In this document: positions 1 through 64,000 of the stretch, one piece after another | How positions within the stretch are numbered: position 1 is the first letter of the stretch | Layout of the letters: every line of letters starts with the position of its first letter | Assembly: GCF_030684315.1 (NCBI RefSeq) | Contig: NC_081365.1 | Location: 39,268,985-39,332,984 of the forward strand | Source of the DNA: Stegostoma tigrinum | Taxonomy: Eukaryota | DNA length: 64,000 nucleotides | Reading direction: 5' to 3' | The notes under the pieces: generated by a model | Told to the model about the DNA's origin: nothing | Database searches by the model: none | What the model saw: the letters and a program-made list of their open reading frames with translations, nothing else | Position numbers and translations under genes: made by a program

Positions 1-574
1 TGCATCTGATCACACCTTCCACCTTTTCTGGCTATTGTCACTGAAGTTGACATCAGTTTAATCATGAATAAATGAGGCAGAGATGAACGACCAGCTAATA
101 GTTCAGTTGAAATAACTCTTTTAAAGTAAGTCACACTGTGATTAAGTCAATATTAACACCAGCACTGCTAATGAGATTTAAAGAGATTGCCTTAGGCAAA
201 CTATGGCTATATGATTAGATTTGCTTTTCGTTTATTTCCATTTAATAACATCTGTGCCTTGACTCACAAGTAACCAATATATAATTATCATCCAAGAAAT
301 TTGTGCCTAACTGCCTGACGATACCTCTGGCCACAAAAGTATGAGAAAGAAGAACAGGAGTCAGCTACATCATACCGAGATTGCTCCATCATTCAATAAT
401 GTCATGATTCAGCTGATCCTGGCCTGAATTCCACCTCACTGCCTAAGTCCCATTGGCCTTGGTTCCCTTGTAGACCAACAAACCAGCCTTCATGACTCTG
501 AGATGAAAAATTCCAGTTTAACAATACTCTGAGAAGAAATTTCTCCTCATCTTCATCTTAAATGGGAGACTTAA

Positions 575-1026
575 ATGAGATGGTTGGATTATGAGGACAG
601 ACTGAGGAGACTGAGCTTATACTCATTGGAATTCATAAGAATGAGGGGAATCTTATAGAAACATAAGATTATGAAGGGAATAAATAAAGTGGAAGCAGGG
701 AGGTTGTTTCCACTCGCAGGTGAAACTAGGACTAGAGGGCATTGCCTCAAAATAAAGGGAAGCAGATGTAGGACTGTGGTCAGGAGGAACTTATTCACCC
801 AAAGGGTTGTGAATCTGTGGAATTCCCTGCCCGGTGAAGTGGTTGAAGTTACCTCACTGAATGTTTTTAAGGCAAGGTTAGATAAATTTTTGAACAGTAA
901 AGGAATTAAGGGTTATGGCGAGTGGGTGGGTAAGTGGAGCTGAGTCTGAAAGATCAACCGTGATCTTATTAAATTGCGGGGCAGGCTTGGGGGCCAGATG
1001 GCCTACTCCTCCTGGTTCTTATGTTC
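575..1026 (+). mobile_element. CR1 LINE 3' fragment, inserted in an older minus-strand CR1 remnant (~340-1140)
   Basis: ORF 671-943 has CR1 ORF2 C-terminal motifs (TRGH.LK...FTQRVVNLWNSLP) followed by a 3' UTR ending ttcttatgttct. Confidence 0.85.
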
Positions 1027-1978
1027 TCTCATTTTGAAGCTTTGCCCCTAGTCCTGGAAACCCCGACAGCAAGAAACACACTCTCTTCATTTACTCTGTC
1101 AAATACTCTTATGTGCTCATGTTTCTAAATTGTTTCTCATTCCTGACCTTTCAGGACAGCCCTCCAACAATCAAATATTCTTTCCACTTCCACCCCATTG
1201 CATACACACATGTATGCAGATGTATAATGTGTATACTGTAACTGTTAAGCTGCCAAAGTGTGATATACTACTGGACAGAGCACTGCTACAAACAGGATTA
1301 ACTTTGCTCAGGTATTGGCTAGAATCTGATGTCTTTATTACTGACATAACTGAATTTATCAATGCTGCATCATTGAATTAACAGGACTGATCTAACCCAC
1401 GACAGTGACAGTGCACTTCTTCGAAATACAGAGCACACGTTACCAGCTCTTATTTTTCAGAAAACCCGAGCATGCATTTAAATCTTGCTCATCCCACATT
1501 ACCTGCATTAAACGTGTGTGATTTTGAGGGTTGGGGGCAACACGTATGGCAAGCAAAATACTTGAACAACATGCACTGTGGTATTATGACGGACAATGTA
1601 TTTTGATTCCAGCATCTGTATTGGAGGCAAGATAACATAACTTGGTTGGGAATTGATGGTGCATTGGGATGCAATGCATTCAGTGCCAAAAGAGGTGAAA
1701 CGTTCTCTGCTATATTTACGATGCTAACATCGTTGTAATTTAAAATGGAGGCTAACTCAGTCCATATCAATCTGTTGAAAGGTATTACATTTCAGAAACC
1801 AGATTTCAGCTAATGTTTTGCATAATTTAATTCTTCATACATTATAGAATCATGTCTTAAAATTTTCAGTAAGGTAGACTCATATACTATGGTCTAATGC
1901 TAATCAAAAGGATAGTTTTTGAAACAATCCTTCATTAAAACATTCTTTCCTAAACTGAAAATAATAGCTATACGGTAC

Positions 1979-2389
1979 CTGGTTGTTGTACAGTAACAAA
2001 AGTCAGTCCAGACTGATCCTCCCCCAGTTTATACCAAACATCATTGGGGTCAAGTAGCCACTCTTCCACATAACAATAATAACTGCCACTATCATATGTC
2101 GTTGCTTTCTTCAGTATCACATTATATAGATCATTAGTAGCTTTTTCAAACTGTAGTCTATCCCTCAGACTTGCACTGTTATTAGGGGAGCTGCCGTATT
2201 CAAAAACAGAATCCCGATTCAGGTGGAGAATGGGGTATTGTTCTTGCTCCTCTATTTTCTGGGAATACCATGTCACAGATATTTGGGAGTCCAGGTTAGT
2301 ACGGTTGCTGATCTTGCATTCCAGTTGAATTTGGCTGTCCTCAGGCACAGTGATACTTTTCTCAATTTTGACAGTTTGCAAGTTGCTTT
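1979..2389 (-). CDS. IGSF3: IGSF3 exon, Ig domain 7 (411 bp)
   Basis: Acceptor cctacag|AAAGCAAC gives (E)SNLQTVKIEKSITVPEDSQIQLECKISNRT...DSGSYYCYVEEWLLDPN. Donor CCA G|gtaccg. Confidence 0.9.
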
Positions 2390-5300
2390 CTGTAGGTACA
2401 AGAGAGTTTTTACTTTATTAAAAGGAAACCTGAAAGCCTTTAAATATTATAGAAGCTTGGTTCCATTAGTCCCCAAACACACTAATTTATTGGATATTCA
2501 ATTCAAATACATTAACTTGATGGAGTTAGGAGAAGTGATTTCTGAAAACACACATAGTTTAACTTTTACATCCTGATGCATCAAATGGAATAAAAGTGAA
2601 ATCGCTGGAAATCACAGCATCACAAAATAGTTACAACATGGAAAGAGAGACTCAGCCCATCATGCCCGTGCTGGCTCTTTGTAAACATTAATCAGCTTTT
2701 TCCACTCTCCTGTCATTTCTCCATAGCCCTACAATTATTTTCTTTTTGGATAATTTTCTAACCTTAGTTTTGAAATTCATGATTAAATCTGTCCTATCTT
2801 CTCTCTCAGATAGTGCATTCTGGATGCCAACCTCTTGCTGTATGAAATCTTTTCCTCACATCATCTCTGATTTTTTTTTTGAAAATCATCTTAAATCACT
2901 GCCCTCAGGTTCTGGATCTTTCTTTAAACAGGAACTTATACATTCTCCAGAATCCCCATGATCCTGAACACTTTTATGAAATGTCTGCTTAACCTTCTCT
3001 TTTCTAAAGAAAACAGACCTATTATGTCCAATTGATCTACATAACTTCTGTGCATAGAATCCCTACAGTGTGGAAACAGGCCCTTCGGCCCAAAATGTCC
3101 ACACCAACCCTTGGAGCATCCCACCCAGACCCATCCCTCTATAGCCCACCTAAGCTACACATCCCTGAACAGTACAGGCAATTTAGCATAGCCAATCCAC
3201 CTAACCTGCTCATCTTTGGACTGTGGGAGGAAACCAGAGCACCCAGAGGAAACCCACACAGGCTCGGGGAGAACATGCAAACTCCACACAGACAGTCAGC
3301 CGAGAGTGGAATCGAACCTGGGTCCTTGGTGCTGTGAGGCTGCAGTGCTAACCACTGAGCCACTGCGCCAACCAAATCTTTGTAAATTTTTTCTGCAAGC
3401 ATTCCATTGCCTTCACATCCTTCTGAAAGCACTTTGCCCAGAATTGGCTGAACCAGTGTTTTGCAAAGGTTTTTCATAAATTGCTTCTTTTTCTACTTGA
3501 TGCCTATATTCAAAAAGTACAGGAGCTCAGATACTTTATTGGCCATTTTCTCAACTTCTCCTGCCAGTTTCAATGAGTTTGGAGAAAGAGAGATGGAGTT
3601 TGTTCTTCTCCCCAGGTCTAGAGCCAGCGAGGCATTTAATTGGGCAAGAGGGTATCTGGTGGGGACCACACCACCTTCCTGCCTCTGTCCTGATGAAGTC
3701 TGGATTGGGAAGGATCACCGATGGCCTTCCTTTCCTGACGCCAATTTAGGTGAAAGCTACGTGCAGCAACGGTAGAGGTTCCAATGGCCACAGTAAGCCA
3801 GCTAGTATATTCTGTACAAATGCATGAATCCAAAATGAGTTATTGCACTGCTTTCACAATTGTTGGTTGCTGTATCTCTGCTATTGCTGTCACTTTGGCA
3901 GAATCCAGGCAGAGATCTTTTGCTGTAAGTACTCAACCTATGTACTTGACTTAATGAAATCTTCAAATGTGTCTTATTCAGCTTCATCTTCATCTGATGA
4001 ATTCTCTCTTCAGTATCACACTAGATTCTGATTGTGGTCTGTAATGGCTTCATCCATTGTGTTTCCACATATGTAGACTAGTAGGTCATCCATTATGTCT
4101 TCTAATTCAAGAAGATCACTGACTTCCTTGTGCTGTCTACTTTGGAAATGCCAAGTGGTATGAACAACTATCTGTAAATCTGAATGGGTTTTCATTTAGC
4201 TTCACTTATCAGTAACTTTTTTTGCATCAAGGGCAGGCTCTGGTAAAATCTATTCATTGGGAAATAGCATATCGGAAATTAAGTAGGCCATTCAGCCCTT
4301 TGAGCCTGCACCACTATCCAATGTGATCATGGTTGATATCTAATTTAGTACCCTGTTCCTGCTTTCTTCCCATATCCTTTGATCCCTTTAGTCCTACGAA
4401 CTATATCTACAACTTTCTTGAAAGTCTTCAATATTTTGCGTCTCTGGCAGAGAATTCAACAGGCTCACCACTCCTTGGGTGAAGAAATTTCTTCTCATCT
4501 CTGGCCTAAAAAGCCTACCCCATATCCTTAAACTATGACCCCTAATTCCAGAGTCCCTGGTCACCAAAAACACGTTTCCTGTATCTACCCTAGCTAATTC
4601 TGTTAGAAATTTCCTAGATTTCTATGCTATTCCCCTTCCTCCCATTCTTCTAAACTCTGTTGAATATAGTCCTAAATGATTCAGACATTCCTCATACATT
4701 AGTCCCACCATCCCAGGAATTAGTCCAGCAAAGCTTCTTCGCACTCAATAGCCAGAAAATCCGTGCTTAGATAAGGAGGCCAAAACTGCACACAATGTCC
4801 CGGGTGTGGTCTTACCAAGACTCTGTGCTGTTGCAGTAAGTCATCCAAACCCAAGTAATTGAATCCACTCTGTATGAAGGCCAACATATCTTTTGCCTTC
4901 TTCGCTACTTGCTTACCTTCAGTGACTTGTGTAAAAGATCTCATTGCACCTACGTTCATCCCCATTCAGATAATAATCTGCCTCCCTCTTTTTTACTATC
5001 AAAGCGGATAGTCTCACATTTATCCACATTATAGTAACTCTACTATGTATTTGTCCACTTAACGTGTCCAAATCACACTGAAGCCTCTTTGTTTCCTTCT
5101 CACAGTATATCCATGCATCCATTTTGGTGTCATCTGCAAACCTGGAGATGTGACACTTAAATCATTAATATATATTGTGAATAGCTAGGGTCCAAGCGCT
5201 GATGCTGTGGTACTCCATAAGTTCAGAGGCTAGTATCCCTTCACCAAGTCATCCTTCATTTAAATATAAAGTGTCCTTGACACTGGTTTAGCTTCCTCGG

Positions 5301-8300
5301 AGCTAGCTGTCAGAGTGAACAGAACCTCTGACACTTCTGTTCTTATCTGTCAGCCAAAGCTGCCTGATTGAGGCTGTTAATTTGCCCGTTCAATCTGGGA
5401 GCTCATATTCTTTGAGATCCACCTGGTTGACCTTGTTATAATCATCGCACCTGGTACTCGGAAAAAGACTTGTTTACTCCTACTCTTTGTTTCCTGTCTA
5501 CAAACAGTTCTTGATCCAATTTAGCATGCACTCTTCAATCCCATGTGCTTTAATTTTGCATGCTAATCTCTTATGCAATACCTTATCCAAAGTTACTGGC
5601 TCTAGGGGAGTCCAAAACTAGAAGGCATAGGTTTAAGGTGAAAGGGGATGGGACCCTTTCCACACAAAGGGTGGTGTGTATATGGAATGAGCTGCCAGAG
5701 GCTGTACCTTGTCCACGTTACTAGGCGCATCCTTGATGAATTCCAGCAGATTTGGAAGGGTGACTTCTCCTTCGTAAGCCCATATTGACTCTGTCTGATC
5801 CTGTCATTATTTGATGGTTGGCATGGCATAGTGAGATATCTTCAATGATTTATGGAGATCCTTTAGATCTACGCATACTCTCAGCTTTCCAGTTTAATTT
5901 GCTACTACTATGCTATCCTCATCAGATGCTGAGTTAGTCTTACACTCTTATTTATACCAAAATGACATTCACCAGGAAGATATAGTGTCATACAGCACAG
6001 GAACAGACCCTTCAGCCCAACTTGTCTGTGCTAATGCGGTTTCCTAAACTGAACTAGTCCCATTTGCCTCTGTTTGGTCCATATCCTTCTTAAACCCTTC
6101 CTATTCATGTACCTGTCCAAATGTCTTTTGAGTGTTGTAATTCTACCTGTCCCTACCACTACCACTGGCAGCTCGTTTCATATACACACCACCCTCTGTG
6201 TGGGAAAGTTGCCCTTCAGGTCCCTTTCCCCTCTAACCTTCAGCCTATGCCTTCTAGTTTTGGACACCCATACGTTGGGGAAAAGACCCTGGTTGAATGG
6301 CTTATCTCTACCCATTACGATTTTATAAGACTTTATAAGGTCATGCCTCAGCCTCCTACATTCCAAGGAAAAATCTCAGCCTATCCAGCCTCGTCAGACC
6401 AGTAACTGCATCCTTGTAATCTTCAAGGGCCTGTTCATCAGTCAATGGTTTGGTGGCCAGCAAAATATTGCAAATCAATTTTGGCAAATGTAGTGTTTTC
6501 AGTCCAATCAAATCAGCTGAGATAAATGGATTTTGCTTACTATCACTAACAGGTCTTCAATTTCCTCCCTGCTTTGTGCTCTCACCTTCATTTGTCCTCT
6601 TGGGATGGAAATTGTTCCATCACATAGCCTCAAACGTACCTTCAAAAGTTTCATGTTTCATGTTACCTTCTTGAGCAATCACACAAGTCCTCAAAACTCA
6701 TGCTGTTGCATAAAGTACTGGTGTCTATTTGGTGTTTCATATTCGTTTGATACTCTTCTTCTGCAGTCATCACTCTAATAACCACAACCAATTTAATATC
6801 TTTAGATCCGATGAAACCAACCTGTATTATGTTGTAGAGCAATTTATCAGAATAAACGGCTGACATCTCTCCAAAAGCCATCTGTACAGGCTTACTTTGC
6901 TTATTTCTAGCTAAACACTGCCATGTAAAGTGATTCAGCTTCCTGCAATGAAAGCATTGTTTCCCCAACACTGGATATGTATTTTTTTCTTTTGAATGGA
7001 GGCCTCTGCAATAATTAAATCCAGTTCTCAGGCCTTGATCATTCTGCTGGCTCTTGAACAAATATTTCTTCCTTTTTTCCAATATGTTGTTCTCATTTGA
7101 CTTGGACTATGAATCAATAAATGTGGAGCTAGAAAATCACAGCAGGTCAGACAGCATTTGAGGAGCAGGAGAGTCAATGTTTTGGGCCAAAAGCCTTCAT
7201 CAGGGCTGACGAATGATTTTGGCCCGAAACATTGATTTTCCTGCTTCTCGGATGATGCCTGACTTGCTGTGCTTTTCCGGCTCCACATTTATTGACTCTA
7301 GCTTCCAGCATCTGCAGTCCTTTGTGTCTCCATGATGTGGAATATGTCTTAGTGTAATGTAACGTTTTATCTATGCTCCCATTATTACACAAGATTGACT
7401 ACCTCAGAATTTCTGCACAAGTCAAGGGCTTTCTTGAGAATGAGTTTCTCTTCTCTCTTTTGATGTGCTTTCACATTGGGATCTCTTATGCCTAAAGCAA
7501 TCCTATCTCTGGTGAGATCATCTTTGAGTTGTCCAAACACTCAATATGGCAGCGCTATCACATACAGAACAACAGTGTCCCTCCCCTAAAGCTCTGATAT
7601 ACAACCGTACCATTCATTAGTATTATTGATGTGGGGTTTAAAGTGTGGTTTCAAACTCTCTCCTGTCTGAGTCTTCTTCTCAGTGCCATTTCAGGTGCAA
7701 TGGACTTAAGTAGCACTCGTTTCTCAGTATTGATAAGAGGGTTGTATCTCTTATTTGCCCAATTATGTTATTTAATTCTTTATCTATTTCATACTTCTGT
7801 GAGTGAGAGAAGAAACCAATTCTGTCTCCTCCATCATTTCCATAGGAGAAGGGATCAGAGAATTAACAGCCATTGTGATTCTTCCAGCACTTTAAAGTTG
7901 CAGACTGTGGTGATTTAATTCATCCTTATGTAAGTTTTCTTTTAACTGGAGCTGACTCTCTTGCAGGTCTGAAAATTCACTCAATTTCAACTGCACTGTT
8001 TTGATAGAGATAGTAGGAACTGCAGATGCTGGAGAATCTGAGATAACACGGTGTAGAGCTGGATGAACACAGCAGGCCAAGCAGCATCATAGGAGCAGGA
8101 AAGCTGATGTTTTGGGCCTAAATCCTAAGATCCTTCTTCTGAAGGCGGGTCTAGGCCGGAAACATAAGCTTTCCTGCTCCTATGATGCTGCCTGGCCTGC
8201 TGTGTTCATCCAGCTCTACACCGTGTTATCTTACACTCTTTTGACATCATGTTTTTAAGCAATTTATCTAATGGCTTCCACAAACTAAAATGAAAGCAAC

Positions 8301-11300
8301 CAACAGAAGATGTGGAGATCACATGACAATGGTAAGGTCACTAGTATATTACGTCCTAATGAATTTCTCCACGTAGGCCTCTGCAGGGTGCATTGATGGC
8401 TGCTAAATTGATTTCTGGTGGCTCAGCCTGATATGGAGAACCAATGGCCTCTAAATGGCCAGCAGTTCTCAGGGAAAAGAAGTGTCCTTGTTCCCAGGGA
8501 AGGTGGCCTGCTGGCCTCCCAAGTGGCCAAGGATGCAATGAGCATTCTCAAAAGTGGGTGACACAGTTCTCCACCTGTTCTGTTGGGCAAGGCCCTTATT
8601 GTCCAGATTAAATTCCACCAATAACCCCAGGACCTTCTTCTAGGTCCATATGCAACTTTTTTTTCCAAATTGAATCTTTTATTTTATATCACATGCAAGG
8701 TATTTGTTTAACAAGGTGTGGAGCTGGCTGAACACAGCGGGCCAAGCAGCATCAGAGGGGCAGGAAGGCTGACATTTTGGGACTAGATCCTTCTTTTCTG
8801 AAGAAGGGTCTAGGCCTGAAACGTCAGCCTTCCTGCTCCTCTGATGCTGCTTGGCCCGCTGTGTTCATCCAGCTCTATACCTTATTATCTCAGATTCTCC
8901 AGCATCTGCAGTTCCTACTATCTCTGAAACAAGGTATTTGTTTGGTAGCTTTGGAGCTGAATGGGGTCAATCAATCAGTTAACATATCAAATGAATCAAA
9001 TTTCTCACATCAGTTCTATCTCTGAATTTAAAGTCAAGAAAATGACAGCTAACACCAGGGTTCAAATGTAGAATGTGTAGCATACTGCTTGTGCACTTGT
9101 GCTACAAATAACACTGGCATGAAATCCCTTGGAAAATTTTAATTGACTTTAAAATATAATTAGATAGATTACTTCTGTCAGGGAAGAGAATATGTAAAAT
9201 AGTATTCTTCTTTGATCCTGAATGTTTCAAATTGTTAACATTGTTCAACACGCAAATTACTAAGTATCATGACATGCATTCAGTCCTCACTTTTCTCTCT
9301 CTTTTTAAAATTCTGTATTACTCTTTAAGCAACAAGACGGCATAGCTTCTGCCAATGCAGTTATCAAGTGAAATACATGGCTAGCACTCAGACCTTCACT
9401 TCTGTCTTGCTTGTGAGGCAACTAGCATCATTGCACAGAATATTTCTCACAAAGACAAAGTTGATTCAATACCTGGGCGCTGGACAGTGACAATGGTCTG
9501 CCCAGATGTGTCCTCTCCAATTTTATACCAGATGTTGTTGGGGCTTAGAAGCCATTCCTCCACATGACAATAGTATTTCCCACTATCATTAATGTTAGCT
9601 TTTAGTAAGACCAAGGTATAATGCCCAGTAAAAGGTTTTGCAACTTGCAGTCTCTCCTTCTTCTTGTCTCTTCCTAACCAGTCCTTGTGTTCAACCACAG
9701 AGTCACGGTTTGATTTGAGAATCAGCTTGTCAGCTTTCTCCAGTGATTTCTGAACGTGCCATTGCACAGAGAATTGAGAGTCTGGTCTTGTTTGATTTGT
9801 GATGTAGCAGTTTAAATGAATATTGTCATTTACTTTCACAACAATGTTCCTCTCTGCTTGATTGACTTTTAGTTTACATTCTGTAAGAGAAAAAAAGATT
9901 AGGTCACATATAGAGCAGTGGTAAATACAAAATAAAAACTAATTTAAAAAAAGCTTTTCTTTCTTTCATACATTTTAGCAACCACAATAGTCTGCATTCT
10001 GCAGTCAGCGGTGAAGTGACAACATTTTCTTGACATTAATTTGAATCTGCTGTCAAGTCAAGTGAATCTCCAGGTATCCAGCAACAGTAAGCTCACCAAG
10101 CAGAATCACCAGTCAATTGCATTGAAGTATTCTAATAGACAGCAAACTAAGAAGTAAATTGCACTGATTATTCCTCATAATGATACTTCACAGATAGCGA
10201 AAATAACTGAGTCATACATATGGGATTCAGGCAAAATCTCAATGATCATGGACAAGATGAACAAGCTGTGAAAAACATAAAAATGTGTCTTGTTTTATAT
10301 CACAATGGAGAAATTTGGCTTACCACAAGTATTACATCAGTTTTCCAGGGCCAGAATGGTTGGTCAGCAGCAATGATAAATCTGGTAGGCCAACAAAGCC
10401 CAGTTAGGCCTTGTTCAATATGACGGAACATTTTCAACGGTTTTAACACAAACCCAATGGCATAAAAAGGCAAGTTCTCATCAGTGATAACAAGGTGTAG
10501 AGCTGGGTGAACATAGCAAGCCAAGCAGCATCCGAGGAGCAGGAAAGCTGACATTTCGGGTCTAGGCCCTTCTTCAGAAGGGTCGTTTCAGAAGAAGGGT
10601 CTAGACCCGAAACGTCAGCTTTCCTGCTCCTCTGATGCTGTTTGGCCTGCTGTGTTTATCCAGCTCTACATCGTGTTATCTCAGATTCTCCAGCATTGGC
10701 AGTTCCTACTATCTCTGTAACAAATTCCCATCAGTGTTGTTATTTCTAATAGTTTTCAGTTAGGTGATTCTTTACTTTTGCTAACATGCCTTGTTAAAGT
10801 ATCATTCACAGCAATTACTGGATTTCCATGTTCAATTACAAACATGCAGACTCCAGAAATCGCTGTCAGTTTCAGAGGAGTATTTATGATGAATGCTGAC
10901 AGTTTTGTAATCACTATTGATTATTAAACATCATTATCCAAGTCATCTTCTTCTACAGCTGGAGCAAGGTCTTCACAAAAATCTGCACTGAGATAATTTA
11001 CTTCCAAGCAAGACAACTTTCTTCTCTACCTCATCTGTACATTCCTCTCAGTGCTTGCTACAGGATTACAGTGATTTAATTCACGTAGAGCAATCAACAG
11101 GGTTACAAAGATACTTTATAACTAATACTAAATAAAAACCAAAAGAACTGCGGATGCTGTAAATCAGGAACAAAAACAGAAGTTGCTGGAAAAGCTCAGC
11201 AAGTCTGGCAGCATCTGTGAAGAAAAGTCAGAGTTAAGGTTTCAGGTCTGGTGACCCTTTCCTCAGAATTAATATCACTTGGAAGACTTAACTTCGAAAG

Positions 11301-14300
11301 ATTGTGGCTTACTTAAAAGAAGTCATTGAAAACTCACTGTGGATATTGGAATTGTTTTTAAAAATAAAAGGTTTCTTATAAGCCACATGCATGGCAATTA
11401 CTTCTTGCTTTGCTGAAACCCCTGCCAGATCTGATATGAATGGTGTCTGGCTTACAGAGATTCTTGATTTATCTGGTTGAATTAGAGGAAAGCCTGCCAA
11501 GAACAAGCTAGTTGAGGAAAACATGCTAAGAACGGAGTTGGTAAAGCTTGCTAAGAATGAACTGCCCCACTGCTCTCTCTCATTTATGAAAAAGAAAGCC
11601 TCTTGCTGAGTTCAGATGAGGCTTATTTGTTCTTTTGTAAGACCAATTGAGATTATATTTCCTAAGTAAGTTGTGTCTGTAAGATTTCGGTGACAACTGT
11701 GAACCATTTTCTAGGAACTAGTTTGCAAATGAAAGTGTTTTTGTTGTTTTAGTTCCTTTACATGTTACCATGCAATCTGAGGAACTTGACCACTTACGCC
11801 AGAACATCAGTCCAATATACTCCGGAATATCCTATGCTTTATCCTTTTGTCTTCAACAATAGCCCCAATTGGCTAAAATGTTTTTTTTCCCAGAAAGCCA
11901 ATCTCTGCAGAGGGATATTTTCTTTTCCCTTTTCCTAGACATGTCTGTGCATTTTGGGAATACTTAGAGGGATAAGCACTTATATTGCTCCATTGCTGAC
12001 TGTATATGTTAACCAATTATTACAACTTCATTGAATAAGTTTTGTTCTGCGAACAAATGGATATTTTTGTCTATTAAGAAGCTTTTGAAGGATCTTGTTG
12101 TTTAAAACCTGATATAAATAAATAAAAGAATTTAACTTTTCAATCTTGGTATGTTGTGGATTAATGGAGTGAGAGGGATGGTACTGTGGTTACACTGAAC
12201 AACATCACTGCTGAAATTTATAATCACAGGTCATCACAAAAGACAGATTAAGTGCACCTATCATGAACAGTTCAAGTTGTACTGAGTCATTGAACAAGTT
12301 GAGACATGTGTGAGTCATATAGAGTCATAGAGATATACAGCACGGAAACAGACCATTCAGTCCAACTCGACCATGCTGACCAAACATCCAATTAATCCAG
12401 ACCCATTTGCTAGCATTTGGCCCAAATCCCTCTAAACCGTTCCTATTTATAAATCCATCCAGTGCCTTTTAAATGTTGTAATTGTACCATCCTCCACAAG
12501 TTCCTCTGGTAGCTCATTCCATACACGCACCACACTCTCCATGAAAATGTTGCCCCTTAATTCCCTTTTAAATCTTTTCCCTCTCACCTTAAACCTATGC
12601 CCTCAACTTTTATATTCCGCTACCCTGGGTAAAAGACTTTGGCTATTCATCCTATCCAAGCCCCTCAAGCCTCCAACTCTCCAGGTGAAGCAGCCCCAGC
12701 TTATTCAGCCTCTCCCTATAGTTTAAACCCTCCAACCCTAGAAACATCCTTGTAAATTTTTTCTAAACCCTTTCGAGTTTCACAAATTCTTTCCTATAGC
12801 AGGGAGACCAGAATTGAATGCAGTATTCCAAAAGCAGCCTAATCAACGTCCTGTACAGCTGCAACATGACCTCCCAACTCCTATACTCAGTGAACTGATC
12901 AATAAAGGCAAATGTATCAAACACCTTTTTTAATATCCTGTTGATAACTGTTCTTCTCGGAAGAATTAAAGAGATTAGTCAGTGATGAACTAGATAATTC
13001 AGAACATAGTGTGGTTTAATATGCCCAGCAACAAAGTTAGCTACAAAACCTGACTGAGAAACAAAGAAAGATGTCCCCTTGTTCCAGCTTTTAATTTTCA
13101 CTGGAATGATATTGCACCTGATTTTTTATTCTCTTTGCAATATTCATTGAAGCCATCAATGTGATGTACAACAGGTATTATATCCAAAAAGCTGCTGTGT
13201 TTGCAGCCTTATTGTGTAAATCTGTATTACATTAATATTTAATCAAAGCACTTGTGTATTAACATACCAATTGCAACATTGTTCCTGCTGGTAACTTGAA
13301 AATGACTTGCAGATTGCAAGTTCCTCAGATTGCATGGTAACATATAAAGGAACTAAAACAACAAAAACATTTCATTTGCAAATTAGTTCCTGGAAAATGA
13401 ATCACTGTATGGAAAAGGAAGCTTTGGAATAATGCTTAAAAACAGAAATCTTTCCCTTTCAGTATACTGTACAGTACATACTACACAGCAGCATTGACGG
13501 CTGGAAGTTTAGGAACATTTCACAGGCGTCACTGCCGAAGTTCCATGGGTATTCTGGCATACTTCCACTGTAACTTCAAAAGTAATCTGAAAAAACTCTG
13601 CAGTTAGGATCAGAGCCCAGGCATGACAGTTTCTACTCGTCCTTGTTAAGAGCAGACCTGCTACCCACCATCTACAAGATGTGTGTTGTAAGACTGGATA
13701 TGATCAGAGATGGAAGCTCCCATACAGTTCATAATCTCCTAGTCTCAAGGGAACAGTGGACAGGCAATTCAATTGGGTGAGAGGAAGTTTTTTACCTTAT
13801 TCATTTTCACATGTGGGGCCCACCTGTATTACATTCTGGACCTATGAAGAATTCTCAGCAATTCTGTTTCTCCTTATAAGGTCATCAATAGCCCCAAGCA
13901 AATGTTATTTCCCACTGTGACTGGACAGCTCCTAATTCATAGCATCCTCTCCACAACAGCATCTGTGAGCTGGCCTGATTAGGATGGCTGCCTTTTATAA
14001 TTATTTATTTAAGTTAAACAAGTTCAATTTTATGAATCTTGACGGAGCATTAATGCTGGATGTGCCAAAGGCATTCATGCCCGTTGTGTGCTTCAACACA
14101 CTCAGCCTGGAGTCAATACATATATAAAAATTGTTGTTTAAGCAGCAGTGATAAAAAAACACAATGCTGATATTACAGTTTTGATAAACAAACATTACAT
14201 GACTGATCTGCCACTAGTATGTCATCCACTTTAAATCAGCTCAGCGCTGACTGTATTCCCCAAAACTGCAAATGATCTGGCAAGCAAAGCAAATAGACTG

Positions 14301-17300
14301 AAACTATACAGACAACAGATTACAGACAAAAGGGTTTAGAGAGTCTTGTGTGGTATACTCAGGCTGTTGAGAAGCACAATGAATCTACTACACATATTGA
14401 TTAATGGAGCTGAGTGGATCAGGCATACATTAATCAATAATATATTGCTGTACTATCCTGAGGTTTGTCTAATAAATGTCAGTGGTGTTCAGCTAGCAAA
14501 TGCTTTCACTCCAAGGACCATTGTAACATCCCTCAAACCATTTTGAAATTTAAAAATGTATCAGTTATTTCCAATTTTTAAAAACAATGCCTTTAATGTC
14601 TTCACATCATCTCTGCTTGCAGTTTCTAGCAGTGTATCATTACGGACATTTGAAATAGAACACAGTCTTCAAAAGGCGCCAGTCCAATTTACCACACATT
14701 CTGTACTCAGAGAACTTTATTTAATGCCTCATTTCTTAGACAAAAGCTAGACCTGGTATGATGAGTAAGTTTAGATTAATTAATATTTCGTTTACAGTAA
14801 GGATTAATGGCTGGAAAAAATGAAGTAAGAAATGAAATGAAAAAAAAATAAAGAAAGCATTGCTTTTTTCCTCTATTTCTACACATTGAAAAATAATAGG
14901 GTAAATATTCAAATATATGCAAGCTCTTGTTATGGAGCAATAAAAAGTAAAGGAGGGGAAGATCTAAAGGCATTATCTCCATTGGATTTTTACCTTTTTC
15001 CAGATTATCAAATGATTAATCTCTTACACACAAGTACGTGGACCCAGACTCAGATACCACAAACAGACAGACAGTTTGTACATATGACATGCAGGATCTG
15101 GAGTTCATGTTCCCTGACAGGTTTGTTTGAAGATGGTTTTGAGAATAACAGGTAAAATTTAGAGAATGGCCCTCCTGCTGCCCAGTGTAGCAGCTGGCAC
15201 ACAGCCTGGCTGTCTTTGGGCCTATTAAAGCACTTAAATGGCTAAATAATGACCAACTAAAGCAGTGACACAGTGGTTAGCACTACTGCCTCACCAGGGA
15301 CCTGGGTTTGATTCCAGCCTCAGTGACTGTCAGTGTGGAAATTATATATTCTCCAAGTGTCTGTGTGGGTTTCCACTGGGTGCTCTTGATTTTCCCGACT
15401 GTCCAGAGTTGTGCAGGCTAGGTGTGTTAGCCATTCTGAATTACCCATTGTGTCCAGGAATGTGCTGGTCAGGTTGATTAGCCATGATAAATCTGGGGTT
15501 ACAGCGATAGGATGGGATAAACTTTGGAAGTCGGTGGAAACCTGATGGACTGAATGGCCTCTACCTGCATTGTAGGGTTTCTATAAAGACCTCATCCTGC
15601 TGTTTATGGCATTTTAACAGTGGGGGAAGACTCATGCCATGAAGAAAGCCTGGTATCTTTGGCTGTAAAGCCTGAGAAAGTGATAGTGGTGGTGGTTTGA
15701 ATCTGGGGAGGGGTGTAGGTGTTGTAACCCACACCATGGGCTTCTTGAAGCTGACCCTCTCACGACTCCTTATCACCCCTTGGAGTGACAGATTGACACC
15801 TCTCATCAGAACCATTACCCTGGATCCTCAACCCAAAGGTACTGCTGGGTCTAGAAAGTTATCAGCTCCAGTTAGCTCTCCACTCTCTACGGAAGGACCT
15901 GCTCCCGAGGTGAGGGTGAAGTTAAAGTGATTAACTCTGTTTCAGTTTAAAATTGCTAATGGACAAATAAGGAAACAAGGTGAGTGAGAGTGGAAATTTG
16001 CCTGATTGAAACAAAGGCCAAAAGAGTATTCTCTGGGAATTTGGTTTGAAGTGGGAATTTGGCACTGAGGGAGAAATGGTATGCTTTAATTCTTCTCCAT
16101 TGTAAGATGTGAGCAGGATAGGATAGAAGGCTTGGATCAAAAAGCCTACATGCAGTGAGACGAATGGGCAAGTGACATCTGGAACAATGCGATGAGACTG
16201 CAGGGAAAGCAGCTACTTGGTAACTGGGATTGGTGAATATTTCTGGTTTTTCGAGTAAATGGAAGACCTTCAGTGTCTGTTTGGGTATTGAAACTATTTG
16301 TCTTTTGTTAAAAACAGTTTAGGATTGATACTAAAATGTGAGGCTGGATGAACACAGCAGGCCCAGCAGCATCTCAGGGGCACAAAAGCTGACGTTTCGG
16401 GCCTAGACCCTTCATCAGAGAGGATTGATACTGATGCTTTTAAGAAATAACTAAAATAATAATAAAAGGTATAATGAATAGGGATTCCTGAGTAATTAAT
16501 TCATAAATTAAATAAAATATAACTGTGGTGGCAGGACTGGTGATGTGTTGCTGCTCCAGCATGTGAGAGTTGCTGGACATCAGGGTGATCCAGGATGAAC
16601 ACATCTGTATCAAATGCTTCCATCCTGAGCAATTTTAGATCCAAAGTTGGGGAACTGGAGTCCAAATTAGATCACATTAGGGGAGGAAAAGTTACATGGA
16701 CACTTTGTTCCAAAAGACATAATGCTACTTCGGCTAGGTCATTTAAGTTCAAATGTGGTCTGTGATTAGGACAAAATAGTTTGTATGTGCACCACAATAA
16801 CCCCCTACCTGCATCCACCTATCACTATCCCACCTTCCCTCCCCCCCAGCCCCACCCCACTCCCTCTATTTATTTCTGGCCCCTGCAACTGTCCAACAGG
16901 TTCTTGGCAAACTATATGGATGAGAATGGGACTGCAGGGAGGCTGAACAAACTTACCACAACATTATGGCGCAGGAAACCATTCAAGTGGGGGTGGAAAT
17001 AGGAACGTAGTTGTGTTATGGGACAGTCTAATTAGGGGAATGGACACTATTCACTGTAACATGAGCATAAATTCCAAACTCTACTTTACTAGCCTGGTAC
17101 AAGGTTAACAACACCTCTTCAGGGTTGGAGAGGAACTTGGAATGGGAGGAGAGTGATCTAATTGTCATTGCCCATGTTTGGGAAAACAGATACCTAGGTT
17201 TTCAAAGCAAAAGGCTATAGCAACATTACAAGGCAGTTACTTGGATAATGATATGCAGAGTGGAATAGGAAGGTATACAATGTACAAACATAGAAAATTA

Positions 17301-20300
17301 GTGCCAAATAGGGAAAATGGGGAAAGAAAATGGCAAGAAAGATAAAATTAATGGCTCTTTACTTAAATTTACATAGCATTCAGAATAAACTAATGTTAGT
17401 AGTAGCACAAATTGAGATTAATAGGGTAACAATCATTACAGAGACATGGGTACAAGGACATTAAATCTAGGAACTAAATATTCATTGGTATATGGACTAA
17501 GGCAGTTGGTTAGCTCAGTTGTCTGGGCAGCTGGCTTGCAATGCAAAGTAATGCCAACAGTATGAGTTCATTTTCAGCACCAGCTGAGGTTACCATGAAG
17601 GATTGTCCTTCTCAACAACTCCCCTCATCTGAGGAGTGGTGATCTTCAGGTTAAACAACTACCAGTCATCTCACACTCAACACAAAGCAGCCTTATTGTC
17701 TGGTAAGAGTTTGGTACCTTTACATTTATCTGATATATGACTGTTCAAAAGAAAATACAGTAAGAAAGGAATGGTGTGGTCACTTTGGTTGTATGAGATA
17801 GAATAGGTATGATTGCAAGAAATGATGTTGGATTAGAAAATATAGACTCTGTATGTATGGAGATAAGAAATAATAACGGGAATAAAACACTGGTGGGAGT
17901 AGTCTCTAGGCTCCCTAACAATTGCTAATGACAAATACACTATGACAAATAATAAATGGAGAGTTAATGAGGGCATTAAACAGGCAGTATATTAATCATA
18001 GGTGATGTTAATCTTTGTGTAGATTGGAAAAAATCAAATTGGCAGAGGTAAAATTAATAGGAAGAATTAATAGGCCATATTTTAGACAGTTTTCGAGAAC
18101 AATGTGTCGCTGATTGAACTAGTGATCAGGCTATTTTGAATGTGTAATGAGGGAGGTACAATAAAAGATCTCAGAGTAAAAGATCCCTGAGGAAACAATA
18201 TCTATAACATGGTAAAATTTGGCATTCAATTTGAGTGTGAGAAACTTGAACAGAAACAAGTGTTAAATAAGATAATTACAAAGGAATGAATTCATAGTCG
18301 GATAAAATGAACTGAGAAATTAGAGTCAATAAATGTGGAGCTGAAAAAGCACAGCTGGTCAGACAGCATCAGAGGAGCAGGAAAGTCAACATTTTAGGCT
18401 GAAACCATTTGTCAGGACTATGGAGGGGGATAGGAGTCCAGACATAAATAGAGGGAGTGCAGTGGGGCTTGGGGGGAGGGTAGGTAGGATAGTGATAGGT
18501 GGATGCAGGTAGGGGGTTTTTGCGATTGGTCCGTGGGAAGGATGAAGCGTATAGGTGAGTAGGAAGATGGACAGGTTGGGGGTGGAGAGATTTTGAAGCT
18601 GTAATGCAGGCAGGGGGTTATTGTGGTTGGTGAGTTAGAAGGGTAGGAGTGGATTGCAGAGTCAGAAGATGGAAAGGTTGGGGGAGGAAAGAATTTGAAG
18701 CTGGTGGTCAGTATTCAGGCCATTGGGCTATAAGATCCTAAGGCAAAATATGAAGTGTTTTCCTCCAGTTTATGTTTGGCATCGCTGTGACAGTGGAAGA
18801 GGCCAAGAATGGAAATGTCACCAGAGGAGTTAAAGTGGATCGCAACCGGAAGGTTGGGTTGGTTGGTGCAGAGTCCAGATGCTCTGCAAACCAGTCCCCA
18901 AGTCTGTGATAATAAAATGTGAGGCTGGATGAACACAGCAGGCCAAGCAGCATCTCAGGAGCACAAAAGCTGACGTTTCGGGCCTAGACCCTTCATCAGA
19001 GAGGGGGATGGGGAGAGGGAACTGGAATAAATAGGGAGAGAGGGGGAGGCGGACCGAAGATGGAGAGTAAAGAAGATAGGTGGAGAGAGTATAGGTGGGG
19101 AGGTAGGGAGGGGATAGGTCAGTCCAGGGAAGACGGACAGGTCAAGGAGGTGGGATGAGGTTAGTAGGTAGATGGGGGTGCGGCTTGGGGTGGGAGGAAG
19201 GGATGGGTGAGAGGAAGAACCGGTTAGGGAGGCAGAGACAGGTTGGACTGGTTTTGGGATGCAGTGGGTGGGGGGGGGAAGAGCTGGGCTGGTTGTGTGG
19301 TGCAGTGGGGGGAGGGGACGAACTGGGCTGGTTTAGGGATGCAGTAGGGGAAGGGGAGATTTTGAAACTGGTGAAATCTCCCCTTCCCCTACTGCATCCC
19401 TAAACCAGCCCAGTTCGTCCCCTCCCCCCACTACACCACACAACCAGCCCAGCTCTTTCCCCCCCCACCCACTGCATCCCAAAACCAGTCCAACCTGTCT
19501 CTGCCTCCCTAACCGGTTCTTCTTCTCACCCATCCCTTCCTCCCACCCCAAGCCGCACCCCCATCTACCTACTAACCTCATCCCACCTCCTTGACCTGTC
19601 CGTCTTCCCTGGACTGACCTATCCCCTCCCTACCTCCCCACCTATACTCTCTCCACCTATCTTCTTTACTCTCCATCTTCGGTCCGCCTCCCCCTCTCTC
19701 CCTATTTATTCCAGTTCCCTCTCCCCATCCCCCTCTCTGATGAAGGGTCTAGGCCCGAAACGTCAGCTTTTGTGCTCCTGAGATGCTGCTTGGCCTGCTG
19801 TGTACATCCAGCCTCACATTTTATTATCTTGGAATTCTCCAGCATCTGCAGTTCCCATTAACCCCAGTCCCCAAGTCTGTGTTGAGTCTCCCTGATATAG
19901 AGGAGACCACATCAGGAGCAAGAGATTTAGCAGACAAAGTTAGATGAAATGCAGGTGACACTCTGTGGGATTTGGAAGGATTGTTTGAGGCCTTGGATGG
20001 AGGTGAGAGGGGAAGTTTAGGGGCAGGTGTAGCTCCTCCTGCGGTTGCAGAGAAAGGTACTGGGTGTGGTGTAGGGGTTGGTGGGGAGTGTGGAGCTGAC
20101 AACAAGAGCTTTAAATATATAAAAGGAACAAAAAGACTAAAAAGTGAACATAAGCCCCTTAGAGAATGAGGCTGAGGAAATAATAATTGGTGGACTATGA
20201 AATGAAACCATGAGGAACCGAATAAACACTTGGCATCAGATTTGATGGTAGGAAACACTTTTGGTATTACAAAATTAATAAATAATCAAGGGCACGAAGT

Positions 20301-23300
20301 GGAGTGGAAATATGTACAATAACTATCAAAGGAGAAAAAGACTAGGGGAAATAATGGCACTAAAGGCAATAAGTCCCCTGAATCTGAGGAGTTGTATCCT
20401 AGGATATGGTAAATGTACTATCACCAAGTTTGTGGATGACACAAAAATAAATGGAAATATTAATGACAATGACACAAAAAAGAGAGATTTATATAAGTCA
20501 GTGGGCAAAAATCTGGCAGTTGGAAAATAATGCGAGAAAATTTGAGGTTATGCATATTTGCATGAGGAATAGAGGAGTTGAATTTAAATAAATGGCAAAA
20601 GACTGCAGAAAGCTACAGAATCACGTCCAGAAGGTAATAACTAAGGCACTGGACTGTTGGGTTTTATTTTAAAGCGAACTGAGGATGAAAATAATATTGT
20701 CTCACTCAATGAGCAAATGGTGAACTTCTACATGTACATCTTATGGTTTTATGGGATTGTTACAGGATTTATGGGATTCTCCACCTGAAACATCTTAGCC
20801 AATGTGCAGATTATGTACACTGTAAAGTCTAGCTCATAAAAATCACATAAGCAAATATATAAATTTGACAGGAGAAATTATTATCAGGCATTTATATATA
20901 TAAACAAAATGGTATGATTGCATAGTCATATTTTTAAAACGAGAAGACCTTGTTAATTTTATCACGACTATGTTTTTGTCCTCTATTTTGACTCCCACAC
21001 TTCTTTATCCTTTTTTCTATCTGTGTAACCTTGAAGTCATCTTGTGAATTAAAAAAATTAAAAATTCTGGTGAAATTCCATCCGTTTGAGAAACAAAAGC
21101 AAATTTCAACAATGACTTTGTAACAATCAGAATCTAATGATGCCCCTAGAGTTCCAGAATGGTCAGAACTAGAAATTGAAAGGGTTAATGATCTTAAGAA
21201 TGGGACTATTAATGGTCAGTCTGTATTCCTAATTACAGATCCCTGTTGGTGAGTTACATAGCAACAGATTAAATACACCAATTATGTTATCAAGGGAAAA
21301 CTAAATAAAAGGGTTCTTTTCGTCTAAGCAAAACAATACAGTCTCTGTTGGGTAAAATACGTTACCAGAGACTGTCAATCACATCCTGCTAAATAGAATT
21401 CTGCTAGCACCATTTTAGAATAAAGGTCGAAATGTTACTTTATTACTTTTGGCATTATAACGGAGCAATCATTCAAAGTGAGCTATCCTGGTCAGTGAAC
21501 AGGAAATCTATGGAAGTGATTAGGGAGTGATTTAGGGTGACATAGGCACACTAGTGCACAAAATGCTGAACAGACGTTTGAAGGCGGGAAAATGACTCCA
21601 ATGTTCAAAGTCCTGACCTGTGAACTTCAACAGGTCCTGAAACAAATATTGGGATTGCAATGCCCATTGCTTCTGATGCAGGCAGCAAGCAAACACTGTG
21701 GTGCCTGCTCTCTACCATTACTGTAATGTAGCCAGTGTCATTTGCATTGTTCAGTGGCTGCATGTCTCTGTACAATGTGCAAATTCATAGGAAACGAGCA
21801 CAGCTTAAAGTTTGTCTCCATTTCTTAAAGTCTGTCTATACCTCTTAAAGTGCTAGTGTGTTCTAGCTGTCACACTTGCTGGAAGTGGCTGGAGAAGAGA
21901 GCACCTGATGATTAAAATCGCTGCAATATGGCAAAACAGGACAGCGAGTGATTCTCTGTTGCAGCCATGGCAGCATTAGTTCAGGAAATGGATAGAATAC
22001 AAGGAGGCCCTCCATTCAGACACTGCAAAGGTACAGTCATGGTCAATGCTTGCAACATTGCCATGAAGAACAGGATGCAGTGTTGTACAAAGTACAATGA
22101 CCTCATGTGAATGGCCAAAGTCAGTGAATACATTTTCAATTGGCACTTCCCTACAATTGAACCACTTGCCTCACACACTGCTTCATTCACCCCACCACAT
22201 TTCTAAGCAACCTATTAACTGAAATTCCTGCCTCAAATTCATAGCTTTACCTCCACATCTGTCAGGCCTGGCTATTCGGCAATCTTACCATCAAAATTCA
22301 TTACACCACACTGTCTGGCGGGCTTTCTCTTACAGGAGAAGGTAACTGCAGGCAACACCATCTTGAGATGTCCTCACCCTGATGGAGGGGATTGGGCTCA
22401 CCATCGTTGGAAACGCCTTGGCTGGGGTCATGACCATTGGAGGGGCTGAAACCCTTGTGGAAGATATCATATCCAATTCTCCTTGTCACATCCCTCATCC
22501 CCAATATGGCACAACCACTTCTGACTTACAAGTTGTAGCTGGTACAACAATACTCTCCCACCCTTCCTTCATTCCAGTCCTAGCTTTGTATCTCTTCTCA
22601 ATGACACCCAAGACCTGCCGCCTGACCATGTGGTGGTGCAGCAGCAAGAGGTGAAAATGGATGAGGACACTGATGCTGACTGACTGATATCACTCACGCT
22701 CACACTCTCAGCTGCCATTTTAGATGTTGACACTATGTATGCTTAGAAAATGGCAGAAAGGAGGAACTTGCACATGTTGCATCAAGAGGTAAGTGTGGGC
22801 TCCAGTTCAGACAGAGAGAAAAAGTAACACAGTGCCAGCTCATAGAAAGGTATGGTATACAGGAGTTCTGCTGTAGAGGAATTTAATGGTGGCAAGTACA
22901 AATAAAATGCTGATGGATAGACACATAGAAATATAACGCATTGGTTGCCCAGACAGAAAGGTTGCATGGCAAGGAGCACAGAAGTGACCAAAAGCAACAT
23001 TGTACAAGGCTTTCTGCAGGGATTGAAGCCTACTCTTTCCAGCATGGAAGTAACAGGTCAATCGATTAACACACTGTGGCCCAACCATGATACAACATGG
23101 CAGCACATCTCTCAGTTTCCAATACAGCAGAAAATCACTCAACATCTGAGAGTTGCAGAGGAAACCCAGAGAGGTGGCAAAATGTCTGTAGTTACCAGTG
23201 TTCAGATGGGTTTACTCAGGGTTTCACAGCAATACAATAATTGATCCTCTAACACATTACTAGGTTTGCTAAAGCGCAAACCCAAGGAGCCATTAGTAGG

Positions 23301-26300
23301 TCTGTAAAACACAAACTGTTCTCTCTCAGGATGGTAATGTTTATTCTTCGACTACTGCTACTCCACCAGTATTCAGTCAGCTAGCCAGCCCATATTCAAT
23401 GGTGTTGTCCCAAAGAGGACTTCTATAGACTGCAAGGTCAGCTTCAGTTTCCCCCATTGTAAGCCATCAGCCTTTCTCTGGCCGTACTGCAGCCACGGGG
23501 GTGGCATTATTTTTTATTCTTTCTTTTCCCAAGGCCAGCATTTGTCGTTCATCCATAACTGCACTCAAACAGAATGGCTTTTAATTTCAGAGGACGGTTA
23601 ATCTTTAATGATATTGCTGTGGGTCTGCAGTCACGTGCAGGTCAGACCCCACCCCAACCCTCCCCACTCCAGGTAAGAATGGCAGATTTCCTTCCCTAAA
23701 TGGCATCAGTGAACTAGATGAGTTTTGACAATAATTAATGATAATTACAGAGCATTGTTTATTTCCAATTCTAGATTTTCTTATGCACTCATTTGAATCA
23801 ATGTCCCTACAGCACTGATTTTGGTCTCAGATTGTTAGTGCAGTGACACTATCACATCATCTCTTCTGCAGAGGAACACTATGACAAGCAAAGACACTCT
23901 TAAGACAGGTGCTAGAGAAATACACAGGGTGATGAGTTCATTTTTGTATAAAATATTGTATTCTTTAATTTATGAAATTGGATTGGAATGCTTTGTGTTG
24001 GCTTTTATTTCAACTTTGTGGGGCTGTGACGTTCAGTACCAATGGGCAGTTAAATTGAGACTGTTTATGGGTGGGGAATTGGAAATGCATTCGCTGGCAC
24101 TGCAGTTGGACAAGCAGAATCTGTATCGCTCATTTTGAAGTGGCATGACTTGTTTATCTCCTAACTGCTCCTTTTTCTTCTCCTCAGTCATTTGCTAGAT
24201 ATAGAATCATGGAAGGAGGCCAGTTGGCCCATTGAGTCCATATTGACGCTCCAAAAATAATCCCACCCAGACACACACCCTGTACCCTATCCCTGTAACT
24301 CTGCATTTCCTGTTTCTAATCTATGTAGCCTGCACATCCCTAGATACTAAGGACAATTTAGCACAGTCAATCCACCTAACCGGCACATCTTTGGACTATG
24401 GGAGGAAACTGGAACACCTGGAGGAAAGACATGCAGTCATTGGGAGAATGTGCAAGCTCCACACAGGCAGTCGCTCGAGGGTGGAATTGAACCCTAGCAC
24501 TATGAGGCAGCAGAGCTAACTACTGAGCCACCATGCCATGTGGTGGCAATGTCTGTGCCCTTATGACATTGGCAGAACTGTACACGACACAGGGTGCCAT
24601 GAAGTAATACCACATACAAACTAGGAGCAAAGGTAGGCCACTTCCCTCCAGAAGCTTCCTTGGCCATTCAGTAAGATCAATGGTGACCTGATTGTAATGT
24701 CAAATCCACATTCTGTGATGACCTTTTGCCCCTTTGCTCATCGAAGATTTAACAAAGGCTCACTTCCACTGCCTTCTGAAGAAAAGCATTCCAAAGACTC
24801 ATCGTGCTCTGTCATCAAATGATTTAATCTCTGTTTTAAAATGGGTGGCCCTTTATTTTAAAACATTCTCCCACACAACATCCTTTCCATATCCTGTCAA
24901 TACTCATCAAGATCTTGTATGTTTTAAGAAGGTATCACCAAACTTTCTAAACTCCAGTGATGCAAGCCTAGCATGGCCAACCTTTCCTCATATGACAGCC
25001 CACCTGTTACACGTATTAGTCTAGTAAATCTTCTATGAAGTACCTCCAAAGAATTTACATTGTTCCTTAAAATGAACATGAATACTGTACTTTAAATGTG
25101 GTCTCACTAATGCCCTATGTAACTGAAGCATAATTCCCTACTTTTGTATTCAATTCCCTCTAAATCAATGGTAACATTCCAATAGCTTTCTTGATGACTT
25201 GCTGTGCTGTATACTAATGTTTTGTAATTCAGGCACTTGGGTATCTAGATCTCTCTTCAACTACTCACAATTCAGATAATATGCTATTTTTTATTCTTCC
25301 TGCTGGAATGAACAACTTCACATTTCTCCAAATTTCCCTTCCATCCTCTACCCTCTTTTTGAAGAAAGGAATTACATTTGTTATTTTCCATTCAAATGGA
25401 ATCTTTCCCAAATGCAGGGGATTTTGAAAGAGAAAACATTTCAACTATCAAGTTTGCCATTTATTTTAAGACCGTGAGATCCAGGAACCTGTCAGCTACA
25501 GCTCCAGCATGTGTTGTGGAGAATACTGCAGGATTACTCAATAGAATTCCAGGTAATAGAACACCCCTTCAATAAGGAAAGGTCTGTTTGGTTATGTGGT
25601 GGAGTTGTGTTGATTGTGTGAATGACAATACATGAAGTGCACACTAGAGTCACAGGCCAGGTGAGTGGTGGCAAACTACACTCTCAACTCCTCTGCTGAT
25701 GGTATCATGGACACACAGAAAAACCATAAATGCTGCCAGGAAACCTGACCACTGACTGGCATGATGCATAGAGTACAGTACAAACTCCTGATGTACATTG
25801 AGTTGCAATTGAAGTACATTTCTGAATTTACATGTATTATTTGCAAGTAATGTAAATACAGTTATTTACACCCTACAACATGAGGAAGCTTGTTACCCTG
25901 TGAAGCCATGTCTTTACTCCACTAGTTTCTCTTTGCCCTTTCTTTATACACAGTTAATGACCTCCATTACATAACAGAGTACATCAAACTCCAAGATGTT
26001 GGAGATGTTGCTAGTGCAATCTGAAAACACCCAGATGGAAAGAGGTTCACTGCCACTAACACTTTTCTAGCTACTGAGAATAAATAGCATCCTCATTCTT
26101 CTGAGGTTGAGGATCTACTGCTTATGATGAGCATCTCTTTGTGGAATGAAAATGGTGATGGGGGCCCTACCTCTAGTCTGTGTGGATATTGTGCACTTTC
26201 CCAAAATTTCTCCAAAGTGTGCAAATGTAGTCCTGAAAGGATTTCATTGTAACTTGAAATTCAACATTTTCTGCATTCATACATTGTCTAAAACTGAACC

Positions 26301-29300
26301 CCAATGCCATTTCATTCCCATCTACAATAAGAGAAGAGTTAATTGAAGTTCTTCTTTTGAGACCAATACACTCTTCATGGTCTGCAGTAAACTGTCTAAA
26401 CTATCTTAAAAAAAGAGAGTCAGTGCTTATTTGCTGTGACTTTTGCAAATTTTAATAGTGTAAATCAAAATTACTGAACAGTTAAATTAACAGGTATTAA
26501 TATGTTGAAAAACAATACTTCAGATTAACTTCACTCCACATGCTAGAAGTTTTTCTTAAATTGTATGTTCAGATAGTTAGTGATGTGGGAAACATCACGG
26601 GCAGGACCATATGAGAAATTAAATATCTGGGAGAGAAGTAAACTTAGACCACAAGATTTATTTTGTTGAGTTTATCAATTGCATGAACTGCTTTGAACAT
26701 CAAGGGATCTGGGGCAGTCAAACTGGAAAATCAATATGACAATTAGTGCTCCTCAATTTTACACAAAAATAATAAATCCTAATGTGCAATTCTGAGTAGC
26801 ATTGAAGTGAATTTATTCTTTTACCTTCATAACACTGTCTTTCAAAAAAAAAAATTATTAGCTCAGGACAGGCAGTCTAATGTGGAGACATCATGATCAA
26901 TCTGTTGGGATTTAAGCTGCAAAACTGTCTGTAATAAAACACCAGATAAAGTAGCAATAATGTGTTTCTGATTTCCCAGTTGTGTCCTATTGAAGGTTCC
27001 TGCATTTCAATGCGTTAGTCTTTTAGCTCAGTTCGGGTATGCACCTATTCAATCTCTTCACCTGAGAAAGCATTTAGTGTGCAATCATCTACAGAATTCC
27101 ATTTTCTTATGGGTCTGTAGGTTATTATTTCTCTGTCTCTTTTGTCTCATTGATTAATCTGTCATCTGACATTGACTTGTATATCTCAGAGCATATGCAA
27201 GCTGTTTCACTCATCCATTTAATGTAAGCTCACTCACAGATGGTATGGTAAATTTGCTGTAGTACATGAAGGACCATAGGCATCTAGTTCCTTTGTAAAG
27301 AGACAATTGGTTACATAGTTGAGGGGCACCATCTCACATCAAATATAAGGCAATCTTGCTCACCAAATTCAGGAAATCACAGCAATTCACAGGAAATGGA
27401 AAGTTGAGGAAATTGAAGTCATACTAATCAGAAGTTGTAACTGATAGTCTAACCAAAAAGAAGCTAGATGACGATCTGAAAGGCTCAACTCTGCAGAACA
27501 GTGAAACTAGAAATATTTGTAGACCCATGTGATCCTTGTCATTAAATTTAACTAGAAGAAAACCTACCCTGAGATTAGTCAGAAGACAAGGGTGCATCAA
27601 CAATAGTAATCATTTAGTGAAGGGCCCAGATGGGTGCTGCACCATCATCAAAGTCACCCAAGTAGAATGCATTAAGTGCTTCACACAGGCTGCAAATTGT
27701 GACAATTTTAACATGGTTAGTGATTAGGAAAATGTCAGATTGTTGAGGTGTAATGAATGTGAATGTGAGGTTATCCACTTCGGTAGCAAAGCATGAACAC
27801 AGATTATTATATGAGTGGTGATAGATTGGGAATGGTGGAAGTGACAAACTTTGTACACCAATTGCTGTAAATAACCAGGCATGCAGGGCAGGTGGTGAAG
27901 AAGGCAACTGGCATATTGTACTTCACATTGAACTGGCCTGAGTACAGAAGCAGGGATGTCTTGCTGCAATTGTACATGGCCTTGGTGAGATCACACCTGG
28001 TGTATTGTGCCCACTGTTATCTAAGGAATGATGTTCAAGCTTGAGAGGGAGAGCAGTAACGGACTGATTCCTGGGATGGCAGGTGTAAGGTATGAAGAGA
28101 GACTGGGTTGGTTAGGTCCATATTCACTGGAATTTAGCAGGATTGATCTCATAGAAATTTTAAACATTCCAACAGGCCTTGACCAAGGAGTCGAAGGAAA
28201 TGGATGGGCCATTTAGGTCTGAGATGAGGAGAAATTTCTTCATCCAGTGAGTGGTAAGCCTCTGAATCCTCTTCCAGAGAAAGTGGTTGAGACCAATAAA
28301 TTGAATGTTTTCAAGAATGCATTAGAAAAAGTATTCAGGGCTAAAGGGGTCAAAGAGTACAAGGAAAATGCAGTGAAATAACTCCACAGAATCCAACACC
28401 CCATCACCAAGTCACCTTTTACTTGTACGTGGAAAGTTCTTGATACTGATCCAGCTCTCTTAGAGTTAGCTCTCAGAGTGAACAGGATGTCTGACACTCC
28501 TGTTCTTATCTGTCAGCCAGAGATTCCTGATTGGATCAGATTAACAGCCCCAATCAGGGGACTCAGATTCTGTGAAGTCCACCTGGCTGACCTTGTAACA
28601 ATGACTACAAACAGCAAATTGAGTTGGATGATTATAAATGATAATGTTGATAACTCAGCAGGCTCAAAGGGACAAATAGCTTACTCTTGCTGCTCTTTCT
28701 TTTCTTGCGGTGTGACTTTGGATAAATGTTTTTAAGGTACCTTGGCAGGGACAGAAACCTGATTAGAGGGATTCAAACATGGAATTCCAGGAAAGATAGG
28801 TATTTATTTGGGAGACAGTCATATGGTGTTTGGTGGGTGACAAGGAGGTTGTGGTCACAGGACTGTTAATTTAAGGAGATAGGTATTGAAGAATAGTGTG
28901 ACTGTACTTGAACAGTGAGAACTGTTCACAACATTAGCTACTGAAAAGACCAGAAAGGAAAGTTTAATAATAACAAAATACTGCAGATGCTGGAAATCTA
29001 AAGCAAAAACAGAAAATGCTAGAGAATCTCAGCAGTTCTGACAGAGAAAGATAATTTTGAGTCATATCAGACTCACTGTTAACTTTGTTTTGCTGTCTAC
29101 AAAAAGTGAAGTTTAGCTTGTATAGGGTTGTGGAAGCAGGAACTGGACCTCACAGACCAAATAAGCTTGGGAAGAAAGAAACACGAGGAGGAGTCAGTAT
29201 TTGGCCCCTCAAACCTACTCCAATGTTCAACAAGACCCAAAGCTGATCTGCTCCAGGCCTAAACTCCTCTTTAATATCAACTCAGCATAATCCTCAAATC

Positions 29301-32300
29301 CCTGATATTTCTAAAATCTATCTCCCTCCTCTTAATACTTTCAGTGATCTGAATACCACAACTCTCTAGGTTACAGAATTCCAGAGGCTTACTATCCTCT
29401 AGGAGTAGAAAATCCTTCCCACCTCAGTTTTAAATGAGTGTCCAATTATTCTTTATCTATGTTGAGATTTCTCCAATAGTGGAACATTCTTTTTAACATC
29501 TACCCTCTCAAGCTATCCCAGAAGCTTGTATGTTTCAATAAAGCCACCCTTCATTCTTTTAAATAAAGGCCTAGCCTGTCTAGTCATTCTTGATAAATCA
29601 ACACCTTCATCCCACAAATCAGACTTACAAATCTTTTTTGAAATGCCTCCAATACCAGAATCTCCTTTTTTAAATATGGGGACCATAAATGTACACCATT
29701 CTCCGGGTGCAGCCTCACAAACATTCTGTCCAATTGTAACAAGATTTCCCTATATTTAAATCTCATGTCATGAGCATAGTTGGAATATTAACTAGAAAAA
29801 GGAGCAAGCTCAGGGTTGGGATAGAAGGGTTCCTTAGAGGAAGTTTGGCTTGCTGGGCAAGTGGAAGGTAGGGAAATAACAGAGACAGCTGGTTGGATAG
29901 TCTCAAGTTCAGTGACAAATAAGTCCATGAGCGCCTTGCGCATGCTGTTCTATTATGTCACTGAGTCATTTGAGGTGCCAATGTGCAAAAGTTAGTTTGA
30001 TTTATTAGGAATGTATATTTAAAAAAAGCTTTCCATGACAGGTATCAACTCTACTCATTGAAAGAAATGATTATGCAATGGAAATGCAAAACAATGTACC
30101 ATAGTTTCCCTTTTGGAAGTGATGTTAAATTAATCGTTAATAAAATGAAAGTAAACGTTGAAATCATAACTTGCCACCATTTCTCAGAATGTGTTGATGC
30201 TCAGCTTAAGTGCCTTTCTGTAGAGTATTTAGGGATCAAAAATTAAAAATCAATCAACAGCGCAGATTAAAATCATTAGTGAATTGTATTGTGAAGAACT
30301 TTCCTCAAGTGTGGGAGGAATGAAACAGGGTATTGTGTCCATTATTCTAATCAACACAACTGTGAAAAATGATATATATTTAATAAGTGTCAAGTAATCT
30401 GATCTTGGTAGAAAGATGACCTGTGTGGAAATTGAAAATTTAATATTAATAGTTTATAAATAATTCATACATTTATAAAAAAAAATTAAATATTCAATTC
30501 AGATTCTATTTTAATTTAGAACAGAAAATGTGAATAACTCTCAGCAAGCCAGGTTATATCTGTGGCGAGAGCAGACCAGTTAATATTTCAGAGTGGATTC
30601 CTTCATCAGAGCTGGAAGGTATTAAAGATGAATAACATTAGTAGCACTCTCATCTCTGAGTTAGAAAGCTGTGAGTTGAAGCCTGCTTCAGTAAGTTAAA
30701 CCTTTTGTCTAGCTGATGTGGCAATGCAGTGTCAGGGAACTCTGCATAGTTACAGATGCTGTCTTTTGAATGAGACATTAAAAGGAGCCCTGTCTACCCC
30801 TTTCAAGATGTCACGGCATCATTCACAGGAAAGCAGAAAACTTCCCTCAGTGCCCTGAACAGTACTTATCTTTTGAATACAAATATAAAAATAAAAGACA
30901 GTGCAGATGTCGGAAAGATGAGATAGCATCAAAAACATTCCGAAAGGATTCTGGTGAACGGTCATAAACCTGAAGGTTAACTCTCTTATCTCCTGCTGAT
31001 TTTAGCATACTTCCTTGCATACTTTGTTGTTCTTATCCCTCAGGGAATATGGTTGTTATCATTGCTCTGCTTGAGAGACCTGGTTTGATGCAAATTGGCT
31101 GCTGCATTTCTTATGTGGCAGCAGTAAAATGGATGAAAATAAGGAAAAGAGAAACAGGATAAATGAATGGCAAGACATCGCAAGCAGGAAAAAAAACTGA
31201 ACAGCCTGCAGAAAGTTGATGTTGGGAATAGTGATCATAATGTATGATTAAGAATTGTCAAGATGTACGTACAAAATGCAATAGCATGCCAGTGTCATGA
31301 TGTGGAAAGGTTTTGCTGAAACTCAAAGGAAGAATTTACAAGAATATTATGAGACTTATTACATAATGTAGAAATTTGGGCAACAGAAAAAAATAAGGAA
31401 CAGCATCAAGTGGTTGAGTAGAAAATTAAATGATACAATTGTCTATTGCAGACTGAGAGAGGAAATAAGTTGAGACAAACGGTAGGGATGGGTTGCTGGC
31501 AAGAAGACTAGGATGCCCACATCTACGTGGAAGGATATGGTGGCAACAGACTTAGACACAGTGGGATTGGAAGAGTAATGAATGGCTGACAGGAGGAGAT
31601 GCAGAAGATGATCAACTAGCATTGTGATAACCTCATCTAAACTGGGAGAAGCAGACAGGTGACTAGCTAATTTTCTGAAGAAGGGTCTAGGCCCGAAACG
31701 TCAGCTTTCCTGCTCCTCTGATGCTGCTTGGCCTGCTGTGTTCATCCAGCTCTACACCTTGTTATCTCTGACTAGCTAAAGGGATGGGATTAGCCACCTG
31801 GATAGGGAATCGTTAAAAAACAGGTTGCAAGGGATCCAATAGCCTTACAGAAGAAGACACAAGTAAGCTCCAAGAAACAGTTTACACTTCTGCCACTTGG
31901 AAATAAATGTGTGGAGTGAATGGTCTACCTGTTAGACCTCTTGCCACACCATTCATCAAGCTCCTGAACCATTACAGCTTGCTCACTTTTCTAGTTGTTA
32001 AAACTGCTATTTTCACTTTACTCTTGATAATCCACTTGAACAACTTACTAGTTATTCCATTTCTTTTCTTGTGTCTGTGTGCTCACACTCTTTTTGTTCC
32101 TTCACCTTCCCTTTGGTTTATCCCTTCTGAGATAATCCTTATCTAAGACAGATTCCAGTTCTGACGGTGTGTGCCTTCTGCAGGTGTTGCCTAACTTGCT
32201 GAAGACTTCCAGGATTTCCACAGAACTATATCTGCAGCCATGCTATGGAGCAGCAGTCAGAAGACCACAAAGATCCAAACTGATCCTGATGCTGCAACAT

Positions 32301-35245
32301 AAAATCAATTTGGATATTTGGCATGCTCTTGGGAAAGTGCATGCATTCCTGTTCATAGGAAAAGCCAGGCAAGCCCAGCTTTTTGTACACTCTTCAATTT
32401 GAACACCCCAGAGATTGATGGGCAGTAAACTGAGACACAGCTGATGTGACTAGATTCTTCTGCTTAGTCTAAATGTTAGTACCACATTATGTTTAAAGCA
32501 GATTCTGATTCAGCACTGCTCCCTGAAAAGAAGTAAGGAAATCCTTGAAATCCAGATACAAAGGATTTATACCTCAATTTCTTCTCCCATGCTACCCCAG
32601 GCACAACAGAAAAAGAAAAATTTTCTTTCATTTCTGTTGAAAGATGCACTTTCTTATTACAATGCAATGAGTAAACAGAATGGCAGTAGAACTAATTGGC
32701 AATAAGCTGACACAGACATCCTGGGACAAATGGTCACGTTCTGTCCTGAATGATTCAATGATTTTCACCTTTTGATCACAGAACAATCATGTGGGGTGAT
32801 CAGGGAGGACTGATTGCATAGCAACAATATTCCACCAATCCAATGCTCGTAATGGCATGAAATAAAAAGAACATTTCAATCCTTATGCGAATTTAAATGT
32901 GACAACTACAGCATCACATCATTGAGTACAGATTGGGTAAAGAAGGATGCACTTTGAGTTACTGCTCCTGAATATAATCCCACAATCCCTTTGGGAATGT
33001 GTGCAAATAAGTCTGCTGTCCACTTGGAACAGTGTTATGCTGCATCATAATGTTCACTAGAGAGATTTTGAGACAAATAATAGGACATTAGTAAGAAACA
33101 AAGTTTTACCAGGCCCTATAGGTTGTAGTTCAGTGAATCTGTCTTCAGAATTAAGAAAACCAGTTCATATTGCAGAGAGAATTTCTGTATGTAACAATGT
33201 ATTTAGGTTTTGAGCTGACTTTCATTACAGTTCTTCAAACGTTAACCTGAAATCTGATTTTTAAAAAAAACTACCTAAAGATTTTTGAAGTCACAGATTC
33301 CAAAATGTCATTCTCTTTGAATCTGTGTTACTTAATTTATACTGTGTTATGTTTATTCCTGTCTTACCCAGTAAAGAAAATCATGCAGATTTAGAAAATA
33401 CTTAAATTGAGCAAAAAGTGAAATGGTTTTTTTCTGCCCTGTTTGTTCATTTTAGAAAAACATTCTGCTTTATACGAATGTGTAGTGAATTAAAATGGTA
33501 AGTGTTAAGGCATTGGTCACTATGGTGAGTGTCTATGTAGCAGTGGAATGGGGGTGGGTGGATTAAGACAGTAGTTGTGATGGGGAGAGGCAGGATTCTG
33601 CAGCAGTAGTCAAGCAAAGAAGTGTTAAGGGCGCGTTCAGGTTGGAGGCTAGTAAGGGTCAAGGTAATGGTTAGATAGGAGGGTTGAGATTATGGTTGGG
33701 TTGGGGGATTAGTGGCAAATTGAGGAAGCATTTCAAATTTGGGTGAAGTTGTCTGGGGGAGTAACCTGTGGTTTTGATATAGACCTGGGAGAATCATCCT
33801 TACACCATCTGGTTTCATTTTGAGGTTACCATTTTTTTTGCAGTGCACATTTTGGTAGCAGTCTGAAATCAATCTCTTTATGGGTCCATTTTTTTGGTCA
33901 GAAGTTAGGCTTTCCTGAAACCACAGTTAGGCCAACACCAGTTATGCTCTTAGCAAGTTAATTTGGAAAAGGGACCATCAAATAGTTGTTATGCTCCTTA
34001 TCTAGTAGTGATTTCTGGTGGGACCTGGAAGCAGGGAAGGTCATAATTGCTGGACTGTTAATCCAAAGACCAAGATAACATTCTGGATACCCAGATTCGA
34101 ATCCTGCCAAGGAAGATGGTGGAATTTGAATTCAATAAAACATCTGGAATTAAGAATCTAACGATGACCATGAATCCATTGCAGATTGTTGGGGGAAAAA
34201 TCCATCTGGTTCACTAATGCCCTTCAGGGAAGGAAACTGCCATCCTTACCTGGTCTGTCCTACATGTGACTCCTGACATACAGTAACGTGGATGACTCTG
34301 AACTACCCTCTGGGCAATTATGGATGGGCAATAAATGCTGCCTAGCCAGCAATGCCCTCAGTCCGTTAATGAACAATGGGGGAGAAAAGCTCTTTTCATG
34401 CCTTTGGAACATGATTAACAGTGTACTTCTTGCTCAGAATGCAAGAGTGTACCCCAGGCTGTTTTATGAGATGCTTCAGTATCTAAAATAGATACAGTTT
34501 TGATAAATGTCTGGGCCCATACATTTCACTGAAGTTCCCTCTGTGATGTCTCTCCTCCGTTCGTGATGTCAATCATCCCTTTCACTTTATCACTATGTTT
34601 CTGGAAGATTGTTTATATGTATTATTTCTGTTGCCTAGGAAGGATTTTCAGGAAAATGCCCTTAAATTAGAAATAAAACTTATTCAGTGGTTAATAAACA
34701 CACTCTATGTTAAAGTTTTGAGCAGGCCTCAGAATTCCTAATGAATGACTCATGATATTAGAAGTTAAAAGACAAAACTTCCATCCCAGGTGATTTTAGG
34801 GAATGGCTCAGAGAAGAACATTTATTAACTAATGTGCAGTAACTCTAATTACTGCTGTGAAAGAACGGTGAGAACATTAGTGGCTAGCGGCTCCATTCAA
34901 TCCTACTTACAGGAAATGAGCTTTGATGCAAAGCTGACTCTAGGACCTCAAGGGACAGCTGCATTGAAGACTGAAGTTGATGTTGGAGATGAGAGTGAAG
35001 GGAAAGAAAGAGATGATTACATAATGAAATGGAAGACAGAGAGTCTAAGTAACAAATAAAATTTAAGATTTTATGTTCTTTGGAGCTGCTTGTTGTGAAG
35101 AAAGGAAGGTTGGATGAAATGAAACCACATCAAATGCCACAGTGTCAACAGTGAATTGCAGTAATGTTCTGAAACAAGCTGTGTCCCTATATTGGAAAAC
35201 AAATCTGGTGCTTGCCAAGTATTGATCGATGAACATAGAGTCTTG

Positions 35246-35329
<84 letters not shown>

Positions 35330-38300
35330 AGAGGCAGTCAGGTTTACAAAAATTTGCACCTAAAACACACCGTCATTGAACTGTCCAACTGTCAAAGAAT
35401 ACAAATGTTTGAAATGTCTTAAAAAATCTCACATCAGAACAGTGTTTTGGACTTTTTTTCTTGTGTCACAGAAAGTTTTTTAAAATATTGATAGCTTCAT
35501 TAGGTATTTAACTTCACTTTGTGTCAGCACAGCTCCTGAGTAGGTTGAGAAAATATGGTGGGGAGGGGGCAAAGGAGGCTGCCTGGCAGGCTTAGCTTGG
35601 CAAATACAGAAACATTTATTTAAGGGTCAGGGTAATGCGTACAGGTCAGCGCAGTTGGTATGGGGCAGGCATGGGAATGAGCAGAAAGACATAGGAGAGT
35701 AGGATACATTTCTTATATTATAACAATGGATACAATTCAATGGTACTTCACTGGCTGTAAAGCAGGAGGTACGAAAGGTGACATAGAAATGCAAGTTTAT
35801 CTTTATAGGTGTTCCCTGATTAGAGAATTAAAAATAAATTGAGTTCCTTTGCCCACTGCAGTTCAAACCGTGTTGGAAAAACATATGTTCGTATCCATAT
35901 AATGTTAATATTGGATCAGTATCAAAATCACATACAACCAATTGTACTCAGTCACTATCAAGATTCACAAATGTCTAGTAACCAAACTGGTCAAGATGCC
36001 AAAGGGCAATCCAATGCCTGCAAAGCTACTTCAATAAGCAATGAATGCCTTTCAGAGAGAAAAAGTGATAAATTTGGCAGAAGGAAAACGGTGTAGTTTT
36101 AAATTTTTATTAGAAGTTTTAATGTTGCCAAATCAATGCATAAGAACACAAAATAAAATGGAACAGACTGTATTGTCTATCAAGCCTGTTTCAACAAGCA
36201 ATACCATCATGGCTATTCTTAGGCTTCAATTTCACTTTCTCTTCATATTCCTTGATTCTCTGAGACCATAAAACCATAAGATGTCGAAGCAGAGGTAGCC
36301 CATTTGGCCCACTGAGTCTATTCCACTATTTGATGAGATCATGGCCGTTGTTCCTTCTAAGTTATACAATCTATGCATGACATAGAACATAGATAACAAG
36401 AACAGGACAATGCAGGAACAGGCCCTTCGGCTCATCCTGTCCGTGCTGACCATGATGCCATTCTAAACTAATCTGCCTGAAAATGGTCCATATCCCTCTA
36501 TTACCTATCTGTTAATGTGCCTGTTTAAATATCTCTTAACCTTTGCTGCCACATCTGCTTCAATTACTTCCACTCGCAGCACAGTCCAAGGCACCCTCTG
36601 TGTACATCTCTTTTAAACTTGTCCCCTCTCACCTTAATTTGCCATTCCCACCCTGGGAAAGGGCCCCAACTATTCACCCTATCCATGCCTCTCATAATAT
36701 TTTGTACTTCTATTAGGTCACCCCACAGCTTCTGACGCTTGAGCTAAAACAGTGTAAGTTTGTTTAACCTCTCCTTAACATTAACATATCAAGGCAGCAT
36801 CCTGGTGAACCTCTTCTGCACCCTCTCCAAAGCCTCAAAATCCTTCCTATAGTGTGGGAACCAGAACTGCACGCAATACTCCAAATGTGACCTAAATATG
36901 GTCTCACACAGTTGTAATATGACATGCCAATTTTGACTCTCAATGCCTCGACCAATGAAGACAAACATGCCGTATGCCTTATTTATTACCTTATCCACTT
37001 GTGCTGTCACATTCAGGGAGCTATGGACTTGCACCCCAAGATCCTCCTGTATATCAATGCTTCTAAAGGTCCTGCCATTTACTGAATGTTATCCCCTTGC
37101 AGTTGACCTTCCGAAATATATCACCTCACATTTGTCCAGATTAAACTTCATCTGCCATTTCTCCACCCAACTTTCCAACTAATCTATATTGTGCTGTATC
37201 CTTTGACAACCTTCCTCAATCCACAACTCCACCAATTTTTGTGGCGTCTGCAAACTTACTAATCAGACCACTGATATTTCTATTGACGATTGGTCTGCTG
37301 ACTCAGTTTACAGAATTGATTCCCAATTCCAGAAGTCGCTGCTGTGCTTGGACCTCAGAGGTACACACAAGACAGAAAATAAAATTGTGCAAACACTGAT
37401 CATAGTTGGTTTGATAATCATCAGTTCCACTTTCCTGCCATTTTTTCATAATCCTCAATCCACTTATTGATTAACAATCTGTTTATTGCAGTCTTGAATA
37501 TACCTCATTATGCAGACTTGACAGCCCTCTGTGGCAAGGAATTCCACAAATTCAATCCACTTAGAGAAGAAATTACTCATCATCTGTGTCTTAAATGGGT
37601 GACCTGTTACTCTGAGATTATGCTCTCTAGTCCTAGACTCTCCAATAAGGAGAAACATACTCTCTGCATCTACCCTTTGAAATTGCCTTTTTTTAATGAA
37701 GTCACCTTTCATTCTTCTAAACTCCAATGAGTACAGACCAAACTACTCAACCTCTTCTCAGAAGAAAATCCCTCCATATCAGAAATCAACTGAGTGTACC
37801 TTTTCCGGACTGCCTCCAGTGCCAGTATATGTATCCTTAGGTAAAGGTACCAAAATTGTTCACCGTATTCTGGGTGTGGTCTAACTAATGCAATGTTTTG
37901 TTTTAGCAGCACTTTACTATATCGATATATAATTCCCTTTAAAGTAAAGGCTGACAGTGCATTTGCCTTCCGTCTTATGCGCTGAACTTGTATGCTAGCT
38001 TTTTGAGACGGATGTCTAAAGCCTCCCAAATTCAGCTGTACTGCCGTCTTTCTGCAGCCTTTCTCCATTGAAAGGATATTGAACTCTTTCATTCTTCCTG
38101 TCAAAGTGTCACATTATATTCCATCTGCCAGTTTCTACATGCTCATTTATGCTGCCTATATCCTTCTGCAGACTCCTTGTTTCCCATACCATTTTTGTGT
38201 CATTTACACACCCTCACTTCTTTCTGGGGGAACGAACTCTTACTCATAACCCTTCGCATGAAGAAATTTCTCTTAAGTCCTGAGAAATTGAGGCCTTAGT

Positions 38301-41300
38301 CAGAGATCATGACCCCATGGGTCTAGGTTCTCCTGGCCAAAGGAAATTATCTTTCAGTCACTACTTATCAAGCTCCATAATCTTGTATGTCTGGTGAAAG
38401 CGCTTTACTGATCATGTATGTGAGAAAGAAAGAGCAAGTCCAATTACTGTATTTGTTAGAAGTACGGAAGTACAGCAAAATGTTCCTTAGTCATTCCAGG
38501 AAGATTTGTTCTTGAAAATTTCTTGGCTTTCCTGTTAGCTATCTAAACGTAATTGTTAAAGTAAAAGTTTGATAGCATGTTATTAAGGCATTAAACAAAT
38601 TACTTAGGAACTTAAATAGTTCTTCCATACCAAAGAATTAAAAACTAAGCGACTGAAAGACGAGACTACAGGTAGACAGACATATTGATGTATTGAACAA
38701 AGACAAATAAGTGGCTGTTTGGGCTGACAACTTTATTTACTAGTATTGAGTGAGAGAGCATTTACACTCACCAGGGGGTTTAACCTTCACCTCCAGAATA
38801 TTGGAAGATTTGCTGATTTTCTTCACCCATTGGTCCATCTGGTTTTGGTGCCACAGTTCAGCAATGCACTGGTATTTTCCAGCCTCCAAGTCACTGGCTT
38901 TATTGACCACCAGACGGATAGTATTAGACACTGCCTTTGTTATCATTATTTTATTTGTAAAATTTGTCGCCTTATCCCCCCACGAAATGGATGTGTCACG
39001 GGCGAAGGTGATAATGTCATAGCTGTTGCTTGATCCAGCAGGCTGGAATTTCCACGTGACAGAAACTGATACTCGAGAAGGATATGTTGGTCTGATGAAA
39101 CACTGAAGTTGAAATGCGTTATCATAGATCACTGATGGTGTTCGTGTTATTGCTGTAACACTGAAACCTGTTTCTGTAAAGTTAAAAACAAGTAATACTA
39201 TTAACTTCCAAACATTTCATGTAATAGAAAGATCTTTTCCCTTGCCACCTCCTCCTTCCTAAAGGCACCCACTTTTACTGAATATGAGTCACAGAGCTGT
39301 ACAGCATGGAAACAGACCCTTCAGTCCAACATGTCCATGCTGACCAGATATCCTAAATTAATCTAGTCTCAATTGCCAGCATTTGGCCCATAATCCTCTA
39401 AACACTTCTTATTCATACATACATCCAGATGCCTTTTAAATGTTGTAACTGTGCCAGCCTATTCAGCCTCTCCCTATAGTTCAAACCCTCCAGCCCTAGC
39501 AACAACCTTGTAAATCTTTTCTGAACCCTTAAAGTTTCACAACATCTTTCTTATAACAGGGAGACCAGAATTGAATGCAGAATTCCAAAAGTGGCCTAAC
39601 CAGAGTCCTGTACAGCTGCACCATGACCTCCCAACTCCTATACTTAATGCACCGGCCAATCTCAGTAAGCGTGCCAAATGCCTTTTCTGCCACACAGTTT
39701 ACTTGCAACTCTACTTTCAACTATGAACATGTACCCCAAGGTCTCCCCAGGATGTTACCATTAAGTGTATAAGTCTTGCCCTGATTTGCCCTACGAAAAT
39801 GTAGCACCTCACATATATCTAAATTAAACTCCATCCGCCACCTCTCAGCCCCTTTGCCTATCTGATCAGAGTCGCTTGTAGGCTGAGGTAAGGTTCTTTA
39901 CCTTCCATTCCATTACACCACCAATTTTGGTGTAATCTGCAAACTCACTTACTATACCTCCCATATTCACATCCAAATCATTCATATAAGTGTCAAAATG
40001 CAGTGGACTCAGCACCAATCCTTGCTGCTCATCACCGGTCACTGGCCTCCAGTCTGAAAACCACCACCACTCTGTCTCCTATCTTTGAGCCAATTTTGTA
40101 TCCAAATTGCTAGATCTCCCTTTAATCCATGTGACCTAACCCTGCTAACCAGTCCCCAACTGTTATGGGTTGAATCTTACAATTTTGGCGACGTGCAAAA
40201 CGCATTGAGTTTTTTCCTGAATGAGTCACCCATGAGGCCTAGTGAAATTTCTCACTCTATCCTACCAAACTCACCTCATTAACTACCTACCTACCACTAT
40301 GATATCTCTCATGTCTGATTCGATCCCTATCTTAATATATGTCATTTGCCGAACAACTCAATGTTCACCAGAAATCCCTTGAAAGATCAACATCTCTGGC
40401 ACTCGCACCATCTTTACAAGACCACTGTGTGCCTAAGCTAGCATCGACATTTCTTCAGGGCAATGAAATGGCAGAGCAGCTGCAAAGTCATGCTGCTCCT
40501 GGCACATAGCTGGCGTGACTGAGATTCCCTTACAGAAATAATGCCATTTTCTCATCCTGGTTGCTGTTTAACCACTGAGCCACAAACCTTATCAGTCTAA
40601 TCTCTCTAAGTCAGTGCAAACCTGTCCCCAGTGTCCGCTGTACACCCGTATATTATCAATGTCCAACATTGGATATCAGATATCGGTAAGCAAATCTAGC
40701 AATTCCAAACACATGGTTTATTTATAACCAGCAAAAGTGAACACAAACAAAACCATTAAAGGCTGAAGTTCACCCTTACATTGCTACTCAAATGTTGGTA
40801 TTACGACCACTGACTATTTCACATTCCATGTTTATCTGCTGCACCCAGCTCAGATCAACTGGAACCAGGTGTCAGTCAGGTCCTGTCTGGCTTGTGATGC
40901 CCAATGCAGCTAAGGCTATATTCATTATCAATGTTTCCATCCTGTTCCTTTGCCCAGCTCATCAGCACATATCACTGCCTCATCGCATGTTTGATGTGTG
41001 CAGAGCAACCCCCACTTATTGGTATAAGCAATGGAACCACATCTTCAGTACCCTTATCACCTGCTCCACCACGGCCCTGGTCAGCAACCATGAAAGTTAT
41101 CACTGAAGTCAGTGCAGTCCTTCATAATACTTACATGACACATAATGCAGCGATGTCCCCCTCATCCCACAGCACCCTTGGAAGTTTCACAAGTGATAGG
41201 ATGCTTTGCCCAGCATTGGTCTCCTTTTAAGTCATTGCCACTAACTTCTGCATCTTCACTGGGATGTCAATACTAACTACGCAAGCACCAATGGCATAAT

Positions 41301-44300
41301 GCAATCTTTCTTTGACCAGCATTTGATATCTAAGCATGTTTACTCTGCATGCATTGCAAATGGTTGAAGAAATGATTGCAAATGAAATGTATCTGGAGTT
41401 TACAAACGCATGGTTCATCACTTTGCCCCTATAATAGTCTGACTCAACAACTGTAGGACCCAATGTTTTTCCCATTAAATGACACTGACTTTGCCCAACC
41501 CTGGCATTGTCCTAGCCATTTTCTAGGCGCAGTTGGCATCTGGAAAACAGCAAATAATGGCAGGGATCACAGCTCACAGTGGACTCTGTTAGCATCAGGA
41601 TTTGTCCAGTTGCCAGTTAACTCGCTGGAGCCTCAACACACCTAGTTTCTCACTCTGACCCAATAGCCCATAAGGGCTAAATGTGACTTTTTGTCATGGA
41701 TCATTATCCTGAGATGCTGCACGGTCCTGAGCAACAAGAAGTCTCCAGACAGCCAGCAGTAAGGTGAAGTCGCTAGGCACCCACTATAACTTTCATGTGG
41801 AGAATGCTTGACAGCTGTTTTATTCAGCTTGTTTGGTAAGATAAAGAGCTGAATATTAATGAGGTGATTTGTGCCATTAAAAGGCATTTAACAAACTACA
41901 ATCCCACTTAAGTGGCAACTCACTGCTGTCTCGTGAGAAACTTGCCTGGCTGCTTGACACTGCATAAAAGGTGCAATGAATTGTTCCTGATATCGAGGTA
42001 TTCCTTACTGGACTTCCCATCTGATTCTGCCATAAATCTCATCAGAGCCTGTGACATTCAGGCTCCTGCGAGATTCCACTCTAACTGACCAAAGGGATGC
42101 TTCAACACAGCAAAGTTAGCTTTCAGATTGTCAAGCCTTAAAACAATTTTTTGAACTTGGTTACAATCTTTCATTACCAGGCATATCACCTTAAAGACTC
42201 CTGAAAAAGATTCTAGCTACCCTCTGTCCCACCAACAAGCAGCCCTCCATCTACTGCCCACCAACTCTGTGCAGGATAGTCATTAGCCAGTCATAAAATA
42301 GCTAACCATCATGGGAGAGGTAATCTGTGTACCAGGAATGCATTGCAAAAGACACCATGTGTACCTCAGCTCACCATAAATTGCATTGAGCGCACTAGCA
42401 CTGTCCTCCTTACAACTAAATATCTCCACAACTAACGTTTTAACTAGTTGGAGGTGCAAAATTTCAGAAGATGCTTCCTTATATCAATTGTGATGGATCC
42501 AATCCAACATCCTTATTCTGAAAATATTATGCTGTACTTAGCCTATCAATATCCTCTGCACACATGTAATCCCAAAATTGAGATTTTTATGTTATTACTG
42601 TAATGCATTATTCCATTAATACTTCCATTCCAACAACATAATCACTGTTACTCTAATTTATACAACACTGCTCCTTTTAGATATTCAGTGATTACAGTAC
42701 TGCAAGAAAATTTTCAGCCCTTGGGTTTTCTTTCTATGCGAGTACTTACCAAGAGGTGTTATCACTGCTACAGTGTGAGCAGATTGCTTTCCTATCTGCT
42801 GCCAATCTCCACTCACGTTCATGATCCATTCAGTGACTGTACAAACATACTCTCCTTCATCTGATATCACTGAATTATGTAGCCGCAAGATAAAAGAATC
42901 TGGTTGCTGTTTGGTCAGCCTGAGTTCTCCATTAACATCACGCTTACGATAGAGTGTACCAACAACCTGAGTACCATCCTGGTCCAAGCTGACGATATCG
43001 GTAACTTGTTTCTGCTTGTTGATTAACTGCCAGGCAACAGAAAGGTGGCTGTGGTTCCTGACTGCTGATTGAACATCACAAGTGAACTGGAGTGAGTTAC
43101 CCTCCAAAACCTTAGTGGTATTACTGGTAACTGTTGTACTCAGGCTACTTTCTGCAGGAAATAAAATATTATTAGTTCAATTAGTAGTTTTGTAGAAAAC
43201 AATTGTATAAGATCTTGTTTCGGATCACAGGAATCAATATGACTATGTTTTATGAGAATTTGTCATTATTCCATTCAATGCTTGTTTTAAAAATAACTTA
43301 CGTTTTACAGGCAACGTTTCTTTGTCGCAGTGAGAACAAGTAATCGATAGATGCTTTGATTAATGTTACCTTAATGCTGGCAATAATCCAGTTAGACTAT
43401 TGCTATAATTTCAGGGTAAACTGTTGAGGAATTAACGAACAAAAGTGTGATAGAGAAAGGGGAAGAAAGGTTATTCTATGGGTGGTTTTTGTCTTTGTCC
43501 ATAAACTGTCTAGGATTCGAACTACATCAATTGGTCAGTAACCAATGTTATTATATATAATATTGTCAGTGTCAGAAGAAATACTACCATTTTCTGTCAT
43601 ATTGAACCTTCAGAAACATGGTCTATAGTTTCAAAACCTACCTGCTCCCAATTCCATTCCAGTTATCTGCTCCATCCTTCTCTCTGACAACAATCTGAGA
43701 TTAAGCTCATCTTTCTGCAACTTTGGTGCCATATTTGGTCCTGAGATGAACTTCCAATCTTATATCTGTTCCATAACCAATATTGCATTTTCCACTGGTA
43801 ATGCCAGCTGACTTTGCTCCTGTGTCAGCTTCACTGCTGCTGAAGTCCTCATTCTTGTCACTGCTACTTGTGAACTCAGCTAACTTAATGTGTCATTGGT
43901 GGTTCTGACTGGTATCTCACTGTCTGCCCTCCAAAATGCAGGTGCTGTGTTCTAACTGCCAGCAAGTCCTGTTCTCCTGTCGCTCCTATGCTCATGCACT
44001 TATATTGGTCCCTGGTGTTGAAAGGTCTTGACTGCAAATACCCAATTTCTTTTTAAATCCCTCTGCAGTCTTGCCCGTCTCCACTCTGTAATCTACTTGA
44101 GCCCCTCTGAAATTGCTGCGCCGGTTTAATTCTGGCTTGTTGGGTATTCCTAATTATAATTGCTCTACCACTGGAGGCCATGTCTTCAGCTGCCTGTAAC
44201 CCATGCTCTGGAATTCCTTCCTTACAGCTATCCTTCTTGCTGCCTCACTTGCCTCTATTAACGTATTCATTAATATCTTCCTCTTTGATCAAACTCTTGA

Positions 44301-47300
44301 TCTCTTTATGTGAATCAGTGCCATGTTGTATTAAAAAAAAACAAAAAAACTTTGGATGCTGTGAATCAGGCACAAAAACAGAAGTTGCTGGAAAAGCTTA
44401 GCAGGTCTGGCAGCATCCGTGAAGATAAATCAGTGTTAAAGTTTTGGGTCCGGTGACCTTTCCTCAGAATAGTGTCATGCTGTGTTTTACAATGCTCCTG
44501 TGAAGCATCCATGGACATTTCATTGCACTAAAAGTGCTGCATGAGTTATTTCTCCTCATGTTGCTCACATTGTGTCATAATAAGTAATTCCCAACTAAAC
44601 AATAGCTACTGTGAAATCAACACAATATCCAAACCATCTACTTTTATTCGTTTTGATCTAATTAGCCTGAAGTTTCCTAAAACCAGACGTAAGTGACATG
44701 CATTCTTTAGATCTTCCGATGGATTTGCTGCAGCTACTACCTTTAAGAAGCACTTAGTGTCTACTAGTCTTTGCATTTAAGTGAATAAAACTGCTTTGAG
44801 AGAGGTAATACTATTTTTCAAAGAATGTAATTCAATTGTGTTTTAGTATAACCCTATTACAGTTTTTGTTCCCATTACAACAAATGCTGTTTTAAATTTT
44901 TAGCCTGAGTACACAGCACAGTCTTGTCGTGCATTTCGTGTTTGGAGAGTCAACATAACATAAGGCTGATTTATTTCGAATGTGCATACCAGTAATAGAA
45001 AAGTTAATTTGCTTGCATCATAGAAACACCAGCCAGGTAAAATCAAGCATTTCAATTCATGGGAAATGCAGTGTTACCTTAGGAAGATGACTTCTGTATT
45101 GGCCGTGAATAACAACTGTTGCAAATGATACATTTACAATATGGTCGAGTGAACTATTTTGATTGGGCTTGCTGCTTCAGAGGGACATTTCAATTTCAAT
45201 TCATACATCCAAACACAGAGAAATTAGAAGCCTGGCAGCTATTATGAGCAATGTTACTGTAGCATGTGCATGCCAAATTTTACTTTAGTGGAAGGATTAA
45301 CTCATGAAAACGTTTGAAATTGTGGGCAGCATAAAAATATGGCATAACAATTAAAAGTAATATTAATCACAAATGTAGTTGCTATTGCGTTCTCTCTGGA
45401 ATAAAAGTTATAAATTTATGAAGTTTACTATTTAAATATAGCATTTGGACTTCATCCGATTTTGATCTTCATTTGAACTATAATAGCAGTACAAGTGGTA
45501 AATATGGAAAATGCATCTCAAACAATCAGTGACTGAAGGGGGACAGGTAGAAATTCAGAGAGAGAAATGGGCAGGAACTGTCTTTGATCACTCATCACTA
45601 TGAGCAAGTGTTTCAGTACATCGTTTTAACATTATTGTCTTCATTGTCAATCGATTCTTTTTGAAACCCTGAAGACCTGAATTCAAAGAACTTCTAATAA
45701 ATGAATGTCAGTGTGAAGTGCATTTATGATCATTTTTATTTCTTCACGGCAGACTCACATACTTTCATGTGAAAAAAAAATTTAATTCTGACATTAATAC
45801 CATAACGTATTGCTGTTTTGTGGAAGTATAGCTTCTATCATTTTTAGGGGAAGATGAAAGCCAAAAACATCAAAGGAAATGCTCTCAATGCTAACACTGG
45901 CTTGTGATTTTCAGTCAGTCATTCTGGTCAGCTTTTGTTTTCATCTGTATGAACAGTAGAACTGACATCAGAGACTGCAGGCAGAGATCTGACAGACTAA
46001 GTCATCACTACAGTTGCTTCTTGATGAACAAAAGCTAATGTCACTCAAAATCAAGAAGTTCCTTTAAACCTATGTTTTTTTGGTAATATTTCTGCATAAC
46101 AGCAAAATAAGTGGGCGAAACTTTCACCCTGTGACATTGTTCATCTTGTTTCCTAAAATGGCAAATCTACATTTAGTTTTCAAATATGTTTTACACCTGA
46201 TAACTGGGCCCATTAAACCCAGATTCCTTCGTGAAGAGCTAACAGAAACAAGTAGAACCTTTCATAACCATGGGAAAGTTCATTTTTCACTTTTGTTGTT
46301 ATCACACTGATAAGAGCTGCGTTACTAAGCAACATTATTTCTGCTTAGTCTAGAGCAACCTTGACAGTTGGAGAACTGCGACTTAACTGATTAGATTGAT
46401 TGAATTTAAAATATGAGACAAGATCAGTTGCAGAGAAAAACTACTTATGACTAAAAAAAAACACAGTAACTAGAGACACTGCTTCATCAAATCAACTTCT
46501 TTGTCTACCTGAAAGAGCGCACAGAGGATTCTGGAATCCTTCTGCACTTATTCCAAGTTACCAACAGATTGCATCTCATTATTTCTTACAAAAATGAAAA
46601 CTTTATTCACATAGTTACTTACTGATAGACTGGACATGGATCAAAACTTTCGGAGATTTGTTGGTATCTCTGGCAATGAATTCTCTCGTCACTGTTTTCT
46701 CATGCTCTGTGGCCCGACAATGGTATTTGCCACTGTCCTCCAGTTGAACATGGTAGATTTTCAGCAGGTATGTTGTATCTGTCTCCTTTGTGAACCTTAC
46801 ATATCCCAGGCGATCTCTGTTTGCATATTCACCATTGACTGTCGCTACAGCATTACGGCCAATGTTGGCAATTTGTGTGCCGTTAAAAATCCACAACACT
46901 GAAAAATATCGATCCTGTATGTTTTGAGCTTCAATGATACATCTTATTTCCATGGTATCTCCAGCTATGAGAATTTTCCTTTCATTCTCTAACTGTACAT
47001 TGAAGTTCTTATCTAGAACAGAATATAGACATGCAGAAAAATATTAGAGCGAGGGAATTTAGTAGTGAAGAATTATAAACCTAAGTTTGTTTCACAAGTC
47101 TTAAGATCATATCTGCATAGTGCAGTTTGTCCTGCCAACCTTTAAACCTTCGCTGCCTGTCTCCTAAAGAATTTAACTCTATCTGGGAATATTTTATCTG
47201 CTAAAAACAAACAACTGTGGACGCTTGAGATCTGAACCAAAAACAGAGCTAGCTGGTGAAACTCAGCAGGTCTGGCAGTATCTGAAGGGAGAAAGTAGAG

Positions 47301-50300
47301 TTAACATTTCGAGCACAGTGTTCAGATGAAGAGTCACCAGAATCTTCCTTCCACAGAAGCTGCCAGACCTGCTGGGTTTTGCCTGCAAGTTATATTTTTA
47401 TTTCAGATTTCATCTGCCATTTGGCATAGTTTTTTCATGGAGTCATTGGGTCAGTGCGGTACAGAAAGAAGCCAACCCATGACAATTCTCTGGAAAAATA
47501 ATCCACTCATTTCATTCCAAGTGTATTTCCACTCAAGTGCCTACCGAAATACCTTTTAAAATCACTTCCCTCACCCTCATCGCTAACGGGTTCTACTAAT
47601 CAGCACTCACTGAATACAAAGATTCTTAGAACGTAATAAATGAAGAAAAGTAGTCAATCTAACCCATTGAACCTTTAATAAGATCATGATTGATGTGTGT
47701 TGTGATCTCTATTTATTATTTTTTATTATTCATTCATGGGATGCGGGCGTCACTGGCCCATCCCCAATTACCCAGAGGGCAGTTGAGATCAACCATATTG
47801 CTGTGGGTCTGGAGTCACATGTAGGCCAGACCAGTTAAGGATGGCAGCTGCCTTCCCTAAAGGACACGAGTAAACCAGATAGGTTTCTCCAACAATCAAC
47901 AATGGATTTGTGACCATCATTAGACTCTTAGTTCCAGACTTCTGTTTTTAAATGTATTACCATGGCAGAATACAAACTGCAGTCCCCAGACTATTATCTG
48001 GGTCTCTGGATTAACGGTCCAGCAATAATACCACGAGGCATCACCTCCCCATCTACTTCCCTATCTACTTACTATTTGATCCTCTTGTTAATCAAGAACA
48101 TGTTCAATTCAGTCTTAAAAATGTCCAATGACCTTGTCTGCACCACAGAGAAGGGAATTTCATAAAGGAAAAAATTCTTTCCATTTACTTCCAAGATGTG
48201 AAACCCCTTATGTTGGAGTTGGACCAGCTAACAGAGCTGATGCAAGGAGGATAGACTGTATGAGCTCCTTCTACATTAAATTAAGTCTGTGATTCTTTGT
48301 TGTTTAAATTGTGTTCCCTAGTTCTAGAGTCTCCCAGAAACGCTATTTGTTTTTCTAAACTCCTATCGATACAGACCCAACCTGCTCAACTTATTCTCTA
48401 AGATAAACACTTAATACCAGGTATCAGTTGGGTGGACCTTCTTTGAACTACTTCTACTGCAATTGTGTCCATTATTAAATGAGGAGACAAAAATTGATGT
48501 AGTCTCACCAATGACAATGACAAAACACTTTTGCCTTTACAATCAATTCCCTTCCTCATTCTCTTTGTGGTCTTTAACAGTGTAATGAACACTTTTTCTC
48601 CCTCAGAAGTGGGACTGTTCTCACTTACCTCTGCTCTAGATTTTTTTTAAAAAGTGTAACCAGAGCATCTCTGGTATTGGAACTGAAGAAACGTTTTGGA
48701 CTGGAAATATTAGCGCTCCCCCCTGCACCCTCCCCACACATGTGGTGTCAGGCCCGCTGCATTTCTCTACTGTCTTAATTTTGCTAAGGGGTTGAAGGCT
48801 CGGCAGCTCTTGGGGCTACAGTGGAACCAGGCAAGGACCATGCAGCCTCCAGACGGCAGCAAAAATATCTTTTAGAAAAATAAGTCTCAGTGCTGGACGA
48901 GAAAACCCTCTAAGGGGAAATTGCTGGGAGACTGTAGAGTGTGTCTTCCCTGCCTGTGGTCCCCATTTTGCTTTAAAAAGGCAAAGAGTGCCCCCTCTAA
49001 CTGGGCATCCACTGGGAGGTCACCTTGATTTAAGTGACAAATGGTCGAGAGTCAATCCACCACTGACAAAATGCCAATTGCCCCGTTAGGTCATAGATTG
49101 ATACAGCACGGAAACAGTTGCTTTGTCCCATCTTGTCCACACTGACAAGATTTCCCAAACTGCGCTAGTTCCATTTGCCTGCATTTGGCCCACATCCCTC
49201 TAAACATTTCCTATCCATGTATCTGGTCAAATGCCTTTTAAATGTTGCAACTGTACCTGTACCTACCACTTCCTCTGGTCGGTCATTTCATATATGCACC
49301 ACCCTCAGGTCCCTTTTAACTCTTTCCCCTCCCACATTAACCTATGCCCGCTAGTTCTGGACTCCTCTACCCGGAGGGAAAAAAAACCTCAGCAAATCAC
49401 CTTATCTACAGATATCAAGATTTTATAAATCACTCTAAGGTCACGCGTTAGCCTCTGACACTGCACGGAACAAAGTCTAAACCTAGCCTCTCCTTAGAGC
49501 TCAAATCCTCCATAATCGGTAACATCCTTGTGAATTTTATTGCCCCTTTCCTGTGTAATAATATCCTTGGTGTAGCAGGGCAACGAGAATTGTATGCAGT
49601 ACTCCAAATATGGCCTTATCAATATCTTGTACAGCTGTAACATAACAGCCCACATTCTATACTCGATGATCTGACCAAAGAAGGCAAGAGGGCTAAATGC
49701 CTTCCTCACCACCCTATCTACTGTAACTCAGCTTTCAAGGAACTATGTACCTGCACCCCTAGGTTTCCCTGTTTGACAACACTCCCCAAGGCTCTACCAT
49801 TAACTGTTCATGTCTTGCCCTGGTTTGGTTGACCAAAATGCAACCACCTCGCATTTATCTGAATTAAACTCCATCTGATATTCCTCGGCCCACTGGCCCA
49901 GTTGATTAAGATCCCGTCATACTCCGAGATAACCTTCCTCATTTCCCACTGTACCACCAAACTTACTAACCAGACCTCCTATATTCTCATCCAAATCATT
50001 CATGTAAGTTGTGAACTTAGCACTGGTCCTTGCAGTACAACACTGGTCACAGGCCTCTAGTCCAAAAAACAACCCTCTATCATTACCCACAGTCTCCTAC
50101 CATCAAGCCAATTTTGTATCCCATTGGTTAGCTCTACCTGGATCCCACATGATCTAACCTTACTAACCAGTCTACCATGTGGAACCTTGTTGAAGGCCTT
50201 GTTAAAATCCATTTAGACAACGTTCATCTCTCTGTCTTCATCCTTCTTCATGGTCACCTCTTCAAAAACTCAATCAAATTCGTGACACACAATCTCCGAC

Positions 50301-51213
50301 TCACAAAGCATTGTTGACTATCCCTAATCTGTCTTCGCCTTTCTAAATGCATGTAGATCTCGTCCTAGCAGAATGCATCTGGTCCTGCTGTTAGTAAAAC
50401 ATCCCAGTGGCAGGCCAACTTCATAAAGCTAAGCTGTCATGGCTTCCTGTATTTAATCCACTTAGCTTAGCCCACAGTTTTCAAGAAATTAATCAACCTC
50501 AAATGTTAACTCAGTTATGTGCAGCTAAAAGTCACTGACAAATAGGTCTAGGGTACTACTATCTAACCAATTGTTTAAATAAGTAATTGTATATGGCTCT
50601 CCTCCAATATTTTTAAACAACTTCATACTGACTGACTAATTGGCAGCATTCAGGTGATAACCATTTCTTGTTGTTCTGGAAGCTGGACCTAACCATTTTA
50701 GTGATTCTGTTCACACACCATATGTTACAAGCTAACAATGCATTATTCTCTGCTTACTCCGCTAATAACTATGCTGATCACTGCTTTTCAATGGCAATCA
50801 CTTACCAGTTGCTTTTATATTCACAATTGTCTTGTCAGTGCGCTTGGTAGCTATGGTGAACCAAGACCGATCTGGGTCTTGGATCCATTCTCTAGCCTCA
50901 CAGTAGAACTCTCCTTGATCAAATGCTTGCAGTTTGTAGATGGTGAGTTTGAATGAAGTTGCTCCAATCTTATCCAATCGTACATCTCCTGATGCCTGCC
51001 TCTGTTTGTATGAATCTCCAGTTCGTAGGATGAAATCTCGTGTGAGAGAGATGACCTTCAGATTCTGATTTCCCTTCTGTATGTACCATGCAACAGCCAC
51101 GTGTGTGTGCTGTGATGTTTGTTTCGATACTTCACAGACCAGTTCCAGAGAGTCACCTTCAACTTTATCCAGGGTCTGGGGTACCGATGTTGCACTGAGC
51201 GTGTCTGGAATGA
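1979..51213 (-). CDS. IGSF3: IGSF3 (EWI-3)-like gene, partial: six Ig V-domain exons joined (51213-50806, 47012-46623, 43151-42750, 39173-38772, 9880-9473, 2389-1979)
   Basis: All six exons have AG/GT boundaries, lengths divisible by 3 and phase 1-1, and they join in frame. Domain order and motifs (VIPD..QHTH, DKNF..DRYFSV, KSS..EG, ETGF.VTAI.RTP, VEEWLL.PN..WYK) follow IGSF3 D2-D7 as recalled. CD101/IGSF2, IGSF8 and PTGFRN are less likely paralogs. Confidence 0.88.
3053..3373 (-). mobile_element. tRNA-derived V-SINE (HE1-like)
   Basis: Minus strand shows A box gtggctcagtggttag, B box ggttcgattcc, V-domain tgtgtggagtttgcatgttctcccc...gggtttcc and a LINE-like tail. Confidence 0.8.
4262..5810 (-). 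mobile_element. Degraded CR1 LINE ORF2, interrupted by a solo LTR and a small inverted CR1 piece
   Basis: Frameshifted RT motifs (FADD, LVRPH..CVQFW.PY). Confidence 0.75.
5218..5450. mobile_element. Short solo LTR-like element (~230 bp), same family as 28374-28609
   Basis: Shares tcaccaagtca, tcagagtgaacag, tctgacact..tgttcttatctgtcagcca and tccacctgg.tgaccttgt with the second copy, and interrupts a CR1. Confidence 0.55.
5980..6400 (-). mobile_element. CR1 LINE 3' fragment
   Basis: ORF 6178-6366 reads RRLRHDLI..YKI....FPTQRVV, followed by a CR1 3' UTR. Confidence 0.75.
7111..7331. mobile_element. Palindromic non-autonomous PLE derivative (family B), two head-to-head hammerhead motifs, tail on right arm
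   Basis: Ends gaatcaataaatgtggagc / gctccacatttattgactc are inverted. Centre ccttcatcag-gg-ctgacga. Tail tagcttccagcatctgcagtcctttgtgtctcc. Confidence 0.75.
8007..8231. mobile_element. Palindromic non-autonomous PLE derivative (family A), tail on left arm
   Basis: Inverted ~95 bp arms with degenerate hammerheads at the centre. Degenerate TSD tgcactgttttgata / tacactcttttgaca. Confidence 0.8.
8710..8929. mobile_element. Palindromic non-autonomous PLE derivative (family A), tail on right arm
   Basis: Perfect 14-bp TSD caaggtatttgttt (8696-8709, 8930-8943). Centre ccttctt-tt-ctgaagaagggtctaggcctgaaacgtc. Confidence 0.85.
9473..9880 (-). CDS. IGSF3: IGSF3 exon, Ig domain 6 (408 bp)
   Basis: Acceptor tctcttacag|AATGTAAA gives (E)CKLKVNQAERNIVVKVNDNIHLNC...DSGKYYCHVEEWLLSPN. 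Donor CCA G|gtattg. Confidence 0.9.
10487..10720. mobile_element. Palindromic non-autonomous PLE derivative (family A), tail on right arm
   Basis: 16-bp TSD caagttctcatcagtg / caaattcccatcagtg (2 mismatches). Inverted arms meet at the hammerhead motifs. Confidence 0.85.
11134..11268 (-). mobile_element. Short PLE derivative (family C) headed by a hammerhead-like motif
   Basis: Minus strand starts ttctgagga-aagggtcaccagacctgaaa. Matches 44340-44470 and the 3' end of the longer PLE at 62375-62940. Confidence 0.7.
12318..12942 (-). mobile_element. CR1 LINE 3' fragment
   Basis: Typical 3' end gagtcatagagatatacagcacggaaacag and ORF2 C-terminal remnant (CIQFWSPCYRK). Confidence 0.8.
15261..15585 (+). 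mobile_element. tRNA-derived V-SINE (HE1-like)
   Basis: gtgacacagtggttagcactactgcctcac...gggtttgattcc, V-domain, and a tail ending gggtttctat. Confidence 0.75.
16333..16420 (-). mobile_element. 88-bp solo hammerhead-headed PLE derivative
   Basis: Perfect 12-bp TSD aggattgatact (16321-16332, 16421-16432). Confidence 0.85.
16389..16420 (-). ncRNA. Minimal type I hammerhead ribozyme motif (sense to the IGSF3 pre-mRNA)
   Basis: CU-CUGAUGA-A-GGG(UCUAGG)CCC-GAAA-CG-UC^AG. Conserved core intact, palindromic ACGU stem III typical of PLE hammerheads. Confidence 0.75.
17500..17725 (+). mobile_element. tRNA-derived SINE (third family) inserted in CR1
   Basis: Head ggttagctcagttg with degenerate B box gagttcatt, interrupting the CR1 endonuclease region. 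Confidence 0.55.
18970..19001 (-). ncRNA. Minimal hammerhead ribozyme motif
   Basis: Reverse complement reads ctctgatgaagggtctaggcccgaaacgtcag, core intact. Confidence 0.75.
19735..19766 (+). ncRNA. Minimal hammerhead ribozyme motif
   Basis: ctctgatgaagggtctaggcccgaaacgtcag, core intact. Confidence 0.75.
21500..23470 (+). mobile_element. PIF/Harbinger ORF2 (Myb/SANT-like) relic
   Basis: ~21928-22125 translates MAKQDSE*FS...ALVQE...VNA...KNRMQCCTKYNDL, a degenerate Myb/SANT R..QC.KKW.DL motif with stop codons. Confidence 0.5.
23520..23850 (-). mobile_element. Degraded tRNA-derived SINE (family of 51568-51917)
   Basis: Shared core tattgctgtgggtctg.agtcac...ccttccctaaa. Confidence 0.6.
24201..24537 (-). 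mobile_element. tRNA-derived V-SINE (HE1-like)
   Basis: Similar to 3053-3373, with minus-strand head ggcatggtggctcagtagttagc. Confidence 0.75.
24620..25500 (-). mobile_element. Old CR1 LINE fragment
   Basis: CR1 3' UTR start aactaggagcaaaggtaggcc and degenerate LVRPH region. Confidence 0.55.
25520..26250 (-). mobile_element. PIF/Harbinger transposase N-terminal relic
   Basis: Minus strand ~26000-26065 reads VLVAVNLFPSGCFQ, resembling the Harbinger V..ALNF.A.GSFQ motif. Confidence 0.4.
27640..28710 (+). mobile_element. Old CR1 LINE 3' fragment with a solo LTR inserted
   Basis: LIPGMAGVRYEERLGWLGPYSLEF and LVRSHL motifs. Confidence 0.7.
28374..28609. mobile_element. Short solo LTR-like element (TG...CA, ~236 bp)
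   Basis: Starts tg, ends gactaca, and is homologous to 5218-5450. Confidence 0.55.
29170..29760 (-). mobile_element. Old CR1 LINE 3' fragment
   Basis: ORF 29584-29766 reads FVRLHPENGVHLWSPYLKK. Confidence 0.65.
30638..31130 (+). mobile_element. DeuSINE (SacSINE1/AmnSINE-like), interrupted by a degraded PLE-like piece (~30880-31030)
   Basis: Deu-domain-like gatgctgtcttttgaatgagacattaaaaggagccctgtct, and 3' part caaattggctgctgcatttc. Confidence 0.6.
31671..31768 (+). mobile_element. 98-bp solo hammerhead-headed PLE derivative
   Basis: Perfect 11-bp TSD tgactagctaa (31660-31670, 31769-31779). Confidence 0.85.
31673..31704 (+). ncRNA. Minimal hammerhead ribozyme motif (CUGAAGA variant)
   Basis: ttctgaagaagggtctaggcccgaaacgtcag. 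Confidence 0.7.
34040..34376 (+). mobile_element. tRNA-derived SINE
   Basis: gctggactgttaatcc...gattcgaatcc head and ggtggaatttgaattcaataaaa. Reverse complement of the copies at 47.7, 51.6, 54.8 and 61.9 kb. Confidence 0.75.
35248..35328. repeat. (TG)~40 microsatellite
   Basis: Uninterrupted TG dinucleotide run of 81 bp. Confidence 0.98.
36275..38390 (-). mobile_element. Cluster of nested or adjacent CR1 LINE 3' fragments (36385-37275 younger, 37400-38210 older)
   Basis: FRSHLEYCVQFWFPHYRKD, LVRPHPEYGEQFW and KFADAT motifs. Confidence 0.8.
38772..39173 (-). CDS. IGSF3: IGSF3 exon, Ig domain 5 (402 bp)
   Basis: Acceptor tttacag|AAACAGGT gives (E)TGFSVTAITRTPSVIYDNAFQLQCFIRPTYP...EAGKYQCIAELW. 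Donor CCT G|gtgagt. Confidence 0.93.
39285..40155 (-). mobile_element. CR1 LINE 3' fragment
   Basis: LYRTLVRPLLEFCIQFWSPCYKKD and FADYTK. Confidence 0.8.
40165..42080 (-). mobile_element. PIF/Harbinger transposase relic
   Basis: Minus strand ~41030-41075 reads VVEQVIRVLKMWFHC (Harbinger VIE..FG.LK.RFRC) with C-terminal ARQDLTDTWF. Many stops and frameshifts. Confidence 0.55.
42750..43151 (-). CDS. IGSF3: IGSF3 exon, Ig domain 4 (402 bp)
   Basis: Acceptor tttcctgcag|AAAGTAGC gives (K)SSLSTTVTSNTTKVLEGNSLQFTC...DEGEYVCTVTEWIMN. Donor CTT G|gtaagt. Confidence 0.93.
44340..44470 (-). mobile_element. Short PLE derivative (family C) with hammerhead-like head
   Basis: Homologous to 11134-11268, with 5' end at ttctgagga. 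Confidence 0.7.
46623..47012 (-). CDS. IGSF3: IGSF3 exon, Ig domain 3 (390 bp)
   Basis: Acceptor tgttctag|ATAAGAAC gives (D)KNFNVQLENER...EIRCIIEAQNIQDRYFSVLW...EDSGKYHCRATEHEKTVT. Donor ATC A|gtaagt. Confidence 0.93.
47203..47418. mobile_element. Degraded palindromic PLE derivative (family C-like)
   Basis: actcagcaggtctggcag inverted against ctgccagacctgctggg, with centre gatgaagagtcacc. Confidence 0.55.
47725..48050 (-). mobile_element. tRNA-derived SINE
   Basis: Family core ttgctgtgggtctggagtcacatgtaggccagacc and minus-strand tRNA-like head. Confidence 0.75.
49090..50365 (-). mobile_element. CR1 LINE 3' fragment
   Basis: LYKILIRPYLEYCIQF and upstream RT remnants (DFNKAFNKVPHGRL). Confidence 0.8.
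50806..51213 (-). CDS. IGSF3: IGSF3 exon, Ig domain 2 (408 bp)
   Basis: Acceptor ttttttcttag|TCATTCCAGAC gives (V)IPDTLSATSVPQTLDKVEGDSLELVCEVSKQTSQHTHVAVAW...DQGEFYCEAREWIQDPD (EWI motif). Donor ACT G|gtaagt. Confidence 0.93.
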
Positions 51214-51567
51214 CTAAGAAAAAAATGATTAATGATTAAACAAAAATATATTTTAAAATATCAAGTTCACACAGGGATGGTTGAATGTTTGACTACTAAT
51301 GATCTGAGAAATTGTGTATAGTTTGTACATAGGCAATGCTAGTATACTTTGCAGGTTCAGTGGGTGGGGGTGTGGAGGGGTCAGAAGAAGGACATCTTTA
51401 CAATTCTGCGTTACATTTCAAAACTCGCTTGATTCTGAACCTCATAAGAAACTGCCTACAGAGAACTACTGATTCCCAGTATGGAAATGGTCATTGGTAA
51501 ATACTGTCCTTCAGGGTTAAAGGAATATTTCAAGTGGATACGAGAATTGAGTAAAAAATTTAAATTC

Positions 51568-51917
51568 TTTTTCAATTCATTCACAGGATGAGGGCATCAC
51601 TAGACTAGCATTTATTGCCCTGTCCTAATTACCCAGTGTGCAGTTAAGAGTCAATCACATTGCTGTGGCCTGGAGTCACATGTAGGCCAGACCAGGTAAG
51701 GATGGCAGTTTTGTTCCCTGAAGGACATTAGTGAACCAAATGGGTTTTCCTGACAATTGACATGATTTCATTATGATCATTATACTCCTAATCTAGATTT
51801 TTATTGAATTCAAATTCTAACATCTGCCATAGTGGGATTTGAACACAAGTCCCCAGAATATTACTTGAGTTGCTGTATTAACAGTCCAGGGATAACACTA
51901 CCAGGCCATTGCCTCCC
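51568..51917 (-). mobile_element. tRNA-derived SINE
   Basis: Minus-strand head ggggaggcaatggcctggtagt...gttcaaatccc plus family core. Confidence 0.78.
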
Positions 51918-53052
51918 CAGAATAGACAGCAGATAGCGAAGAGGTGGATATTAACATTATTCTCAAAGAGACAACACCAAGCCATAAGAGTGTTTAACTC
52001 TGGTATTTGACTGTAATGTCTTTCAAGTTCTAAAAATCATATCATGGATGTAAGCACATGAATGCTTTTGATCTATAACTTTATCTTTAGAATATACTTC
52101 CTAAAATTAGAGGGTGGGATTTCAAACATATGTGTTTGGCATTTGTGCACTGATATCTGAAGCTGTAATTCCAAAATCCAATTCTAAAAGCAACAAGCAT
52201 TAACTTCCCTATGTCCACTCTACCTAATATTCTGCTGCACCAGGAGTTTTGAATCATTGAGAACCCTCCAGCAGGATTCTCAACATTTCAAGATGCTGGC
52301 ATAACTCAAATGCTTTTCTGAGTGTGTGTGAATATCAGTTTCAAATACAAAATTCCAGCTATTCCAATGCCCTCCAACTGCTGACCCTACAGGGAATTTC
52401 AGACTCACCAGAAGGCATCTGAAGTCTCAGCTTTGAAACTTGACTGTCCCACCCAGATAGCTGAAAAGTACGTACCTATAGCAGTTGGGGGCAGAGAGGA
52501 TATGGTAACCTAATAGCCTTCTCCTCCCCACAGTCACCCCCCAGGATTCAATAATGCTCTTCTTTAACTCTCCACTCCTTGTACAATTTATGAACTAGCT
52601 CAGCTTTGCTTCAGAGTTATAGGCTGTTTTCCCTGCATGGATGCTCCTCCCCAAAATAGAGGTACACTTGTACCATCTGGGATACATTTGCCTTATCGCA
52701 GTCAATGTTACCTCTGCCAGAATTTGCTGAGCTAGAAAAATGGAATCTCCCAGCAAAAGAGCTGACAATGTTTGTTTTGTATGGAACAGACAGGAGCCCC
52801 TTCCCATAATAAGGCCAACTGGGAAATATCAAAATTACCAATAATGTGGCGAAACAGAAACACTGCTTTATTTTGATGAAGAGACACATCCCTGAGGAAA
52901 TTTGGGGCCATCATCTCCTTCTGTGTCAAGTACAGGTTGCCGGATTTTTTAATAGTATCATGAAACCCAGGACAGGTATGGCTGTTTGAGAAAACATGCC
53001 ATTGTTGTCACTGGAATTATTTCATTTATTGCTGCTAATACGCTCTAAGATA

Positions 53053-54234
53053 TAGAACATAGAACAGTACAGCACAGAACAGGCCCTTCAGCCCACAATG
53101 TTGTGCCGACCATTGATCCTCATCTAAGCACCCTCAAATTTCTGTGACCATATGCATGTCCAGTAGTCTCTTAAATGACCCCAATGACCTTGCTTCCACA
53201 ACTGCTGCTGGCAACGCATTCCATGCTCTCTCAACTCTCTGCGTAAAAAACCCGCCTCTGACATCCCCTCTATACTTTCCACCAACCAGCTTAAAATTAT
53301 GACCCCTCATGTTAGCCTTTTCTGCCCTGGGAAATAGTCTCTGGCTATCAACTCTATCTATGCCGCTCATTATCTTGTATACCTCCATTAGGTCCCCTCT
53401 CCTCCTCCTTTTCTCCAATGAAAAGAGTCCGAGCTCAGTCAACCTCTCTTCATAAGATAAGCCCTCCAGTCCAGGCAGCATCCTGGTAAACCTCCTCTGA
53501 ACCCTCTCCAAAGCATCCACATCTTTCCTATAATAGGGCGACCAGAACTGGGCGCATTCTTCCAAGTGCGGTCTAACCAAAGTTTTATAGAGCTGCAACA
53601 AGATCTCACGACTCTTAAACTCAATCCCCCTGTTAATGAAAGCCAATACACCATATGCTTTTTTGACAACCCTGTCCACTTGGGTGGCCATTTTAAGGGA
53701 TCTATGTATATGCACACCAAGATCCCTCTGTTCCTCCACACTGCCAAGAATCCTATCCTTAATCCTGTACTCAGCTTTCAAATTCGACCTTCCAAAATGC
53801 ATCACCTCGCATTTATCCAGGTTGAACTTCATCTGCCACCTCTCAGCCCATCTCTGCATCCTGTCAATGTCCCGCTGCAGCCTACAACAGCCCTCTATAC
53901 TGTCAACGACACCTCCTTGCTTCGTGTCATCTGCAAACTTGCTGACCCATCCTTCAATCCCCTCATCCAAGTCATTAATAAAAATTACAAACAGTAGAGG
54001 CCCAAGGACCAAGAGCCCTGTGGAACACCACTCACCACTGACTTCCATGCAGAATATTTTCCTTCTACTACCACTCACTGTCTTCTGTTGGCCAACCAAT
54101 TCTGTATCCAGACAGCTAAGTTCCCCTGTAACCCATTCCTCCTGACCTTGTGAATGAGCCTACCATGGGGAACCTTATCAAATGCCTTGCTGAAGTCCAT
54201 ATACACCACATCCACAGTTCGACCCTCATCAACT
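53053..54234 (-). mobile_element. Young 5'-truncated CR1 LINE with open RT C-terminal frame (321 aa ORF 53134-54099)
   Basis: VLGPLLFVIFINDL, SKFADDTK, LVRPHLEECAQFWSPYYRKD and FFTQRV..WNALP. 3' tail ttctatgttctat. Confidence 0.92.
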
Positions 54235-54807
54235 TATGTTACATTTAAGGCAAGAGATTTTGGTTGCTTTTATTTACATATTACTAAACTCGCTACTTCA
54301 AATTGTTCTAACAACTAGTAACACTGGGAACCTGCAAATTACACAACTTTACACAACACAGCTCAAAATGTTGTCTCCATATAGAATTCAAGACACAAGG
54401 CTTAAAATGTGCCTTACCCTGTGGATGGGTACAGGGCTGATCGTTGCTGGCACCACAGGAGGTTGAGGTTTCAGTGGCCTGGGGTCAGTTTATGTAAGTA
54501 ATTGAACGGGAATTAGAATGGAAATCTTATCCAAAATAGGACAATAGCCTAGAGATCTTAAAAATCTAGGGTGGGGTGGAGAGAAGGTCAGGAGTATGAA
54601 ACAGAGCCATAAGTGTGCATATGATGAAAGGAGGAAGGTTCTAGGGATGGCAAACATGACAAGTGACAGAGGAGAACAAGATTTTAAAACTTTACAAACT
54701 ACAATGTGAAATGGTTTTCACTGAAATAAGACAGAAGAAGGGCTGGAGGTTTGTCATTTCACATGGAAGGACGTGGAGAAGCAAATACCAGCATCTTTAT
54801 TTGTTTT

Positions 54808-55157
54808 CTTTATTCATTTACTGGATGAAGACATCACTGGCTAGGCTGCATTTGTTGCCCATCCCTAATTGTCCAGAAAGCAGTTAAGGGTCAACCACAT
54901 TGTTGTAGGCCTGGAGTCACATGTAGGCCAGATCAGGTAAGGACAGCAGTTTCCTTCCCTAAAGGGCATTAGTGAACCAGCTGGGTTTTTCCTGACAATC
55001 AACAATGAATTCATGGTCATCATTAGATCCTTAATTCCAGATATTTATTGAATTCAAATTCCATCAGCTGCCATGGTGGATTCAAACCCTGGTCCCCTGT
55101 ACATTACCTAGGTCGCTGGATTAATAGTCCAGCGATTATACCACTAGGCCATTGCCT
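54808..55157 (-). mobile_element. tRNA-derived SINE, followed by an HE1-like 3' fragment on + (~55180-55303)
   Basis: Same family core as 51568-51917. Confidence 0.75.
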
Positions 55158-57432
55158 AATTGTGGGAAGAATAGCTGTAGGAAATATAGGGTTACAGTGA
55201 TAGGGTAGGCATGTGGATCTGGGTGGGAAGCTCTTCGGAGGTCAGTGTGGCCTCAATTGGCCAAATGACCTGCTTCCACACTAGAGGGCTTCTATGATTC
55301 TATAATTACGGACCAAGACCCCACTCCCAAAAATGTAAGGAGAAACTTAATAACCTCACCAATGCAGCAAGAGAATGCAACAAGCCAATTAAGTACCCTG
55401 CCAAATTCCTGATGCCTTTAGAGAAAAGTCAACATTGCTCAATGTTGAGGTTAACCTCACTGGAAAGTCACATTGTTCCATGTACAAGGAAACCTCTTTG
55501 CCTCAGACCTGTCTGTTTAACATTCCCTCACATCTTGCAATGCATGCTGACCCTTTGAAACCTGTCTCCAACGTTTCATTCTTCTATTTCACTGCACACT
55601 GACAGTCAAATGAGATAAGCATCAGAGTGCTATTGCTATTTAATATTTATGAATTCTTCTTTGAGTAGAAGTTGGCATACGATGACACAGAGCAGCAGGC
55701 CACAGACAGAGATCTCCAATGCACCAAGCAAATGACTAAGTTAGAGGACAAGACCACACCTACCTAGGGAATAACATTTCTCAGACTGGAAAACCTGGAA
55801 GCTGTGAGTTCAAAATCAGTTTGGGATGCAGAATTATTGTACTGGAGACTTTAGTTAAAGAAATAGAGACAAAACATACAGAGCGTGTGACTAAAAGACA
55901 ATGAGGATAGCAAGGAGTGACAGCAGAAATCTAGTAGTGCAAGCTTTTCTTCTATTCCTTCAGAATTATGAAGCTATGAGGTGAGAAATGGTAAAAATTA
56001 AGCTGACAGTGGCCTTGCACTCTCCCATTGCCCATCACTTTCATTATGACCAGCCAGAGTCAAGTGTTTGGTAATCAGGAACATGCTTCAGATGGTGAAC
56101 TGTTATTGAGTTAATTACTGAGCTCAAAGACTCTAAGGGTTTAATGTTTGATAACAGAGTGGAGTGGAGTAAACTGAATGAAGGCCAAGGTAGTATCACT
56201 GCTAAACAAGCTGCTGGTTTCAGCTTTTATGCTGCTGGGCCTGCTGTGTTCATCCAGCCTCACATTTCATTATGCTGGTTTCCTCTACAGGTTTTGCCGC
56301 AAGAAATGAACATCTTGCATGATTGGACTGTTCATTGATTTAGCAAATAAATCCCAATGTGTGCCCTACAGCCCTATCTGAATGGACTTGATGTAGACAG
56401 TGGTGGCATTTCTAATGTCTGCAATATTAACTTGTAGCATCCAATGCCTTCTCAATGGGAGGGCTAATTATTGGCCACCCAACTTTGGGGGATCATATGG
56501 AGATAACAATGACTCGTGGATTCTGAATCCAAAGCAACAATTTGAGTGCTTACAGGGTAACTAGTACAGGTTTTGATCAAGTCAGTTTTTCCATCTGTCA
56601 TGGGGCAGTAGAATTCCATTCTTGGTTCAGGTGGAAGTACAGCAGATTACACTAATATAGTGGTAGAAAGATGGAAAGTCTTTTTTTCTGTGTGGGCCAC
56701 CACAAGAGACTAAGCCAAGCCAGTTCTGGGTGTATTTGCAGCCAGAGTTAGTGCTATGTCTTTCCATCATACACTTCCATCATAACCAATGCCTCCCTTT
56801 TAACTCAAGCAGGACAAGATACTTCTTCCCACCCCACACACTGATGTATCCACAATCCTGAATGATCTACTCACATTCTCCAGACTGGTGGCACAATATC
56901 TACAGGGCTGATTGTGGTCCAGTCCCTGGACTCTGGTATGACGATGTGCTGAACTGACTATTTGACTAGAATCACATGCCCGCTAACTGCCTGTGGTGGT
57001 ACTACCTGTTTGGTTGCAGTCCCCCTTCAGTGAGGTCTGCATCATCTTGAGTGCCTGGCATCGTCATTTGTTCGAAACGCATGTGTTTGTTATGTAAACT
57101 ACTGACACTTGCAACATTGAAATGGGTATATGGTACCACTTCCTTGGCTATTCAATGTTCCCCACTGTCAAAAGCTGCCTACTTCATCCTCTGTGGTAAA
57201 AGGAAATGCAAGCAACAGAAGCTGGTAGCCTTGTAACTGAATACTAAAGACCATGAGCAGTTGAAAGCTATATGACCAAAAGACAGAGGCTGGTAGCCTG
57301 TAAATCAGTGCTGAATTAAGTGAGTGTGGGCTAAGAAAGCCATGTGAAGAATACAGAATGTGAGCGACTCCAAAGTGAACAGATGCTAATAATGGAAGCC
57401 AAAAGCCATAAGACGAATCCTGCGTAGATGCA

Positions 57433-59617
57433 AGATAATAAAGTGTGAAGCTGGGTGAACACAGCAGGCCAAGCAGCATCTCAGGAGCACAAAAGCTGAC
57501 CTTTCGGGCCTAGACCCTTCATCAGAGAGGGGGATGGGGAGAGGGAACTGGAATAAATAGGGAGAGAGGGGGAGGCGGACCGAAGATGGAGAGTAAAGAA
57601 GATAGGTGGAGAGAGTATAGGTGGGGAGGTAGGGAGGGGATAGGTCAGTCCAGGGAAGACGGACAGGTCAAGGAGGTGGGATGAGGTTAGTCGGTAGGAA
57701 ATGGAGGTGCGGCTTGGGGTGGGAGGAAGGGATAGGTGAGAGGAAGAACAGGTTAGGGAGGCAGAGACAGGCTGGGCTGGTTTTGGGATGCAGTGGGGGG
57801 AGGGGAAGAGCTGGGCTGGTTGTCTGATGCAGTGAGGGGAGGGGACGAACTGGGCTGGTTTTGGGGTGCGGTGGGGGAAGGGGAGATTTTGAAGCTGGTG
57901 AAGTCCACATTAATACCATAGGCTGCAGGGTTCCCAAGCGGAATATGAGTTGCTGTTGCTGCAACCTTCAGGTGGCATCATTGTGGCACTGCAGGAGGCC
58001 CATGATGGACATGTCATCTAAAGAATGGGAGGGGGAGTTGAAATGGTGCGCGACTGGGAGGTGCAGTTGTTTATTGCGAACCGAGCGGAGGTGGTCTGCA
58101 AAGCGGTCCCCAAGCCTCTGCTTGGTTCCCCCAATGTAGAGGAAGCCACACCGGATACAATGGATACAGTATACCACATTGGCAGATGTGCAGGTGAACA
58201 TCTGCTTGATGTGGAAGGTCATCTTGGGGCCTGGGATAGGGGTGAGGGAGGAGGTGCGGGGGCAAGTGTAGCACTTCCTGCGGTTGCAGGGGAAGGTGCC
58301 GGGTATGGTGGGGTTGGAGGGCAGCGTGGAGCGAACAAGGGAGTCACAGAGAGAGTGGTCTCTCCGGAAAGCAGACAAGGGTGGGGATGGAAAAATGTCT
58401 TGGGTGGTGGGGTCAGATTGTAGATGGCGGAAGTGTCGGAGGATGATGCGTTGTATCCGGAGGTTGGTGGGTTGGTGTGTCAGAATGAGGTGGATCCTCT
58501 TTGGGCAGTTGTGGCGGGGACGGGGTGTGAGGGATGTGTTGCGGGAAATGCGGGAGACGCGGTCAAGGGTATTCTCGACCACTGTGGGGGAAAGTTGAGG
58601 TCCTTGAAGAACTTGGACATCTGGGATGTGCGGGAGTGGAATGCCTCATCCTGGGAGCAGATGTGGCGGAGGCGGAGGAGTTGGGAATAGGGGATGGAAT
58701 TTTTGCAGGAGGGTGGGTGGGAGGAGGTGTGCTCTAGGTAGCTCCGTGACTCCCTTGTTCGCTCCAAACTGCCCTCCAACCCCACCACATCCGGCACCTT
58801 CCCCTGCAACTGCAGGAAGTGCTACGCTTGCCCCCACACCTCCTCCCTCAACCCTATCCCAGGCCCCAAGATGACTTTCCATATTCAGCAGAGGTTCACC
58901 TGCACATCTGCCAATGTGGTATACTGTATCCATTGTATCCGGTGTGGCTTCCTCTACATTGGGGAAACCAAGCGGAGGCTTGGGGACCGCTTTGCAGAAC
59001 ACCTCCGCTCGGTTCGCAATAAACAACTGCACCTCCCAGTCGCAAACCATTTCAACTCCCCCTCCCATTCTTTAGATGACATGTCCATCCTGGGCCTCCT
59101 GCAGTGCCACAATGATGCCACCCAAAGGTTGCAGGAACAGCAACTCATATTCCGTTTGGGAACCCTGCAGCCCAATGGTATCAATGTGGACTTCACCAGC
59201 TTCAAAATCTCCCCTTCCCCCACTGCATCCCAAAACCAGCCCAGCCTGTCTCTGCCTCCCTAACCTGTTCTTCCTCTCACCCATCCCTTCCTCCGACCCC
59301 AAGCCGCACCTTCATTTCCTACCTACTAACCTCATCCCACCTCCTTGACCTGTCCGTCTTCCCTGGACTGACCTATCCCCTCCCTACCTCCCCACCTATA
59401 CTCTCCTCTCTACCTATCTTCTTTTCTCTCCATCTTTGGTCCCCCTCCCCCTCTCTCCCTATTTATTCCAGAACCCCCACCCCATTCCCTTCTCTGATAA
59501 GGGTCTAGACCCGAAACGTCAGCTTTTGTGCTCCTGAGATGCTGCTGGGCCTGCTGTGTTCATCCAGCTTCACACTTTGTTATCTTGGATTCTCCAGCAT
59601 CAGCAGTTCCCATTATC
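57433..59617. mobile_element. Neptune-type PLE inverted dimer: minus arm 57433-58740, plus arm 58742-59617, both containing GIY-YIG endonuclease sequence
   Basis: CNRRKCYTC linker, NVVYCIHC..CGFLYIG(E)TKRRLGDRFAEH...VANHFN...GIN. 14-bp TSD cctgcgtagatgca (57419-57432, 59618-59631). 32-nt tail on the right arm. Confidence 0.92.
58871..59263 (+). pseudogene. Open GIY-YIG endonuclease domain of a 5'-truncated PLE (no RT)
   Basis: 130-aa ORF with VVY..YIGET..RL..R..EH..E...N catalytic-type motifs. Confidence 0.8.
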
Positions 59618-60484
59618 CCTGCGTAGATGCATATGTCTGTCCCTGTGCGTAAAGGGCCTTGAGAGAAACATGCAGGCAATTGCTGTCCCTGAGCTCCAAA
59701 GTCAAGTGTTGTTGGGATGTAGTGGTGTATGAATTACAACCAACAAGATGAGACTGGTTGTTTGTCCATGGGGACCTTGGTAGACAAAGTGTTGAGGAGG
59801 ATCGTGCCCATGCAGCGTAAAATGGAATATTGTTGAGAGGAAGCATTCTGGGCACTGGCTGGCACAAGCATTTGAGGAGCTCACAAATTCTCTTCATCTT
59901 TTCATTCCTTTCATTCCTCTCTCACCATGCCTCATCAGGGAGGGGAATAGTTTTCCCAAAGATTTCAAACATTTTCGTTACTAATAGTTTCTTTGCGCAC
60001 TTCACTTACTCCCATGTTTTAAAGGCTGACTGAGCAGCACAGCGATTCTCTTTGCATGTGTTTGTTGACAAGCAATGCTGCATACTTCAGTGAAGGAGTA
60101 CCAAATAAACAACAGTTGCATCTTTCCAGTTTTGTTGATTCGTCTGCTTTCTCATACTCTTCATGTTCTCCCTCCATGGGATCACCATCTGTATTGCAAT
60201 CAGTCTCTAGTGTAACAAATTGGAGGTCTCACTGGGTTAAAAAGTACTGCAACACATAATAGACAGGGGCGTACCAGAGGGGCTTGCATTAAATATCCAG
60301 GCATCTGAACCTTTCTTTCAGCACTCTTATGTTTGCACAATGGAATTGTTTCAAGTGAGCTTCACCATATCATTCATCCACTGCACTGAACCATGAAAAA
60401 CACAAACAAAATTTATCTCCAAGGAGCCTTTGCAGTGAAAAAATAACAAAGATTTATGGATCTGGAAATCAGAATCTGATTATC

Positions 60485-60895
60485 TGAATACAGCGTCTCA
60501 CTTTCTGTTCGGGTACCCCATAGCCTTAGGGACTCAATTTCGAGTTCAATCTTCTTAGGGCCTGAGCATCATCTTCCATGTCCTTACCCCAGTCCCCACA
60601 TACCAGGCACTATCATCACATGGGCTGCTACTGCAACAAAGCTATTGTCAGCTACAATTGTCCCAATTAGCAGCTATTCTTCTCCCAGGCTGATTATTAT
60701 CCATTTCTTTGTCTGTCCAACTGTTGTTATCTCTCTGGACTCCATGTCCACCGATTATTTACTTCTCACCCCCTCACCACCCCATCTTCAGAATATATAT
60801 AAACCTTTTCCTAGCTCCAAGCAGTTCTGAAGAAGGGTTACTTTCTCTCTACACATGCTGCCAGATCTGAACTTTACCATCAATTTCTGCTTCTG
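60485..60895 (+). mobile_element. Degraded PLE 3' fragment (family C-like)
   Basis: Resembles the reverse complement of 62500-62830, ending ttctgaagaaggg...gctgccagatctg. Confidence 0.55.
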
Positions 60896-61409
60896 ATACA
60901 GAGTGAATTAAAGTTGTTAGTGTATTTAGAACAAACTCTTAATTCATGACAGTAAATAGAGCATAATGAGATTAGAATGTAGTAAAGCAGACAAAAAACA
61001 TGAAAATTTTTGAAATTACCGATATTTAGTTACATGAAATAAAATGATGGTCCATTTTATCTTGGTCTAATGGGTGTTATCTGCATTTGCTTATTTTTTC
61101 AGGAATACTACAAAACCTTGCAATAAACAGTAACACGGTTCTGTGAATTTAAAAAAGAACAAAAGACCTGAAATTGCAAAGTACAATGATGACTAATTCT
61201 CAAATAAATGCTAATTTTTTTTATTTTCTTGTGGGACAAGAGTGTCACTGGCGGGCCAGCATTTATTGCCTGACCCTAGTTGCCTTTGGGTAGATGGTGG
61301 TGAGCTGCCTTCTTGAACTGCTGCAGTCCATGTGCTGTGGTTTGACTTATAAATACTGTTAGGGAGGGAATTCCAGAATTTTGTCCCAGAGACAGTGAAA
61401 GAACGGTGA

Positions 61410-61790
61410 TATAGAGTCATAGAGCTATACAGTACGGAAATAGGCTCTTTGGCCCAACTCATCCATTTTGGTCAGATATCCTAAATTAATCTCGTCCCAT
61501 TTGCTAGCACTTGGCCTATATCCCTCTAAATCCTTCCTATTCACATACCCATCCAGATGTCTTTTAAATATTTCAATAATACCAGCCTCCAACACTTCCT
61601 CTGGCAGATCATTCTATACACGTATCACCCTCTGCATGAAAAAGTTGCCCTCTAGGTCCCTTTTAATTCTTTTCCTTCTCACTTCAAACCTAGCTTTGGA
61701 CTCTGCTACCCTGAGGAAAAGACCTCGGTTTACCCTATCCATGTGATTAAATTTTCTATTCCAGAAAATAAGGGCAAGATAGGCAATGTT
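61410..61790 (-). mobile_element. CR1 LINE 3' fragment, adjacent to another LINE tail at 61215-61410
   Basis: DLEGNFFMQRVIRV and 3' end agagtcatagagctatacag. Confidence 0.7.
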
Positions 61791-61874
61791 ATCTGGCATT
61801 GAGGGCTGCAGGATAGCTTCCCACAGTAATAATAGGTGACTGCCTTTACAACGAATAATAATTTTTTTCCTCTT

Positions 61875-62214
61875 TATTTATTCACAGGATGAGGGCGTCA
61901 ATGACTAGGCAGCATTTATTGCCCACCCCAAATTGCCTAGTGAGCAGTTATGAGTCAATTACATTGCTGTGGGTCTGTAGTCACATGTAGGCCTGACCAG
62001 GTAAAGAAGGCAGTTTCCTTCCCTAAAGGACATGAGTGAATCAGATGGATTTTTGCAACAATCGACAATGGATTCACAGTCATCATTAGATTCTCAATTC
62101 CAGATATTTTTTATTGAATTCAAATTCCACCATCTGCCATGGTGGGATTAGAACCCAGATCCCCAACTCTGGATTAAAAAGTCCAGCAATAATACCAGTA
62201 GGCCATCGCCTCCC
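61875..62214 (-). mobile_element. tRNA-derived SINE
   Basis: Same family as 51568-51917. Confidence 0.78.
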
Positions 62215-62374
62215 GTCTGTTCAACCTGCTACTCAACCAGGCCTTTTCAGAATTTTGGAAGCTTTAGGACAACAGTTCTGAAGAAGAGTCATACTAGACT
62301 TGAAATACTACTCTGTTTCTCTCTCCACGGAGGCTACCAAAAACAGAAGTCACCAATACCTTACTGAGAATGGA

Positions 62375-62940
62375 AAAACCAAAAGAACTGCAGATACGGT
62401 GAATCAAGAACAAAAACAAAGTTGCTGGAAAAGCTCAGCAGATCTGGCAGCATCTGTGGAGGAGAAAACAGAGTTAACGTTTCAGGTCCGGTGACCCTTC
62501 CTCAGAACTGATGGTGGCTGGGAAAACATCAGTTTATTTGCAGAAAATAAGGAGGTGAGTGGGGTAGGGAGTAAACGATAGAATAGAGCCCAAAGAGACA
62601 AAAAGACAGTTGAACAGACAAAGTTGATGCTAACGATCAGGTTGGGAGGGGGAATAGTTGTTAATGGGGACTGTTAGTGACTAGCAACAGGAAACATGTA
62701 GTGGCAGGCTATGTGGTAACGAGGCCCGGTGTGTGGGGTGGGGGACTGGGACATAGGGGTGTTTAAGGCCCGAAAATTATTGAACTTAATATCAAGTCCC
62801 GAGGTCTGAAGGGCCCCCAAGTGGAAAATGAGGTGTTGTTCCTCCAGCTTGCGCTGGGCTTCACTGGAACACTGTAGCAAGCCAGAGACAGAGATGTTGA
62901 CCAGGGAACAAGGTGGTGCATTGAAGTGGCAGGCAACAGT
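62375..62940 (-). mobile_element. PLE (family C) 3' fragment: GIY-YIG C-terminus, 3' UTR and hammerhead (62472-62507)
   Basis: VACHFNAPPCSLVNISVSGLLQC...KLEEQHLIFHLG. Hammerhead ttctgaggaagggtcaccggacctgaaacgttaa. Confidence 0.8.
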
Positions 62941-63414
62941 TTTGCGAGCAGAACATTCAATGCACAATCCACAGCTGTAATCCACAAGACCTCCATCTAT
63001 ATCCATGCAACCTAGAAAAGCCTGAAATCGTGTCCAATTGTCTACTGTGTGCAACTAGCTTAAACAGCAGAACACTGCTTCCCTGCATGTTCTAACAGTG
63101 AAGAGGAATTCATACCTTTTAAAGATATTAACAGTGCATAATACCGCAGAGAGCTGCAACAGATGGCAATCTCTCAAACAAGCTGTCATATCTGATGAGC
63201 AAAGGAAAATTGCAGCTATTCTTTACAATGAGCTCATTCTGGGTGGCAGGGACAGGCAACTAAAGAGGGGATATGACAACAATAAACAACTGTTTTTCTT
63301 CATTGTTATTCTATTGTGACTGATCTCAAATGTTAGCAAACTACATCACAAGACCCTCAGGTGATTCCTCCCATTGTAAGTTACATGTCTATCCTATTTG
63401 TTATTAAACCAAAC

Positions 63415-63608
63415 TCCATCTTCGGTCCGCCTCCCCCTCTCTCCCTATTTATTCCAGTTCCCTCTCCCCATCCCCCTCTCTGATGAAGGGTCTAGGTCCG
63501 AAACGTCAGCTTTTGTGCTCCTGAGATGCTGCTTGGCCTGCTGTGTTCATCCAGCCTCGCATTTTATTATCATGGATTCTCCAGCATCTGCAGTTCCCAT
63601 TATCTCTG
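63415..63608 (+). mobile_element. PLE (family A) 3' fragment with hammerhead (63478-63509) and tail
   Basis: Nearly identical to 19672-19860, with ctctgatgaagggtctaggtccgaaacgtcag and ending cccattatctc. Confidence 0.85.
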
Positions 63609-64000
63609 AAACTCATCTCACTACCTGTTTTCTATTTCTTAATGTAACAGAGTGCCCTGCTGAGATAATTGTATCTTTGAAACTCACCCTAGTATTCATA
63701 ATGATTAGGCCTTATGAGAATATCAACAAAAAATACTCAATTCAATTGCCTGTGCAAATGCTCCACCAACAAGCCTGTAAATCAAAATTATGCAGCAGTT
63801 CCCTTTAAAAACACAGCATTTTATACATAGTAGATTAAGCCCTTAGCAAGAGTCAAAATGCATTATTGACGATTTGATGGATAACACAGTTTAGAAAAAA
63901 GAGAAATTGCATTTCCATAGTGTCTATAATGCGACATGACAAAGTGGCCAATTAATTTTGCCTAGAATGTGAATGATGGAAACAGTCCACTCAGCATAAT

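What the first reader, a model, noticed from the sequence alone, without database searches (positions are those of the whole stretch)
7111..10736. Four ~220-bp palindromic mini-elements built from two head-to-head hammerhead ribozyme units
Seen: the elements at 7111, 8007, 8710 and 10487 share one plan, an inverted ~90-bp arm and a direct arm joined at the 5' edge of the CUGANGA core. A ~33-38 nt tail sits on one arm only, and three of the four have long TSDs (14-16 bp). They come from two sequence families (A and B). Established: PLE terminal repeats carry minimal hammerheads and PLE insertions can be inverted. Inference: this is a discrete non-autonomous retro-mobilised class that resembles a MITE but is made of two copies of a ~90-nt ribozyme-headed unit, mobilised in trans by Neptune RT/GIY-YIG. 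I cannot tell whether it is already catalogued.
Basis: partly seen in the sequence, partly recalled or inferred. Interest (0 to 1): 0.8.

Follow-up and report, generated by a model that had tools for sequence, protein, structure and literature searches.

The report
Palindromic Penelope retrotransposon insertion stubs
The four ~220-bp palindromes are real, but they are very short head-to-head insertion stubs left by Penelope-like retrotransposons, a published insertion pattern; the one unexplained point is that their inner ends stop exactly at the start of the hammerhead ribozyme motif.

Summary
Observation confirmed. Elements at 7110-7332 (family A), 8006-8233, 8710-8929 and 10487-10721 (family B) are palindromes of two ~90-nt arms. 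Each arm begins at a minimal-hammerhead core (CUGANGA..GAAACGUY). One arm per element carries a 36-41-nt tail. TSDs are 12, 14 and 15 bp; none for A.

Interpretation partly supported. The arms are the 3'-terminal module of Penelope-like elements (PLEs). The same window holds 0.96-kb and 2.2-kb head-to-head PLE insertions with the same one-sided tail and 11-17-bp TSDs, one encoding GIY-YIG. Inverted 5'-truncated copies, a one-sided tail, two RT start sites and priming on both DNA strands are published (Craig 2021; Frangieh 2024). Junction sequences differ between elements, so each palindrome formed at insertion; I found no sign of a self-copying MITE-like class. The arms lack the helix I 5' strand, so they are not complete ribozymes.

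Residual: 7 of 13 insertions across four families end within 5 nt of the core start, and contigs of three shark species show the same single boundary. A TATA-like box ~34 nt upstream suggests, untested, that the units copy the mRNA leader from cap to RT start site.

The scan noted this before elsewhere in this genome, and one follow-up reached the same reading.

The parts
7110..7332 (.). Family-A palindromic stub. Left arm 7111-7203 is antisense and tail-less. GG lies at the centre. Right arm 7206-7298 is sense, followed by the tail to ~7332. No TSD found.
   Evidence: (I7, 83% complementary)
8006..8233 (.). Family-B stub 1. Tail 8006-8041 and antisense arm to ~8138, with a 7-nt internal duplication. 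Sense tail-less arm 8139-8233. TSD 7994-8005 / 8234-8245 (10 of 12 identical).
   Evidence: (I5, 90%)
8710..8929 (.). Family-B stub 2. Antisense tail-less arm 8710-8793, TTTT 8794-8797, sense arm 8798-8889, tail 8890-8929. Perfect 14-bp TSD CAAGGTATTTGTTT at 8696-8709 / 8930-8943. The RNA would fold as a near-perfect hairpin (-161 kcal/mol, z = -19).
   Evidence: (I8, 89%)
10487..10721 (.). Family-B stub 3. Antisense tail-less arm 10487-10577, 8-nt filler AAGGGTCG (a short re-copy of the unit, the mark of a template switch), TTT, sense arm 10589-10680, tail 10681-10721. TSD 10472-10486 / 10722-10736 (13 of 15 identical).
   Evidence: (I3, 87%)
31671..31769 (+). Solo family-B unit, tail-less: TTTT + CTGAAGA..GTTATCTCT. 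Perfect 10-bp TSD GACTAGCTAA. Zero branch length in the unit tree, so it is close to the B consensus.
16333..16420 (-). Solo family-C unit, tail-less, starting CT + CTGATGA. Perfect 12-bp TSD AGTATCAATCCT.
11134..11266 (-). Solo family-D unit with tail, starting at CTGAGGA. A TSD is possible but imperfect.
18908..19863 (.). Young family-C head-to-head insertion. Arms are 455 nt and 99% complementary, with an 11-nt spacer. The left arm is tail-less and the right arm has the tail. Perfect 17-bp TSD CCAGTCCCCAAGTCTGT. It is inserted into an older family-A PLE copy (18321-20102, minus strand).
57431..59618 (.). Asymmetric family-C head-to-head insertion. The tail-less minus-strand arm runs 57431-58741 and the tailed plus-strand arm 58742-59618. 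Perfect 11-bp TSD CTGCGTAGATG. Both arms encode a GIY-YIG endonuclease preceded by a Cys cluster.
63414..63608 (+). Solo family-C copy with tail, 5'-truncated ~66 nt upstream of the core.
62375..62505 (-). 3' unit plus tail of a longer family-D copy. The only copy besides A_18415 with a 4-bp helix I (AGUU/AACU).
56222..56273 (+). 52-bp solo family-C fragment that starts at the nucleotide after GUC, the predicted hammerhead cleavage site. Perfect 9-bp TSD GCTGGTTTC.

Best explanation
The four palindromes are dead-on-arrival by-products of PLE integration.

A PLE ribonucleoprotein nicks both target strands 9-17 bp apart. Each 3'-OH primes reverse transcription of the 3'-terminal recognition module of PLE RNA. 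One cDNA starts at the inner RT start site (..GTTATC, no tail). The other starts at the outer site ~36-41 nt downstream (tail). Both run to the same RNA 5' end. The two antisense cDNAs are then joined head-to-head by microhomology and template switching, giving a palindrome flanked by a long TSD.

The stubs are short because the template effectively ended 0-4 nt upstream of the hammerhead core.

Shown here: the anatomy, the TSDs, the one-tail rule, the two classes of 3' end, the non-random 5' boundary, and the de novo junctions.

Taken from papers: nicking and extension of both strands, two RT start sites, and a predicted protein dimer.

Inferred:
- Both arms come from one RNA molecule or one source locus (about 0.6).
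- The 5' boundary is the mRNA start, set by a TATA-like box ~34 nt upstream, so the units copy the mRNA leader from cap to first RT start site (about 0.45).
For: - Same plan at all sizes. All six head-to-head insertions in the window (four ~220-bp stubs, one 0.96 kb, one 2.2 kb) have exactly one tailed and one tail-less arm and 11-17-bp TSDs where a TSD is found. The chance of 6 of 6 mixed pairs is <=0.016.
- GIY-YIG endonuclease is encoded in the long family-C copy. Relatives are found in Chiloscyllium, Leucoraja, Heptranchias and Rhinoraja.
- Published match. PLE insertions have an adjacent inverted 5'-truncated copy and a 30-40-bp tail at one end (PMC8557442). The Anolis PLE protein cuts and extends both strands and starts RT at two sites ~34 nt apart, ~85-119 nt downstream of the hammerhead (PMC11167929). 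The shark unit has the same geometry: ~95 nt plus ~36 nt.
- Minimal-hammerhead hallmarks are present: an extra nucleotide after A9, the G10.1-C11.1 pair, a palindromic ACGU, and N7 that varies among families.
- De novo formation. The centres of the three B stubs differ, and one holds an aborted re-copy. The arms of one element share 3, 2 and 1 private variants, against a mean of 0.4 between elements, and pair in the tree.
- Discrete 5' end. 7 of 13 insertion events in four families end within 5 nt of the core start (P ~3e-12). In Logan contigs of the source species and two relatives, place 19736 is the only loose-end peak with long (median 115-255 nt), heterogeneous flanks (agreement 0.36-0.38; 714, 728, 145 and 68 contigs). 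Summed depth also steps up 2.6-4.3-fold there.
- TATTTAT lies at -35/-34 in long A and C copies, and AAATAAA at -34 in D.
Against: - No RNA data. All runs were contigs or bisulfite DNA, so a transcription start at the core edge is unproven.
- In D. virilis Penelope the start site is 46-121 nt upstream of the hammerhead and the promoter is TATA-less.
- No long family-B copy is in the window (4 of 4 are stubs), so a separate short source RNA for B is not excluded.
- The read-laying output warns that contig depth cannot rank parts of a sequence, and it printed only the best-supported loose ends and joints.
- A recurrent opposite-strand joint (19736/19773) in several contigs of all three species could mean that some palindromes were copied as such.
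- Element A has no TSD.
Confidence: 0.8

Rival explanations
1. One reading: a discrete non-autonomous class. The ~95-135-nt ribozyme-headed unit would be its own short RNA, a SINE-equivalent for PLEs. It, or the palindrome itself, would be repeatedly mobilised in trans by PLE RT/EN.
For: - A sharp 5' end is shared by four families.
- All four family-B copies in the window are stubs, and three of them carry the same TTT(T) before the core.
- The unit region is 2.6-fold or more over-represented relative to the upstream sequence in contigs.
- A recurrent opposite-strand joint appears in contigs of three species.
Against: - The centres of the palindromes differ, so no palindromic master was copied.
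- The stubs contain nothing upstream of the unit, and in the Anolis system the RNA must extend beyond the tail for activity.
- Families A, C and D have long copies with the same unit as their 3' end.
- The same architecture occurs with 455-nt and ~1-kb arms.
Confidence: 0.12
2. The 5' boundary is not an RNA end. It is a place where the RT leaves the template, at the edge of the protein-bound, folded hammerhead module, and switches to the other cDNA.
For: - The Anolis protein binds the module downstream of the hammerhead and helps the ribozyme fold.
- Template-switch scars lie at the stub centres.
Against: - Solo units with no partner arm stop at the same place (31671, 16420, 11266).
- In vitro the Anolis enzyme copies to the end of 5'-extended templates.
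- Long copies read straight through the site.
Confidence: 0.25
3. The inverted arm arises by snap-back. A single cDNA folds on itself at the RNA 5' end and copies itself, without a second priming event on the other strand.
For: - Arms are symmetric in five of six head-to-head insertions.
- Arms of one element share private variants.
Against: - The self-copied arm should be able to run through the tail, yet 6 of 6 second arms stop at ..GTTATC +/-3, the position where tail-less solo copies also end.
- The 2.2-kb insertion has arms of 1309 and 877 nt that abut directly, with the tail-less arm the longer.
- Extension of both strands was seen in vitro.
Confidence: 0.15
4. They are DNA-transposon MITEs, or hairpin RNA (miRNA-like) genes.
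For: - The palindromic shape.
- Sub-threshold Rfam matches to long plant miRNA hairpin models.
- A very stable predicted hairpin.
Against: - TSD length varies from 9 to 17 bp and the ends are asymmetric.
- Every miRNA match is below its gathering score and reflects hairpin shape alone.
- The arms are diverged at the level expected of old, decayed repeat copies (83-90% complementary), with CpG decay.
Confidence: 0.02

Closest known systems
Penelope-like element insertions with an adjacent inverted 5'-truncated copy and a one-sided 30-40-bp tail (Evgen'ev & Arkhipova 2005; Craig et al. 2021, PMC8557442)
   Same: Head-to-head copies, a tail at one end only, variable long TSDs, the hammerhead in the terminal repeat, heavy 5' truncation, and insertion into older PLE copies.
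   Different: Here both copies are cut down to the last ~95-135 nt, so nothing but the terminal module remains. The truncation point is not random but fixed at the ribozyme's 5' edge.
Poseidon element of Anolis carolinensis studied in vitro (Frangieh et al. 2024, PMC11167929)
   Same: Two RT start sites ~34 nt apart that define the tail. The distance from hammerhead to start sites is ~85-119 nt. Both DNA strands are cut and extended. Hammerhead cleavage is not needed for insertion.
   Different: It is another PLE clade and host. In Anolis the hammerhead overlaps the ORF start, whereas the shark unit has no ORF start. The paper does not describe a 5' boundary at the ribozyme edge or mini-palindromes.
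Minimal hammerheads of metazoan PLEs (Cervera & de la Pena 2014, PMC4209133)
   Same: Core CUGANGA/GAAA/UH, an extra nucleotide after A9, G10.1-C11.1, and a palindromic 15.2-16.2 that implies action as dimers. Thousands of dispersed copies were attributed to truncated PLEs. Pairs on opposite strands ~100-700 bp apart were noted in Schistosoma mansoni.
   Different: In the shark stubs the 5' strand of helix I is missing or limited to 2 pairs. The Schistosoma pairs were not analysed as insertion units with TSD and tail.
LINE-1 twin priming and 5' inversions
   Same: The second nicked strand also primes reverse transcription, and the two cDNAs are joined by microhomology.
   Different: LINE-1 twin priming copies different parts of one RNA and gives an inversion. 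Here both cDNAs copy the same terminal module and give a true palindrome.
Retrozymes and Schistosoma SINE-like hammerhead elements
   Same: Short non-coding retro-mobilised sequences that carry a hammerhead.
   Different: Those have complete, active ribozymes in direct repeats or behind their own promoter and act through circular or processed RNAs. The shark stubs have incomplete ribozymes in inverted orientation.

Membership tests
Penelope-like element (PLE) insertion | Family encodes RT plus GIY-YIG endonuclease | tested here: inconclusive
   GIY-YIG was found (22.6 bits, equal to the Pfam cut-off) in the 2.2-kb family-C copy that ends in the same unit. Homologues occur in sharks and skates. 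No PLE RT lies in the window, and no long family-B copy either.
Penelope-like element (PLE) insertion | Adjacent inverted 5'-truncated copy | tested here: met
   Six head-to-head insertions with arms of 87-1309 nt.
Penelope-like element (PLE) insertion | 30-40-bp tail at only one end; two classes of 3' end | tested here: met
   6 of 6 head-to-head insertions have one tailed and one tail-less arm. The ends fall at ..GTTATC +/-3 or 36-41 nt further on.
Penelope-like element (PLE) insertion | Variable-length target site duplication | tested here: met
   TSDs of 9, 10, 11, 12, 12, 14, 15 and 17 bp. None was found for element A.
Penelope-like element (PLE) insertion | Minimal hammerhead motif in the terminal repeat | tested here: met
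   7 exact motif matches against 0 expected. The extra A after A9, G10.1-C11.1 and palindromic ACGU are all present.
Functional hammerhead ribozyme | Conserved core and helix II | tested here: met
   Helix II is paired in 89.5% of cells. The core is intact in the younger copies and decayed in several arms of the four elements. There is no two-sided covariation in helix II and no excess over shuffles.
Functional hammerhead ribozyme | Helix I of 4 bp or more, formed with the sequence 5' of CUGANGA | tested here: not met
   In the stubs the 5' strand is absent or gives at most 2 pairs. Only the long A and D copies have 4 bp.
Functional hammerhead ribozyme | Match to a curated model; self-cleavage | tested here: not met
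   No Rfam hammerhead match at gathering score or at E<=10. Cleavage itself cannot be tested with these tools. One 52-bp solo copy begins at the predicted cut site.
Neptune clade of PLEs | Extra Zn-finger-like Cys motif in the RT-EN linker; placement in the RT phylogeny | tested here: inconclusive
   FPCNRRKCYTCP / FPCNCRKCYACP lies just before the GIY-YIG domain, which fits the description quoted. No RT sequence and no tree.
MITE (non-autonomous DNA transposon) | Fixed-length TSD and symmetric terminal inverted repeats | tested here: not met
   TSD length varies from 9 to 17 bp, and one end carries a tail that the other lacks.
Self-copying palindromic family | Copies share one centre and shared left-versus-right differences | tested here: not met
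   There are three different centres in three B stubs, and arms cluster by element. The sample is only four elements.
Retrozyme / hammerhead circRNA element | Direct repeats with complete ribozymes flanking the unit | tested here: not met
   The units are inverted and the ribozymes incomplete.

The most novel reading that the evidence does not exclude
The ~95-135-nt unit, above all family B, is a true non-autonomous lineage. It would be a discrete short RNA with its own 5' end at the ribozyme's edge, the PLE counterpart of a SINE. It would outnumber its autonomous partner, and its twin-primed copies would seed the genome with thousands of perfect intronic hairpins that could feed small-RNA pathways.
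Probability: 0.12. Interest if true: 0.65.

Novelty: new member of a known kind. Interest (0 to 1): 0.35.

Why it matters
The stubs are a natural record of how PLEs integrate in vivo in a vertebrate. They show priming on both strands, one tailed and one tail-less start per insertion, microhomology joins, and run-off at a fixed RNA position. That agrees with, and extends, the single in vitro study available.

If the fixed 5' end is the transcription start, most PLE reverse transcription in these sharks would be wasted on the mRNA's own leader. That would explain why dispersed 'orphan' minimal hammerheads vastly outnumber full PLEs in animal genomes.

In practice, these abundant palindromes will confuse repeat annotators (as MITEs or miRNA hairpins) and short-read assemblers, so they should be catalogued as PLE stubs.

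Tried and rejected
- Rfam, at gathering score over the whole window and at E<=10 over 6900-11000, gave no ribozyme family. The only hits were sub-threshold miRNA hairpin models that reflect the palindrome.
- Counting pairs on the hammerhead structure gave no covariation beyond shuffles, because the window holds too few independent lineages.
- RNAalifold proposed a tail to GAUGCUG-box helix, but with no covariation support.
- Read laying was used on the long family-C arm (19300-20400), not on the four elements. It gave the genome-wide boundary but nothing on empty sites, and all runs were contigs, so RNA ends and expression could not be read.
- The empty-site test for the four loci was therefore not done.
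I could not fetch full-length shark PLE copies to see whether their 5' ends also sit at the core start.
- The Lunse et al. 2017 paper is not held. Dfam and Repbase are not available here, so 'already catalogued' could not be checked directly.
- Literature searches for shark PLE hammerheads and for PLE mini-palindromes found nothing specific.
- A hammerhead-cleavage origin of the 5' ends was considered and rejected: the cut site is 28 nt downstream of the observed boundary.
- A join centred on the helix II palindrome was also rejected, because both core copies are retained at the centres.

Full report
**The observation**

The region holds four palindromes:
- 7110-7332: arms 83% complementary.
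- 8006-8233: 90%.
- 8710-8929: 89%.
- 10487-10721: 87%.

Each consists of an antisense arm and a sense arm of about 90 nt that meet head-to-head. A BLAST of the four against the window, followed by a motif scan, found the same ~95-nt unit at thirteen further arms or solo copies. The units fall into four families:
- A: 7110 and 18415.
- B: the other three elements and 31675.
- C: 16418, 18999/19737, 57525/59494, 63480 and 56222.
- D: 62505 and 11266.

Every unit begins with CTGANGA, one extra A, a 4-5-bp hairpin, GAAAC, and GTC or GTT. The pattern CTGANGA-N10-16-GAAACGTH occurs 7 times against 0.00 expected in shuffles.

Only one arm of each element carries the 36-41-nt tail (TCAGATTCTCCAGCATCTGCAGTTCC..ATCTCTG). 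The other arm stops at ..GTTATC, give or take 3 nt.

TSDs are 12 bp (10 of 12 identical), 14 bp (perfect) and 15 bp (13 of 15 identical). Element A has none.

**Is it a hammerhead?**

The motif has the features that Cervera and de la Pena list for the minimal hammerheads of metazoan PLEs:
- the G10.1-C11.1 pair;
- a palindromic 15.2-16.2 (ACGU), which implies helix III forms between two molecules.

N7 is C/U, A, U and G in families A to D. Helix II is paired in 89.5% of cells.

Three points limit this:
- There is no two-sided covariation in helix II, and nothing exceeds the shuffle controls in this small sample.
- No Rfam hammerhead model matches.
- Only the two innermost helix I pairs are usually possible. 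Just the long A and D copies have a 4-bp helix I immediately 5' of the core.

The stubs end at that point. Their arms therefore carry a ribozyme core without its 5' strand, not two complete ribozymes. In a transcript, the palindrome would fold into a near-perfect hairpin (-161 kcal/mol, z = -19).

**What the surroundings show**

The same window contains the same architecture at larger scale.
- At 18908-19863, two 455-nt family-C arms (99% complementary, 11-nt spacer) lie head-to-head. The left arm is tail-less and the right arm tailed, between perfect 17-bp TSDs. This insertion sits inside an older family-A PLE copy, whose sequence continues across it with the duplicated 15-17 nt.
- At 57431-59618, a tail-less minus-strand arm of 1309 nt abuts a tailed plus-strand arm of 877 nt, between perfect 11-bp TSDs. 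Both arms encode a GIY-YIG endonuclease (22.6 bits, at the Pfam cut-off) preceded by a C-x4-C-x2-C cluster.
- Relatives of this ORF are found in Chiloscyllium, Leucoraja, Heptranchias and Rhinoraja.

The four elements lie in introns between Ig V-set exons on the minus strand.

**Comparison with the literature**

- Craig et al. 2021 describe PLE insertions as heavily 5'-truncated, often with an inverted 5'-truncated copy directly adjacent, and with a 30-40-bp tail at only one end.
- Frangieh et al. 2024 show that a purified Anolis PLE protein cuts and extends both DNA strands. It starts reverse transcription at two internal RNA sites whose spacing (~34 nt, at about +85 and +119 from the AUG that overlaps the hammerhead) defines the tail. 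Hammerhead cleavage is not needed.
- The shark unit has the same geometry: about 95 nt from core to the first class of 3' ends, and 36-41 nt more to the second.
- In families B and C, both 3' boundaries lie at a repeated TATCT motif.
- Cervera and de la Pena had already noted pairs of minimal hammerheads on opposite strands ~100-700 bp apart in Schistosoma, and thousands of dispersed motifs attributed to truncated PLEs.

**Formed at insertion, or copied as palindromes?**

- The centres of the three B stubs differ: CTTCTT|CTGAAG; CTTC|TTTT-CTGAAG; and CTTCAG + AAGGGTCG + TTT-CAGAAG.
- The 8-nt filler in the third repeats the unit's own GAAGGGTC. It is what a 3'-terminal AGAA annealed to TTCT of a second cDNA would produce, so it looks like an aborted template switch.
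- The two arms of one element share 3, 2 and 1 private variants, against a mean of 0.4 for arms of different elements. They pair in the tree for two of three elements.
- All six head-to-head insertions have exactly one tail (P <= 0.016 if the start site were chosen independently).
- The unequal arms of the 2.2-kb insertion, and the constant stop of the tail-less arm at ..GTTATC, fit two separately primed cDNAs better than snap-back of one cDNA.

Taken together, each palindrome was made at its own insertion. The most likely source is one RNA, or RNAs from one locus, copied from the two start sites onto the two nicked strands. The one-RNA step is inference.

**The residual: a fixed 5' end**

Seven of 13 insertion events end within 5 nt of the C of CUGANGA:
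- the four stubs;
- the solos at 31671, 16420 and 11266.

The other six are at about -66, -364 and -826/-1216, two long copies, and one at the cut site. For a 10-nt target in ~1300 nt this gives P ~3e-12.

I laid Logan contigs of the source species (two samples) and of two related species on the long family-C arm 19300-20400.
- About 190,000-205,000 contigs of the source species matched.
- Place 19736, the base before CTGATGA, is the only listed loose-end peak whose unmatched parts are long (median 115-255 nt) and heterogeneous (agreement 0.36-0.38, A-rich, ending in TTT). It appears in 714, 728, 145 and 68 contigs.
- The other listed places have 8-19-nt unmatched parts with 0.63-0.98 agreement, which marks subfamily variants.
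- Summed depth rises 2.6-4.3-fold at that point, though the tool warns that contig depth is a poor measure.

The boundary is not the hammerhead cut site, which lies 28 nt downstream. Only one 52-bp solo copy (56222-56273, perfect 9-bp TSD) begins there.

**A possible cause**

Long A and C copies carry TATTTAT at -35/-34 relative to the core, and D carries AAATAAA at -34. With the usual spacing of ~30 nt between a TATA box and the start site (general knowledge), transcription would begin at about -5 to -3. The observed ends are at -4 (B, TTTT), -2 to -5 (C), -2 (D) and -1/0 (A).

In D. virilis Penelope the start site is 46 nt upstream of the intron, whose 3' end abuts helix I, and the promoter lies in the pseudo-LTR. 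In Anolis the hammerhead overlaps the start codon. A hammerhead close to the mRNA 5' end therefore fits known PLE layout.

On this reading the stubs copy the mRNA leader, from the cap to the first RT start sites. That would explain why stubs coexist with randomly truncated long copies, which would be primed at the distal module.

This is inference, at about 0.45. It lacks RNA evidence, and the Drosophila promoter is TATA-less. The alternative is an RT stop or switch at the edge of the protein-bound module. Solo units and in vitro run-through make that less likely, but it is not excluded.

**Verdict**

The elements are PLE-derived and retro-mobilised, but they are insertion stubs of a published architecture, not a new MITE-like class. 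A self-propagating short lineage, especially family B with 4 of 4 stubs and a shared TTT(T), remains possible at about 0.12.

The scan had already noted these palindromes in other parts of this genome, and one follow-up reached the same reading. I treated those notes as leads and tested the claims here.

Not done:
- Empty sites for the four loci.
- Any RNA evidence.
- A look-up in Dfam or Repbase.

Noticed in passing
window 56213-56282: A 52-bp solo family-C fragment (56222-56273) with a perfect 9-bp TSD GCTGGTTTC. It starts at the nucleotide after GUC, the predicted hammerhead cleavage site; a 2-nt microhomology (TC) leaves the boundary uncertain by 2 nt. It has an 11-nt internal deletion. 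It may be a rare copy of a self-cleaved RNA, and it is the only hint of in vivo cleavage in the window.
   Followed up: partly
window 19703-19709, 18449-18455 (minus strand), 62533-62539 (minus strand): A/T-rich heptamers lie 34-35 nt upstream of the hammerhead core in long copies of three families: TATTTAT in C and A, AAATAAA in D. This is the spacing of a TATA box for a start site at the unit's 5' end. A subfamily consensus from a related species keeps TATTTAT while the sequence after it differs.
   Followed up: partly
window 8840-8850 with 8899-8912, and the same columns in 8 copies: The tail's CAGCATCTGCAG is complementary to the conserved AGATGCTG box and to CTGC inside the unit, in families A-C. 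There is no covariation, so this may be an RNA fold around the RT start sites or a coincidence of conserved boxes.
   Followed up: partly
window 8884-8892 and 8918-8926; likewise 19822-19830 and 63569-63577 / 63600-63608: The two classes of 3' end (tail-less and tailed) both fall at a repeated TATCT motif about 36 nt apart in families B and C. The RT may start at a duplicated short signal.
   Followed up: no
window 18321-20102: An old family-A PLE copy on the minus strand (EN-region similarity 65-71% to family C, tail-less 3' end at 18321). It is split by the young 956-bp family-C palindrome, and its own sequence supplies the 17-bp TSD. This fits the reported tendency of PLEs to insert into PLEs.
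   Followed up: yes
window 19736/19773 (joints): An opposite-strand joint between the core start and a point 36 nt inside the unit recurs in 6, 6, 4 and 1 contigs of the three species. These may be orthologous copies, or a palindrome type that was itself amplified.
   Followed up: no
window 8042-8233, 8710-8889, 10487-10680: In all three family-B stubs the tail-less arm has the longer branch in the unit tree (0.063 vs 0.036; 0.13 vs 0.037; 0.086 vs 0.049). Families A and C do not show this. It may be noise or lower fidelity of one of the two syntheses.
   Followed up: no
window 1971-2414, 9450-9938, 38743-39216, 42688-43176 (minus strand): Ig V-set domain exons of a multi-Ig-domain host gene. 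All the PLE stubs described lie in its introns.
   Followed up: partly
window 53137-54159 (minus strand): A 341-aa open frame with an RVT_1 reverse-transcriptase match (32 bits). No PLE unit lies at its 3' side, so it is probably an unrelated LINE-type element.
   Followed up: no

What the first reader, a model, noticed from the sequence alone, without database searches (positions are those of the whole stretch)
57419..59631. One TSD, two different templates: the arms of the 2.2-kb PLE dimer look like different subfamilies
Seen: both arms lie within a single perfect 14-bp TSD yet differ by block features. The left arm has 3 copies of a 39-nt unit and the right has 1. They also differ at cagttccctctcccc vs cagaacccccacccc, and by an extra cct-type insertion near 59400. 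The left arm resembles the 18.9-kb and 63.4-kb copies. Inference: the two target strands were primed on two distinct RNA molecules, so PLE inverted dimers may arise by bimolecular twin priming rather than fold-back.
Basis: partly seen in the sequence, partly recalled or inferred. Interest (0 to 1): 0.7.

Follow-up and report, generated by a model that had tools for sequence, protein, structure and literature searches.

The report
Penelope twin insertion, later patched arm
This is one back-to-back insertion of a very common Penelope-type jumping gene whose two halves really do differ, but they were likely copied from the same source, and one half was likely overwritten later by a short stretch from a younger family member, so it is not good evidence that two different RNA molecules were used.

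Summary
Observation confirmed; the two-RNA reading is not supported. The 14-bp TSD, 3 versus 1 39-nt units, the GTT/GAA block and the CTC indel are real, and all are recurrent family polymorphisms. The insertion is one tailed plus one tail-less arm, as in 117 of 127 TSD-flanked dimers surveyed; an orthologous empty site is inferred in a related species. The left arm resembles the 18.9-kb copy only over 57502-57691 (100% identical, no private changes). Elsewhere it is old-type with 27.5 changes/kb, older than all 138 carriers of that haplotype (maximum 17.3/kb). The arms share 23 diagnostic alleles and one rare allele. In 34 young dimers arm discordance is 2.8% versus 18% across loci, and mixing rises with age. 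Best reading: twin priming from one source, then a later gene-conversion patch (0.6). Against this: it is the most discordant of 66 dimers, it needs more than one patch, and a family-wide rejuvenation test was negative. This scan noted the tailed/tail-less rule and mixed arms before, on other DNA. Structure and conversion between repeats are both known.

The parts
57419..57432 (.). Left copy of the 14-bp target-site duplication
   Evidence: single copy of the target in a related species inferred
57433..58743 (-). Left arm: 5'-truncated PLE copy (RT C-terminus, CX4CxxC linker, GIY-YIG, 3' UTR), tail-less end, 2 stops and a 1-nt deletion
   Evidence: maps to positions 2298-3609 of the 3639-nt unit in L257
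58744..59617 (+). Right arm: 5'-truncated PLE copy (linker, GIY-YIG, 3' UTR) with tail; 2-nt overlap with the left arm at the junction (58742-58743)
   Evidence: unit positions 2691-3639; no second locus spans this junction among 40 scored of 988 candidates
59587..59617 (+). 31-nt tail, on the right arm only; in full-length tandem copies it runs on into the 5' end of the next unit
59618..59631 (.). Right copy of the 14-bp TSD
57771..57884 (-). Three 39-nt units (the right arm has one, about 59210-59244); unit number varies within one haplotype background
57502..57691 (-). Likely conversion patch in the left arm: young-lineage alleles (no CTC, A at 57594, GTT block), 0 private changes in 173 scored sites, identical to 11 panel arms including both 18.9-kb arms; outer limits about 57450-57697
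58200..58217 (-). Second discordant block (right-arm counterpart 58876-58893); resembles a rare old lineage; not explained by the first patch
58155..58155 (.). Rare allele shared by both arms (right-arm position 58938); seen in 1 of 285 other arms
57502..57525 (-). Hammerhead-like core motif (CTGATGA...GAAA), read by eye; the right-arm copy at 59494-59516 lacks one core G
   Evidence: sequence; no Rfam hit and no significant fold
18908..19860 (.). Comparator: younger dimer of the same family, arms 0.5% apart, 18-bp TSD; of the lineage that matches the patch
63414..63608 (+). Comparator: short tailed solo copy of the younger lineage; starts downstream of the CTC site, so it cannot be the whole donor

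Best explanation
This is a single head-to-head insertion of a Neptune/Nematis-type Penelope-like element in which both cut target strands likely primed reverse transcription on the same source (likely one RNA), one at the tailed and one at the tail-less start, and the left arm was likely overwritten later over roughly 80-250 nt by a younger family member through non-allelic gene conversion. Shown: TSD, arm geometry, recurrent variants, the mosaic left arm, the survey counts. Inferred: twin priming, single source, timing and mechanism of the patch. The remaining differences (unit number, the 58200-58217 block, two 3' sites, about 37 rare or CpG changes) are likely slippage, further small patches and ordinary decay.
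For: (1) Patch looks younger than its host arm: 0 of 173 sites changed versus 25 of 910 (27.5/kb) elsewhere in the left arm; the 138 arms with the patch haplotype have median 5.0 and maximum 17.3/kb. Only 1 of 58 other old-background arms is clean in that window (2 of 59, one being the focal arm itself). (2) Shared background: the arms agree at 23 of 33 diagnostic sites; 2 of 120 old arms match all 23; all 17 arms within 2 mismatches carry the right arm's allele at 57594/59425, and all 16 callable ones carry its CTC. (3) Rare allele shared by both arms, 1 of 285 elsewhere. (4) 34 young dimers: 24 of 863 segregating-site calls discordant (2.8%; 8 in two deletions, 5 at the terminal site) versus 18.2% across loci; minor allele in both arms 93 times, in one arm 24 times. 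(5) With query regions masked, excess discordance relative to age-matched cross-locus pairs is 0.14, 0.16, 0.20, 0.36, 0.54 from youngest to oldest bin (n = 22, 15, 11, 10, 7); Spearman 0.40, p = 0.001. (6) Rare alleles shared within dimers 2.18/kb versus 0.069/kb across loci. (7) 7 of 81 long dimers end within 3 nt of the same 5' position versus 0.49 expected. (8) In print: the anole PLE protein cuts and extends both strands and has two RT start sites bounding the tail (PMC11167929); young-to-old conversion gives mosaic Alus (PMC8230782).
Against: The focal dimer is the most significantly discordant of 66 scored (10 of 33), and one patch explains only 4-5 of the 10 sites, so at least one more event is needed. 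The clean window was chosen after seeing it: over the haplotype-bounded interval the count is 2 of 225 versus about 6 expected (p about 0.05, my arithmetic), and its first 75 nt are clean in the right arm too. Pooled age of the two arms is 39 of 1662 sites (23.5/kb), but the right arm alone (14 of 752, 18.6/kb) is close to the 17.3 maximum of the patch lineage. A within-arm test across the family found no rejuvenation or ageing in anachronistic patches (ratios 0.92, 1.07, 0.86, 1.22, none significant). The age measure counts unshared private changes, which two different templates would also raise, so the age trend is partly circular. Matching arms show the same source locus, not strictly the same molecule. 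17 young loci were fetched because both arms matched one 43-mer, which favours concordance.
Confidence: 0.6

Rival explanations
1. One reading: each target strand was primed on a different RNA from a different source element (bimolecular twin priming), and the arms have differed since insertion.
For: 10 of 33 diagnostic sites differ, at both ends of the overlap; all named variants are shared family alleles; about 22% of panel arms are closer to either arm than its partner is; the related anole protein is predicted to be a dimer (PMC11167929). 11 of 65 other dimers exceed mutation background at p < 0.01 after masking.
Against: The left arm is not a member of the 18.9-kb subfamily: 15 old-type versus 4 young-type calls, 3 of them in the patch. 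Its 3' haplotype occurs in none of 224 panel arms. Shared background and a shared rare allele. No young dimer of 34 has arms from two sublineages along their length, read by eye, although at least five sublineages exist. Discordant dimers still share rare alleles interleaved with the discordant sites (L264, L194, L303).
Confidence: 0.15
2. Both arms began on one source, but one reverse transcriptase switched briefly to a second co-bound RNA during insertion (copy choice), giving a mosaic arm from the start.
For: The family's haplotypes are heavily reticulate; single segregating-site mismatches occur even in very young dimers (about 11 of 863 after removing deletions and the terminal site, against 0.3% background per site); the family-wide decay test did not show aged donors.
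Against: A patch made at insertion should have decayed like the rest of the arm, and its lineage should be as old as the insertion; neither holds here. Mixing should not rise with age, but it does.
Confidence: 0.15
3. One tandem transcript with two unlike units supplied one arm from each unit (L1-type intramolecular twin priming).
For: Full-length copies are partial tandems with an upstream pLTR of up to about 1 kb; L1 twin priming uses one RNA (10.1101/2024.08.27.596794).
Against: Direct pLTR pairs match in the five young cases (0 of 34, 0 of 7, 0 of 21, 0 of 13, 0 of 32 sites) and differ only slightly in two older ones (2 of 23, 1 of 9) (7 pairs scored). It does not explain an undecayed young-type patch.
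Confidence: 0.06
4. Fold-back: one cDNA snapped back and copied itself, and all differences arose afterwards.
For: Arms usually share a source; 7 of 81 long dimers are near-perfect palindromes at the junction.
Against: Here the right arm has a tail that the left lacks and the left has 392 nt upstream that the right lacks, so neither can be a copy of the other. Genome-wide the tailed arm is longer in 34 and the tail-less arm in 48 of 117 dimers.
Confidence: 0.04

Closest known systems
Canonical EN+ PLE insertion unit: inverted 5'-truncated copy, 30-40 bp tail at one end, TSD (PMC8557442, passages; Pen2a_Av in PMC3846280, passages)
   Same: Head-to-head truncated arms, tail at one end only (31 nt), TSD, partial tandems in full-length copies, C-terminal GIY-YIG.
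   Different: The passages read give no counts; here 117 of 127 TSD-flanked pairs are tailed + tail-less, TSD mode 14 bp. PMC3846280 explains such palindromes by self-priming on an antisense template, which the arm geometry here does not fit.
PAc, Poseidon of Anolis carolinensis, in vitro (PMC11167929, parts 1-2 of 4 read)
   Same: Both strands cut and extended; two RT start sites that bound the tail; tail at the pLTR-ORF junction; hammerhead motif in the pLTR.
   Different: This element has a CX4CxxC linker, which PMC8557442 assigns to Neptune/Nematis and says is absent from Poseidon. The parts read do not address whether one or two RNAs are used.
Non-allelic gene conversion between Alu subfamilies (PMC8230782, passages)
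   Same: Partial replacement of an old copy by a younger subfamily gives a mosaic with several coherent diagnostic changes; young-to-old was the commoner direction (40 vs 12 loci).
   Different: There the ancestral state was shown with orthologues; here it is inferred from the partner arm and from decay.
L1 twin priming (10.1101/2024.08.27.596794, outline and section 4 part 1)
   Same: Both target ends prime cDNA on one RNA, giving an inversion inside one TSD.
   Different: L1's second primer anneals internally, so the segments barely overlap; here both arms start within about 31 nt of the same 3' point and duplicate the same sequence.

Membership tests
EN+ Penelope-like element | Single ORF with RT and C-terminal GIY-YIG | tested here: met
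   Family copy L257 has a 1082-aa ORF with Pfam RVT_1 (E 2.6e-5) and GIY-YIG (E 0.004), both below the curated cut-offs; the left arm encodes the same C-terminus
EN+ Penelope-like element | [quoted passage not shown] | tested here: met
   VVYCIHCTRCGFLYIG in L257, with downstream His residues, read by eye (definition)
EN+ Penelope-like element | Partial tandem pLTRs, inverted 5' copy, 30-40 bp tail at one end | tested here: met
EN+ Penelope-like element | Hammerhead ribozyme in the pLTR | tested here: inconclusive
   Core motif present by eye; no Rfam hit; folds no better than shuffles; activity not testable
Neptune/Nematis type | CX2-5CxxC motif in the RT-EN linker | tested here: met
   CNRRKCYTC in the left arm and in L257 (definition)
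Neptune/Nematis type | RT phylogeny placing it in the clade | not tested
   No tree with reference elements was built
Penelope/Poseidon clade | Linker Zn-finger-like motif absent | tested here: not met
   Motif is present
Mixed-subfamily (two-template) dimer | Each arm belongs along its length to a different subfamily | tested here: not met
   Left arm 15 old-type and 4 young-type calls, right arm 14 of 14 old-type; shared background and rare allele
Non-allelic gene conversion tract | Bounded run of at least three coherent donor-type changes with acceptor-type flanks | tested here: met
Non-allelic gene conversion tract | Tract less decayed or younger than its host copy | tested here: inconclusive
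   0 of 173 versus 27.5/kb at this locus, but post hoc window and family-wide test negative
Non-allelic gene conversion tract | Unconverted orthologous allele | not testable with these tools
   Contigs break about 25 nt into the arm; the related species lacks the insertion

The most novel reading that the evidence does not exclude
Young Penelope particles re-cut old copies of their own family and write short cDNA patches into them (RNA-templated conversion), or a dimeric particle holds two RNAs and switches between them; either would make PLE families recombine through their own reverse transcriptase, and inverted dimers would be a built-in record of it because the partner arm preserves the original state.
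Probability: 0.2. Interest if true: 0.65.

Novelty: new member of a known kind. Interest (0 to 1): 0.3.

Why it matters
How PLEs build inverted insertions is still open. The survey argues that mixed arms in old dimers should not be read as proof of two RNAs: young dimers match, mixing grows with age, and here the odd stretch looks younger than the arm that holds it. The data favour two primings from one source. They also show that TSD-flanked dimers can serve as internal controls for measuring sequence exchange between repeat copies. The locus itself is an ordinary dead copy.

Tried and rejected
Private mutation as the cause of the block differences: rejected, all are recurrent. Copy of a pre-existing mixed dimer: no second locus spans the junction among 40 scored of 988 candidates. 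My first discordance counts (19 of 64; 27 of 84) were inflated because loci fetched with an arm as query are enriched for matching chance mutations; masking the query regions left 66 scorable dimers, and 18 were dropped. The early flat ratio over age, which seemed to favour mixing at insertion, vanished after masking. A pooled signal of higher mutation load near old alleles in young arms disappeared under a within-arm control and is not used. An A-to-G editing signature among shared alleles was not seen: A>G 17% of 102 shared, 10% of 30 dimer-only, 11% of 670 unshared. Rfam and folding gave no support for the ribozyme. Two DNA searches with the youngest lineage returned nothing, probably because its words are too common. 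Of 74 planned consecutive young regions, 20 plus 17 paired ones were obtained, so the unbiased young sample is small. Public contigs could not phase the patch. Six literature searches listed no paper on mixed-subfamily arms of PLE dimers; subscription papers and supplements were not seen.
Full report
Observation. The 14-bp direct repeat at 57419-57432 and 59618-59631 is perfect. Between the copies lie two 5'-truncated arms of one element, head to head: left 57433-58743 on the minus strand and right 58744-59617 on the plus strand, about 94% identical. The unit-number difference, the GTT/GAA block and the CTC indel are as described. In three runs of a related species, whose flank differs at 45 of about 520 positions, a contig passes through one copy of the target without entering the element; I infer an empty site, so this is one insertion.

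Identity. The left arm encodes an RT C-terminus, a CX4CxxC linker and a GIY-YIG domain with internal cysteines. A full-length relative, L257, has a 3639-nt unit and a 1082-aa ORF with weak Pfam RT and GIY-YIG hits. By the definitions in PMC8557442 (passages) this is a Neptune/Nematis-type PLE, not Poseidon; no tree was built. The family is very large: one 43-mer of the youngest lineage has 13,354 exact matches. The 31-nt tail on the right arm is the sequence at the pLTR-ORF junction of tandem copies.

Geometry. In 372 loci plus the window I found 206 complete head-to-head pairs; 127 have a TSD (12-20 bp, mode 14), and of these 117 pair a tailed with a tail-less end, 9 pair a tailed with an irregular end, 1 has two tail-less ends and none has two tails. 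Swapped flanks gave 0 of 100 TSD calls. The tailed arm reaches further 5' in 34, the tail-less in 48, and 35 are within 20 nt. Self-copying cannot give this, and here each arm has sequence the other lacks. Independent priming of both strands fits the anole PLE, which extends both strands from two start sites that bound the tail (PMC11167929, parts 1-2 of 4). This step is inferred.

Are the variants private? No. Each named variant is common in the family. But the haplotypes are reticulate, and the left arm's 3' haplotype is in none of 224 panel arms.

One source or two, genome-wide. Arms share rare alleles at 2.18/kb against 0.069/kb across loci. In 34 young dimers, 24 of 863 segregating-site calls differ (8 in two deletions, 5 at the terminal site) against 18.2% across loci; by eye none pairs two sublineages along its length. 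Seventeen of the young loci were chosen because both arms matched the 43-mer; the 20 consecutive regions fetched without that condition also showed no young-plus-old pair. Seven of 81 long dimers end within 3 nt of the same 5' position, against 0.49 by permutation, as expected if both copies ran off one RNA end. After masking query regions, excess discordance relative to age-matched cross-locus pairs rises 0.14, 0.16, 0.20, 0.36, 0.54 (n = 22, 15, 11, 10, 7; rho 0.40, p = 0.001; focal locus excluded). The age measure is partly circular, and matching arms prove a shared source locus rather than a shared molecule.

The focal dimer. It differs at 10 of 33 diagnostic sites, the strongest case of 66. 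At sites that separate young from old lineages the right arm is old at 14 of 14; the left is old at 15 and young at 4, three of them adjacent. Over 57502-57691 the left arm is identical to both 18.9-kb arms, and on both sides it returns to alleles shared with the right arm. That stretch has 0 private or CpG changes in 173 sites, against 25 in 910 elsewhere in the arm; the 138 arms with that haplotype have a median of 5.0 and a maximum of 17.3 changes/kb. One of 58 other old arms is clean there. The arms agree at the other 23 sites, matched fully by 2 of 120 old arms; all 17 near-matching arms carry the right arm's allele at the 57594/59425 site; and both arms share an allele seen in 1 of 285 others. 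Unit number varies from 1 to 3 within that background, so it is not a subfamily marker.

Against this reading. The clean window was picked after the fact; the haplotype-bounded interval gives 2 of 225 against about 6 expected (p about 0.05, my arithmetic). The right arm's own load (18.6/kb) is near the patch lineage's maximum. One patch accounts for only 4-5 of the 10 sites; the block at 58200-58217, the unit number and two 3' sites need further events. A within-arm test over the family found no decay difference in anachronistic patches. The unconverted allele could not be sought because contigs break inside the repeat.

Mechanism. Most likely (0.6): the endonuclease cuts both strands 14 bp apart, both 3' ends prime on one source at the two start sites, the truncated cDNAs join with 2 nt of overlap, and later a younger copy overwrites part of the left arm. 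Rivals: two RNAs from the start (0.15), a template switch during insertion (0.15), a tandem RNA with unlike units (0.06; direct pLTR pairs match in 5 young and differ slightly in 2 older cases), fold-back (0.04).

Known and new. The inverted-plus-tail structure is described (PMC3846280 and PMC8557442, passages), twin priming on one RNA is known for L1 (10.1101/2024.08.27.596794, outline and part of section 4), and young-to-old conversion is known for Alu (PMC8230782, passages). PMC4209133 (passages) reports minimal hammerheads in fish PLEs. Six searches listed no paper on mixed-arm PLE dimers; supplements were not read. Earlier notes of this scan report the tailed/tail-less rule and a mixed-arm case on other DNA; they are unreviewed and are not counted as support. 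Verdict: real, ordinary in kind, interest 0.3.

Noticed in passing
window 18676-20102: The young 18.9-kb dimer (18-bp perfect TSD) splits an older, 65-71% identical PLE fragment whose halves lie at 18676-18905 and 19867-20102.
   Followed up: partly
window 8009-8232, 8709-8922, 10486-10713: Three short stub dimers of 210-230 bp with the same tailed + tail-less geometry and TSD-like flanks.
   Followed up: partly
L298 6948-7701 and L109 2115-3228: Tandem array of units of about 499 bp made of the last 328 nt plus the first 171 nt of the element, spanning the hammerhead motif and tail; resembles a rolling or retrozyme-like multimer. A preprint on animal retrozymes as non-autonomous PLE sequences was seen only in a search listing.
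   Followed up: no
L257 982-5981: Very young full-length copy: intact 1082-aa ORF, upstream pLTR and inverted arm with no differences, 14-bp TSD; the family is probably still active.
   Followed up: partly
L289, L356, L008 junctions: Dimers whose arms end at the same 5' base carry 14-23 nt of filler at the junction, in L356 and L008 copied from nearby element sequence.
   Followed up: no
L125/L126 (G000:C2, about 17.5 kb apart) and L157/L158 (G000:C13): Identical arrangements of element copies at two places, probably segmental duplications or assembly duplicates.
   Followed up: no
L361 (G000:C1:9784180-9786030): A young dimer in which one arm carries the old-type CTC, a possible old-into-young patch.
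   Followed up: no
L274 1662-7037: Inverted arm and upstream pLTR begin at the same position (2768) next to a full unit, a palindrome at the 5' end of a tandem.
   Followed up: no
window 35248-35328: (TG)40 microsatellite.
   Followed up: no
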